Assembly (NCBI GenBank): GCA_026770705.1
Contig: JANJGN010000039.1
Span: forward strand, 10,478,001-10,542,000
Direction: 5' to 3'
From: Isurus oxyrinchus
Lineage: Eukaryota
Length of the DNA stretch: 64,000 nucleotides
Positions 1 through 64,000 of the stretch are shown here, piece by piece. The position numbers and the translations under genes were made by a program. Every line of letters begins with the position of its first letter. Positions within the stretch are counted from its first letter, which is position 1. Under the pieces are notes generated by a model. The model was not told the DNA's origin. It was given only the letters and a program-made list of their open reading frames with translations, and made no database searches.

Positions 1-829
1 GCCATTGCCGTGTCGGATCTCCTGGTTGTTTGTGCTGAAGTCATTCTGAAGAGTACGCTGGATATGTATATTCGTGTTTTGTTCTTGACCATGGGCACAG
101 TGTGCCATCTCTCTGTAACACTGATTATGTAGTCCCATCAGCCTCTGTGTGGTCAACAGTGGTGTTTCCCTTCAATCGTTTTGTGGCCATATGTTGTAAG
201 AAACTGCGAAAAAATATTGCACTGAAACAACAGCGGTAGCTGTCATAACAGTGGTGAGTGTTTTGAGATTTTTGATAAACATTCCATGGTACTTTGCGTA
301 TGAATCTGTGTATATAATGGACAATGTAAATCGTGGTTGCGTCCTAATAGAGACATTTTTCATTTCTGCTGAATGGGCCGCATTTGAATTTTTTAACCTT
401 ACCATAACCCCATGTGTTCCTTTCATTCCAATCTTGTTGCTAAATGTTTTGACGGTGAGACGTATTTTGGCAGACAGTAAAGTTCGCAGGGGTCTCCTCG
501 GTTGCAGTAATGGAGAACACCACAAGGACTCTGAAATTGAAATCCGAAGATAGTCCATTATTTTACTCCTCAGTATAACTGACAGCTATATATTGCCCTG
601 GACAACTCCTGTTATATATATTATCTCTCTGCATGTAGCAATCACTTCAAATTCTGACGCAAATGAGCTTAAGTCAGTTGGATTCATGCTAGGGGACCTC
701 AGTTGCTGCACAAATGCATTCATTTATGTGCTGACACAGGCTAGGTTTAGGGTGGAGCTGAAGAGCGGAATGCAGTACCTTGTGAAACTGAGCGCAAAAC
801 TATGCAATTTACACCTCAAAACCCATTGA
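1..829 (+). pseudogene. Class-A GPCR (GPR139/142-like chondrichthyan family) pseudogene, exon 2, 5'-truncated by the window edge
   Basis: Collinear with 37138-37969. Reads AIAVSDLLVVCAEVILK...(NRF)...INIPWYF...CVPFIPILLLNVLTVRRIL...SCCTNAFIYVLTQARFR. Relative to copy 2 it has a 1-nt deletion near 127, a 1-nt deletion in the A-run near 210, a premature TAG at 551-553 (AAG in copy 2) and DRF changed to NRF. Confidence 0.9.
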
Positions 830-1003
830 CCTTTACAGGCGGACATAAACATTGTGCCCTGAAACAACTCATGTTAGAATAACGCTTGTACCAACGTCTA
901 ATATCCTACTAAAACAGGTATTCAACTTAAAATGCTCTGTAAAAATATAATGAACTCTTTTTGATAGTACACACTACTCAATGGTGAATTGTAAGTTGTG
1001 ATA

Positions 1004-1040
1004 ACAATAATAATAAATAATAATAATAATAATAATAATA
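1004..1040. repeat. (AAT)n microsatellite
   Basis: aataataataaataataataat... It is much shorter at the paralogous position ~38148. Confidence 0.9.
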
Positions 1041-2424
1041 CTGAACAGCTCCTGTTAGTGTTGCAGAGTTTGAAAGGATGAATTGTGATGCCAGGTTTTT
1101 ACAGCCTTGTGTTCATTGGAACAGTTGTTCTGATCAACAAGGGAAGACCCAAGCATCAGCAGCTGGATCACGACAACTCGACAAATGCAACTTAGTCAAA
1201 CATGGCAAATTTTCTACAACGTCTATTCTGGGGCAATTGGTACATAGGGGGAATTTTCAGAACATGTTTCACGAAGTCTGGCACCCTCCAAATATTGAAC
1301 AGTTGCGCAATGAGCTGCTTCTCAGATTTCCATTTACCTCACATGATTGAAATAAGGAAGGCCTGGTCATCACGTGTTTTGGGAAAGGACGGGCAGTGGC
1401 AGAATTGATAACTCATTACCATGATCCAATGGGCTGAAAGACGACTCCATGTATTGGATTCTGAACTTTTAAATCCGATTTCCCTCCGATTCATTTGAAA
1501 GCGCAAATTGCTCATACTTGTTTTTTTCACGATTGCTGAGGCTATCTCCTCCCCACATGTTCATTCACAACACTCTCTGTTCCATGTTATCCGGTCTTTT
1601 CACACACACACACGCACCAAATGGCTGTTATCATAATTTTCGAATATTTCCATATGTATGACTTGATCCCATATGTATGACTTGATATAGCGAGTGACGC
1701 TTCAACCAGGTATCTGCACGAATTCCCAGCCAAGAAACGTCTGACTACACATGGCTCCAACATTAAATTCCTTCCCTGTATACCTACACATATTGAATGT
1801 GAAAAATTATAATGTAATTCTTCTCGTCGCATATTCTTATAATTTACTGAACTTAAATGCCGCGCATAGAATGCAACCATATACAGTCTACAGCACAGAA
1901 GCAGATCATTTGGCCCCTCTTTTCCTTATTGTCTCTCTTAAGGAAGATGCAGCCGGCAGTCACTATCCGCCTTCTCCCTGTTATGTGGGTCATTCGCTTT
2001 TCAAAGATATTAATACAATTACGTCTTGACGATTCCTAATTCACCACACTAATCACCCGGTAAAATGATTGTCCAGAAAAACTGCCAATTAAAGTGGCAT
2101 TAAATAGAAAACTACAACCACTGCCCTTGAATAAATGAACATTAAAAAGATGACAGGTTAGGTCATGGCATGAGGGGCATAGTTGTCAAGAAAAACAATT
2201 ATTGCCAATCTTCAATTGCTCTTACAGAAAACCATATGTGATCCGTCTTTTTGAGCAGCTACCGTGTTTCTGACATCTTCAAACAGGCTGCTTAGGGTCT
2301 GAATTACTAAATGCCCACACCTCCAGCTCAGCTACAACTCTTTTCTAAATCTTTGCTCTTTCTTTTAGGCACGTGCACTTTCTAAATATACATCTCGACT
2401 GCTCAGCTCCAAGTCATTTTAGTT

Positions 2425-3400
2425 CCTGAGGGAACATCAGTTCCTCAGGGTAATGTCCAAGACACAACGATGTTTAGCTCCATCAACAATGAACTTCTCT
2501 CCACCTTAAGGTTGGAAATGGGGATGTTCGCTGATGATTACGCAATGCTCAACTCAGTTCGTCACTCCTGAGATAATAAGGTAGTCCATGGCCAAATGCA
2601 GCATGTTCAGGCTTTGGCTGAGGAGAGGGAAAGGACATTGACACCATACAAGTACCAGACAATGAATATCTCCAAAAGAGAAAATCAAACCATCGACCAT
2701 CAGCATTCAATGGCATTACCATCGCCGAAAGTCGCACTAACAGCATTGTAACGCTAATCAATGACCAGAAACAGAACTGGATTGGCCATATAAACAGAAC
2801 GTCTACAATTGCAGTTCAGGGGCAAGGAATCCTGCGAGTAACACACCTCCTGACTCCCCAATTCCATTCCACCATCTACAACACAGATGATAGGATTGTG
2901 ATGATATACGCCCCACTTGATTGGGTGCGTATAGCTGCAAAGCATCCAAGATGCACGACAGCTTCTGGGATAAATCAGCTGTAGATTGACACCAACTCAA
3001 TAAAAGTTGACTCCCTCCACAACGATGAACAATAGAAGCAGTGTGTTTTAACTGAAAGGTGCACTGCCTGAATTTCCAAAGTAACCTTTGACATTACAGT
3101 CCAAACCCACGACCGGAACCATCTAGAAGAATAATGGGCAGCAGATATATGGGAACACAACGATTTGGATGTTCCCCTCCAAGCTACACACCAGCCTGTT
3201 TGAAAAGATATCCCTGTTCCATCATTGTAGTTGGGTCAAATTCCAGGATTTCCCTCCTTATGAGCATATTAGCTGTACGGTTACCTGCTGCGATTCAAGA
3301 AGGGAGCTCACCACTATATTCTCAAGGTTGCCTACGTCTGGGCAATGAATGCTGTGAGAACGATTGATGCTAAAACCCCCTTAATCAATAATAATAAATA
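2425..3400 (+). mobile_element. Non-LTR retrotransposon (CR1/L2 group) 3' fragment: RT C-terminus and tail
   Basis: Degenerate VPQG...MFADD motifs (gttcctcaggg, gatgttcgctgatga) and the tail ctcaccac..ttctcaag..gggcaat(a)aatgctg shared with copies at 9060, 21213, 39550 and 45060. Confidence 0.75.
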
Positions 3401-3409
3401 AGTATTGTC

Positions 3410-3830
3410 TCTGTGGCTGCACAGATACTGCACTTCCCAGTCTGACAGCTCTGTTGTACTGCAGCAAAATCAATGTCCTAGACAATACTTCCTGCTTCTT
3501 ATAAAGCTATGCTCTACCTATTCAGCTTCCTTACTTTTATTAATCTCTGCTTTGGGAGCAGAGCGCCTTTTACTTTCCTATCTGTGTTTTGATTATCTAG
3601 CTCCCAATATTTTTAAATCTGTCATGGGGGAGCAGTGACTTTCTAATCCGTGCTTTGAATATCTCGCTGTAGCTCCTTTTAAATATCTCCTCTGGCAGCT
3701 CAGCTCCCGCTCTTTTACCTTTCTGCCCTAGCAACTCAACTACTCCTCTTTTTTTAAATAAAAATCACTTGTTCGTGATCAGCTCCCCACTCTCTCTAAA
3801 TCTCTGCTCTAACTCTTCAACTGCAGCATT
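3410..3830. repeat. Degenerate ~37-38-bp tandem repeat (ctagcagctcagctccc..ctctt..taaatct)
   Basis: Recurring cagctc / taaatct motifs. Related units occur at 2250-2420 (the array is split by the LINE) and in the duplicate at 40520-40930. Confidence 0.55.
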
Positions 3831-4829
3831 AAAGGAATACTTTAACCTGCCCTGACTGCCAAGAGTCTAGCCGGGAATTAGAGACAGTTGGGTTTAATTA
3901 AGAATGGTCACTGGTTTGTAACACCATGCCTTAAAATAAGAATATGCTTGCACAAACTACTCGCATTTTGATATCACAACAGAGAAAATTAATGAATTAA
4001 TGAAGTGGACTTTGAGATATTAATTCACAACTAATCGCAGATAAGGCTGCTTAAGAACATTTACGCTCATTAAAAATGACAGAGACGCGAATTGTGCTAG
4101 GGGGAGGAGTCGCTTTCCAATTGCATCAAGTGCAGTAATGCACAGAAAACAGGAACTGTTTATTATCGTTTTCCAGCAGTCTGGATGATGGTAGCCGTTG
4201 GCGTTCCCAAGGAATCCGGGTTTGTTTTATTTTTGGTCGACATATACCAATTGAATCTTGGATTACAGCACAACGTCTGAAAAAAGTGTTAGTGATGCAG
4301 ACATGGTGGGAGTTAAACATGTGAGGATGATACGAACCCGTTGCAATTGGACATGGAGAGACGACCAGAATGTGCAGTGGATTAGCAGATGCAATTTAAT
4401 GTATTGCAATGAAAATAATAGAATTTGGCACAAGTGGTAGTGAGGGGAAATAGAGATGGAATGTCACTGTCCCAAAGAATGTGATAGAATGGAGGTACCA
4501 AGGTGCATGTGCTTCGATGTAAGAGTAAAGCAGACAGAGCCGTGCCTTGGGTTTGGAAAATTGTGGCGACCGGGCCTGGCACCGCACATTGAGGGCAGAT
4601 ATGGACTGCGCTGCAGTGACCTGTGAAAGGGGGTGGCCATTCCTACCTGGGTAAGTTTGAAGGAGACTGTTTAAGTGACACAAATGAGCGGCCCTATTTG
4701 TATTTAGGATTCAATGGCTAGCATGAGTAGAGACAAAGAAAATGGGAACAATATTGCTTGGATGCAAAGAAAAGACAGAAAAAATAACGAGAGAATGATA
4801 AGACCTTGAAATATTCTCCGGAAAACATC

Positions 4830-5950
4830 CGACATGTCCTGTGATTTCTGCTCTGGCTACCACGTCACAAAAGTAGTAATCCTCAGATCAATCATTTGAG
4901 GTCCTACTTTTCAACATACTTCCTAAGTCCTTGCATCCTGCTTTTAGAAGGTAATTCCGTTTTTGACCTATGTCGTTTGTAAGAACGAGTACCACGGCCA
5001 TTGTATGTTCACCCTCTCACTTCAGGATGGTTTTTAGCCGCTCTGAGGCATCCTTCACCCCAGCATCAGGGAGGCTAGATACCAACCTAGAGCCTCGTTT
5101 GCAACCACATAAACGTCTATCTATTTCCCTTACAATTGAATCACCTTTTACAAGTGCATCCCTACAATTTTTACTCATCCCCTGTGCAACAAAACCAACC
5201 GTGGGGCAACGAATTTGGCTGCTGCTGCTTTCTCCTGAGAGGCCACTACCTCCACATGTTTCCATAGCAGCATATCTGTTTTGCAGTCGAATCGCCACAG
5301 GAGATTCCTGCACTCTCTGTCTAGTCTTCTTGCAATGACTGGTGGTTACCCCTTCCCTTCCTGTGTGAGGACTCTAAGCCTGTGGTGTGACCACGTGCCA
5401 TTCAAGATACTCTGCGCCTCATGAATGCAACACAGGGTCCCTACACGCCGCTCCAGCTCCGAAACCCGGGCTTCTAATATATGCAGCTGGCGACACTTTG
5501 TGCACACATGCTGGGCCCGGGCTTTGGAAGTGTTGCAGGCTTCCCACAGAGAGCAGGAGGAACACACCATGGCTTTGAGCCCTCCTGCCAGGCTTACCCA
5601 CTTAATTTAAATGAAACCTTTAGGAATATATTTAATATCACATAATATCAATTAATCTAAGGCTCCTCGTTGTTACAGAATACAACCCTGACAAACAATG
5701 AACCACAAAATGAAACTTCAATAAGTATATGCAATAAAAGTAGCAAATCGTTGCCTTATTGTACTCACAGGAAGATCTCGTTCCCTCGTCACTGAAATCC
5801 ATTAGTCGCTCCTGCTCTCCCAACTCTTTTGCAACCCACCACTCCTCCCGGCTTCTCTTCAACTCCAGACTCCTGTCACGCATCTCATCAACTCCCAGCA
5901 CCTCTCGCGCTTCTTTTGAACTCCCGAATACCGCCGCGCTTCTCTGTTCT
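4830..5950 (-). mobile_element. CR1 LINE 5' part (ORF1 zinc-finger/coiled-coil plus SGNH esterase-like region)
   Basis: ORF translations MVCSSCSLWE...HVCTKCRQLHILEARVSELERRV and ALVKGDSIVREIDRRLCG...LPDAGVKDASERL are typical of vertebrate CR1 ORF1. Confidence 0.85.
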
Positions 5951-8039
5951 TAGTTCAGCCCTTGGTTAAACACTTTTTTAGTAGTGGAGCATGCACACAA
6001 ACCATATTTAACACAAAAACATCAGCTTTCAAACCACTTTTTAAAATCAGCTTCTCTGGATGAGCCAGACTGCGACAGTGAAATTAGTTCCGAAATGATT
6101 TTGCAATTAATCAGGTGGATTTTGACTGATTATGCTTAACATCCCCCTCAGATCTGCCTCCACGTCTAATCGACCATCTCTCCCAAATGTGATCTTTCAT
6201 GAATTCATCTGCTGGCTGGATAATTGAGAATTTGTAGGCGCAGAATAACTGACAGCAATTTAGTTCAAAATATATTCAAATTTCTTCAATTAAAAGTTTG
6301 AAAATCTTTGACATTCTCAACCGCAGAGAGCTGCTGATGCTCGGACTTTGAGTTTTTACAATAAAAAAGTCAAAGATGTTTTTGGTACAAAGTGGATTAA
6401 ACGTGTTGGGATTTTTTTTACAAGTGGAGCGAATTTAAAAGATCAGGCATGTTGAATGTAAGTGGGAAAGTAAGCTCCAAGGCACAAGTAGCCTTCGCAG
6501 CTCCTACAATTGAAGTTCATATGACCACATGTCTGCAGTGCGTTTCGGCCTTTAACCTTTTCTCTCTTTCTACCTCATTCTATCAAAGACTGTCGTTCTC
6601 GACATGAAGCTGTCTGGACTGTGTAGTGACACGGAAAATCGTGACAGGCAAGAGCAGAGTTGAAGTAGTCAGGATATTATTGATGGAGAAATGGTAATAG
6701 GGAAGCAGCAGGGAGATGGAACAGGTGGGGTATTTTCAACTTGTCAGGCTGGAACTTTGGATGCGGCAGAGGGATTACGGCTTGCGACTCTGCCATTCGC
6801 AACTGGTATTAACGATCAGCTGATGGAGACTAATGTATTTACATCTGGAAAGCGTCAACAGACGAAAAGAAATGTCAACTATAAGGAGAAAAGAAATAGA
6901 CTCCAATTAGATACGGACATTTTAAATAAAGGGTGAAACAAGGAGTCAGATGCTGTCTGATACTAAAAAGTAAAATTTTTACATGTTCACAATAAAGTCA
7001 GTAAACAGATGAATGTTCAAGTTTTGAAACGCTTGAATATAGAAATGCACAGGGGCTTTGGTTTACCCAAACAGGAACAAGGAACGAGGACGCTTGCATG
7101 AAACAGCGCGAAACTAAATTGAAAGCCAATTGCCTGTCGTCAGTAAAATGACAATAAAGGAGAAGATGATGCAAATAAAATATATCTATTCCTCTATCTG
7201 ACCTTCTTTTGTCTTTTTGTTGGTAAAAATCTTCCTTTTGCTTTTAACCTCTGCCGCAGACCCACTTCAACACCTCACCCAATTCCAATCCTGAACTCGT
7301 TTTGTTACTGGGTTATGCATCTGTCGCTGATTATTGAACGTAAATGGATAATCAAAACACTGGAAAATCGCGGCAAGGGTTAGCCATTTAGCAGTAAGAT
7401 GTGAACAAATTTCTTCACTGAAAAGCGTTGGGAATCTGTGGAATTTTCTCCACAGAAAGCAGCAGGTTGCTCGGTCTTTGAATATAATCAGAAATCTTTT
7501 GATCAAATATGTTGATGCTGGTGGAATGAAAGTTTACATGGAGAGTTCAACGTTTGGCAAAAAATGACGATATACAAGTAAATTGAACGGGGCTTCAAAC
7601 TATGTTAACAAAATAACCTAATTCTGCATCATTAGCACATGCCCTGATGAGTACATGAGTTCAATGTGTTTCGCTCTGGTCATCTTCTCTGCTTCCCCTC
7701 CCCCTCGACCCAACCTTAATTTCCACAGCCTGTCTTTGTAACTGAAGCGCTGTCGTCAGTTTCTAAATGTTCCTTCAGCATTAAAATAATTGGCAGCAAA
7801 CGGTTCTTGCTACAAACCGTATTTCCATCTGGCAAACAGGCTGCTCGACGAAGGGAGGAACACAGACCGTTTAAGTAGCGCTATGTGCGTTCTACAGCCC
7901 AACTAACATTGGAGAAAATTGGAGCAAAATATGTGTGCAAAGTCATGAAATGTTTAAATGCCTCGCGTTCGGAAAGGGTCCAGTTGTAATTTCAAGCATT
8001 ATGAGCCAGATTTAGAAATATGAATGCAATAATAATATT

Positions 8040-9050
8040 AATATGTATAAAAATAATTATTACAAGTTCTACGAATAGATTGGAGAACTTGATATTAGTG
8101 ATTATGGTTGATTTAATTAATAATATGTTGGAACAAGTTTATTTGACGAAAGCCCACATGGCTGATTGTTTACAATATATGGAAGCCCATGTGTTCCAGG
8201 ACAATGTAAAAAGCTAGATATGAAACTAATTCATTGAAAACAAAGAATAATTAATGACGGGTGCTTTTGTGACTCGAGAGCTGTTCCCATTGAGCTTCAT
8301 CTGGACTTCTCAGTTGTAACTCTGCTTTGTATGGCGTTTATTAATGGTTTTAGTTACAAATGTCGCGGGACTGAGAAAGAAGTTGTAGGCCTCAAAAAAA
8401 TTGACCGAGCGTTTGATAACGAGAAGGAATTCTGTAGATTGCAGCAAGGTATTCACGGACTGGTCAGGTGGACAGAAACGTTTCAAGTGGAATTCAACCC
8501 ACAGAACTGTGAGGCGATGCATTTAATAAGGCCAAACAAAGGAAATTATTGCGCAATAAATGGAATGATAATAAGAGGTCTTGAGGATTCTGGATCTTGA
8601 AGGGATAGCCCACTTATGCCTGAAGGCAGGAGGAAAAGTTGGTGAGGCGGCTGAGAAGCTATCTGGAATGCTTCCATGTTTTTTAACCGAGACACATAAT
8701 ATAAGTACGGAGGTTATGCTGGAACTATATAAAACATTACTTGGAAGTAAACCTTAATGCTGTGCGCAGGCCAGGTCGCCATATTACAGAAAGGATGCAA
8801 TTGCATTAAAGAGGGTAGAGAAAATATTTCTAAGGATGTTGCTAGGACAGGAAAATTAAAGCTTTGAGGAAAGATTGAATCGGCTAGGGCTTCATCTCCT
8901 GGAAACTGAGGAGACTTGGTGAGATTTAATTGAGATGTACAAAACTGTGTGGAGCCAGGATAGAATGCGTGCAACCGTCTATTTGTACGAACAGAGAGGT
9001 CAGTGACGAGCGGACATATACTTACGATGTTTGTTCAAAGAGTAGAGGGG
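8040..9050 (+). mobile_element. CR1 LINE RT fragment (resumes at ~10610-10850 after a nested LINE insertion)
   Basis: RLQQGIHGLVRWTETFQVEFNPQNCEAMHL, followed by degenerate CR1 C-terminal sequence. Confidence 0.75.
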
Positions 9051-9059
9051 GACATTCCT

Positions 9060-10600
9060 CTGCCAATTCGATTCATTCCACGTGATATCACGAAATGACT
9101 GAAGGCAGAGGATACACAAGGACAATGGGTCTTAACAATATTCCAGCAATATCACTGAGGACCTGTGTTACAGTACTTGTCGCACCCATTGCTAAGCCCT
9201 TCCAGTACAGCGGCAAAACTGGCATATACCTGGAAACATGGGCAATTGCTCAGGTACGTTCTGTCGTAAAAAAAACCGGGCAAATCCAACCCAGCCAATT
9301 GTTGTACCACCAGTTTGCTTTCCACATGAAGTGGTGATAGAAGGCGTTATGAATATATAATGAAGCAGCGTTTAATTAGCAATAACATATTCGCTGATGT
9401 ATTTTTTTCTGCCCGGATCGCTCAGCCCTTGAGCACAATACAGCCTTAGTCAAAGAATAGATACTGATTAATATTCAGAGACGAAGTAAGAATTGCTGCC
9501 TCTAGCATCAAGGCAGCATTTGACAGAGTGTGACATCATGACGCCCGAGAATATTTGGAGTCAATACTAAAGAGGGAAAAATTCCCGGTCGTTTAATTCG
9601 TACCTAGCTCAAAGCAAGATATTTGTGGTTTCTGGAGGTCAATGGTCCCAGCCCGAGTGCATCACTGCATAAGTTCCATATTGTTGTGTCCTTGGCCAGC
9701 CATCTCAGCTGCATCATCAATGTCCTTATTTCCATCATAAGGTTACAAGTGGAGATGTTCACTGCACAATGTTTAGTGCCATTCGTGAGTCCTCAGACAC
9801 TGAAGCAATCCAGATACAAATATGCCATCACTTGCACAATATGCAAGCTTTGGCTTTCAAGTGGCAAGTAGAATTCACCGCACACAGTTGACAGGCAATG
9901 TCCCGAATCTAACAATGCCTTTGACATTGAATGGCACTGCCATCGCTGAAGTCCCCACATTCAACAGCGTGGAATTTATCATTGATCAGTGACTGAATTG
10001 GCTGCCATATCAATACCTCGGCTTCAATTACCGGCCAGAGGCTAATACTACTCCGGCCAACAGCTCCCAGATCCTTGTCCACAATCTTGAGTGCACACGA
10101 GAGGTTTCTTATGGAATGCGTTGAACTTGCCTGGAGATGGGCAGCTCCAACACGGAAGAAGCTTGAAACCATCCAGGACAAAACATTGATTGGCACTATA
10201 TTCACATATACACTCTCCCTCCAACACTGACTCATAGTTACAGAGCTGAGTACTATTGACAAGATGGATCCAAGAAGGCGCAAGACCCTTAGACAGCCAC
10301 AAAAAAATCCACAACTGCTAGCATTTAGACGGACAAGAAAAGCAGATGCACGGGAAAACCACCGCCTGTGAGTTCCCCTTCAATCCACACATCATCATGA
10401 ATTTAAAACATGTCACCTTCCATTTGCTGCAGCTGGCGCAGGAGCTGGGCGTCTCCCAGAACAGCATTGTGGGTTTACACACATCACAAGGTATGTAGCC
10501 GTTCATGAGGGCAGCTCACCAGGCACCATGTCAAGTGCATTTATGGGTCGGCAAAAGCTTGATAACTTGGCCAGCGACGCCCAGGTAAGAGGATTGCTTT
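9060..10600 (+). mobile_element. Non-LTR retrotransposon (CR1/L2 group) RT fragment nested in CR1
   Basis: gcatcaaggcagcatttgacagagtgtg (IKAAFDRV), the segment LFQYS..TGIY..WAIAQV, and the same 3' tail as 2425-3400. Confidence 0.8.
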
Positions 10601-11759
10601 AAAAAAAAGGCATGTTTTCTTCTTACCCAGAGGTATGTGGGTGCCTTGAACTTACTGCCCGGAAAGGCAGCAGAGGAACAAAACCCACAACCCAATTAAT
10701 GTATTGATATACACCTCAAGTGCTGTAAACAGCAGGGCTACAGATTGAGTTTGAAATTGGGATGAAGCGGGACGTTTCATTTTCGGCCGGTGCAGACGCC
10801 GTGTTGTAATTTTCGACAATTCTACGAAAAGGTTTATGATGGGCTCCATTAAATGCAACATATGACGTTCAATTATTACATGTGGATGATCAGAGAGGGA
10901 GCACAGCAGTATGAAATACTAAAAAGATGATCAAAACAATGGAGGAGAAGTAATACATGGAGAACAGATTCAGCAACACAGAACTACCAGTGCAGAAGCA
11001 TATTTGAAACTAAAAACACTGTCAAGCAAAAAGGCTTTTGAGCGTAAATGAGTATGTGCTAAAAAGCTGAACCATAGAGAACAGAATCGAAGACATTTTT
11101 TCAAGCAAATTAGGATTAATAACCATAATGAGTGTAAAATTATATTTAAAAAGGAGCAAGCTATTTCACGAGAACTTAGAAGGAAGGCTGGTCTCTACGA
11201 GATTGGATAGCCTAGAATTCAGGGCTTAAGGCAAAACTCAACAGTAAGTACAATGACAGGAAAAGCAGGAATGATAAAATGAAAGAAATAATTATGCTCG
11301 GGAATGGGTCGAAATGGAAGGAAAAATAAAGTACACAATTAAATTATGAGCGAATATATAAAATGAAGTTAAAATGCTCTACAGACAAATAAAAGTTAAA
11401 CCAGATGCAGGAGCTGGAAAATAAAGTTACATTTGAAAAATCTTACTGCAAATGATAAAGTTACACTCCGTCTAGCGGTATTTCACTCTCTCTTTCTCTC
11501 CCCCCACCTCCCTCCTCAACAAAGGTCTACCGTCTTATGACAAGATTATTGTCGTCTCATTTCGTCCGAAGGCAAACACGATCTCACAATCCCAACAAGC
11601 ATGCTGAACATGTTCAATGTCACTAACTCAGCATTTATAACCCCAGGTGTCACATGAGCCTCTCTGTGGTTTCTATTCCTGCTTGTGTTTGTCGCTAAAC
11701 AAGGTGAAAACGTATTGGTGATTCCAGGTTTTGCAGCAGATTTCCCTCCCCATCACATA

Positions 11760-12500
11760 ACACATGCGAACATATGAAGATACGAATTAGGAACAGTAGT
11801 CCACTCGGCCCCTCGTGACTTCTTCACAATTGATAATATAATGACTGACCTGACCATATCTTCATCTCTAAATTCCCTCCTACCATTGATAAAATTTCAA
11901 CCATCTTGCCTCCCAGCAATTTATCTTGTTCTGCCTTAAAATATTACTGAGAAGTTCTGCTTCCACTGGCCTTTAAGGAAGAAAACTCGAATGGTGCGTG
12001 TTTCTTTCAGTGAATAAAAAAGCCTCCTTATTTCTATCTTACGGGATTGCCCCGTCATTTTCCTTTTATGTGAAAGGAGTGGAGAAAAAATGTTACATTT
12101 ATGATTAAGGCATCTACAACGTTCCCATTTACTTCCTTTCACACCCTAGGATTAAAACTTCTGCTCTTTGAGATTTTCCCCTCCCATGTGTCTATAATTT
12201 GTCTATTAATATTATTGTTGTTCACATTAACTTTGTTGAATCCCTGCACTTGATTCAGGAATAGTTTCCATGGGATCTCTGACAGGCTGATCTATTCCTC
12301 AACTTCAATAACTGAAACATGGTTACCATTCAGCGTGTCCGCTACCTGATTAGTTTCATTGACAGGAAGATCATTCTCAGTTTTGAACTGACCAACGCTG
12401 CTTACGCCAACCGTGCTTTTCCTAATATAACTGTAACATATTTACGTGCTGATTCGAATATCACAAGCAGCTTTCGTACCACACTCCATCCTTGTGTATG
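11760..12500 (-). mobile_element. CR1 LINE fragments
   Basis: The minus strand reads YSYIRKSTVGVSSVGQFKTE...ADTLN...FNPRV*KEV (CR1 ORF2 linker), adjoining a CR1 3'-end-like sequence. Confidence 0.6.
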
Positions 12501-13187
12501 TTCTCCTCAGTTTGACTTTAGGTGAAGAGCTACTGAGGCGTAGGCATAGGGTGTGTGTAAGGGTGATGGGGACAATAACTTTGATGCAGCAGATGGTAAT
12601 GATTGGGAATTTGCTGCTTTTAAATGTAGAAGCAGATATAGTCATGATATCAAATAAACATTGTTTGGTGGAAATTAACATGCAGGACATGGGAATAGGG
12701 CGGAGGATGGGGCTACATCTATTGCCCAGGAACTTGCATTGATGGAAAAGCCGTTTGTCTTCTTTCTCTGTCCTAGAGACTCTACAATGTGTCTCACATC
12801 GAGTAACACGCTTTTAGTTCCTCGAGGAGAAACTCTGCGAACATCCCTCCTTCGCCCCCTGCAATCCTTTCCTCCTGATCGTTCTGTTTCATGTTCTCCT
12901 GCACAGCCCACAACAGAAAGGTGGCCTCGGTCCTCCTGCAGAGCCCTGGACTAAAGAACTGCAACACTGCCGTCAGCGCCTTCACTCTTCCACATTGCTC
13001 CTTTTCCTTTTACAGACAATCCATACAAGGAAACTCAGATTCAGCCTCCTGACAATAAGTGCAGCTGCGGTTTCAGCTACACTGCACCACTTAAATACAC
13101 CTCAAGGCACCCTCGACGACGTTCAGCAAGCGACCACCGAGTGGAGCTCTGGCCTGAAGTCTTCACTCAGGTAAATGAGATGCAGCA

Positions 13188-13198
13188 GGAAGTGAAAC
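13188..13198. promoter_or_regulatory. Ets-IRF composite element (EICE)-like motif GGAAGTGAAAC
   Basis: Matches the GGAAnnGAAA consensus bound by PU.1/IRF4/IRF8. A minus-strand TATTTAA lies at 13091-13097. Function untested. Confidence 0.35.
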
Positions 13199-13566
13199 GC
13201 CTTCTGCCCCAATAAGTTCAGTGAGTGATGTCACTACCCGATTGTGTGTGAATATGAAAGCAGCACACTCTCGGAGATTAGAATAAGGACACTTCAACTC
13301 CAGCATCCTGATACCAACTCTCAGCAAATCCACTAAAAATAATGCAAAATCTCATCTTGCGGATCGTTTTAATGCTCATTCAGCCCAGTGCCATTGCTGG
13401 AGCGATGTCCCCATTGACTCACAGAGATATATGCTTCCACATTTCTCCGATGACTCAGCAGCCAGTACTCTTAAAGAGTGATTTTTTAAAAAAATATTCA
13501 TAATTGAAAATCATGTTTTCATCTGCTGAATTAAGATGACTGTGCGTGAGGCTGGAAGATTTAATA

Positions 13567-13668
13567 TTAAACAGTGGAGGCCTCTTCTTTCCGACTGAGG
13601 GCTTCCAGGTTCAACGATATATAGTCTATCTCCTCATTGTCATTCGCTAGCACTTCAGAATAGAGTCT
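13567..13668 (-). CDS. Duplicated ITIM-containing exon, possible alternative terminal exon (RLYSEVLANDNEEIDYISLNLEALSRKEEASTV*)
   Basis: Near copy of exon 15033-14908 including its acceptor (cattcatcacag). Phase 0, ends in TAA. Confidence 0.5.
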   Translation of the reverse strand, partial: RLYSEVLANDNEEIDYISLNLEALSRKEEASTV

Positions 13669-14285
13669 CTGTGATGAATGACACACAGGGAATAATTCCG
13701 CTGTGTGTTCAAAACGAGGCGGCCTGGCGTTAGATGTGTGACTGCTGTGAGAGTTGGAGTATACATTATCACTCCTCCTTTCCTGTTGGTAATTTGTCAC
13801 GAGCTATCTTGATGAGCGTAAGGCGAAAAGCTGTGACAGTGGGTCTATTTTAGCAGCAGTACTCCAGTCCTGTGCTACTAAATGAGCATTTATTGTAAGA
13901 ACCTAATTGCTAACTATTCTGCTGAGCCTATCAGATGGATAAATGCCGACGAAAAAATTATGCTTATGGTTCCAACTTGGATATTTGTATCAAAGCGACA
14001 CTGAAATTGTAACTTTTTGAATAATTTCAATCTGGATTATTGCCACCAAATATAGAAAAAGTTCATTCAAAGTTTATTATAAACACATTCAATTAGCGTA
14101 GAATATATTGCAACATGAAAAAGTGCTTCAAGATGATATACGTGCAAATTTATAACCTCTCAAAAAATCTTTAAGTACCACAGTTCATACAGGTCCCGTA
14201 AGTGGCGATATTCGCACTTAGTCAAAGTGTTTTGGGAACATGCAGGCGGAACAGCTTACAGAGTCTAACGCGGTGCATTGTCCAT

Positions 14286-14369
14286 TCATTGCGGTTTATC
14301 CGAGTCAACTCTCACAGGTGCGTAGGTGACATCTTGAAACTCGCACTTTGCTAATTCAGAACGCTTCTT
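14286..14369 (-). CDS. IgSF receptor last coding exon (KKRSELAKCEFQDVTYAPVRVDSDKPQ*), ITIM VTYAPV
   Basis: Acceptor gtttctttccttgcag, phase 0, stop TGA. Minus-strand AATAAA at 14073-14078 and 13889-13894. Confidence 0.75.
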   Translation of the reverse strand, partial: KKRSELAKCEFQDVTYAPVRVDSDKPQ

Positions 14370-14489
14370 CTGCAAGGAAAGAAACACAATGGCACAAGTG
14401 GGTAAGATCACCTTTCTCTCGATTCGCCTTTTATCAACCTCATGCTCTCCTCCCTTCCTCTGGCAATCCATTCAACTTCACCCCGATGT

Positions 14490-14735
14490 TCTCTCCCCGT
14501 CTCTCTCTCTCACTTTCTCCCTCTCCCATGCTATCTCTCGCTCTCGCTCCCCAAGCCTCATGTTCTGTCTCTGTCTCTCTCATTGATTCCCTCCCTCTCT
14601 CACTCTCACATCCTCGACACCCCACCTCCATGTTCTCTCGCTGTCTCTCTTACTCACCTTTTCCCTCTCCCACGCTCTCTCTCTCTCTCTCTCTCTCTGC
14701 GTCTCCATGTCCTCGGCGTTTTTTCTCTGTCTCTG
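14490..14735. repeat. (CT)n-rich low-complexity tract
   Basis: Direct inspection. Confidence 0.85.
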
Positions 14736-14907
14736 CATCATTTTTATTTTCTTTGTATTTCCTAGGGTCCTGCTCTATTTTCCTTTACCCCCAGCTACAA
14801 ACTTTTTGACATTTCCCCCTTTTAGTTTTCCTTCTGCCTCTTTACGCCCACTTTTTCATCACACAAATCAAGCACCCACCGAACAGAAATATAATTTTTT
14901 TCCCTAC

Positions 14908-15033
14908 TTTAGCTGGGAAGTTGGCGCCTGGTTCACAGGTGGAGGCCCCATCTTTCCAACTGAGGGCTTCCAGGTTCAAAGATGCATAGTTTATCTCCCC
15001 ATTGTCGTCATCTAGCACTTCAGAATAGAATCC
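14908..15033 (-). CDS. IgSF receptor cytoplasmic exon (GFYSEVLDDDNGEINYASLNLEALSWKDGASTCEPGANFPAK), ITIM INYASL
   Basis: Acceptor ttattcatcgcag, donor GTAGGG, 126 nt, phase 0/0. Confidence 0.75.
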
Positions 15034-15278
15034 CTGCGATGAATAACACACAGGAAATAATAAAAGCAAAGGGAACAAGGTGATCGCAACAGGCGCAAGC
15101 TAAATTTAAATTCCTGAAAGCTATATGTTCTTTCCATGAAACAGAGCAGTCTAATAAATTGATTTGAAGAACATATAATTTGGATTGAGTCATAAGGACA
15201 TGACGGGAGGAATATAACTACGAAGATGACATTTTGCAGATTTATAATATCATTGGTTAGAGCACTGTGGGCAATTCT

Positions 15279-15625
15279 GGGGAGGCAGTGGCCTAGTGAC
15301 CAAGTGCTTGGAAAGGTAATTCAGAAGCCTTGATTAACACTTACTGAATTAACTGATCAGGCTCATCCAAGTTCACTTAATAAATGTGGAAATGGAATAT
15401 GGCTGCATGAAGCTACCATTGTTTGTTCTAGCAGCCCATCTGGTTCACGCATGTCCTCGAGGGAAGGAAATCTGACGCCCTCACCTGGTCTGGCCCACCT
15501 GTAAGTCCAGACCTAAAAGCAAAGTGATTGGCCCTTACCTGCCCTCTGAAATGGCCAAGCAAGCCGCTCATTTTAAGGGTGATTTCGGGAGGCCTTGATA
15601 ATGGCACCCACAACCCATGAAAAAC
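15279..15625 (+). mobile_element. Deu-domain SINE (SacSINE1/AmnSINE-like)
   Basis: tRNA-like head ggggaggcagtggcctagtg and Deu core cccatctggttcac..atgtcct..gggaaggaaatctg..cctggtctggcc..gccctctgaaatggcc. Confidence 0.8.
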
Positions 15626-15659
15626 TTATTTCTGAAACCTAAACACCAGACTTCAGGAA

Positions 15660-16150
15660 TGAGTTAATGACCTCAGAAAAAGGGTAAAGCATAAGTGCGT
15701 TCATTGGTAAATTAAGGGGACGTGGGGCTTTCTTGGAGATAAAATACACTAAAACAAATGAGTCATTGCTTCGAACTATGAGTTTAACTGAGATATGTTT
15801 CCACGGCGATCACATTTTCAACAGAGTCGATAGAGGGAAGATAATATTCCCGCTAACTACTGGGCCATCCTACAACAGCAGGGAGTGGACTTTATTTGGA
15901 GAATTAAATAAAACTGGAGGGCAGAAGAGCATAGATTGTTGTTACCTTGTTTTTCATTCAGAGAGTTGTTAGAATCTGGAGCATACCATCTGATAACGTG
16001 ATTGAAGGCAACCCCGTGCAATGTTTCAAAAAATATTTTGAATGAGGAATTTACAGTGATATGGGCACGGTTCTAGCATGGAGGAGTAAGTGAGGCTGAT
16101 AGCCCTTGGAGGATGGGCAGAACGGCCTCCTCCTTGGCGGTTCGCTTCAA
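15660..16150 (+). mobile_element. CR1 LINE 3' fragment
   Basis: Degenerate CR1 C-terminal sequence (ttttcattcagagagttgttagaatctgga) and 3' tail. Confidence 0.6.
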
Positions 16151-16556
16151 CAATGGTGCGATCATGCACTGATTTATTGTTTCATTTCTTCTATCGAATG
16201 TTCCTTTTGAATTTCACTCACCCTTCCTCAGCCTGTCCCCTGTTCTTTTGTCCCTCCCTATGTCACTCTCTAAGTCACTCTCGCGCCTCCTGTCTTTCCT
16301 TGTGTTTCCAAATTTCAGGCTTTTCATCTTTTTTCCCGCTCTTGCTCGGTCTCCCACCCTTTTCCTCTCTGTCAATATTCATTCTCTCTTCCTTGATCTG
16401 CAATTCCAGGGTTCCCTGTTCACTTTTTGCCCCCTATACCTCAATCTCTACCTCCCACTCAGAATATCATACCTCCCACTCAGAATATCATATGTTTGCG
16501 TCCATTTTTCCGTGAGTTGGCTGAGAATAATAGCAATATTCAAAATAGGTGCTTAC

Positions 16557-16594
16557 GTTCATCTCCAGGTTGGAGGAACCACTCTGGTTAAGAT
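16557..16594 (-). CDS. IgSF receptor cytoplasmic exon (YLNQSGSSNLEMN)
   Basis: Acceptor cttgtctttccttttcag, donor GTAAGC, 38 nt, phase 1/0. Confidence 0.7.
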
Positions 16595-16789
16595 CTGAAA
16601 AGGAAAGACAAGTGCATTTTGATTCAATTATTGCATGCTTTCATGGAGCGTAAATGGTCTAGCAAGTTCCTTGTATATTGACATTAAGCGGTGTTACAGA
16701 TTTGTTGTTGTTTATAGGAACGACGTGAATTTCAATTCCATTTTAAACACATGACTTGCAGGCAGTCAAACACTCCTGCTCTGCGGATA

Positions 16790-16992
16790 CTGGTGATCTG
16801 AAACAAGAATAGAAAATGCTTGACAAACACTGAGCAGGTCTGACAGTATCCATGGAGAGAAAGAAAAAGCGAACCTTTCGAATGCGTGTGGCTCTTTCCA
16901 GAGCTCTGAAGAAGAGACATACTGACTCCAAACGTTAACTGTCCCTTTCTCTCCACAGATGCTGTCAGACCTGCTGAGTCTTTTCCACTTTT
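16790..16992. mobile_element. Penelope-like element terminal palindrome with degenerate hammerhead motif
   Basis: Inverted repeat aaaatgct..cagcaggtctgacag..catggagaga versus tctccacagatgctgtcagacctgctgag, with central CTGAAGA-GAGAC..GACTC-(C)AAACGTT. Confidence 0.65.
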
Positions 16993-17371
16993 AAATAGAT
17001 CCCGTGTGTTTGATGTGCCAGCCCACGAATAATTCGATTCCCATATCATCCAGTTTTCCTGTAACCACGACTTTAATAGAACAGAATACTGGGTGTGTAG
17101 TATAACACTCTAAAATGGATCCAGTGTGTTTGATGACCCATGAAAAATTTGATCCCCAATGATCCATGTTTTTTGCAACCAAGTGATCAACAATCTTTAG
17201 AAATGTTTCTAATTCTATACTAGTTCTACCAAATAAATTCTATTTAAGTATAGAAGGGAGAATATTGGAAATAACTACATAAGCCATTCAGACAACCGTG
17301 ACGGACAGTGTCAGAAAGAGCAATGATCCTTGATCAAGAAATACAGTCAATGTCAACATTACTATACTTAC

Positions 17372-17424
17372 ACAGGAGATCACCATCTTGCTGATTTGCC
17401 ATTCCACTTGCAGACGCTGTACAC
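17372..17424 (-). CDS. IgSF receptor cytoplasmic exon (CTASASGMANQQDGDLL)
   Basis: Acceptor ctttctttcattttaaag, donor GTAAGT, 53 nt, phase 2/1. Confidence 0.7.
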
Positions 17425-17854
17425 CTTTAAAATGAAAGAAAGTTACTGATTTGTTAGAAGTATTCCCCCCAAAATCATGTTTATTTTCTAATGCACAAGT
17501 TTAAGAAAATATTTAACTTTTACTGAATTGAGTAATATCGTGTGGTGCATTTTGCTCACAACTATAAATACTGGAGAACTAAAGCAATGTCATTACCTCT
17601 CAATATTTAGTCTTTTTCTCTTTCCTGCAATAAAGCAAAAAGTTGGAAAAATGTAGGGCACTTGATAAAGTTTTCCAAATGCTCAATATTCTATGGATTT
17701 AATGCATTGAAAGGTTTTATGAATTTGCTCCTAATGTAATGAGGATATATGACTAATACACATGCTATGGTGTAGGAAACCATGAAATTAACCGATAATA
17801 TCCTCCAACCCAGTTTCCTCTACTTGCGTCTCAGTATCAATAGCTTCCACTTAC

Positions 17855-17865
17855 AAATTCAGTGC
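17855..17865 (-). CDS. IgSF receptor 11-nt micro-exon (ALN-L)
   Basis: ttttattgccttcag|GCACTGAATTT|GTAAGT, phase 0/2, exactly the phase needed to join its neighbours. Confidence 0.6.
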
Positions 17866-18119
17866 CTGAAGGCAATAAAATATCCCGTGTGCTCCAGAGC
17901 ACTTGGGCTACACACATAAATAGCGTTGAAATACGTAATGTAGTGTTGGTGTTTATAATCCAGATCTTGACACTTCACGTGATCTAATTGCCTCTTTCTA
18001 GCCTTCCCACTTATCACTCTCTCTATTACCCCTTCGCTCTTGAACACATCAGGTCCGCCTTTATTAATGGTGTTATCAGTTTTGACAAGAAAAGTATAAA
18101 AAACAGAGAGAAATAAAGA

Positions 18120-18520
18120 GAAGACTTCGAGTTCTCGCCTTTCTTTGGGTGGTGGAAGTGCTCCTGAATTGTTTTACAGAAGGAATGGATCAAAAGCGTT
18201 CTCGAAGTGATGCATTTTGTAGATGGCTTTAACTTTTCGGAAGCTTCCAGTTAGCTAGTTAAGTTCTGAAAACTTTCGCTGAAGCACCACCATCAGTGAC
18301 GAAGGCGAATGGCATGGAATGGATTCTGTAGTGGGCACAGCTGTGATATGTGGCTGTGCGACTAGGAATGTTTCAGTCTTCAGATTGTTGAAAATGGAAC
18401 GTGGCACACCAACGTGAAACGACCGGATGACTAGGGAGAATAGTTTGGCATCTGTATATTGGCGAATGGAACAAAGAGCTATCTGCAGTAGGGAAGGGGA
18501 ACCAGCAGGATCAGTGTGCA
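18120..18520 (-). mobile_element. L2 LINE RT fragment
   Basis: The minus strand reads QYTDAKLF..(YADD-like)...NNLKTETFLV. Confidence 0.5.
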
Positions 18521-18624
18521 AGATGAGTCATATTCGACTCGAAATGTTATCTCTGTTTCTCTCTCCGCAGGTGAAATCACAGAAGGCCGTGAAGAGGAAC
18601 AAAAGGGATGATTTGTATTAGGGT

Positions 18625-19175
18625 GTAGGACAGAACACAAAAAAGGAGCAGAGGTAGGCCATTCGGCCCCTCTAGCCACCCGAGCCATTAAATAATATCA
18701 TGGTTGATTAGCCCCAGGCCTCAACTCCTCTTTCGTGCCAGCTCCTCATAGCCCTCAACTCCCCAATATTTCAAAAATCTATCTACATCATCATTAAATA
18801 CTTCCAACGGTTTAGACTCCACAACTCACTAGGCTAGAGATTTCCAAACATTCACTACCCTCTGAGAGAGGAAATCCACATGCAGCTCAGTTTTAATTAA
18901 GTGGCCCCTTATGCTGTAACTATGTCTCCTAGTTTGAGATTCTTCCACGAGTGGAGACATCTTCTCAACATTGACACTGTCAAGCCCCCTCAAAATCTTG
19001 CAGGTCTCAATAAGATCACCCCTCATTCTTCTAAACTCGAATGAATAAAGGCTTAAACTCTTTAGCCGTTCTCGATGAGTCAACACTTCCATCCCAGGAA
19101 TCAGCCCATTGAATCTCTTTTGAACTGCCTCCAATGCCAGTGTATTCATTCTTGAATAAAGGGGACCAAAGATTA
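18625..19175 (-). mobile_element. CR1 LINE 3' fragment
   Basis: LALEAVQKRFNGLIPGM...RRMRGDLIETCKILRGLD...FLSQRVVNVWKSL plus CR1 3' UTR. Confidence 0.9.
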
Positions 19176-19249
19176 CTAAGTCCACTAACAATGCAACTAT
19201 GCTATCGCCTCCTCTGCAAAACAGCGAAGTGAAGCTGTTGCTAGGTCCC

Positions 19250-20040
19250 ACTCAGTGCCCAGAGCAACATGTTTAATTTGAAGGAGTTAAGTGGAGTGGA
19301 AGCAAATGTTATTTAACGTCACGGAGATTTGTTTGTCCTCCATACAAGGAGAAAGAATGGGGAGGGCACACAGGCCGCCCTGGTGGCGAATTGACCTACA
19401 GAGTGATTGGACGTCCATGGCGAAACGGAAGCAGAGCCAGAAACTGTTGAAGAGACGGAGGGCATCAGCAGAGCAACGGATGTTGGTAGGGAGTGATGTA
19501 TAAGAAATAAATAGAATCGAGATAGGAATAATTGGTTAGGAGTAGTTTGAAACAATAGGATGAAACCAGATACGTCGCCTTTTTAGATTGGGGTGGAGGT
19601 AGAAGCTGCTTATTTAAGGAGGTTGGGCCATGTGATTGGAAGGCATGGAGGGAAGATCTGCACAGGAGATCAGGTCAGTGATGGCCCTAGATCGGGTGGC
19701 TTCTTTTTATGAAGGAGTGTCATGATCCAGGGGGCGGTAGAAGGCAGTAGTGGAGAGTTGGCCTTTCAACTCTGATATCGATATCCTATCCTGGTACAAG
19801 AAAAAATGTTACGAGCTTGGCCTAAATTTTTGACTTTTGGTTTGGAGCTGACAGACCGGAGTACTGCTTGTTCAGCTTAATATCCCTGCAGAGAAATTGA
19901 AAAAGTTGCTGTCAATACAACACTTCCGAATGAGAAGCTCAATGCAATATTCGGCCAAGGGAAGGTGTCAGATGTAAGTTTGTATGTCCATTTGAATGTT
20001 GAGGTCAAAATATATTGAGGCTTCTTGTCAAATTTCTCCT
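19250..20040 (-). mobile_element. Penelope-like retroelement RT fragment
   Basis: The minus strand near 19360-19425 reads FAMDVQSLCRSIRHQGGLCAL, matching the Penelope-type motif FTMDVQSLYTSIPH. Confidence 0.65.
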
Positions 20041-20054
20041 TTCAACTCATCCTC

Positions 20055-20433
20055 CCATGGGATGTCGTTTTCCCTGGCAATGCCTGAGTTTGTTGCTCAT
20101 GCCTCATTGCTCTTGAACCGAATGTCTAAGCAATTTCAGAGGACATTTAAGCGTTAGCAATATTGCTGTGTGCAGGAGTCACATGTAGGCGAGATCAGGC
20201 AACGATGACCGAGTTGCTTCCCTAAAGAGCATTACTGGACCATTTTAAAATATACATATATAAATTGTAATCGATTGTCGATTCCTGGATAGCAGTACTG
20301 ACACTGACTTAAAATTCTAAAATTATTAATAGGTTTACCTCAAACTCCAGCAGCTGCCGTGGTGGAATCTGAGGCCGTGCCACAAGCCTGGGCGTGTGGT
20401 TTATGACCCCTGCCGCAAATTACACTCTACGCC
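20055..20433 (-). mobile_element. Deu-domain SINE (second copy)
   Basis: Reverse complement of the Deu core (atttcagaggaca..ggagtcacatgtaggc..ttccctaaa) and tRNA-like head. Confidence 0.7.
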
Positions 20434-20440
20434 GGTTTAC

Positions 20441-20464
20441 CAGGAGTTGAAGCGGTGGCCGTTT
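20441..20464 (-). CDS. IgSF receptor 24-nt micro-exon (KRPPLQLL)
   Basis: ctttgtcttcag|AAACGG...CTCCTG|GTAAAC, phase 0/0. Confidence 0.6.
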
Positions 20465-20621
20465 CTGAAGACAAAGCCAGAGAGGGCAGGTGAGAGCAAA
20501 CCGTAAGTACCCAGGGAGTGGGGACATTCGATGGGGTGAGACGAAAGGGAAGGGGCGTGGAATGGAGACGGTCACTGTTGTCCGCCAGTAATGAGGGTGA
20601 TGTTCCAGTTGCTTTACTCAC

Positions 20622-20641
20622 ATCCTCTGCATGAAAGTGAC
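20622..20641 (-). CDS. IgSF receptor 20-nt micro-exon (SHFHAED)
   Basis: cttaattgaaag|GTCACT...GAGGAT|GTGAGT, phase 1/0. Confidence 0.65.
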
Positions 20642-20806
20642 CTTTCAATTAAGACAAGGCCTCATTCCTCAACATGTAGTCATCCATAGCTGCTGACAAT
20701 TTTAATGCTGCAGTTGAGTTTAGGGTTGTTTGCAGGTTCCCGCCAACGTTTCCTCCTTTTTTCATGAAAAATGGTAGTTATTTTTTTTTTCGTGACGAAC
20801 ACTTAC

Positions 20807-20908
20807 TTCTTCTGGCGAACAAGCACGCCGTCATTGCCACAAACGTTGCCAGGATTATTTCGACTGCACACCCCAGGACAGCAATTAGAGGGAAAGTGGT
20901 CCCTGGCC
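20807..20908 (-). CDS. IgSF receptor transmembrane exon (PGTTFPLIAVLGCAVEIILATFVAMTACLFARR)
   Basis: Acceptor ttttattgctctccag, donor GTAAGT, 102 nt, phase 1/1. Encodes a hydrophobic helix followed by basic stop-transfer residues. Confidence 0.8.
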
Positions 20909-21212
20909 CTGGAGAGCAATAAAACGTTGAACATGTGTAAGATTAAATACACAACCATGTGCGTGTTAATGTAATTAAATACATCAATAGCTTTGGAAAT
21001 TCTTCCCAGCTGATTGTGTGCTAAACGCCCCTTAGCCAGTGTAAACTCGTGCACCCTAACAGAATCCATTGGACATTTTTTCCGAACAACTTAATAAAAT
21101 CAGTAGCAGGGGATGTTAAACGGGCAGCGTTTAAAATTTCTTCCACGATTTTCCTCTTGGCTGCCTGACCTGGCGGTCTTAACGGCCACATGATAAAGGC
21201 TAAACCCACGAG

Positions 21213-21490
21213 AACTACCATCTAGAAGGACAAGGGCAGCAGATAGATGGGAACACCGTCACCTGGAAGTTCCCCTCCAAGTCACTCACCATCCTGACTG
21301 GGAAATATATCGGCCGTTCCTTCACTATCATTGGGTCAAAAACCTGGAACTCCCTCCTAACACCACACCACCGGGACTGCAACGGCTCAAGAAGGCAGCT
21401 CACCACCACCTTCTCAAGGGCAACTAGAGATGGGCAATAAATGCTGTGGCGAGACAGCGAAGCCCACATACCCTGAATGAATGAAAAAAC
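21213..21490 (+). mobile_element. 3' tail of the CR1/L2-group LINE family (relatively young copy)
   Basis: accatctagaaggacaagggcagcag...ctcaccaccaccttctcaagggcaactagagatgggcaataaatgctg. Confidence 0.8.
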
Positions 21491-21998
21491 AATATTGACG
21501 GCAAATGTTCTGGGCTGGTTTTACTGTTTTTTTTTTTAATAACACACAGTCCCTAGACAACACAAAGTACTTCGTCTTCTCTTAATTCCGTGATGCAAAT
21601 TATCAGTCTTGATCCTAGGATATTCCTGATAAAGCAAGTGAAGGCAAGAAGCCACGTTATTTAGAAATGAACCAAAACTGGAGCTCAATCAGAATGTCTG
21701 CCTTAGATTGTGAAAGCATAGACAATAGCAGATGCTTCTGGAACTGTTCAGAAAAAAACAAGTTTTAATTAGATGTTTTTGACAACAACACTTGCACACA
21801 CACACACAAAAAAGGGACAAAATGGTTTGGGACAGTGAAATGGCATGCTGTAGAGTCACGGTGAATTGTACTGTTGGAGTTGGGACAAATTAATTTCAGT
21901 GAAATTTTAATGAAATTTCATTTCACTGAAAGGACGGGACAACAATTTCAATGTCTTTTGTAACAGAGCACCACAGAACCTGTTGTGTAAGCAGCCAC

Positions 21999-22335
21999 AT
22001 GGAAGTAAGCGATAATAGCGCCCTTGATGAACTCCAACATTATCGAGCATTACCAAGGCGTAAAGGTTAACAATCTGTGCAGAGACCATGAGAACGGAAG
22101 GTCAGAGACCCGTCGGGCGAGAACCAGGTCCCAGATGTACTTTTAAAATCGGAATAGAACTTAGAATACTGGAAGGAAACGATCATCCCCACTGCTTTAA
22201 AACCTCCACTGGAGGTGTCTGAATGAGTTTGATAAAGCAACAGTCCATTTCTCACGGGTTGGGAGAACAGGCAGTTTGCAAGGAGCACTGTAGAGTCGAA
22301 GATAGCTGTGCCTGGGCTGATTTTGTGGTGAATTC
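21999..22335 (-). pseudogene. Ig V-like domain exon (CD2/SLAM/CEACAM-like) with one frameshift
   Basis: Acceptor gccccttcag. Reads IHHKISPGTAIFDSTVLL...WFSPDGSLTFRS../..NLYALVMLDNVGVHQGRYYRLLP. It is 337 nt; removing 1 nt near 22070-22090 gives 336 nt, phase 1/1. The donor (GTGGCT) is weak. Confidence 0.55.
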
Positions 22336-22631
22336 CTGAAGGGGCATCATGGCATGCAGAAAATGGAGGAGTGCCTAAGTGTGTGAGGAGGCGATTCAAA
22401 TGCATCCACTAATAGGCAATGCTCCTTGGTGAACCTTAGTCCAAGAGAGTGCTCAGACTTGAATTGATGCTGCCAATTATCAGGAGCACGTGTCCTGTTT
22501 TGCGGGCATGTAGAGTCCGTTGGATGATATGCAAGGGGAATGGAAGGAGACAAAGGGAATTCTGCCAGTCCAGTGAGCATTATGGAAATGAGTCAAATAA
22601 CGGTTTGTGGCGAATCAAGCTGACTGCTTAC

Positions 22632-22712
22632 TCTCTGCAGTCCATGCAAAACGAACAGTAAGTAAAACGGATAATCAGACACAATGTCCCCAGTTGACGA
22701 CATCAAATACAT
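22632..22712 (-). pseudogene. Putative signal-peptide exon, disrupted
   Basis: The phase-1 frame ending at a GTAAGC donor reads ...HCV*LSVLLTVRFAWTAE. Nearby ATGs (22712, 22703) are out of frame. Confidence 0.4.
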
Positions 22713-22769
22713 TTGGAGATGTCGACTGGGTTGTAACTAATTTATATTTAAAAAATTAAATTTATATCA

Positions 22770-23115
22770 GCGAGCGTGTCTTCAAGGTACTAGGGCTATG
22801 AAACGTTCAATAGTTGTGACTTGAGTATTGTGTGCATTTCTGGTAACCTCTTTACAGAAAAGATGCCATTCCATTAGACATGGTACAGAGGAAATAAACG
22901 AGGATATTTCCAGACCTGGACAATTGCAACAATGAAGAAAGACTGGATGGGCTGGAGTCGTTCTTCTTGCAAGAGAGGAGGCTGAGGGGAGATTACATTG
23001 AAATATACAGAATTGTGAGCAGCCTGGATCGAATGGATGTGACGGACCTATTTACTTCAACCAGTGACTAGGGGAATTGGGTTTAACGGGGTTGTTAGGA
23101 ATTTTAGAGCAGAGA
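22770..23115 (+). mobile_element. CR1 LINE 3' fragment, cut by the LTR
   Basis: gagaggaggctgaggggagattacattgaaatatacagaatt (RRLRGD..EIYRI). Confidence 0.7.
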
Positions 23116-23118
23116 GTG

Positions 23119-23653
23119 TGTTGGGGAAGAAATTAAGTAAGAATTTATGGTAAGGGAAAATTTATTGAAAAGGAATTAATTACTTTAAATCTCCAGGCAG
23201 CCAGTGCTATCATGTATATTAACACTTAAAGATTACCAGATGAACTTTGCTCAGGCTTAGGGCCTGTTACCAACAGAAAGGCCTCAGGAGCCACACTGGA
23301 GGCAGAGGATGGCTAAGACATAGAGTAATTGTGCTCTTCAACAGATAGGGGAAGGACGGATGGTTCTAGTTTAGGTAGGACGGAAGGTCTCTGCCTGGGT
23401 AAAAATAGGGACATGCGATGAATGTACCTGTTACCAGAGATGCCTGTTTAATGTAAACGGATATAGTGACGAGATGGGAATCTGGAAACTGTTCTTGTAC
23501 GTGACCAATAATGTATAAATATGTTGAACGCTTGTAATTTAGCAGAGTGTGATCTCAAGCTGTATTGAGATGACTCTCCCCTTGCAATTGCTGGAATAAA
23601 CGTTCGTGACCTGTACCTGAGGCCCCTGTGGTCGGGTTGTCAAAGTGACAACA
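23119..23653 (+). mobile_element. LTR of an endogenous retrovirus or Gypsy element (5' LTR)
   Basis: TGTTG...CAACA inverted termini, CCAAT at 23505, TATAAA at 23514, AATAAA at 23595, and a PBS 3 nt downstream. Confidence 0.75.
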
Positions 23654-23656
23654 GAT

Positions 23657-23711
23657 TGGAATAGTCGGTAGGATTCGAACCATGTGGGGAAACCCCGCTT
23701 TGGATTTCAAG
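23657..23711 (+). other. Primer-binding site complementary to tRNA-Ser(TGA), extended through the anticodon loop
   Basis: TGGAATAGTCGGTAGGATTCGAACCATGTGGGGAAACCCCGCTTTGGATTTCAAG versus the reverse complement of vertebrate tRNA-Ser plus CCA: TGGCGTAGTCGGCAGGATTCGAACCTGCGCGGGGAAACCCCAATGGATTTCAAG. Confidence 0.8.
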
Positions 23712-23919
23712 AAAAACCGCGGGTACTTGGAGTCAGGAACTCGCTGTGCAAAAGGGTAGCAGAGGCAGAGACCCTCAACTGACTGATTGAGTCACATATA
23801 GAAACTTCCAATGCAACATGCTGTTCTGACTTGATTGGAATATTTAATAGTGCGTGAAAATAGTTGAGTCTCAATGCATTTAAGTTCAATTGTCCTTGCT
23901 GTAATCACTATTACGAAAT

Positions 23920-24185
23920 TGCTAATCATCGAGGACCATATTGACTTTTCAATTCTCATTCTTTCTTGCAATTACCCACAGCCCCATGATTCTCCAAGTT
24001 ATCAGCGCTGGTCACAATCTGGTCTTTTGTGCTTTCCCGAGCAGAATTGCCCCAACTGTCATGACAGTACCTTTAGTTAGTTACCTATGCCTCAAGCTCC
24101 GGTGTTTACCTCCATTGCCTCTCTAACTCGCTCCCCTCCTTCAAGGCACTGCTTGAACATTACTCCTTTCACCAAGTTGTTGTGC
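23920..24185 (+). mobile_element. L2 LINE 3' fragment
   Basis: attgacttttcaattctc (IDFxIL) ... ctccttcaaggcactgcttgaaca (SFKALLK-like) L2 C-terminus. Confidence 0.5.
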
Positions 24186-24224
24186 ATCTTAACGATTTAT
24201 CGTTAGCTTGTTGGTTAATCGTGA

Positions 24225-25107
24225 GGTTTAGTGTCTTGGTCAACAGGAAGATATAGATGGGATGATCAAATGGGCAGATAAGTGGGCGATGGTATTTAAC
24301 CCTGAAAAATGTGAGGTGATACACTTTGGAAGGAGGAATTTGACGAGGAAGTATTCAATGAATGGCATGGCACTAGGAGGTTCTGAGAAAAAATGGACGT
24401 TGGCATCTGTGTCCATATATCTCTGAAGATGGAGGGCATGTTAGTGGGGTGGGGAAAAGAACATATGGGACTCTTGCACTTATCAATCGAGGCAGAGATT
24501 ACGAAAGTAGGGTGGTAATGCTGAAGTTGTTTAGAACCTTGTTGAGGCCACAGCTGGAGTATTGTTTGCAGTTCTGGTCGACACATTATAGGAAGGATGT
24601 GATTGCACTGGAGGGGGTGCTGAGGATATTCATCAGGATGTTGCCTGGGATGAAACAATTAAGTTGTGAAGAGAGGTTGGATAGAGTTGGGTTGTTTTCG
24701 TTGGAGCAGAGAAGACTGAGGGGTGACCTGAAAGAGGTGTACAAGTTTATGAGGGGCGTGGACAGGCTGGATAGGGAGCAGCTGTTCCCCTTATTAGAAG
24801 GGTCAGTCTTGAGGGGACACAATTTCAAAATGGTGGGCAGGAGGTTTAGGGGGGATGCGAGGAAAGCCTTTTTACCCAGAGGGTGGTGAAGGTCTGGAAG
24901 ATGCTGCCTGGGAAGATGTTGTATGCGGGTTGCCTCACATCCTTTAAAAAGTAACTGGATGAGCACCAGGCACGTCATAACATTCTTGACTATGGGCCAA
25001 ATGGTGGCAAATGGGATTAGTTGGAAAGTCAGGTGTTTCTCACGTGTCGGTGCAGACTCGATAGGCTGAAGTGCCTTTTCGGCGCTTCCTGGTTCTGTGA
25101 TTCTGTG
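24225..25107 (+). mobile_element. CR1 LINE, 5'-truncated
   Basis: ORF 24449-24889 (LRPQLEYCLQFWS...RRLRGDLKEVYK) and tail ggtgcagactcga..ggctgaag..ttctgtgattct. Confidence 0.92.
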
Positions 25108-25229
25108 AAAGAGGGAGAGAGAGAGAGAAAATTTGAGGCATGATCCGTGATCCTACGGTTACTTCAAAAGCTTGAATTGGGAGAGCGGCGACTCAAGGTG
25201 GAAATATATTGAATGATTGATCTGGACGT

Positions 25230-25479
25230 GTGCTCTGTGGAGAGGAAGACAGTTAACGTTTCAAGTCCGTATGACAGTGATCACTGGCCTTTTATCGAGC
25301 TCTACCTGTGCCTCACAACCTCCTTTAAACCAGCTTATATTTCACCTCTTTTCAATTTTTCCTGAGTTCCGTTGAAGAGTCATACGAACGCGAAACGTTA
25401 ATTGTGTTTCTCTGTGCAGATGCTGCCAGACCTGCTGAGTTCTTCCACGTATTTTTGCTTTTGTTTAGGATTCCCAGCA
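25230..25479. mobile_element. Penelope-like terminal palindrome
   Basis: gttaacgtttc ... gaagagtcatacgaacgcgaaacgttaa..cagatgctgccagacctgctgag; same family as 16790-16992. Confidence 0.6.
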
Positions 25480-25936
25480 NNNNNNNNNNNNNNNNNNNNN
25501 NNNNNNNNNNNNNNNNNNNNNNNNNNNNNNNNNNNNNNNNNNNNNNNNNNNNNNNNNNNNNNNNNNNNNNNNNNNNNNNNNNNNNNNNNNNNNNNNNNNN
25601 NNNNNNNNNNNNNNNNNNNNNNNNNNNNNNNNNNNNNNNNNNNNNNNNNNNNNNNNNNNNNNNNNNNNNNNNNNNNNNNNNNNNNNNNNNNNNNNNNNNN
25701 NNNNNNNNNNNNNNNNNNNNNNNNNNNNNNNNNNNNNNNNNNNNNNNNNNNNNNNNNNNNNNNNNNNNNNNNNNNNNNNNNNNNNNNNNNNNNNNNNNNN
25801 NNNNNNNNNNNNNNNNNNNNNNNNNNNNNNNNNNNNNNNNNNNNNNNNNNNNNNNNNNNNNNNNNNNNNNNNNNNNNNNNNNNNNNNNNNNNNNNNNNNN
25901 NNNNNNNNNNNNNNNNNNNNNNNNNNNNNNNNNNNN
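25480..25936. other. Assembly gap (N run)
   Basis: Run of n characters. Confidence 1.
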
Positions 25937-26200
25937 CTATCCATCTATCCATCTATCTAGCTATCTACCTACCGATCTGTCTGTATGTCAGTCTATCTAT
26001 CTATCTATTTAAATATCTCTCTATCTATCCGTCCATCTCGCTCTCTCACTCTCTTGCTCTTTCACTCGGTCGGTCCATTTGTTGCACATTCTGTCTCGCT
26101 CTCTCTCTCTCGCGTTCAACTCTCTCTTCAAATCAGTCTATCCATTTGAAGGTCTGTCTATCTGTACATCTATGTGTCTGGCTATCCGTCTGTCGGTCTG
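25937..26200. repeat. (CTAT)n/(CT)n compound microsatellite
   Basis: Direct inspection; it abuts the gap. Confidence 0.85.
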
Positions 26201-29200
26201 CTTGATGATTAATTCTCCCGGCCGTTCGACATGTGAGTGCGCTGCAAAAAAAAAAAGTGCCAGTGTGCTATCACGTGAGAGGTTAGATCAGGTCTATCCT
26301 TGCACGATCGATTGCCAATTTCTGCATAAAATGTCTTTTGAGGCGGAATAAATAAACTTTGCATTCGCTTCCTTGTCTTTAATGTGCTTGACTCTGCTCT
26401 CCACACATGCTGAAATCACTGGATGATTCCTCCATTTGGTTGTGCCGATGGTTTGTTATTTTGTTCAGAATCATGTTTTCAGACGTATCCATTCATGTGG
26501 CAGGGATGTGGTTAGATCGGCCACAACTTGTTGCTCCACCCAAATTGCCCTTGAAGATGTGGAGGTGTCCTATCTTCCTGAAATTGTCTGTTTCATCTTA
26601 TTGACGTCAGGGGCATTCCATCAGTACCTAGAAAGAAGTGTGTTAAGCTCAAGGTGATTTCAGATGACTGAGGATTCCAACTCAGGACAAATATGTTCTT
26701 CCGCCGTGGGACTGGTTTTTAGCACTAACTTTTGGAAATTAAAGGCCTTGGACGATTCAAATCTCCTTCCTGTGCCTCGGCCTTTTCAGCACTCTTTTGA
26801 GCCTCGAAGTGGTTTTCGATTTGATGGACAGTTTGGTGCCAGGCTGAGAGACTGGCAGCATTCTCCTCCCGTGCCCTGTTGTTAAGGCCTCATTGCTTTA
26901 CGGAGACCTGCAGTGCTGCCTTACACCTTTCTCTTTGGCCGCCCTTTGGACGAGGAATGGTAAGTGACAGAGGCAGGTACGGAAAGGCACCCCTTTCCTG
27001 AAATATGTGCCCATTGACTGCCCCAAATCTGCCGCATTTGTGCAGGATTTTGACTGGGGGCCAACACAGTCTTGCCCCTTTCCCCAATCCTCCATCCCCA
27101 AAGGGTTTTTCGCCAGAAGCCGGCCTGTGAACCCGCCATTTAAGTACCAGAATTCTGGAGCGCCGGAAGTATGCTTCATATGGTGCAGGCACACCACGTT
27201 GTTTTTAGCAAGGTCGCATCAGGAATCCATGTACTGTGATCCAGCTTGCAATCTCTGAGTTTGGCCTTCAGATTTCAGACATCCTGTAGTGGAGCTTCCT
27301 GTGCTCACCGAGTGTGGCGTTTGGTACGTAGGCATTTTCCAGATGAACCGCATGACCTACCCAGGGAACCGGGGCTGTAATGAATATATTTTCGATGTCA
27401 GTCATGCTGCACTTTGCAAGATTGTCGGTTTTGCGGATTTTGCCTTGCCAAGAACCGTTGGAAATATTTTACGGGCAGTGAAGTTGTAAAGTTTTCATGA
27501 ACTTTCTAAGAGGCCGAAAGGTTATGCAAGTCTCGCGCTGATATGAAAGTGATATAAAAAAAAAACACTGCCTGGCAGGCCTTGATCTTCCATCTGCGGG
27601 AAAATCCGTGTTTTATTTGCAGAAGTCAGTGAGTGAAACTTGCCAAATGCCGAGCTAGTTTTTGTCAGGCGATGGGAAATTTTCCCATCCAGTTAGTGTT
27701 CTTGGATTGCATGCTGCCAAGTTAGCAAAACTTCCGTAAAGAACAGAGGAGTGCGTTGTTCAAAGCGACTGTGGTATCTTGGAGCACGTGACCAGATTTG
27801 ATGCAGCATCTCTATCCTCAGATATATTGTCAATCGAAGACATTCTGAGTTTGCAGCAAAGCGCTCAGAACGCAGCTGAATGTCTCCGGATCCTGAACTA
27901 TGAGTGTGCATTGGTCCGCGAATAAGACATTCCTCTGTAGCTTTCCAGTAACCTCTGTGCAAGGATTTAATTTTGGCTCTTTGGAAAGGCTGCCTGTGGT
28001 CCTGAAATATATGTGTAATCCTGTGTCAAGCGCTTTGACCGCATGCTTGGAGAATGACTGACAAATGTATGAAAAACAGAGCTGGGTTGCACATTAAAGT
28101 GTATTAAACAGCCTTTTTTGGCGCCGCAAGTGACATGAAATAGGTTCACATTGACGACCCACTTTGCAAAAAGAGAGAATTACACTGATCGTCTGTTCAG
28201 TTCTGTCGCATAATATTGGCTGAGTTGAAAAGTTTATTGACCAATAAGGGAGAGTAGGGTCATGAGCGTTTAAGTGTGTGATGTGCGGAAAGTGGCGGAA
28301 AGGGTCGGCGGAAGACGCTGATTGGCGGAGAGTGGGGCTGAGGCCACGATCAGATAAACCATGAGTTTTCCGAGTTGCAGAACATGCTCAAGGGGCCGAA
28401 TGACCAACTGCCATTAAATACTCTGGTTTTGGTGGGTGTTTGAAATGCAGACCACACCAAAGCCGGAGGCGCCGTCGATTCGGGTTCATTGTAATCAGTG
28501 CATCCATGTGCTAATGATTGTCTGCAGAAGACGTTTGACGGTTAAGAGTTAAATGTTAAGAGTGGAACAGCCTCCGAGCAATGTAGTCTATATATCCCAT
28601 TCTTCTATTACAAAAAAGGTATTTTTCATTCATGTCAACCATCTCTCTGGATGGAGTATGTGAGAGGTTGAGCAGCAGCATTGCATGGCGTGGGGAATCG
28701 TTACTGAGGGGGTTTGGGGTCGGATTGTCTTCAACACATTATTTTGAAATATTTTGGTTGAGAAAAGAAAAGCCTACTGCATACAATTTCTATTGCTCAT
28801 CAGGTCACCACCAACTCCAGCCTTCCTGGTCCTATGGTTACGTTTATAATTTCCAGGCAGAATGGTGCAAATTTATGTGCAACCACCCACAATGTAGGCC
28901 AAGAATCTGACCGAAATGTCAGTGCCCAAGGAATCCACGGAAAGATCTGGGCAGCGTATGAGTTCGCTCTGGAAGATTTAATGAGAAAGACATCCATCAG
29001 ACATGTGCCCTGTTTCAACAAAGACTTGGTCCGGAATCACAAAACAGTGATGAACATTTACAATTGCCCCACTTCTTCTCGTGGCGGTTCAGGCTGATTG
29101 AGATTTCTCGAATCATTTTGATATAAATTAGTAACGATTTGATTCCCAACATCGCCCTGTGGGTCAATCATTTCCCGCCGTGACTATCCACTATTGGATC

Positions 29201-29599
29201 TACCCGTTGCTCATTAAAATATAGCCCCTTCAATTGTATTCCAATGTTGGCCGTTTCACTTCGAAACGGTTCATTTCAGAAGGAGAGCAACTGACGTAAC
29301 CTGTTTGTTCAATGACTGAAACTAATTGATTTCTTTAGGGGACGTGAATGCCCTCCTGGCGATTTAGCTGCTGTCTACTTAACAGTTCCTCTGAATGTCA
29401 CATTTCATCTTTTCCAACAGGCTGGTGTATCTGTTTCAACAAGAGTTAGCGCTTCTCACCGAAGATATAATTTTCTGTACTTCATCAGATACGGGCCATT
29501 TACAAACCCATTTTCGAAGCTCTCGTTTTCCGATGTACGTTTACTAAAATGCCCTCGGATGAACAATATAAATTTCTGTCCTTCTTTCAATTCATCAAT

Positions 29600-29870
29600 G
29601 AGGGCAACGCTGGCAATGCCAGAATTTATTGCCCAACTATAACTCCCCTTGTGAAGTGGGTGGTGAGCTGCTGCGGTCTTTGTGGTGTTGTTACATTCAC
29701 GTTATTATTAGCAGGGGTTGGGGTTTGTGGTCCTTTAATTTGACACGGAGACAGTGAAGAAACGGCGATATTTTTGCGAACCAGGGCGATGAGTGGCTGG
29801 GAGACGAACCTTCAGCATGTGGCATTCCCATGATTATTTTGCCTTTGTCTTTCTAGATCGTAGCGGCCAT
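29600..29870 (-). mobile_element. LINE 3' tail (same family as 21213)
   Basis: atttattgccca..gtggtgagctg..ctttgtctttctagat is the reverse complement of the tail. Confidence 0.65.
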
Positions 29871-30132
29871 GAGTATGATTACTTAAATAAAGGGCTTCAT
29901 GTTATCCACAGTTAACAGATTTTCTCTGTTCCCTGCTACGAATGCTGTCGCGCCAGTTTTACCCTGGTGCTCCAGATTAATTAATGTGGCAACTCCTTCC
30001 GAATCGCCTGTGATTTTAACGTGTTTCTCTTATTTTCCTGAAATGAATTTAAAGAAGAAGAGGATTTCTACCTTTCAGCTCACACGTTCATTCCATGTTG
30101 TGCATCCATCTCTGCAGGAAAGACATCTCCAC

Positions 30133-30208
30133 ATGAAGATGGGAGAACTGATACTTCGGCAGATAGAAGCCATTTACTATCCTATTCTCGCGGCTATTGG
30201 TGTTCCTG
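30133..30208 (+). CDS. GPCR (GPR139/142-like) exon 1: MKMGELILRQIEAIYYPILAAIGVP
   Basis: ATG at 30133, motif YYPxLAAIGVP at the start of TM1, donor G|GTAAG at 30209. Phase 1 matches exon 2. Confidence 0.85.
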
Positions 30209-31349
30209 GTAAGAGCCTAAATACAATCATTACCCGAATAAATGGATGTTCTCAAACGCCGGTTCCGATAACATGGAATCATTTATTTAGAGTTGGAAAG
30301 TCGTCAAAGCAGGGATGTATGTTTAACCATAAGGTTAACACGGTCTTCCTGTTGCTCTCTCTTACTCTCCGTGGTCTCCGCTGCTGACACCTTATTCTTG
30401 CTTTACGGAATGTCATATAACAGGGTCGGCTCTGCAATAATTATCATTATCAGGTGCAAACCGTGTTTGAATTTGTAGAAAACACAAACTGTGAAAAATC
30501 TGTGCAGAAGCAAATTCGCATTCTGCAAAATTCTGCTTGAAATACTTGAAGCCGTTGCTAATTATTTTAATCCATCTTCCAATATTTAAAGGAACGGAAT
30601 CCCTGTCAAATCACATACATCTTACCACAGCGATGCTTTTACAAATCTGTATACAGAAAGGATATCTGGAAATCTGGGTGAAACAGATTACTATGTGTGC
30701 AGAAGACGTTCTGATGTCTTAGTCACTTGTCTATTGAAATGCATGCATTTCTACACTCTCTAATATCGATCACCTTAATGAATTTACATGAAGTGTAGTC
30801 ACTGAAGTAACGCAAAAGGTGGCAGGCAATTTTTGGTCCGGAAGCTTCCACAAGCAGCAAGTTGACAATGACCAGATGATATTTTTTGTAGGCTTTAGCA
30901 GGACACAAGTGGCTACGACAATGTTGTACGAGGAAATAGTCGCAAGCGTTCTTGCACGTTTACACTTTCAATCGATTTGACATCTGTTCCGAAAGTTATT
31001 ACGTCCGATGGTGCAGAATTACTTCACTACGGCAATAGAGCATTAGCCGAGAATTCTGTTCTCAAGTACTGACGCCGGGCGTAAGTAGTCAAACATCTAT
31101 CTCAGCACGCAGATTGCTAACTGAAACATACGTGGCCCGATTTCGGAACACCTGTGCTTCTCGAGTAGTTAACTGGTTCTCCTTATTCTGCTCATTTCAA
31201 TTCCTAGCCCTCCACTTCCTGTTGTTGTAAAACCTGCTTCCTCTTCTAACTAATTTCCATTCAGAATTGGAGTGAATTTATAGTAAGCATTGTCGGACTC
31301 CCCTTTGGCTTTGGGAAAATCATATTGTCACACTAAATGGTGGCACTGG

Positions 31350-31950
31350 CAGAAAGACATAGAAGCATAGGAAATCCGAGTAGAAGTTGGCCACTTGGCC
31401 GCAAGTCAAGTATATCCCGGCTGAAATAATGCCTTCACGACATTCCATGCAATATCTCATATCTTCGGATGCATTGAATATTGAGAAATCAGTTCATAGG
31501 CGCCTTTAATATACTCAGTGACTGCCCATCTGCCGAGGGTGCAGGACATAATTTCGATCATTTATCCCTCCCTGAGTGATGCAATTATCCTCATCTCATT
31601 TGTAAATGCAGTCCTCTTATTCTGATATTGTTTTTCCTGGTTTTAGACACACCCACCAGGGGAAACATCCATGCAAGATCTACACCACCGAAACGTATAA
31701 GAACGGTGAATGCTTCAGTGAGATCATTTCTCATTTACCAGGGCGCCAGAAAGCAGAGGACGAGGGTCGTCAATGTCTCCACATAGGACAATCCCAGCTA
31801 AATACCAGCAATCCAAGAGGTAATCTGTTGAACATTCCTTGTCGCAGAGTTACAACATACCTAATGAAATCTACACCAAAGCAGCAAAGTAGAATGCTTG
31901 ACCAGCACCACAAACATCAGCATAAAGAGCTCACATGAAAATTGTAGAGT
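31350..31950 (-). mobile_element. Degenerate CR1 3' fragment
   Basis: catagaagcatagga..ggcc tail followed by reverse-complement CR1 C-terminal sequence. Confidence 0.5.
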
Positions 31951-32854
31951 CGGGGATACGTTGGGCTTGGGGTTACAAATTATGGTTGTGCACAAATCAA
32001 CTCCAGCCAATGGTCCACAGTGCGTCGTGAATGTGCACTTTTGAGTTTTTGATCAAGGTGAAACCGACCCCATTTAGCACACTGGTTGTCTCACACAAAA
32101 CGATTGAGGGAAGCCCCAATGTGAAGGTGGAATTCGTCTGCACGAGGACCGTGCCCTGGTCAATCATATCCATCATTGAATGGACACATGTATCTGTGGC
32201 GTGTAGGTTGGTAGAGCGAATTCAATTAGGTTTTTGCACCTGTTTGTTTTCCTGTCTTACAATTCACCAGGATAAGCCGTGTTGTTATGCATGATCGCTG
32301 CTGCTGAGACATATGACAGATGTTAGCAAAGTTCCTTCGTTTGTGCATTTGACCTCGAAAGCCTGGAACGGCAAGAGCAGGAGAGGCAGGAGAACACTCT
32401 TAATTACAAAATCCTTTCCAAGTCACACACCACTCTGACTTGGAGATAAATCACCGTTCCCTGACTGTCACTAGACCAAAAACCTGGAAATCGTCACTCG
32501 TAGCATTGTGTTTGTATCCACTTCACATGGGCTGCAACACTTTAAAACCGTTACTGTCAAGAAGAATTAGTGGAAAAGGAAATAAAAGTGCTACTCTTGA
32601 CAATATAAGCAAAGAAAATAAAATGTTGCATGGTGAAGAATCTATGAATGTTGATGTCCTTTTTCTATTGAAATGATGGCCCGGAAGATTCTTTTGTTCC
32701 GGCTCAACAAAGATTAACTACAAAATGCATATTTAAATGTAAATTATTTTGGAGAACACTGGTCCCAAACTGAGAACGTATGTTTTGAATTCACTTCTAA
32801 ATATCTAAATATTTAAGCAAAAGGATTGGCTGGAAATTTCGACCGAAACTCGCA

Positions 32855-32970
32855 CCCCTCCCCCTCACCCCCCCAACACCCCCCCCCACTACCCCCCACC
32901 CACCCAACCCCCCCCACCCCCCACCACCGCCTGACTCCCCCAGAACTCCCACCTCCATCACCCACCCACT
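32855..32970. repeat. C-rich tract (G-quadruplex potential on the minus strand)
   Basis: More than 12 runs of 3-10 C. Confidence 0.7.
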
Positions 32971-35900
32971 TCAAAAATGCCGAATACGCACGAAGATCAA
33001 TGACGTGCATCGGGTATAATGTCGTCACATACCTGAATCTCCCAGTCGCAGATGGGGAACGGGAGGGCCCACCTTTTAAAAGTTGCTAATGAGCAAGTTA
33101 TTGAGTTTGTCAATGACACAATGGCATCTTTTATTCATTCGTGACTTGCACTTACCGTGGCCCAGACGAGAGAAAAAAAACTTTCCGGAAGCTACCATCT
33201 GACGGCAATCGCGCGGAAGAGACGTTCTGCCTCCGGGACCATGACTAAATGTAGCAACAGACTGTGCTGGGGAAGGTGGGATTGTGCTGCCTTCATGTCT
33301 ACTTTTCTCTGTTTTGTTTCTTGCCTGAGTTTCCAACGAAAAATAGTTTTGCAAAAACAGTTTCTGAGACCAGGTGGTCTTGAGCTTGCAGCCATATCGA
33401 CTTTCTGTTCACTGCATTACATTCTGCCGCATGATGTTCAGGCTTTCACTGCCGATTGGACGCGGACCCCATTTTGGCTCCTTCATTGCCTCCTCCCCGA
33501 GAGAATTTAATGAATTGTGGGGCGGGAGATGGTCTAAGGGAGGTTGAGTAGGAAAAGTGCTAATTTTACATTTCTCTAATTTCACGCTGCCGAATAATGT
33601 AAAATCCAGGCCGCTGTCTACTTAATGTAATGTTTCTTTATGATCCAAAATCGGGATTAGCGTTTTGAACCTGCACCGGAGGATGTGTGTCACTTCTCTA
33701 GTGTAAATGCTGCTACCGACCCTCAACAATGCGTCAGAACCAAAAACACAGTTCAGTGAATCACACTCGGTATTGCGTTCTCCACAACATTCAGATATCC
33801 ACTGAAAAGAATTAGCCCTTAAGTTTCTGTTTTGCATGCAAAAGATGCCATAGGAAATTGTTATTTTGTACTTACATTGCGAATAGATCATTGTTGTTCA
33901 AGTGATATGGATTTGGGACCGTGGAGGAAACTTCACCGCTCTGCAGTTCTTCAGACTCGGATGGTTACAGTAACCAAACCAAGAGGCACATAAACCAAAG
34001 TGCACTGCACCTGCGCCATTTTCCTTTCCCAAACAGCAAGTCAATAACAGGTCAGAAGCAGACTGCATTTGCAGGGAGCAATGGATAATTCTATAGCATG
34101 TATACATGTTCATATCTCTAGTTTATTTAGCAGGGAATAATGTTGATAATATATTTGATGTCTGTATAATTAATTTGCTAGCTAAGTAGTGGATAATCTT
34201 TTGGATTGGGGACTATTTCATTCGGTAGATAATGGTTCGTTCATTCCTTGGGCGTTTCAATGTTTAATTCGGAGGAATATTCTGGGAATATAATGATAAT
34301 TTATTGGATAATTGTTTTGAAAATTAATTTGTCCAAACATTAGCTGCTTCAATATATAATTGTTTAAATTACTGCACTGTTTACATTGTTTCCTTATTTA
34401 CAGTGCTGACCAGTACAGTTTCAAGTGAGGATATTTTGGCTAACCATCTTATCATCACTCACAATAGCGCATAGTTAATGATTTTGGGTAAATGTTATCG
34501 GGTAAATGAAGTTCAATTTTCATTTTTGTTATTTATTTTAAGTTGTTTTATTTTGTTATTTATTTTCAGCTGCAATTGTGTCAAACTAGCTTTGATTAAT
34601 AATGTTTCCACCTTTTCCAGTGATTCCTACATGGTCAACAGAAACTCAAACTTTAATTTTTATCCATTACCTGGCGTTTCCAAGGCTGTTTGTGATTATC
34701 ATTGACAGCTGCATTAAGGCAATCAATGTTTGCTGCTTGCATTCGAGTTAGAGAATTGTCAACAGGAGGCTACCAAACTGGGTTGTGTATGTAACACGAA
34801 TAGATTTTTTTCGTGGTCAAAGCTTGCCAACTTGCAATCTGATTCAGAAATGTTAAAAACTGTTTATCTTTATCCGGCTAATTCGCCTTACTTCATTTAG
34901 AGTTCATCTGAATTATTAATTAACAACTTACTGAAATAATATGATCCAAACTGTTACTTCACCACCCTGTTTATAGACATCAATGCATTTTTGTTTCCCT
35001 AAGTTCAATTTTGCGAAAAGTCTACGTTCAGTCTGCAACCATGTTGCATAGCCTTGAGAACAGCTGGTACTTGAAATAACTCTATATCTATTCATCCCAT
35101 TATTTTGAGAATGTGCATTATCTTCTTTCCTAATCTGTGCCTCCCGAATCTCACCGGAGTTTTCAGTCGGAAACCAATTCTGCACCCTTTCCAGAGCCAT
35201 GAATCCTATCCTCTATCATCGCCACCAGACGTACAAACAAAATTTCGGCAATGTGCTGATTACCTACATTCGATAATAATTCAGGCTGGAGGTATTTAAA
35301 GTGCTTTGAAATGCAGTAAAGTAATTTAATAAACGTGTGCATCAAGTTATTACATATCTGGCAGCTACAAATTCGTTCAGTGAGATTCACTTAGCAAATC
35401 TGTTCTTAAAAATTCAACTGGACCTTTACTAAGTAGACAACAGAATCATAATGCAACCGTGATTATCTGAGTCTCAGGTCAATTTCATTTGACTTATATA
35501 GATCACATATTTTCATCAGTAATCAGTATAAATGTCTGAAGTTAATCTTCTGTATAGTGATTCAGCAGTGAATCACTTCGCTAATTCTCTGAAAAGGTTC
35601 CTGCATTTTGAAAAAAAAAAGAAACATGCATTTTATGAACAAATGCTAAAATTCATGGATTTTATGAGCCTGGCCAATCTGAAATGAAGTAAGCTTCAGA
35701 GGATATTAATTTAAACATGGATGTGTTAGGTGCTAGGTCTTTATCGTCAGGTAATCGACAATTTGTAATTTCACTTTTCTGAACACATATTAGTCTACAG
35801 ACTGAAATCGATGTGCCCATCACAGTCAATCTTTACCACGATCTTCTGTACTTGGTGCCAAGCAAAATTAAATTTTCAGCTTCACCTTTCAAATCACTGA

Positions 35901-37063
35901 TACTGTCCTTGAAAGACAAGCAATTCCCTTCTGCCCTTTCCACAACAAAATGATTTGTTCTGCAGCCGTTCAATTAATGGGAACTCTGTCCTGCCTACTC
36001 AGAAGCAAAATGCTAGTTATGTCCTCACGAGAAGCACATCTTCGAATTGCTCATTCACTATGCTTTGCAAGAAATGTGCCCCTATGGCCAATAACTATTG
36101 CTCACTCAATCTGATAGCATGTCACCGGTCCTAGTCTGCCATTATACTGCCCTCTTGATCAGCACTGACTGTACCCATTCTGCATAGCAATGTTGCTTCA
36201 CATTTTCTGCAATGCATTAGCAATGTGTTCATCTGAAATAATCCTGCACAATGCCCAGCCAGCATATCAATCTCACGTTACTCAGCCTGACTTAAGACAC
36301 TGGACTAATCAGCTCTCATCCTCAAATAAAACTTCTCACTGGGAACCTGCTTAAGAATGTCACCTTGTATTGATTCAAATTGTACTGCCACTGTGATGAC
36401 GCTTGTGAAAACTTGCATTTGGCCTCATCTATGCTGGTCTTTTATGTAGCTCAGTGGTCTTATATGTTCCTGTTTTTTTTTTTTACCTTTCCATCTTTGC
36501 TTTCACTTGCATTCACGGTATGTTCGTGTCCCTGGGCAATATTTAATCTTCAAACTGTAAGTCCTGTAGTACAGTAATCCTTCCCAGTGCCTATCGCATC
36601 TCTAGACTGCCCAGCACGAACTGCATGTCTACCTCTTCTGGAGTATAATTTTACTTGGCCCAGATTCTATGTTGTGCATTCCTTTCACATTTCACGTTGC
36701 ACCAACACACATGAATTGAATTTTTACACCACCCATTTTCCTTTTAATATTCACAATGCCAAGCCGTTTGTGTGCAGTCAAATTGTCCGGGTCAAATTCG
36801 CCCTCAGCAATCTTAATCTTAACTGTACAATAGTTGTCCAGTCTACATTGATGATTTTCATTCCAAAAGACGAATTATCATCTAATGTTTCTCTTCCCTA
36901 AGCACTTTCAGTAGGTCCAGTTTACATTTAGAACAACTTCGCCTTGGAAAGCTAACTGTGGCATATTTGGGTCAAATGCACAATCCTTTGCTACAACAGG
37001 AAGAAAATTAATAAAGTTCTTCTGTGTCATCAATCTCCTGCTTTCTCTGTCCTTCTCTTACAG

Positions 37064-37969
37064 TTAATGTGGTTGCGATTGTGATTCTTTCCCGAAGAAA
37101 GTGTGGCCTCTCCAAATGTATTACCCACTATATGATCGCCATGGCCATGGCAGATCTCCTGGTTGTTTGTGCTGAAGTCATACTGAAGAATACACTGGAT
37201 ATTTATTTCGCTGTTTCATTCTTGACCATGAGCATGCTGTGCCAGCTAAATGTGACACTGATTAATGTAGTCACATCAGCGTCTCTCTGGTTAACAGTGA
37301 TGTTCACCTTCGATCGTTTTGTGGTTATATGTTGTAAGAAGCTACGAAAAAAATATTCCACGGAGACAACAGCAGTAGCTGTCATATCAGTGGTGAGCAT
37401 GTTGAGTTTTTTTTATAAATATTCCCTGGTACTTTGCGCTTGAACCTGCAGAAATAATGGACAATGTAAATCGTGGTTGTGTCCTAAAACAGACATTTTT
37501 CATTTCTGATGAATGGGCCGCATTTGCCTTTTTTTCCCTTACCTTGAAACCATGCGTTCCATTCATTCTAATCTTGTTGCTAAATGTTTTGACGGCTAGA
37601 CATATTTTGGCAGCCAGTAACATTCGCAGGGGTCTCCGCTGTTGCAGCAATGGAGAACATCACACGGAGTCTGAAATAGAAAGCCGAAGAAAGTCCATTA
37701 TTTTACTCTTCAGTATAACCGGCTGCTTTATATTGCTCTGGACAACTCCGGTTATATATCTTATCTCTCTGCATGTAACAATTACATCGAATTCTGGCGC
37801 AAATCACCTTGAGTCAGTTGGATTCATGCTAGGGGACCTAAGTTGCTGCACAAATACATTCATTTATGTGCTGACACAGGCTAGGTTTAGGGAGGAGCTG
37901 AGGAGCGGAATGAAGTACCTTGTGAAACTGTGCGTAAAATTATGCAAATCACAGCTGAAAACCCATTGA
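37064..37969 (+). CDS. GPCR (GPR139/142-like) exon 2, with a single +1 frameshift at T8 37407-37414
   Basis: Acceptor ccttctcttacag. Reads VNVVAIVILSRRKCGLSKCIT...AMADLL...FTFDRFVVIC...PFILILLLN...SCCTNTFIY. Removing one T gives a 326-aa 7TM protein with exon 1. Confidence 0.88.
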
Positions 37970-40900
37970 CCTTTACAGGAGGACATAAACATTGTACCCT
38001 GAAACAACTCATGTTAGAATAGCGCTTGTAACAACGTTTAATATCCTAAGAAATTAATATGCTGTTAAGAATTTCCGTTTATAATATAATGTCAAATCGA
38101 ACTCCTTTTCACAGTATACTGTAATCAATGGTGAATTGCAATTGTGTTAATAATAAAAAAAATACTGAACAGCCCCTTTTAGCGTTGCAGAGTTTGACAG
38201 AATGAATTGTGATGCCATGTTCTGACAGCCTTGTGTTCATTGGAACAGTTGTTCTGATCAACAGTACAACACACAAAACATCACCATCTGGATCAGGATA
38301 ACTCGACAAATGTAACATAGAGAAACGCCACAAATTACGTACAACCTACGTTCTTGGCCAAATAGTACATAGAGGGAATTTTCAGAACATGCTTCATGAA
38401 GTCTGGCACCCTCCAAATATCAAACAGTTGCACAATGAGCTGCTTCTCAGATTTCCATTTACCTGACATGATTAAAACAAGGAAGGCCTGGTTATCACGT
38501 GTTTTATGGAACGACGGGCATTGGCACAATTGATCAGTCATTCTCCTGATCCATAGGGCTGAGAGACGGCTCCATATCTAGGATTCAAAACTTTTAAATC
38601 CGATTCCCTCCGATTCAGTTGAAAGCGCAAATTGCTCACACTTGTTCTTTCCACGATTACGGGGGCCGCTTCATCCCGACAAGTGCATTCACAACCCTCT
38701 CTGTTTCATGTTATCCGGTCCTTTCACACACACAGCCACCAAATGGCTGTTATCATAATTCTCGAATGTTTTAATGTTTAACTTGATATCCACTCATCAA
38801 TATAACGAGCGACACTTCAATCAGGTATTTGCACGTTTTCCCATCCAAATAAAGTCTGATCACACATTGCCCTACCATCAACTTCCTGCTATCTATACCT
38901 ACGCAAACTGAATGTGGAAAAAAACGTAATGTAATTCTTCTCGTCGGATATTCGTATCATTTACTTAACTTCAATGCTTTTTTAGCATGCAGTCATGGGC
39001 TACAGCACAGAAACGGACCATTTGGCCCCTCCTTTCCTTATTGTCTCTTTGAAGGAAGTTGCAGACGGCAGGCACTCCTCCGGTTTCTCCCTGTTATGTG
39101 GGTCATTCGCTTTTCTCAGATATTAATTTAAAATCGTCTTGACGATTCCTAATTAACCACCCTACTCACCCGATGAAATGAATGGCTGGAACAACCGCCA
39201 ATTAAAGTGGCATTAAATAGCAAACTACAACTGCTTCTCTTGAATAAATTAACATTAAAGACAAGACGGATACGGTCATGGCATGAGGGGCATAACTGGC
39301 AAGAAAAAACAACTATTGCCAATCTTTAATTGCTCGTACAGCAATGCATAAGTGCTCCGTCTTTTCGAGCAGCTGCAGTGTTTCTGATATCTTTGCCCTG
39401 GATGCTTAGGGCCTGAATTACTAAATGCCCACACCGCTTGCTCAGCTACCACTCTTTTCTAAATGTTTGCTCTGGCCTTTCGGCACGTGCACTTTATAAA
39501 TATTCACCCGGCTGCTCAGCTCCCAGTCCTTTTAGCTCCTGAGGGAACCTGAGTTCCTCAGGGAAGTGTCCGAGTCTCAACGATGTTTAGCTCCATTATC
39601 ACTGCCCTTCACTCCATCTTATGGTCGGAAATGGCGATGATCGCTGATGATTGCGCAATGGTCAGCATAATTCGTGACTCCTGACATAATGAGGTTGTCC
39701 ATCGCCAAATGCAGCATGTTCAGGTTTTGGCTGACAAGTGGCAAAGGACATTCACACCATGCAAGTACCCGGAATGATTAACTCCAAAAGAGAAAATCAA
39801 ACCATCGCCCGTTAACATTCAATGGCATTACCATCGCTGAACGTCGCACTATCAGCATTGCTACGGTTATCATTGACCAGAAACAGAACTGGATTGGCCA
39901 TATACACACAACGTCTACAAATGCGGTTCAGATGCAAGGAATCCTGCGGCGAGTAACACACCTCCTGACACCCCAATTCCTTTCCAACATCTACAAGGCA
40001 AAAGATAGGATTGTGATGGTATACTCTCCACTTGCTTGGATGCGGGCAGGTCCAATAGCAGTCAGGAAGCCTGATAGCATTTGGGACAAATCAGCCGTTA
40101 AACGTTGACTCCTTCGACCACCAACGACCAACAGCAGCAGTTTGTACTATTTGCAAGGTGCAATGAAGGAATTTTCGAAGTTACCTTAGACAGTAGAGTC
40201 CAAACCCACGACCGGAATCATCTAGAAGGATAATGGGCAGCAGGTGCATGGGAATACAACGAACTGGAAGTTATCCTCAAAGCTACTCACCAGCCTGATT
40301 TGAAAATATATCCCTGTTCCTTCCTTGCCGTTGCTTCGAACTCCAGGAACTCCCGCCCTAACAGCACTATGGGTGTAGGGTTAGCAGAGGGACTGCTGCG
40401 TTTCAAGAAGGAAGCTCACCACCACCTTCTCAAGCGTACCTACATCTGGGCAATAAATGCTGCACGAACGATTGACGCCAAAACACCCTTAATGAATAAC
40501 AATAAATTATCGTTGTCCTCTTTAGCTGCACAACTACTAGGCTAACCATTTCTCCATGCTCACAGCTCTGTTCTACTATAGTCAAAGCACTATCGTCCCA
40601 ATACTTCGTCCTTCTTACAATACTATGCTCTAGCAATTCAGCTCCCACACTTGTATAAATATCTGCTCTGAGGTAAGAGCGCCTTTTACTTTTCAATCTG
40701 TGCTTTGATTATCTAGCTCACACTATTTTAACATTGTTATGGAGGAGAAGCCCATTTCTAATCTGTGCTTTGACTATCTAATTCTTGCTCTTTTTAAATC
40801 TCTCCTCTGGCAGCTCAGATCCCGCTATTTTTTACATTTCTTCCCTGGCGCCTCAACTCACCCTCTTTATTAAATTATCATCTGTTCGTGCTCTACTAGC

Positions 40901-41975
40901 CGCTCTCTCTAAATCTCTGCTCTCACTGTTCAGCTGCAGCGCTAAAAAGACTAAATGAACCTGTCCTCACTGCCAAGAGTCTACCCGGCAATTAGAGAAT
41001 GTTGTGTTTAATTATGCATCATCACTGGTTTGTATCAAAATGCCTTAAAATAAGAACATGCTCGAACAAACTAGTTCCGTTTTGATATCATAGCAGAGGA
41101 GGTTAATGGAGAGAATAAATGGCGAAGTCTTTTGTGAGATATTAATTGGCAACTTATCACAGATAAGGCTGCTTAAGAACATTTAGGCTCATTAAAGAGG
41201 AAAGATGCGCGGGTTCGAAGAGGGGGGGGGGGGGTGTTGCTTTCCAATTACAACAAATTTGGTAATGCACAGAAAACCGCAACTGTTTGTTTACGTTTTG
41301 CTTCATTCTGGATGATGGAAGCCAGTGGTGTTCCTCACGAATCCGGGTTTGTTATATTTTTGCTCGATATAAACCGGTTGAATATTGGAAAACAGCACAA
41401 CGTTTCAAAATGTGTTCGTGATGCACACATGGCGTGGGAGGGGGGGGGGGGGGTGGGGGGGCAGGTTTACCAGTGATAATGATATGAATCCGTTGCAATA
41501 GGACATGGAGTGAAGAGCAGAACAGGCAGAGAAATAGCAGATGCAATTTAATGTATTGCATTGTAAAATAATACCATTTGGCAGAAGGCGTAGTGAGGGG
41601 AAGTTGAGACGGAATGTCACTGTCCCAAATAATGTGATAGAATGGAGGGACCAAGGTGCGTGTGCTTCGATGTTAGAGTATGACAGACAGAGCCGTGCCT
41701 CGGGTATGGAAAATTGTGGCGACCGGGCCTGGCACCGCACTTTGAGGGTGGGATATGCACTGCGCTGGGTGACCTGTGAATGCAGGAGACTTCTCCTGTC
41801 TGGGTAAGTTTGAAGGCGTCTGTTTAAGTGACACAAGTGAGCGGCTCTATTCGTATTTATGATTTAATGGGTAGCACGATCAGAGAGAGAGAGAGCATTG
41901 GGGAAATATTGCTTGGGTGCGAAGCAAAGACAGAAAAACAACCAGAGAATGATAAGACCCTCAAATGTTCTCCAG
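37138..41975 (+). repeat. Segmental/tandem duplication copy B
   Basis: Aligns to 1-4825, including the LINE at ~39550-40500. Confidence 0.9.
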
Positions 41976-42099
41976 AAATCTAGAAACATTTTAGAAGTCA
42001 TTCGACAAATCTGCAAAATATTGAATTAATGCACTCCAGCGAGTGTACCACCAAGGCTGAGGAAGTGCGCATTAGTGCAAACTGTGCATAGTCTGATGA

Positions 42100-43560
42100 A
42101 ATAGAGAATTCTTCCGGCGCGCTTTCCACTGAAGAAGTAATATATGTTTCAGCGAATTGGCCAGAATTATTCACCAAGAAGACGATAGACATTCCAGTGA
42201 GGAGTGGAACTGTGAAAATATTGGGCAGTGCCGGTGTCTTTCCAAACAATGATTAGATTGAAACTTTTCAGTAGATTTAAGCTCGCGGAACTGCAAAACG
42301 GAGAAAGGGTTGAAACAAATTGCCTAGTGAACTCAAAAAAACCGTTGATGTGTCTTTTTGATTGTGCTGCAAATTGTACGGCTCAGAAACCGCACGGAAA
42401 ATATGAAAGGAATGCTGCAGTGCCCGGAAATATCTCAATGACAGATTGCAATTTTATCGAGCTGTCTAAGGAGCATATTCAAAACGCAACACAATGGATT
42501 GAAACAAAGTGAATGTTCCCAGAAATGAAGGCACTGGATGAGAAAGCAAATTGATAAATAAACAAGGTGAAGAAAATGACAATCAACGTTGACAGGCATT
42601 ATAGCAGCCGTTCAGCTGCAGTTGATCATAACTCAGAATTTATTTGAACATATGCAAGACTAGATGAGCACAACAATGTCTCCTTTCTGGGATTAATTGA
42701 CATTTGAGCTAAATACGACCCTACGTTTCATGGATATGTCCCATGCATCAAAAACTAATACACTCTTGACCATATTCTTGGACTTTGTATTCAAAATGAA
42801 CTATTTTGGACGATGACTTCGAAGGTGAAGAAAATAAAAGTTATTGTAAAGGTGAAGGCGTCAATAAATCTTGCGTTTATTCTTGTCTGTACCGCTCGAC
42901 TGAGTAAGGAAGATCAGATATTCCTTGAGCTTCGTTAGCTTGATCTGAATTCTGAAGATATGAATCGAAGGGAGGATTTAACTCATTTTGTGCTGATTCA
43001 AGACAAAACTTGGCAAGGCCTGTCTGATTCTCTCCATGATGCGCCAGATGGGCTTGGCCTTTGGATCACTGACTGTAAGAGGCAGGGGCACAACAGTCGG
43101 GTAAACATTAAGGATAAAAAAAACAAGACGTACAATCGTGCCCCCTTCATCACAACCGTCGAGGGTTTTGAACTCCACGAGGCTGCCACAACTTATATCT
43201 GGTACTGGATATGGTAAAGTGCAGTTCTAAAACAGTGATACTGTTTTGGAGTTGTGCTGCAAATTTACAGAATTATTTCGGTTTGAAATAACAGATGGCA
43301 TATATTGAGAGCGGATGCTTCCTGTATAACGTTCAAGTCGTTGTCAGACTGTTGGTGGAATCTCTAGTCTAGAATGGAAATGCAATCTGTTACCAGACAG
43401 CTGATATCAGGAAGGCATTGATTACAGTTACTGAAGAATGTGACAACCCAACTGTTAAAATTGAGTCTTAGTCCTCGATCAATGATGAAGTCGAAGCTTT
43501 CGAATTTCGCTTTGCAATGGTTGAATGGCACGACAGCATATTCGTCACAAGCAGCGTGAC
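42100..43560 (+). mobile_element. hAT-superfamily DNA transposase fossil (ZMYM1-like type)
   Basis: Degenerate KL.NGE...CLVNSK (TTF zinc-finger region), LGLWITDCKRQGHNSRVNIK (~CRGQGYDNGANMKG), and GCHNLYLVLDMVKCS..FGVVLQIY..RWHIL. Confidence 0.75.
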
Positions 43561-43569
43561 CCACAATAT

Positions 43570-45050
43570 TCAATCCTTCGAAATGCAGCTTCATGTGGCT
43601 TTAGCATTTCGAAGGGTTTGGCGAAAATGAAAAGCAGGCTGGGTAGCACTCTTAATAACGGAAGATATTAATGGTAATAGCGGATCTTTCAACAAACGAT
43701 AATGGGCCAATTTGTGAAGAGCTGGGAATGACAAGGGGATCTGATATTGGTGGGAGTTGTTTATAGGCCACCATACAACGGTGCTAATTTGTTGCACAGT
43801 ATAAATCATGACTTTGGAGCTGAATGTAACATGCTTAAAGCAGGAAAATAAGAAACGTCGATTTGCAAAAAGACTGTGCTTAACCAAATCAGCACTAATA
43901 GCCTGGAAGAGGAATTAATTGAATATATACGAGATTGGTTTCAGAACCAGTACGTTCAAGAGCCAACTAATGATCGAGCTAGTCAGGATTTAGTGCTATG
44001 CCAAGCAAAAGACTCAATGGATTTCCATGCTTTCAAGGAGCCTTTGGGAAATAGTGATGACAATGTGATATAGTTTCGCAATATGTATGACAGCGATATG
44101 CTGAATTCCAAAACTCGGTTCTTAAATCTGAAGAAAGGAAATTATGAATGTCAGAGAGCCAAGTTGGCTATAATGGTTTGCAAAAGATAGGAAAATGTTT
44201 CTCAGTGGACAGGCAATAGCGAGTATTTAAGGAAATAATGCAGTGTCTACATCAGACACGAATTCACGAAAGCTCAAGTACACACAGGGAAAGAAAACTC
44301 AAGCGTTGTTACCAAATGAAATTAAATATTGCATTACATGAAGTGGAATGATTTATCGTGGCACATGGGAAAAAGTGGTAAATCTGAGTTTTAGGTGAAA
44401 TTTAAATCCCAACGAATAAGGACCAAGTAACTGATTTAGAAATGGGAAGGGTATGGAATGTTATCCGGCGAGGAACTTAAAGAGCAAATCTCTGCACTGT
44501 ACATGTGGGTACGGGAATATTTAATGTGGAGAATACAGACACAGCATATCAATGAAACAGCAGCTTTTCACCTGTCATCACGGAGAAACATACAGAATAT
44601 TTCCAAGATAAGCTAATCAACCAAGCGACTTGTAAGACAGGGGAGCGAAAAGAAATAAATAGTTTCAGTTGAAAACGTAGTACTTGAAATGTGAACTGGA
44701 TTGAATGTTAAATAAGTCGCTGGACTAGAATTGCTACATCCCAAGAGTTCTGACGTAGGACGAGAAGTAGAAGAAGAAAGAAAGTACTGATGTATTGGTT
44801 GTTATTCTTCAGAATTCTTTAGATTCTGGAATGTCTCCAGCAGATTGCAAAGTATCAGACGTTACATCACTATTAAGAATGCAATAAACGGGACGAGGGA
44901 GAACTGCAGACATGTCAGTTCGACATAAATGGTATGGAAAATGTCATAATCTATTAGTACGGATGCGGGAACTGTGTATTTAGTAAAAATGGTTACATTG
45001 TGCATTGTTAGGAAGGGTATATGAAAGGGGAATCGTGTTAGACTGACAAT
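43570..45050 (+). mobile_element. CR1 LINE ORF2 fragment (endonuclease to RT)
   Basis: QNQYVQEPTNDRASQDLVLC...KEPLGNSDDNVI. Confidence 0.75.
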
Positions 45051-45059
45051 TAAACAACT

Positions 45060-46780
45060 CACTGCATAAGCAGGCTCTACAAATATCCACACCTCCAATG
45101 CTGCGAGGGCCCAGCAAATCATTGGAAAATTTAAAGCTGAAGCATTCGCAAAGATCTTCCTCTAGATGTGCCGAGTGGATGACCCATCTTGGCCTCCTCA
45201 GTAGGTTCCCAACATCACAGCTGATAGACGTCAGCCAAGTGTCTTCACTCTCCGTGGTATAAGGAACCGGCTGATCCTCTGGATACTGCAACATGAGGGG
45301 CACCAAAAATATTCCGACAATTGTACTGAAGGCTTGTAAACTCGATAGTGCCCCCTTCTATACCCTTGCTGCTCCAGTACAGATTCAACACTGGCATCTA
45401 CCCAAATATGTGCAAAATTGCCTAGGGACGTGATACACAAAAAACGCAGCACAAACCCAAGCCGTTCATTAACAGTCACATCAGCCCACATTTCAACATC
45501 GGGAAGGTAATGGAAGGTTTGATCAATCGGCATCTGATCAACAGTACTCTGCTCACTGAGGCTCTGTTTGTATTCCAAAGGTTTCAGTCTGTTTCCAATA
45601 GCATCATAGCTAAGGTCCATTCATGGGGATAAGAGGGGAACTCCAGATGTGACCTGGCAGTGACTGCACTTACTATCAAGGCAGTATGTCATCCGGTGTG
45701 GCATCAAGGCCCCCTCAAATAAGTGGAAACAATGCGAATCAAAGGGAACACTCACTGTTGGATGGAGTCATATCTGGCACAAATCAATATTGTACTGTTA
45801 GTTGCAGGTCATTCATCTCAGTTCAAGCATGTCACTGCAGGTGAAGCTCAGGAGTGTGCCTAGTCCTCAGCACCTTCAGCTGCTTCATCTATCACCTTTC
45901 TTCCACAATAGGCTCAGAAGTGGCGATGCTTGATGAAGTTTGCTCAATGGACAGAACATATGCATCTTCTCACATACTGAGCCGTCCATGGCCAAATAGA
46001 GGAATGTCTGGACATTGTCCAGCCTTGGGGAGAGAAGTGTCAAGTAAGGTTCACGCGACGTAAGTGCTAAGCAATGTTTATCATCAAAAAATAATCTAAA
46101 CATCGTCCCCTGACATTCACTTATATAATGATTTTAGAAACCCCCGCTATCATCATCCTAGGAACAACCGTTGACAAGTAACTGTACTGGCCTAACGATA
46201 CAAATATTGTGGCTACAAGAGCAGGCCAGACGCTAGGAAATCTGTGGCGAGTAACTCACGACCTGACTCCCCCAATGCTTGGCCACCATCTACAATGCAC
46301 AGCTCATGAGATCCCGGAGGAATGCTGCTCCAACAGCAATCAGGAACCCCAAAACATCCACCACAAAGCCTGATTGGCAACCTTCAATAAGCGTGCACAC
46401 CCTGCACTACCGACAAAGAGAGACAGCAGTGCACACCAGCTACAATATTTTCCTCAGTAGCAGACCGCTCTATCTTAGACAGTAAATCCCAAATCCAGAA
46501 CAGTTGCCATCTAGAATGACAAGAACAGCAGGCACATGGGAACACCAGCACTTGCAAGTTTTCCTCCCCGTCACTCACTGTCCTGGCTTGGGACTCTCAC
46601 CTTTCCCTCATTATCGCTGGGTGAGACCATGGAGCTACCTCCCTAACTGAACTGTGGTTTTATCTGCACCACATGTAGAGCCATGGCTCAAGAATGTAGC
46701 TCCCCAGCAGCTACTCAAGGGTAATTAGGACGGGCAGTAAATGGCTGCATACGCAGCGATGCCAAAATCCCGTAAAATAA
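45060..46780 (+). mobile_element. CR1/L2-group LINE RT fragment with tail
   Basis: tatcaaggcagtatgtcatccggtgtggcatcaagg (IKA..RVWHQG) and the shared 3' tail. Confidence 0.75.
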
Positions 46781-48049
46781 TAATAAATATATAGCATGTA
46801 AATGAGGTGCGTATTTTTTCCTACTTTTCGTCATTATGTGGCATTCTGGTAGTGAACCATGAAGGAAATGTCATGGAATTTATTCAACGTAGAGATAGAA
46901 AGATTTTTGGTAGAGCAATACGTTATGGGTTATGGACCATGTCGGAAGTTGGAGTACAGAGAGTTGGCAGGTCAGTTATGCCCTTAATGAAGAGTGGAGC
47001 AGGATAGAAGCGACCTACTCCAGCCGCTAAGCGCTATATTCAAATCTTAATTTTTCCCTAATTAAAAACAATATATATATACTCCTGTACTCTAATCCAC
47101 TTACAAATAATGTCAACGTGTCATCTGCCCTCTTAATTGATTTCTTTACACGCAAGCCTTCACGTTTCACACTTTTTAAATATTATGCTCTGCTTTCATT
47201 GTACTAGGGGGGAAGTCAATGATTTCACACCTCGACACATGACACTTCATCTAACATCATATGGACAGCAAAATTCATCATTCGATATCTCTCTGCAACC
47301 TTTTTGTTCTCCCCCTCAGCTTACCTTTCTCCAAAGGTCTATATAATCAACAAAGGTAGATGAATAATTGTTTTGTCTCTACTCTCGAGTCATTATATTG
47401 ATTTTAAGAGCCATTCAGCCTTTTACACAGGAACAGGACAAGGTCATTCTGAACGTCGGGTATTTTGAATTGAAATGTAATAGGTATAGAATGCCTCGAG
47501 CCAGTTTCACAGAAAATGAAGAAGTCTATTCAGTCCTTCCTGTGCTTGTTACAGACGAGCAGGAGGAGGCATTCAGCCTCTGTCGATCCTCTTACACAGG
47601 GAAAGGGGGGAACACAATTCATTCCATTTTCGACCCTGTCAGACAGGAGCAGGGGGATGTCATTTGGTACCCACAGCCTGTTGCCGTGGAACAGTGGGAA
47701 ATGAATCTTTGGGAGCAATAAGCACGTCGTTGGAATGTTCAATCCAGGCCTTAATGGATTACACAAGTTTGGAAAATTATGCTTCTCTTGTAGAATTGCA
47801 TATGTTGCAAGATATCGATGTTAATGTTTTTTTTGTTATTGGTAGTTTTTCATGACATGACAGTAACTAAGTGGAAGCTGTGTCGGGTGTCGCTGACACA
47901 TACAACCATGAGGAATGGGTGATCCATGGTGGTGGAGTAAAGTTGTCAGAAGATAACAGGGGTTTCAGCACGCACATATATATATATAGAGAGAGAGAGA
48001 GACAGTGATATGTATACTTAGCAGCACATATTGGAAACAACAGGTTATA

Positions 48050-49560
48050 TTAGATTTGTTTTTTGTTTGCATTTTCAAAGTTTCAGTTAATGGCTTCAGA
48101 GTTAAGGCACACCTAGGTAGCAGCGAGCACAATATGATTGAAATTCACCTCCAGATTCGAATGGAGAAGAGTCTGTCTAAGACTGGTACTTAAGCTTCAA
48201 TATGGACAAATAAGTTTGAATGCTGAGCGAGCTGAATTGAACGGTGATATTAGGCTAGTGGATAGATCAAAGGGGAAGCACTGGCTGACAGTTACTGAGG
48301 CATTTCTGAATACTCAGAATAAGTATATCCCTGCTGTGCAGGACGAATCTTAAGGGAGGACCCACCATCCACGGATAACTAAAAAAGTTAGGGAAAGCAT
48401 CCAGCTGATGGAAAACGCAATAGACCGTGCAAAGTTTGCTGCCTGGTCAGATGATTGGCCAGAAAAAAAGGAACATCAAGGAATGCCTAATTGGTTATCA
48501 GAAATAAGAAATTAGAGTATTAGGGGAGTTAGAAATGTAAAACGGATAAAAACACTTTCAACAGACATTTCCGAAAAGAGTAATTGAAGCTCCCATTCTG
48601 AGTTAAAAAAGGGAGTTAATATTAGGTAATAAGGAAATGACGGATGAAATGCAGGCATATTTTATTTCTGTATTCAGCACACAAGTAACACAGGTGTTCC
48701 AATAACAGCTATAAAGCAGGAGAGGAAAGGGAAACCGAAACTTAGTGAAATTGCAATCACTCGGAAAGAGGTCGTGAACACACTTTTGGAGCTGCAGGCA
48801 GACACATCTCAGGGTCCGCAGGAACATCATCCTCGGATCATAAAAGAGGTGACTAATGAGGTAGTGAGTGTATTATTGTTAAATTTCCCATATTGCCTAG
48901 TTTCTGGAAACGTTTCATTCCACTGGGAGCACGACATTAACATCACTATTCAGGAAGGCAGGGGTATGGAAAACAGGAAATCTGGAATATTATGTCTCGT
49001 TTTGAATTCCATTGATATGGGAGGATGTGTTTGCATGAAGGCGCTTCAGAGAAGGCTCAGTAGGTTGTCTCCTGGAATGAATGGGATGTCTTGTGAGGAA
49101 AGGTTAGGAAGATGGGACTTGACTGCACAGCATTTTAGAGGAGGGCAGGGTGAAATAATTGAAGTGTATGCGTACCTGAAAGCTTTTGACAAGGCGCTGG
49201 GAAACCATATTACATGTTTTGGGTGAGCCCTGCATTTGGAGACATTTATTTTAAAAAAAGGTTTGCCCTTTTAGGACAGAGTTGATCAGTTTGTGTTATT
49301 TTGTTGTTTGTTTCTCCTCGAGGTTTACAAAACTTTGGAACTCTCTGACTTAGAAAGCGGTGGAGGTTCGATCACTGAATATTGTTAAGATAGGGGTCAA
49401 TATAGGGGTCAAAGAAATTGAATCAAAGGTAATGGTGTTGGTTGGGATTTTGGAACTCGAATATAAAAGATTATCCAAGGACTTAATGAAAGTTGGAGAA
49501 GGCTCGATGGGCGAAATAGCCTACGTCTGCTCATACTTTCCGTGTTCATATGTTCTTAAT
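48050..49560 (+). mobile_element. CR1 LINE fragments (internally deleted)
   Basis: LGSSEHNMIE; SQGPQEHHPRIIKEV; LQRRLSRLSPGMNGMSCEERL. Confidence 0.75.
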
Positions 49561-50660
49561 CGTGCCCGCATGGTCGAATTTGATAAATTTAATGTTTATG
49601 TTATTGTTAAGTTGTTTCCAGAGCGAATGAGGTCAGTGAGCACAAGGGAGATTGAGGAATGAGGTTTCGTGAGATTTCGGATATAGGCAGCAGATCTTAA
49701 GATGAGTTTTGACCATACAGATTCGTAACTGGGTGTTACGAGGAAAATAATTAGAAATGTTGAGCCTTGATTTCCCAAAAGGACAGTTGAGGCCGTGAGC
49801 AGCAGATGATCGGGAGTAGATGTTCTGATATAATGTTGGGGATCGAGAGAAAAGCACTGGGTGAATCTGATGATATGGAGGCGCATGTCAATCAAGGTCA
49901 TGTAGCTGGCAGAGGTTCTGACCTGTCTGATTCAGCATCAGATATTGGCCAGACACTGGTTCAGGAACCGTTACTGCTTAGAAATGAGGATATGCTCGCC
50001 ATCTTCCCAAACTTCAGCATCATGTACTGTAAGGCAATGAATCATGGCTTTTAAGACATAGCATCTGGATATAATGAATTAACGGGAAGTGCGCCAAAGC
50101 AATGGTGGGAAAGCGAGCTAACGAGATCATCAGTAAGTTTAGAATGAGTTGTCGAGTTAATAACTGAACGCAGAGTTTCAGAAAAAAAATACAAAACAGG
50201 GCAGATTAAATGGCTACAAGAGTAACAGCGTCTAACATCGTCCATACAATTACTCACTGAGCAGAGTTTCTTATTGGGCCACAAAGAATAGCCACGATAA
50301 CTGAGACATGTAACTAAAAACTAGTCCGAAATGGATCCATTCAGCTTAGTTATCGACTAATCATCTGCAGAAATAACGTTAAATATGTAAGATAATCCGC
50401 TGTCCCTTGTTTGAACATTCAACTCTATTCCCAGATCGACTGCATTGTGGTAACATTCAAACCAATTGATCTCAGATTCGAATGTATTGTTGCAACATTT
50501 CATACTGTTGTTCTCAAATTCAAATACATTGTTGGAACTTCCTAATCTATTGTTCTCAGATTCAGATCTGTGCGGGCAAACTGGGTAACTGTTGCTAGAA
50601 AATGGAAATCCAACGGCAAAGTGGAATCTCTGACTCCTGTGGAATGCAGCGGCAGGCCTG

Positions 50661-50731
50661 TTTTCCTTAGTGTATTGGGGACTATCCCAGCTTCCACACG
50701 GGAGACCGGGGTTCAGTTCAGCGACGGAGAG
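50661..50731 (+). pseudogene. tRNA-Asp pseudogene
   Basis: ...CTTAGTGTATTGGGGACTATCCC...CGGGAGACCGGGGTTCAGTTCAGCGACGGAGAG resembles tRNA-Asp(GTC); the anticodon arm is degraded. Confidence 0.7.
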
Positions 50732-52582
50732 ACAAGTCCTTCCTCGCGTTGTGCGAGGTGCAAAGCGAGCTCACCCTATTGATTCGCAAACCGGTTTACA
50801 TTTCCACGTGGTGATCGACCGAAAGGGCATCTGCACAGCCTTTCGGACAGAAGGCAGATTTGAAAAGAGGGACCATGAGCAAAATTTCTGGACAGTTCTG
50901 GTTCTCAATATCACCTGTGATCAACGGCCATTTCCGCCATCATTCTGTCTCCTTCCACCTTGTGAGCGTCGAAACGTTTACCCAAAATAACGCATCTCCC
51001 TGTTTATCCAGGGCACTTTAATAAAAAAAAAGACTTTAAGAGATGGCGGCAGCGCAAGTTTTAAAAGATTTTGCAATAATCACTGATCCGGACATACTTC
51101 ACATCCCGCTCACGATTGGTAATCCACGGCTAACTGAGGACTACACCTTCTAAGCAGGTACGGCGCCTGTACCAGATGCTGCTTAGGCCTGAAATAGGCT
51201 TGTCATGGCCAGAGTGTTAACCGAAATGTACACAATGCGTTTCGATGAGCTCCCATGTAGCGAACTCAGTAAAGAAATAGCATTTGAAGGCACGCAAATG
51301 TCCATTAAATGCAATAAATAGGAAAAATAATATCTTATTTCAATAACACGATCCTGTCCTTTCACGTCATTGCTGATTTGTAAATTAGTTATGGTATGTG
51401 AACTCTTCCCTTCAGCACATAAAAAATCAAGCCGAAGGAAACAGCAACCTTGCATGGAGTCTCCTCAAAAGGCCAAGATAACCATTCGTAAAAAAAGTTT
51501 TGCCAAGTATCCCCTGGTTCTGTCAGCAACGCATCACATCTTTGCCGCCGGGTAACTCACTCTATTGCAAGTAAAGTTCTGACTGCCAAAATGTTCCAGG
51601 ATTTCGAACGCCGCTCAATATCCTCGTCAGAATAAATTGTATTAAAAGGTGGGATACGCTATTCGAATTCGCCTTTGCCTGTAGCCCGAGTCATGCATGG
51701 TCTGTGCCTCGCAAGTAAGACTTTCCCTCTGAAGTGTCACATTGCCCGCTGGGTGAGACCACGGGTCATTTAGCACAAGATGAAAAATTGCTGGAAAATA
51801 TCAGAGGGCCTGACAACTTCTGTCGAGATGTTGACCTTTCGACTGCATTGGAGTCTTCATCAGAACGGTCATTAGTCAACTTTGTTCAGAGGTATTTGCT
51901 TATGTTGCCGTAAGCACACTATCCTCACCGCCGTTATGCACTTCTCGTTAGGCAGTTAAAATTCAGCCAGAAATGATTACAGACCTGCGTATAATCTATC
52001 CAATAGCCCCACAAAATTCTGAATCAAAATATGCTTCCCCCATGCAGCCTCTGCTTCCCTGATCTCTTTGTCCCTGTTAGCCCTACCTTCTGCATCTGCA
52101 TGGTTCCTGCCGCTGCACTGAGGCTTTCTCTGCGAAGAGGGCGACCAGAGATTTTTAGAATTCAAAATGTGCCAGCTGGTGATTTAGAAACGTTGTCCAA
52201 CATGTTTTCTTTTGTTGCTGAGAGGAAATGATTAAATAACCTTTTATCTTCCCCTTTTACCGTGATGTTTTGAGTCCCACCCTCTGACTGTTGTCTGGAT
52301 AATGGAAATGGAGCGCGGAGTGTGGCTGCAGTAGGTTAGTGACTGAAACAGAATTCGCTTCGAGACTTTGCGTGTGACAAAATGAGGGAAATAGCCGAAG
52401 AAGAAACGCCTTTGCTTCTGGATGGCGGGAAAAACTGACACGATTGGATGAATTTCGAGAGGGATGATGCATCCGGTGTATTTCGTTGGAATTGTGCAGG
52501 CAAACTGGGTAACTGTTGCCTCAAAATGGAAATTCCAAGGCAACTCAGAATCTCATTGGCTCTGGGGACATTCGCAGGCCTG

Positions 52583-52655
52583 TCCTCGGTAGTATAGTGG
52601 TCAGTATTACCCGCCTGTCACAAGGGAGACGGTGGTTTAATTCCCCGACGGGGAG
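52583..52655 (+). tRNA. tRNA-Asp(GTC), probably a pseudogene
   Basis: TCCTCGGTAGTATAGTGGTCAGTATTACCCGCCTGTCACAAGGGAGACGGTGGTTTAATTCCCCGACGGGGAG. The anticodon is intact but there are anticodon-stem mismatches and a B-box TTC>TTT change. Confidence 0.8.
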
Positions 52656-53510
52656 GCACGACTTTGTTCGAAACGTGTGCGGTGGAAGCCGTGCTCACTA
52701 TTTTGCATTAAGTTTTTGGATTTCTTTTTTGGCAGTTACCATTCCTCCTAAAATGCAATCAGCGCTGCAGAATGTTTGTTCAAAGGACTAACACAACTGT
52801 CCTTCAAAACCTTCTATCCTCTTGCATCCTTTGGTTCCGTGAAATCATTGCGTCCTGCATGTCCTCCCTTCTGCAATTAAAGATTTCAAAATGATTTGCG
52901 ACATTTAATCGGTCGACCGAGCGTCTTCCTTAACTCCTGTGTTTAAAACTGGCTAAGAACACTCAAGTTTTCTCTATTATATTTGCATTTCGAAGCTGCC
53001 AAACATGCCTCGTGTCGCTGCACTGAGCGGTTCTCTCTGAAGAGACTGCCCAGCAACATTAAACAGCCACAGAATGTGCCAGCTGGTGATTTGAAAATGT
53101 TACTTCCGGACCTGTTTGCTTTTGTTGCTCATTGGGAATGAATAAACAATGTCTCTTACTGGTTTCAGGTGATGATTTGACTCCGACCCCATGATTGTGG
53201 TTGTGCTGAAAATGGAAATGAAGACCTTAGCGGATCCGTAGGGTGCAGGGGACTGAAGTAGATGGACGGCTTCAAACCTTGCGAGTGATCAAATGAGACA
53301 AATTTTGAGTGATGAAGCACATTTTCTTCTGAATAAAGGACAAAACTGAAACGATGGATTGATGACCTGGAGGGAAGATGCGCGCCGCCTATTTTGCTGG
53401 AATGTAAATATCTGGCTTATGCAGGAAAACGGAGAAATTTGTGTAACAAAACTGTGGCTAATGGCAGATTGAAATCTCACTAGCCGACTGCGCGAACACA
53501 GGCCGGGCTC

Positions 53511-53566
53511 TCCTGGTTAGCATTGCGGTTAGTATCCTCAATTGTCACGCGGCAGAAAACGGGGAG
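53511..53566 (+). pseudogene. tRNA-Asp pseudogene lacking the T arm
   Basis: TCCTGGTTAGCATTGCGGTTAGTATCC..TGTCACGCGGCAGA..ACGGGGAG. Confidence 0.7.
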
Positions 53567-55559
53567 ACAAGCCCTTGTTCCAAACGTTAAACATTGAAAG
53601 CGGCCATGCTGCTTTACCTTCGCAAATTGCTTTCCAGTCCCGCGTGGGTGTTCATCATAATGTTCCAGCGCTCAGCCTGGCGGACAGGGCGCAGATTTGC
53701 GTGAAGCAAACATGAGCAACCTTGCTGGACAGAGCAGGTGATCACAATCTCCGGTGGGATTCGGCCGTTTGCCCCATTATCGCCCATGGCTTGTCGGATT
53801 AAACAACCATCGCCGCGTTTCCCCGAGACAATTAATTTCTTGTGTTTCTATGACATTTTCCTGAAACGACATGTTTTGGAAACAACAACGGCACAACTCA
53901 TATTAGATTTTGCAAAGAAACACAAAGCCGACTTTCTTCACAACCTGACACTAATGAGGATCGAACACTGACTGAAGACAATATGTTCTAGACAGCGTCA
54001 CAGTTCCAGATCAGCTGCATCGTATCCGGTTAAAGCCTTAATTAAGGCCGCGGTGGCTAGTGTGTGATGTACAATTAACGCAATGAGTGTTAGTGAGCTA
54101 TGAACCGCATAACCCAGAAAGTAAAGCACATTGAGGCACGCAAATTACAATTATGTGCAATAAATATGAAATATGCAAAAAAATTTCAATTACCGTCTCA
54201 TCCGTTCGCTGTTCTCCCTCCTTTCTCTGCATTGATTAACCTGTAACTTCCTCAGGAAATGCAAACACTTCCTTTGAGTAAATTGCAATTCAGTAAGAAG
54301 TCAACAAAAAGCACGTTGCATACAGTCTCTTCAAGAGGCCAAATTAATTTTGCGTAAAAAAAAAGTTCTCTCGCCCGGTGACTCGTCTTTTTGTAACTGA
54401 ACTCTTCTTTCTGATAACGTCCCTGTATTTTGAACTCATATCTGTACCCTCTTCAGAAAATGCTTTGCTTCTATGGGAGCAGATGTATTCGGTTGATCTT
54501 TGCATGTAACCGCAGTCATGCATGGTTGTTGCCGCATCACTGAAAATATCTCTGTCTAGTGTGATGCCCAGAAATCTAAAATATCCACAGGGTGGATCAA
54601 CCGGTGACTTCCCAATTTGCTTCGGGCGTCTTTGCTTATGTTGCGATACTTATAGGATTTAGACTTCTCTATTGGCAGTTAACATTCAGCCTGAATTGAA
54701 AACAGCCTTGCAAACAGTTTGTTAAATGGACTGACACAATTCTGCCTCGAAACATTCCCTCCTCATGCAGCCCCTGGTTCCCTGAAATCATTAACCCGCT
54801 GATTGCGCACCCATCTGCAAGAAAATTTCACCTAAATGTTCGTGATTTTTAACCCCTCGATCGAGCGCCTTCTTTCATTTCTGTGCTGAAAGCTAACCTT
54901 GACCAATCCTTTATTTCTCATGTCCCGCTGTCCGACATAGCTCCTGCCGCAGCACTCAGCATTTCCCTCCGAAGGGAGCCAGGAAGGATTAAAAATCCAG
55001 AATTCGCTGGACGGTGATTTGTAAATCTGGGTTCGGACAAGTTTGCTTATGTTGCTGAGTGGAAATGAATAAACCATGTTTGTTTCCTGTTTCATATGAC
55101 GTGTTAAAACCGGCCCCCTGATGGGATTTGGCCTAGAAATGGAAATGCAGCGCGTACCGGGTGTGCAGATGTCGGGTGTCTGAATTAGACGGGCGGCTTC
55201 AATGTTTCCAATGACTAGATTGGGGAAATTCTAGCTAACGATGCATTTTGGCTTTGATGATAAAGGGCAAAAACGGCTGAGCAATGATCTAGAGAAATGA
55301 TACTTCACGTGTGCTTGATTGGAATGTACATTTCTGAGTAGTGCAGGAAAATTGGGACATTTCCAGGTTTCAGTTCCCCGTCAGGGACAGAAATATCTCT
55401 TCACGCCGTGAAGCAAGGACTCATATTTCTGATTCGCAAATCCGTTTTCCTTGTCACGCTGAGATCATTGTAAAGGTCATTCACTCAGCAGAATTGCAAT
55501 AAGTTGTCTAGTTGATAAGAATAGGCCTTTCAGAATTGGCGCAGGGGCGACGGTTGGTG

Positions 55560-58500
55560 AGTGTCAGATGAATAACTATGTTATAAATTTCTGTCCTAAA
55601 CATGTCACATACAATTTAATGTATGCCTGCTTTGCTGGGTCATGTGGAATGTGCATCTGCCAGGCGTCGGAGATAGCGCAGGCACAAAGTGTTCTGGATG
55701 ACTACATCTGCAGGAAAAGTATCCAGCTGCAGAAACTTGAGCTGCGGGTTGCGGAACTCCAGTGGCGACCACAGTTGCTGTGGTGCATCCAGGAGGCTGA
55801 GGATTACGTGGAAAGCAGGTTTAGAATGGAGGTCACACCGCAACGAAGTAGTCGACAGTTAATAATGGATTGAATGGCCGCCAGAGTAACTAAGGGAAAC
55901 AGGAATGCGGTGCTGGAATTCGCTGAGTTGATCTAGCTCTGTAAATGTGTTGTCATGTCCCTTTTCGGATGTTGGTAGGCGAGGCCGGTCCTCAGAGACA
56001 TGCAGGAAGAGTCAAATTCTTTGGAAGACTGGTGGCTCAGCTATACAGAATGAGAGGAGGATGAGCAAATGTGCTACCCAAGTAGGGGATTCCATAGCTA
56101 GGGGAGCAGACAGGATTTTCTGCCGCTGTAGATGTCACTGCAGGATGTGATGTTGCCTGTCTGGTGCCAGGGCCATGGATGTCACAGAGCTGCTGCAGTA
56201 CCTTTCTTTTTCTGCAGGAGGGTGAACACCCAGATGTGGTGGGCCAATTTGGGACCATGGGGAGGAGAAATGATGAGGTCGTGAAGTCATTTTTTAGGGA
56301 ATTAGAAAGGGAATTACAAAGCAGGAACACAAGAGCAACAACCTCACTATTACTCCCAGAAACACTTGCTAGTGATCATAAGAACGGGACTTTTAAACCG
56401 TTCAACCCGAAGCACAACAAATGGATTGGGAGGAATGGCATTTTTATTTCTTAGTTATTGGGACCAGTTATGGGGCAGCTGGAGCCCGTAATTACGCGCG
56501 GGTTACAGATCAACAGAGCCAGGAGTCGAATGTCCTTGTGGGAAGGTTTGCTGTTGCTGTTGGGAGATTTAAATACATCGGCATGGGGAGGGAAACCGAA
56601 AGGGATTTCTAAGCTGGAGTGGAGAAAAAAACCTGGCATTGGGAATTAGAGAAATATTCACTGAAAAGAAGGAGATATCAGACAGCAGCATTAAAATAAG
56701 TCGAACACTTGGGGAGCGTTATAGAACTAAAAGCCGCAAAAGAACGTTGTTAGATGAAGTCAGGATGAGGGAATTTTTTTTTAAAGAGCCTAAATCAGGC
56801 TTAACATGTATGTAAACCAATGCACATATTATGATTGTAAAGATTGGTGAACTAATGCACAGGTTGACAAATGGGAATATGGGATTATTGCTACAACAGA
56901 AGCCAAGTTCAAAGAAAGGCACTCCTGGGCATTAAATATTCCAGGGTGAAAAATGTCGAGTAGAGACAGGAGGGATGGCTAATTATAACAATATTAGGCA
57001 GGAACTCAGGAATTTAGACTGGAGGCGGATGTTTGAGGGTAAATCAGCAACCTACGTGTGGGGGACTTTCAAACGTCACTTGTTAAGAATTCAGGGCCGA
57101 CATGTTCCTGCTAGGATGAGGGATATATATGGCAAATTTCGGGAAGATTCAATAACGATGGAAATTGTGAGATTAGTCAAAAAAAAAGAAAAGAAAAGCA
57201 TTCGTAGTATTCGATGGGAATAGATGTAGACCATGGAGAATATGAAGAAAGTCAGAAGAAACTTAAGCGAGGAGTCAGGAAAGGTAAAATGGGTAATTAA
57301 ATGTAATTGGCCACTAGGATTAAGGAAAATCTCAAGGCCTTTTATACATATGAAAAAAGCAGGGGGATAGCGTGCGAAAGGGTAGGCCCACTCAGGGGCA
57401 GAGGTGGGAAACTGTTTGTGGAGCCAGAAGAAGTAGGTGAGGTACTAAATGAGTTCTCACCAAAGAGGAGGACTTAGCCGTTGATTTGTCTAGTGAAGAG
57501 TCTTTACATAGCCTGGATAATGCTGAGATGCAACAAGAGTAAATGTTAGGCGTCTTGAAGAATATTAAGGTGGATACATCCCCAGGGCCAGATCAGATCT
57601 GCCCCAGAGTACTGAGGGAGGCAAGGGAGGGGATTGCTGGGTCTTGACAGAAATCATTGCATCATCAGTGGATACTGGAGAGGTCTCACAGAACTGGAGA
57701 ATGGCCAATGTTGTTCCATTGTTTAAGAAGAGTAGCAGGGATAATCCAGGAAATAACAGACCAGTGAGCCTTATGCCAGTAGCAGGGAAATTATTGGAGA
57801 ACATTCATTGCAACAGGATTTACTGCCACTTCGAGGCAAATGGGCGTATTACTGAGAGGCAGCATGGTTTTGTGAAGGGCTGGTCGTGTCTCAACAACTT
57901 GATGGAGCTTTTCGAGGAGGTGACAAAGATGATCGACGATGGAATTGCAGTGGATGTTAGCTAAATGGATTTCAGTAAGGCCTTTGAAAAGGTGCCTCAT
58001 GGCAGACTGGTACAGAAGGTAAAGTTGCATGGGATCAGACGTGAGCTAACAATATGGATACAAATTTGGCTTGGTCATAGAAGACAAAGTGTAGCAGTGG
58101 AAGGGTGATTTTCTGAATTGAGAGCTCTGACTAGTGGTCATCCACAGGAAGCAATGCTGGGACCTTTGCTCTTTTGAGTATATGTAAATGATTTGTAAGA
58201 ACATGTAACTGATCTAATTAATAAGTTTGCAGACCACACTAAGATTGGTGGAGTTGCACATTGTGAAGAGGATTGTGAAAGATTACAACGGAATAGAGAT
58301 CAGTTGGAGAATTGGGCGGAGAAAGGCAGATTGAGTTTAATCCGGAAAAATTCGAGTTAATGCATTTTGGAAGGCCTAATACATGTAGGAATTAAAGTAA
58401 ATGGCTGAACTCTTAAGTGCATCGACGGGCCGAGGGATCTGGGTGAACAGGTCCACAGGTCATTGAAAGTGGCAATGCCAGTGGATAACGTAGTCAGGCA

Positions 58501-59140
58501 GGCATACGGCATGTTTGCCTTTATCGGCAGGTGTATTGGCTATAAAAGCTGGGAAGTCAGGCTGCAGCTGTATAGAACCTTGGTTAGGATATTGAGTGCC
58601 ATTCTGGTCTTCAAATTACCAGGTGGATATGGAGGCATTGGAAAGTGTGCAGAGGGGGTTTACCAGGTTGCGGTCTGGTCTGGAGCTTTTTAGCTATGAG
58701 AAGAGTTTGGAGAAACTTGTTCTGTTATGGCTAGAGCGACAAAGACTGAGGGGTGACAAAATAAAAGTTTACAAAATTAAGAGTGGCATGGACAGAGCAG
58801 ACAGTCCAAAGCTTTTTCCTGGGATGCAGGGTTCAATTACTAGGGGACATACATTTAAGGTCAGAGAAGAAAATTTCAGAGGTGAATTGCGGGGCAAGTT
58901 TTTTGACGCAGGGTGCAGTGAGTGTCTGGAATTCACTGCCAGAGAACATTGTGGAAGTTGGTACGATAGTGGTGTTTAAGTGGCAGCTTGGAAATACATG
59001 AATATGATGGGAATATAGGGATACGGACCCCGGAAAGGAAAAATTATTTAGTTTGACAGGCAGCATTTTCAGCGCAGGCTTGGAGGCCCGAAGGGCCTGT
59101 TCCTGTGCTGTACTTTTCTCTGTTCTTTGTTCTTTGTTCT
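55560..59140 (+). mobile_element. Near full-length degenerate CR1 LINE (ORF1 plus internally deleted ORF2)
   Basis: ORF1: CGMCIC..DDYICRKSIQLQKLELRVAEL and VGDSIARGADRIFC. ORF2: WRMANVVPLFKK..NNRPVSL..QHGFVKG. Tail ggaggcccgaagggcctgttcctgtgctg..(ttctttg)n. Many stops. Confidence 0.92.
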
Positions 59141-59900
59141 GATTGATTGTGGAGACTGTCACTTAATTTACAGAATCAGGGGTCATTCAGTTCGTACATG
59201 ATTTTGGACACAGTCACTCAGGTGACAGAGAGTGTCGCCTGTCACTATATTAAATAATTAGGAAGTCTGTCACCAAGGGTACAGAGACGGTGTCAGTCAT
59301 TATAGGAAAGGATTTGGAATACGGTCACTGTTTCCAGAGACTGGGTGCATTCACGATAGCAATTGATTGGGGGTACTGTCATTCAAGTTAAAGAGGCAGA
59401 GCTCATTCACGAAAGCAATTGATTGAGGAGGCAGTCACTCAGGTTTCAGAACCAGGGACAACCAACATGGGGACTGATTGGGCATAATGTCACTCAGGCT
59501 ACAGAATCGGGGCCACTCATGAAAAGCAACCTATTGGTGAGACTGTCATTTAGGTTACAGAGCCGAGTCCAGACACGACTGAAATTGATTGGGGCGAAAG
59601 TCACTCAGGTGAAAGAGGAGGGAAACAGTCATGCATAGAAATTGATTGGGCGTCTGTCAGCTTACTGTACTACGGGCCTGTCAGTAGTACATTAGTACAG
59701 ATAACTAGGGAGATTGTCACTCAACATACAGAGCCGGCGGCCTGTCAGCATAGTAATTGATTGAGGAGCCTGTCACTCAAGTTACAGAGCCGGGGCTCAA
59801 TCATTATTGTAATTTAATGGGGAATATGTCATTCAGGTTGCAGAGTCAGGGGCCTGTAAATATAGCAATTGATTGAGGATAATGCAACTCAAACTAAAAA
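59141..59900. repeat. Degenerate ~56-bp minisatellite, about 13 units
   Basis: Consensus approximately AATTGATTGGGGAGACTGTCACTCAGGTTACAGAGCCGGGGCC; the ATTGATTG motif recurs at 59361, 59417, 59474, 59531, 59583 and 59640. Confidence 0.85.
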
Positions 59901-60914
59901 GCCAGATTTTGGGTACTCAGATGTTTCCTATGTTGAAAGCTCGGATTGTTGCCAACGTAGGAAATGAAGGATTATTTTCAATAGAATGAAAAACTGGATT
60001 TGTGTAGAAGGCCAGCAGAAATGTGCCGAATGACCTGCCCCCGCAGCTATTCCCTATGCCCTTGAATAAAAGCGGAGTGTGGTGGTGGTGCTGGCGGTGC
60101 AGGAGTCCACAAAATGATTCAATCTGCATTGTCAAAGTGTGAAAGCTCGAGAATAGCTGCCCCCCTCATGCCAGCAGCTTCCTGGATTCCTGTTCTAGGC
60201 GCATCCAGATATTGTCCAGGTCTGTTCCCTCCCCCCTTACACCCATTCAGACCGGTAACCGTACATCCACTGCCGAGGGTTTATTCCTGCACTGACCTCG
60301 CCATCACCATAAGTCTAGAAATCGTTTAAACAAAGGGAGAATAAAGCAACCACACCAAGATGAGGCTGTGATCAATGCAAATAATTTTATTGCTGATTAT
60401 AGATCATTATTGCACTAAGAAAAAGAGAGGTTCGGAGATGGGGTGGGTCCTGTCGCGCACACCCAAGTACACGGCTCGTGCTTATTCTGGGATCACGATT
60501 GCGGTTGGGTGTTGGGGAGAACACTCACTGGAGATTCATCCCAGACCCGGATAGCAGCAATCTGAACCGTTATCACAGAAATATTCTTCAAGCAAATAAC
60601 CCGGTGGGCCATTCCATCGGCATCCTCACATTTACTCGTGGAGGAATCTGTAATTTTAAACAAAGAGTCACTTGGACAATCAGCCTGAGGAGCAGAGAGG
60701 AGAGTGAAGAGCAGTGGGAGATTGGTTTTCCTTTTTATGTTCACCGTGGCGATGTACGAAATGCAGCAGCGAGTGTTTACACAGCAATACATGGAAACAG
60801 CAAGAGAACTGAAAGCTCAGGTTGTTTTTCAGGATCGGACATTGGGTCATGTCAGTACTTGCAGGGGGGAGAAGTGACCAAAAGCTCGATATAGAAAATA
60901 TTTTAGTCACATCA

Positions 60915-62270
60915 TAAAGGGGGAGAGAGGGTCAGAGAGATTTAGGGATGGAATCCAGGGTTCAGGTTCCAGGAAGCTGATGGCCGAAGAAAGGAAGGGT
61001 TGAAAGGAAAGATGTGTAAGAGAGACGGGAACCACAGCAGTGCAGAGATGACTGAGGTTGTCGGGAACTGGAAGAGGTTATGGTGATTGAGGGCTGTGGG
61101 AACCTGCGGACTTGGCGAGGGTTCCAGTTGATGGGAGAAGTTACGAAGACAGAGAGGATTGTAGAAAATGGCAGGTGTTATGGAGATGTAGAGGATTGTA
61201 GAAGATGGGGAATGTTGCGTAGATGGAGATTGCTACTCGAACTGGTGGAGTTCACATAATTTGGCAGAGTTGTAAGGCCTGGAGAAGTTCAGGAAGACAG
61301 AGACTTTTATATAAACTGGCAATGTTTACAGGGATAGGGAGGGGGTGACAGGGAATGGATGAGGCTGCAGAGAAAGGGACAGGTTTGTAGAGGCCGGATT
61401 TTCTTTTGACAGAAATAGTTGTGAATAGTTTTCTTTTCACAAAATAGTTGTGAAGAATGTGGGTTGCCACGGAGATATGGAAGTCTAGGGGCCACAGGAG
61501 GCACGGAAAATGTCATGGCTGTTGGTGTTGAGGGAAGTAATGGCGATTGTGAGCCTTGTAGGACTGGAGTTGTTCACACAGTTTGCGAGTGTTGGGGGAT
61601 TGAAGATGCTTTGTAACAGTTGGTAATGTTAATGACATGGATGCTTTTGTTGGCTGAAGAAGGTGATAAAGATGGGGGTGGTTGCAGGGCTGGGGTAGGT
61701 TATGGACATTCAAGGAATCGGCAGTGCTGGAGTTTTTTAAAGAGACAGGCAAGGTTGTGAGGGCTGTGGGAATTTAAAGAGTTAAAGAGAGTTGATGAGA
61801 TTGTGGAGATTTCAGACAAAATAGTTCTCCAAAGGGTTGGATGTGCTGACATAGATAGGCATTGCAGCATGTTCTAGTGGACTTTACAGAGATAGAGAGG
61901 TTGGCAATGGCTGTTAATAGCTTACAGAGGTAGTGAGGGTTGTCAATGCTGGAGGAGGTTATGGAGATAGGGAAAGTTGACGGGGCTGGAGGAGGTTATG
62001 GAGATAGGGAGGGTTGTCACGGCTGGAGGAGTTTACGTGTATCGAGAAGTTTTGACCACTGCGAGAACTCATAGGCACACAGAGCCTTGGAGGGGCTGGT
62101 GGTATTTCCTTGATGGGCAGTTATGAAGCGGCTGCATGATGTTATGGAGAGAAAGGCTATTGTAGGGGCTCGAGATTTTCATAGGGACAGGAAAGGTTTT
62201 GGAGGAAGGAAGAGGTTGCAGTGGCCTGCACTCTTGAGGGATGTAGAGGGATTTGGATGCAAGAATGGGA
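60915..62270 (-). repeat. 37-bp minisatellite (about 30 units) expanded within an L2 LINE 3' fragment
   Basis: Unit GCTGGAGGAGGTTATGGAGATAGGGAGGGTTGTAGGG, flanked by L2-like gagagatttaggga.ggaatccag and gagggatttggatgcaagaatg. Confidence 0.75.
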
Positions 62271-62949
62271 ACGACAATAAGGCTGGTTTAATTCCCGCTC
62301 CAACATTCTCCCTTTGTTGTTCTTGAGCACTGATTGGAAGGGAAAGGGACTGAAAGAGCTCCTCAAACCTCTCCTCTCACCCTTCACCCTAAGAACCACA
62401 CGGAGAATCAAAGAGTTAGAAATGGACATTGTTCCAAATAGCTGCTGGGGACAGGGAGGTCGCTATTCACCCACGACCTGGAAATCCTGAGCAATCAGCA
62501 GGAGACCAAGAACCAGGATCAGAGTCTTCATCATCTTGAACAGAACCCTTCAGCGTCAGGATCAGTGAACTGGACACTAGAGACTGTGTGTGGAACAACA
62601 GAGAGCGCTTGTGAGAAGTTAACATTCCGGAGACGAGGAGAGGCTCCTGCTGAGGCAAATAGCTTCTGTCAAACTGAGACATGATTGGCAGTTTGGCTCA
62701 GGGTTCAAGACAATGGGTGTGGATAACCCAAGGTTTTATCAGGAGTGACCTCGACTCTTGTTAATCCAGAAGCAATCTCATCTTTTGAAACACGGTTTCT
62801 AGTGGGGTGACAACAGAATCTACCCCAGTTAAATATCTGGGCAATAATAAATAAGCAGGGCCGAAACTGTACCTGAACTTTGGTCTGCATTTGAAGAGGA
62901 GCAAATTCGGGCAAGCGAGCGAGACGAGTGTGGACGGGGACCCCATAAT

Positions 62950-63510
62950 GAACCAAGTCAGAGTCCCAATGCTGAACCTATAACAATCCTGGACACAATC
63001 CGCACACTGAAGACAATCTACACCTGGAACCCTGAAACTCGGCTGACCGAATCCTCTGACTGAAAACCGTCCAGAGTCTGAACACAGAATAACTTTTGAC
63101 ACATATACCACGTTGAATACAGTCTCCACTCTGAACACCTCGATCATACTCCGCATCCTGAACACAGTTCCCCACACGGAATCTATAACAACCCAGGATA
63201 CAATCCCCACAAAAACAGAAAGACACACTGGACACACTGGCCACGCTGAGGAGGGTCCACACTCTGAACACAGAATCACCTCTGAGACAATCCCCACACT
63301 GAATACATTCCCCACAGTGAACACAGTCTACACACTGATCACAATTCCACTCTGATCACAGGCACTATTCTGAATCAGATTCAAAATTTGAACACAGAGC
63401 GACGCTGGAACAAATATTCGCAGTGAACACAGTCCCCATTCTGAATAATATCGCCTGTCTGAAAAAAGTGTCCATGCTCAACATTACAGCACACGTCTCA
63501 AAGTCCACAT
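62950..63510. repeat. Degenerate ~18-bp tandem repeat (CACTCTGAACACAGTCCC)
   Basis: Direct inspection; also explains the repetitive ORFs at 62761-63355. Confidence 0.8.
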
Positions 63511-63699
63511 TCTGTCCAATTATCACAATCAATGAGGGATGGAGAGTGTGGTGTTCCCAGGCAGATGATTGTTAGATGAGATCTCCATATGAAACATATT
63601 ATTGTGCGCGTTTTGTTTCTAATTTTACACAGGCCATGATTTAACAATGTTTAGATTATTAAAAAGAATTTCAAAGGTAGTGAACAATGAGGAAGGTAA

Positions 63700-64000
63700 T
63701 ATCATAGTATCTGTCGGTGCAAACTCGATGGGCTGAAGGGCCTCTCCTGCAATGTGCGATTCTGTGATTCTGTCACTTTACGAGGGTATAAGCAGACTAT
63801 TGAAATGTGCAGGTGTGTAGAGACCCATTTTTCATAGAACAATGAGTAGTGATTATATAAAACTAATGGTAAAATCCAAAGTTGTTGCAGGAGCAGAGAA
63901 ATCTGGAAGTGTCGGACGCAAATCACTGAAGGTGGCAGCACCACTGGAGAAGGTATTAGAAAGAAATGGATCCATTGCCTTTACAAATAGAAGACTAGAA
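63700..64000 (+). mobile_element. CR1 3' tail followed by another CR1 fragment
   Basis: ggtgcaaactcgatgggctgaagggcct..gattctgtgattct. Confidence 0.65.

What the first reader, a model, noticed from the sequence alone, without database searches (positions are those of the whole stretch)
14286..22712. Hidden multi-exon ITIM-bearing Ig-superfamily receptor gene on the minus strand
Seen in sequence: eight AG..GT-bounded segments (20908-20807, 20641-20622, 20464-20441, 17865-17855, 17424-17372, 16594-16557, 15033-14908, 14369-14286) splice with matching phases (1/1, 1/0, 0/0, 0/2, 2/1, 1/0, 0/0, 0/stop) into one open frame: a TM helix plus a 118-aa tail with LLYLNQ, GFYSEV, INYASL and VTYAPV. Upstream lie a V-domain-sized exon and a signal-like exon, and AATAAA follows the stop. 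Established: (I/V/L/S)xYxx(L/V) ITIMs recruit SHP-1, SHP-2 or SHIP. Inference: a lineage-specific inhibitory leukocyte receptor of cartilaginous fish that I cannot assign to a named family. The ORF track misses it entirely.
Basis: partly seen in the sequence, partly recalled or inferred. Interest (0 to 1): 0.85.

Follow-up and report, generated by a model that had tools for sequence, protein, structure and literature searches.

The report
Shark ITIM receptor tail, ectodomain missing
This shark DNA holds the membrane anchor and inhibitory signalling tail of an immune-type receptor related to a two-Ig-domain gene of the basking shark, but no outer, ligand-binding part could be found next to it, so it is probably a truncated gene copy.

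Summary
Only five are supported as exons. A whole-library search with exon 7 found one true relative, XP_078390326.1 (371 aa, "immunoglobulin superfamily member 1-like", Cetorhinus maximus). Its TM and tail match segments 1, 5, 6, 7 and 8 in order. Segments 2-4 have no counterpart there. One 28-nt exon (17624-17597) takes their place and has the same phase effect. Spliced contigs from three runs of one sample show this chain, TM-28-53-38-126. They differ from the window by about 10%, so they come from an expressed paralogue, not this locus. The upstream "V domain" got no support from Pfam, Atlas, AlphaFold2 or a homologue search. The leader-like ORF leaves the wrong phase. No relative of the Ig or leader exons of XP_078390326.1, and no other Ig exon, was found up to 64000. 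Most likely this is an orphan TM plus ITIM-tail module of a little-annotated shark receptor family. It is still fully intact, so it was lost recently or is still in use. Interest is modest.

The parts
20807..20908 (-). TM exon (102 nt, phase 1 in and out). It carries a glutamate in mid-helix that the relative and the expressed paralogue lack.
   Evidence: AG/GT borders and open frame. 75% identical over 36 aa to P0004 residues 229-264, E 2e-10. Paralogue contigs lie on 20806-20904 in X1-X3. Hydropathy 2.49.
17597..17624 (-). 28-nt cytoplasmic exon (encodes KRKRLNIE plus two split codons).
   Evidence: Acceptor score 6.0, donor score 6.8. Translation. 7 of 8 residues equal P0004 residues 265-272 (by eye). 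The paralogue contigs carry 25+3 letters between the TM exon and the 53-nt exon (tables 5 and 5c). By eye these match the exon at 22 of 25.
17372..17424 (-).
   Evidence: 16 of 17 residues equal P0004. Contig pieces lie on 17372-17426, and the joint 16594|17372 is exact in X1 and X2.
16557..16594 (-).
   Evidence: 10 of 12 residues equal P0004 and in the right order (E 0.61 taken alone). Joints 16594|17372 and 15029|16556.
14908..15033 (-).
   Evidence: Whole-library phmmer hit to P0004, E 4.6e-07, 68% identity over residues 1-41. tblastn E 1e-11. Contig pieces lie on 14911-15029.
14286..14369 (-).
   Evidence: 68% identical to the C-terminal 31 residues of P0004, which ends at the same residue, E 2e-7.
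14073..14078 (-). AATAAA polyadenylation signal, about 208 nt after the stop
13574..13696 (-). Partial duplicate of the 126-nt exon with about 28 nt of its upstream intron. The acceptor is kept, the frame ends in a stop, and ATTAAA follows at 13565.
   Evidence: 86% nucleotide identity over 123 nt. 77% identical to P0004 residues 304-334. ATTAAA.

Best explanation
The locus is the 3' module of a receptor gene: one TM exon and five cytoplasmic exons of 28, 53, 38, 126 and 84 nt. It is a paralogue of a shark-specific family whose only annotated member is a leader, two C2-type Ig domains, TM and tail protein of the basking shark.

Shown:
- Homology and exon order.
- The same exon chain is spliced in an expressed paralogue of the same species label.
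- All six exons and their ten splice sites are intact.
- Two canonical ITIMs are kept.

Inferred: if this tail sat on a receptor, Src-family kinases would phosphorylate the ITIM tyrosines and SHP-1, SHP-2 or SHIP would dock there and damp activation (established ITIM biology).

My reading of the locus itself: it has no ectodomain exons in the visible 64 kb, so it is most likely a 5'-truncated (orphan) copy. Because the module is so well preserved, the 5' part was lost or displaced recently, or the module is still used in some way.
For: -: 5 of 1.84 billion representatives reach E <= 0.001. One of them, P0004, is a vertebrate IgSF protein matching residues 1-41 of exon 7. The other four are long repeat proteins matched in 4-7 stretches (sequences), which I judge spurious.
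- P0004 is XP_078390326.1.
- P0004 has Ig_3 at 27-99 and Ig_2 at 130-204.
- TM, 53-nt, 38-nt, 126-nt and last exon match P0004 residues 229-371 in order. Nothing matches residues 1-228 at E below 1.
- the 28-nt exon.
- spliced contigs in 3 of 4 runs show TM-28-53-38-126. Unique intron bins have zero depth, so these runs behave as RNA.
- no Ig hallmark and no convincing phase-1/1 Ig-sized exon from 20909 to 64000.
- an opposite-strand GPCR ORF at 37015-37966 bounds the upstream space.
-, tables 2-3: the TM exon is covered only by contigs that carry the paralogue's letters.
Against: - Intactness argues against an old dead fragment. A rough neutral simulation gives P about 0.01-0.06 that 139 codons and 20 splice nucleotides stay intact at 5% substitutions per site (the indel ratio is my assumption).
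- Shark introns can be long, so Ig exons may lie beyond the window.
- A 457-N gap (25480-25936) could hide one exon.
- Only four small runs from two samples were laid, tissue unknown.
- In X1 a short second contig carries the window's own letters at 14948-14969.
- The length limits (204-649 aa) would miss a short or very long product of this locus.
Confidence: 0.5

Rival explanations
1. Complete, functional inhibitory receptor gene. Its leader and Ig exons lie outside what can be seen: more than 43 kb upstream, inside the N gap, or too diverged to recognise.
For: All six exons and ten splice sites are intact and the ITIM tyrosines are kept, despite about 10% divergence from the paralogue. A poly(A) signal is present. 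A short contig in X1 carries window-type letters.
Against: tblastn with P0004 finds nothing for residues 1-228 anywhere in the 64 kb. There is no Ig hallmark and no open phase-1/1 Ig-sized exon. The tail introns are only 0.2-3.2 kb. A GPCR ORF on the other strand and repeat insertions lie upstream. The gap is flanked by repeat-like sequence. No locus-specific contig lies on the TM exon.
Confidence: 0.3
2. One reading: a leader at 22712, a disulphide-less V-like exon around 22335-22000, the TM exon and an eight-exon, 118-aa tail form one chimeric receptor gene.
For: Coordinates, borders and phases are as stated. The V-like ORF has an acceptor score of 4.3 and all-beta predicted secondary structure. 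The region is not a repeat within the window.
Against: - Segments 2-4 are absent from P0004 and from the paralogue's transcripts. They cannot co-exist in frame with the 28-nt exon.
- The acceptor of segment 2 scores -3.2.
- V-like ORF: 0 Pfam families at E <= 10, no Ig lead in the Atlas with recognition 1597, pLDDT 35.6, no homologue of 62-198 aa at E <= 10.
- It needs a frameshift or weak donors, scoring -0.8 and 2.6.
- The only good donor of the leader ORF (22632, score 5.5) leaves phase 0, not phase 1.
Confidence: 0.05
3. An ectodomain-less signalling subunit. A short leader is spliced straight to the TM exon, giving a small membrane protein with a mid-membrane glutamate and an ITIM tail. 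It would pair with receptors that carry a basic TM residue, as an inhibitory mirror image of DAP12 or FcR-gamma.
For: The window's TM has a glutamate where P0004 and the expressed paralogue have alanine (by eye). The tail is intact without any Ig exon nearby.
Against: There is no transcript evidence and no conserved leader. The one ATG-led ORF upstream has the wrong phase at its good donor. The glutamate may simply be drift. No relative with such an architecture was found, though short proteins fall outside the length range.
Confidence: 0.04
4. Chance: AG..GT-bounded open segments that merely look like a gene.
For: 46 candidate micro-exons exist at the model's weakest thresholds, so phase matching alone proves nothing.
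Against: Ordered matches to P0004 for five exons plus the 28-nt exon, and exact splice joints in paralogue transcripts.
Confidence: 0.01

Closest known systems
XP_078390326.1, 'immunoglobulin superfamily member 1-like' [Cetorhinus maximus] (P0004, 371 aa; an automatic RefSeq name)
   Same: The TM helix and the whole cytoplasmic tail match in order: 67-94% identity per exon, the same C-terminus, and three shared tyrosine motifs.
   Different: P0004 has a leader and two Ig domains, and the window has none. The window has Val-Glu where P0004 has Ala-Ala in the TM helix. The tyrosine at the exon 5/6 junction is window-only. No study of this protein turned up in my searches.
LRC/FcR-type receptors (LILRB, KIR, FcRL, Fc-alpha-R)
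   Same: What it works like: a type I receptor with C2-type Ig domains and a multi-ITIM tail encoded by several small exons. The ectodomain of P0004 draws Atlas leads to KIR3DX1, A1BG, FcAR, FcRL5 and IGSF1-like clusters at 0.91-0.93. Its best PDB sequence hit is LILRB4.
   Different: The PDB hit is not significant (E 0.016). The tail has no detectable relative outside P0004. This locus has no Ig exon. Akula et al. 2014 (PMC4016189, passages read) reported no FcRL or C2-only LRC homologues in sharks.
CEACAM1 long and short tail isoforms
   Same: A 53-nt cytoplasmic exon whose skipping would shift the frame. Here that gives a stop two codons into the next exon. The tail combines an ITIM with a YSEV-type motif. 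The CEACAM1 details are recalled, not from any call.
   Different: No N-domain, no sequence similarity found, and no evidence that the 53-nt exon is ever skipped. PMC5112662 (passages read) says only that CEACAMs exist in cartilaginous fish.
CD2/SLAM family
   Same: That family has a V domain without the canonical disulphide, and its tails carry tyrosine motifs.
   Different: The V-like ORF has no support. There is no C2 exon. None of the four tyrosine motifs has Thr at -2, as an ITSM requires.

Membership tests
XP_078390326.1-like shark receptors | TM exon and cytoplasmic exons similar and in the same order | tested here: met
   five exons, E 1e-11 to 0.61, in order on P0004 residues 229-371. 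28-nt exon. Whole-library E 4.6e-07.
XP_078390326.1-like shark receptors | Leader plus two C2-type Ig domain exons upstream of the TM exon | tested here: not met
   No tblastn match to P0004 residues 1-228 at E below 1 in 64 kb. No Ig hallmark. No open phase-1/1 Ig-sized exon with Ig features.
ITIM-bearing inhibitory receptors (functional class) | At least one (S/I/V/L)xYxx(I/V/L) motif in the cytoplasmic tail of a type I membrane protein | tested here: met
   INYASL and VTYAPV. GFYSEV and LLYLNQ do not fit the consensus (Gly at -2; Gln at +3).
ITIM-bearing inhibitory receptors (functional class) | Ligand-binding ectodomain on the same polypeptide | tested here: not met
ITIM-bearing inhibitory receptors (functional class) | Tyrosine phosphorylation and recruitment of SHP-1, SHP-2 or SHIP | not testable with these tools
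   Needs biochemistry
ITIM-bearing inhibitory receptors (functional class) | Expression of this locus (in leukocytes) | tested here: inconclusive
   One search listed no RNA holder. In one search only contigs about 10% different lie on the exons, plus one short window-type contig in X1. The tissue is unknown.
LRC/FcR-like (LILR, KIR, FcRL) | C2-type Ig domains significantly similar to those families | tested here: inconclusive
   Tested for the relative P0004 only: Pfam Ig_2 and Ig_3, Atlas leads at 0.91-0.93, best PDB E 0.016 for LILRB4, AlphaFold2 model too poor to search (pLDDT 46.6). This locus has no Ig exon.
CD2/SLAM | N-terminal V domain followed by a C2 domain | tested here: not met
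   The V-like ORF has no Pfam, Atlas or homologue support and a low-confidence fold. No C2 exon between 22000 and 20908.
CD2/SLAM | ITSM TxYxx(V/I) in the tail | tested here: not met
   None of the four tyrosine motifs has Thr at -2.

The most novel reading that the evidence does not exclude
The module is not a relic. It would be an ectodomain-less inhibitory signalling subunit: a short extracellular stub, a TM helix with a glutamate that pairs with basic residues in partner receptors, and a double-ITIM tail. That would make it an inhibitory counterpart of the ITAM adaptors DAP12 and FcR-gamma. It would have arisen when a two-Ig receptor gene lost its Ig exons.
Probability: 0.04. Interest if true: 0.8.

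Novelty: new member of a known kind. Interest (0 to 1): 0.3.

Why it matters
The locus itself adds little. It is one more copy, probably truncated, of an ITIM-tailed immune-type receptor.

Two things are worth keeping:
- The family it belongs to has a single automatically named protein in public data. No paper in the searched library covers it. Its C2-type Ig ectodomain looks LRC/FcR-like (leads only). Akula et al. 2014 (passages) stated that such receptors are absent from sharks, so the family could bear on when LRC/FcR-type receptors arose.
- The tail module stays fully intact without an ectodomain and carries a new charged TM residue. That is an oddity that cheap RNA work could settle.

Tried and rejected
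They have no counterpart in P0004 or in the paralogue's contigs, the acceptor of segment 2 is weak, and they cannot share a frame with the 28-nt exon.
- V-like ORF 22408-22070: Pfam none, Atlas none, AlphaFold2 pLDDT 35.6, homologue search none among 2 candidates in the 62-198 aa range only. I did not run a fold search because both models were too poor.
- Leader-like ORF: wrong phase at its only good donor.
- Search for paralogous exons inside the window: only the exon-7 copy.
- Family expansion: P0004 tail and whole protein found only P0004 itself, within 204-649 aa. PDB gave nothing at E <= 0.01.
- Earlier scan notes by sequence: blank.
- The look-up of sequencing runs listed no RNA holder. 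I laid the four largest same-species runs anyway.
- A rough substitution count against the paralogue (about 7 replacement to 4 silent, by eye) is too small to call selection.
- Supplements of papers were closed and not seen. Those of PMC5112662 list CEACAM tail exons and could bear on the CEACAM comparison.

Full report
**Observation**

I read 14000-23500 on the minus strand and checked each claimed segment by coordinates. All 8 segments follow an AG. The 7 internal ones precede a GT, and the last ends in TGA. The stated phases chain without a stop. Each exon was translated on its own. AATAAA lies at 14078-14073.

Phase matching is weak evidence on its own. I used rough splice matrices of my own (recalled frequencies). 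At the weakest scores the model uses, 46 open AG..GT segments lie between exon 1 and exon 7, and 13 remain at a stricter acceptor cut-off. The acceptor of segment 2 scores -3.2.

**Outside evidence**

A whole-library phmmer search with the 42-residue exon 7 gave 5 proteins at E <= 0.001 out of 1.84 billion. Four are long repeat proteins matched in 4-7 stretches, which I regard as spurious.

The fifth, P0004, matches residues 1-41 at 68% identity (E 4.6e-07). It is XP_078390326.1, "immunoglobulin superfamily member 1-like" of the basking shark. It has Pfam Ig_3 at 27-99 and Ig_2 at 130-204, followed by a helix that AlphaFold2 places at 234-278.

tblastn of P0004 against the window hits, in order on the minus strand:

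| Window feature | Coordinates | Identity | E-value |
|---|---|---|---|
| TM exon | 20909-20802 | 75% | 2e-10 |
| 53-nt exon | 17438-17373 | 82% | 8e-6 |
| 38-nt exon | 16592-16557 | 10 of 12 | 0.61 alone |
| 126-nt exon | 15033-14908 | 67% | 1e-11 |
| Last exon | 14381-14289 | 68% | 2e-7 |
| Copy of the 126-nt exon | 13665-13573 | 77% | 8e-9 |

Between its TM and the part matching the 53-nt exon, P0004 has ten residues. Eight of these align to the translation of a 28-nt exon at 17624-17597, and 7 of the 8 are identical (compared by eye). That exon has acceptor score 6.0 and donor score 6.8. Both 28 and 55 leave remainder 1 when divided by 3, so the downstream frame is the same. The two alternatives cannot be combined in frame.

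**RNA**

No RNA run was listed as holding the stretch. I laid the four largest runs with the same species label on 14905-20904. In X1, X2 and X3, which come from one sample, single contigs of 729, 733 and 1014 nt lie in pieces on four exons:
- the TM exon (20806-20904)
- the 53-nt exon (17372-17426)
- the 38-nt exon
- the 126-nt exon (14911-15029)

The joints are 16594|17372 (exact in X1 and X2), 15029|16556 (3 letters between) and 17426|20806 (25 letters between). By eye, those 25 letters read on the minus strand match the inside of the 28-nt exon at 22 of 25. With the 3 flanking letters absorbed into the neighbouring pieces, they make exactly 28.

Unique intron bins have zero depth, and the longest records are about 15-16 kb, so these runs behave as RNA. 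X4, probably DNA, has none of these contigs.

The pieces differ from the window at 11 of 110, 2 of 55 and 13 of 99 letters. They therefore come from a paralogue, not from this locus. By eye, the replacement differences shared by the three runs turn the window's residues into those of P0004 at 3 of 3 TM positions and 3 of 4 positions in the 126-nt exon. This includes the window's Val-Glu becoming Ala-Ala. The expressed gene is therefore P0004-like, and the window is the more diverged copy.

I stopped it and report only the by-eye reading.

The TM exon is covered only by the paralogue's contigs. In X1 a second short contig (depth about 6) carries the window's letters at 14948-14969, but not at 14980-14999. 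That is no proof that this locus is expressed.

**Upstream**

- The V-like ORF (22408-22070; exon from 22335) got 0 Pfam families at E <= 10.
- It got no Ig lead in the Atlas, with recognition 1597.
- Its AlphaFold2 pLDDT was 35.6.
- A search limited to 62-198 aa found no homologue.
- Its possible donors score -0.8 and 2.6.
- The ATG-led ORF at 22712 has one good donor (22632, score 5.5), and this leaves phase 0. Both the V-like ORF and the TM exon need phase 1.
- P0004 residues 1-228 find nothing at E below 1 in the whole window.
- A six-frame scan for Ig hallmarks finds none.
- None of the 15 open phase-1/1 candidates upstream looks like an Ig domain.
- Upstream lie a SINE-like element (21194-21495, five more copies), LINE-like ORFs, an N run (25480-25936, left alone) and an opposite-strand GPCR ORF at 37015-37966. 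That ORF belongs to a 4.8-kb duplication, 1-4824 against 37138-41978 at 81%.

**Reading**

Six exons (102, 28, 53, 38, 126 and 84 nt) encode a TM helix and a tail of about 109 aa with two canonical ITIMs. This module is homologous to the tail of a two-Ig shark receptor and is spliced the same way in an expressed paralogue.

The locus shows no ectodomain, so I take it as a 5'-truncated copy (confidence 0.5). Against an old relic, a rough neutral simulation gives only about 0.01-0.06 for keeping 139 codons and 20 splice nucleotides intact at 5% substitutions per site (the indel ratio is assumed). Either the loss is recent, or the ectodomain exons lie outside the window (0.3), or the module is used in an unusual way (0.04 for an ectodomain-less ITIM subunit with a TM glutamate).

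The mechanism is inferred from established ITIM biology and was not tested: phosphorylated ITIMs recruit SHP-1, SHP-2 or SHIP.

**Comparison and novelty**

P0004 has no other relative of 204-649 aa in 5.8 billion proteins. It has no significant PDB relative by sequence (best is LILRB4 at E 0.016). The Atlas leads for its ectodomain point to KIR, FcAR, FcRL, A1BG and IGSF1-type clusters at 0.91-0.93.

I searched papers three times on this question. I saw listings and abstracts, and found none on such a shark family. In passages of PMC4016189, Akula et al. state that no FcRL or C2-only LRC homologues were found in sharks. Passages of PMC5112662 say only that CEACAMs exist in cartilaginous fish. 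Supplements were closed.

The scan has noted many other ITIM receptors in this genome on other DNA. None was shown to share this tail.

**Verdict**

This is a new, probably truncated member of a known kind. Interest 0.3.

Noticed in passing
window 1-4824 and 37138-41978: A 4.8-kb direct duplication at 81% identity. Each copy carries a rhodopsin-type GPCR ORF on the + strand. The copy at 37015-37966 is split over two frames (Pfam 7tm_1 on both pieces), so it is probably a pseudogene. The receptor tail lies between the two copies.
   Followed up: partly
window 13574-13696 (minus strand): A duplicate of the 126-nt ITIM exon lies about 380 nt beyond the gene's poly(A) signal. It keeps its acceptor and phase, ends in a stop, and is followed by ATTAAA at 13565. 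It could be an alternative terminal exon or a relic. At several residues it is closer to the basking-shark protein than the main exon is.
   Followed up: partly
window 17372-17424 and 16557-16594 (minus strand): Skipping the 53-nt exon would put a stop two codons into the 38-nt exon. That would give a tail without ITIMs, a possible long/short tail switch as recalled for CEACAM1. There is no evidence that it happens.
   Followed up: partly
window 20859-20863 (minus strand, TM exon): Mid-membrane Val-Glu where both the basking-shark relative and the expressed paralogue have Ala-Ala. A charged TM residue is unusual in an ITIM-tailed protein.
   Followed up: partly
window 21194-21495: A SINE-like element with five further copies in the window (3095-3356, 29620-29863, 32363-32492, 40194-40510, 46507-46743) at 66-72% identity.
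   Followed up: no
window 16905-17104 and 18505-19104: Very high contig depth in all four runs (up to about 20,000). These are highly repeated elements, and expressed in the three RNA-like runs, sitting inside the introns of the tail module.
   Followed up: no
window 14948-14969, run X1: In X1 alone, a second short contig of depth about 6 carries the window's own letters at four variable sites of the 126-nt exon. It could be a third paralogue, an allele, or faint expression of this locus.
   Followed up: no
window 14440-14760: A GA-rich low-complexity block with an internal 71-nt repeat (14479-14549 and 14623-14693), inside the last intron.
   Followed up: no
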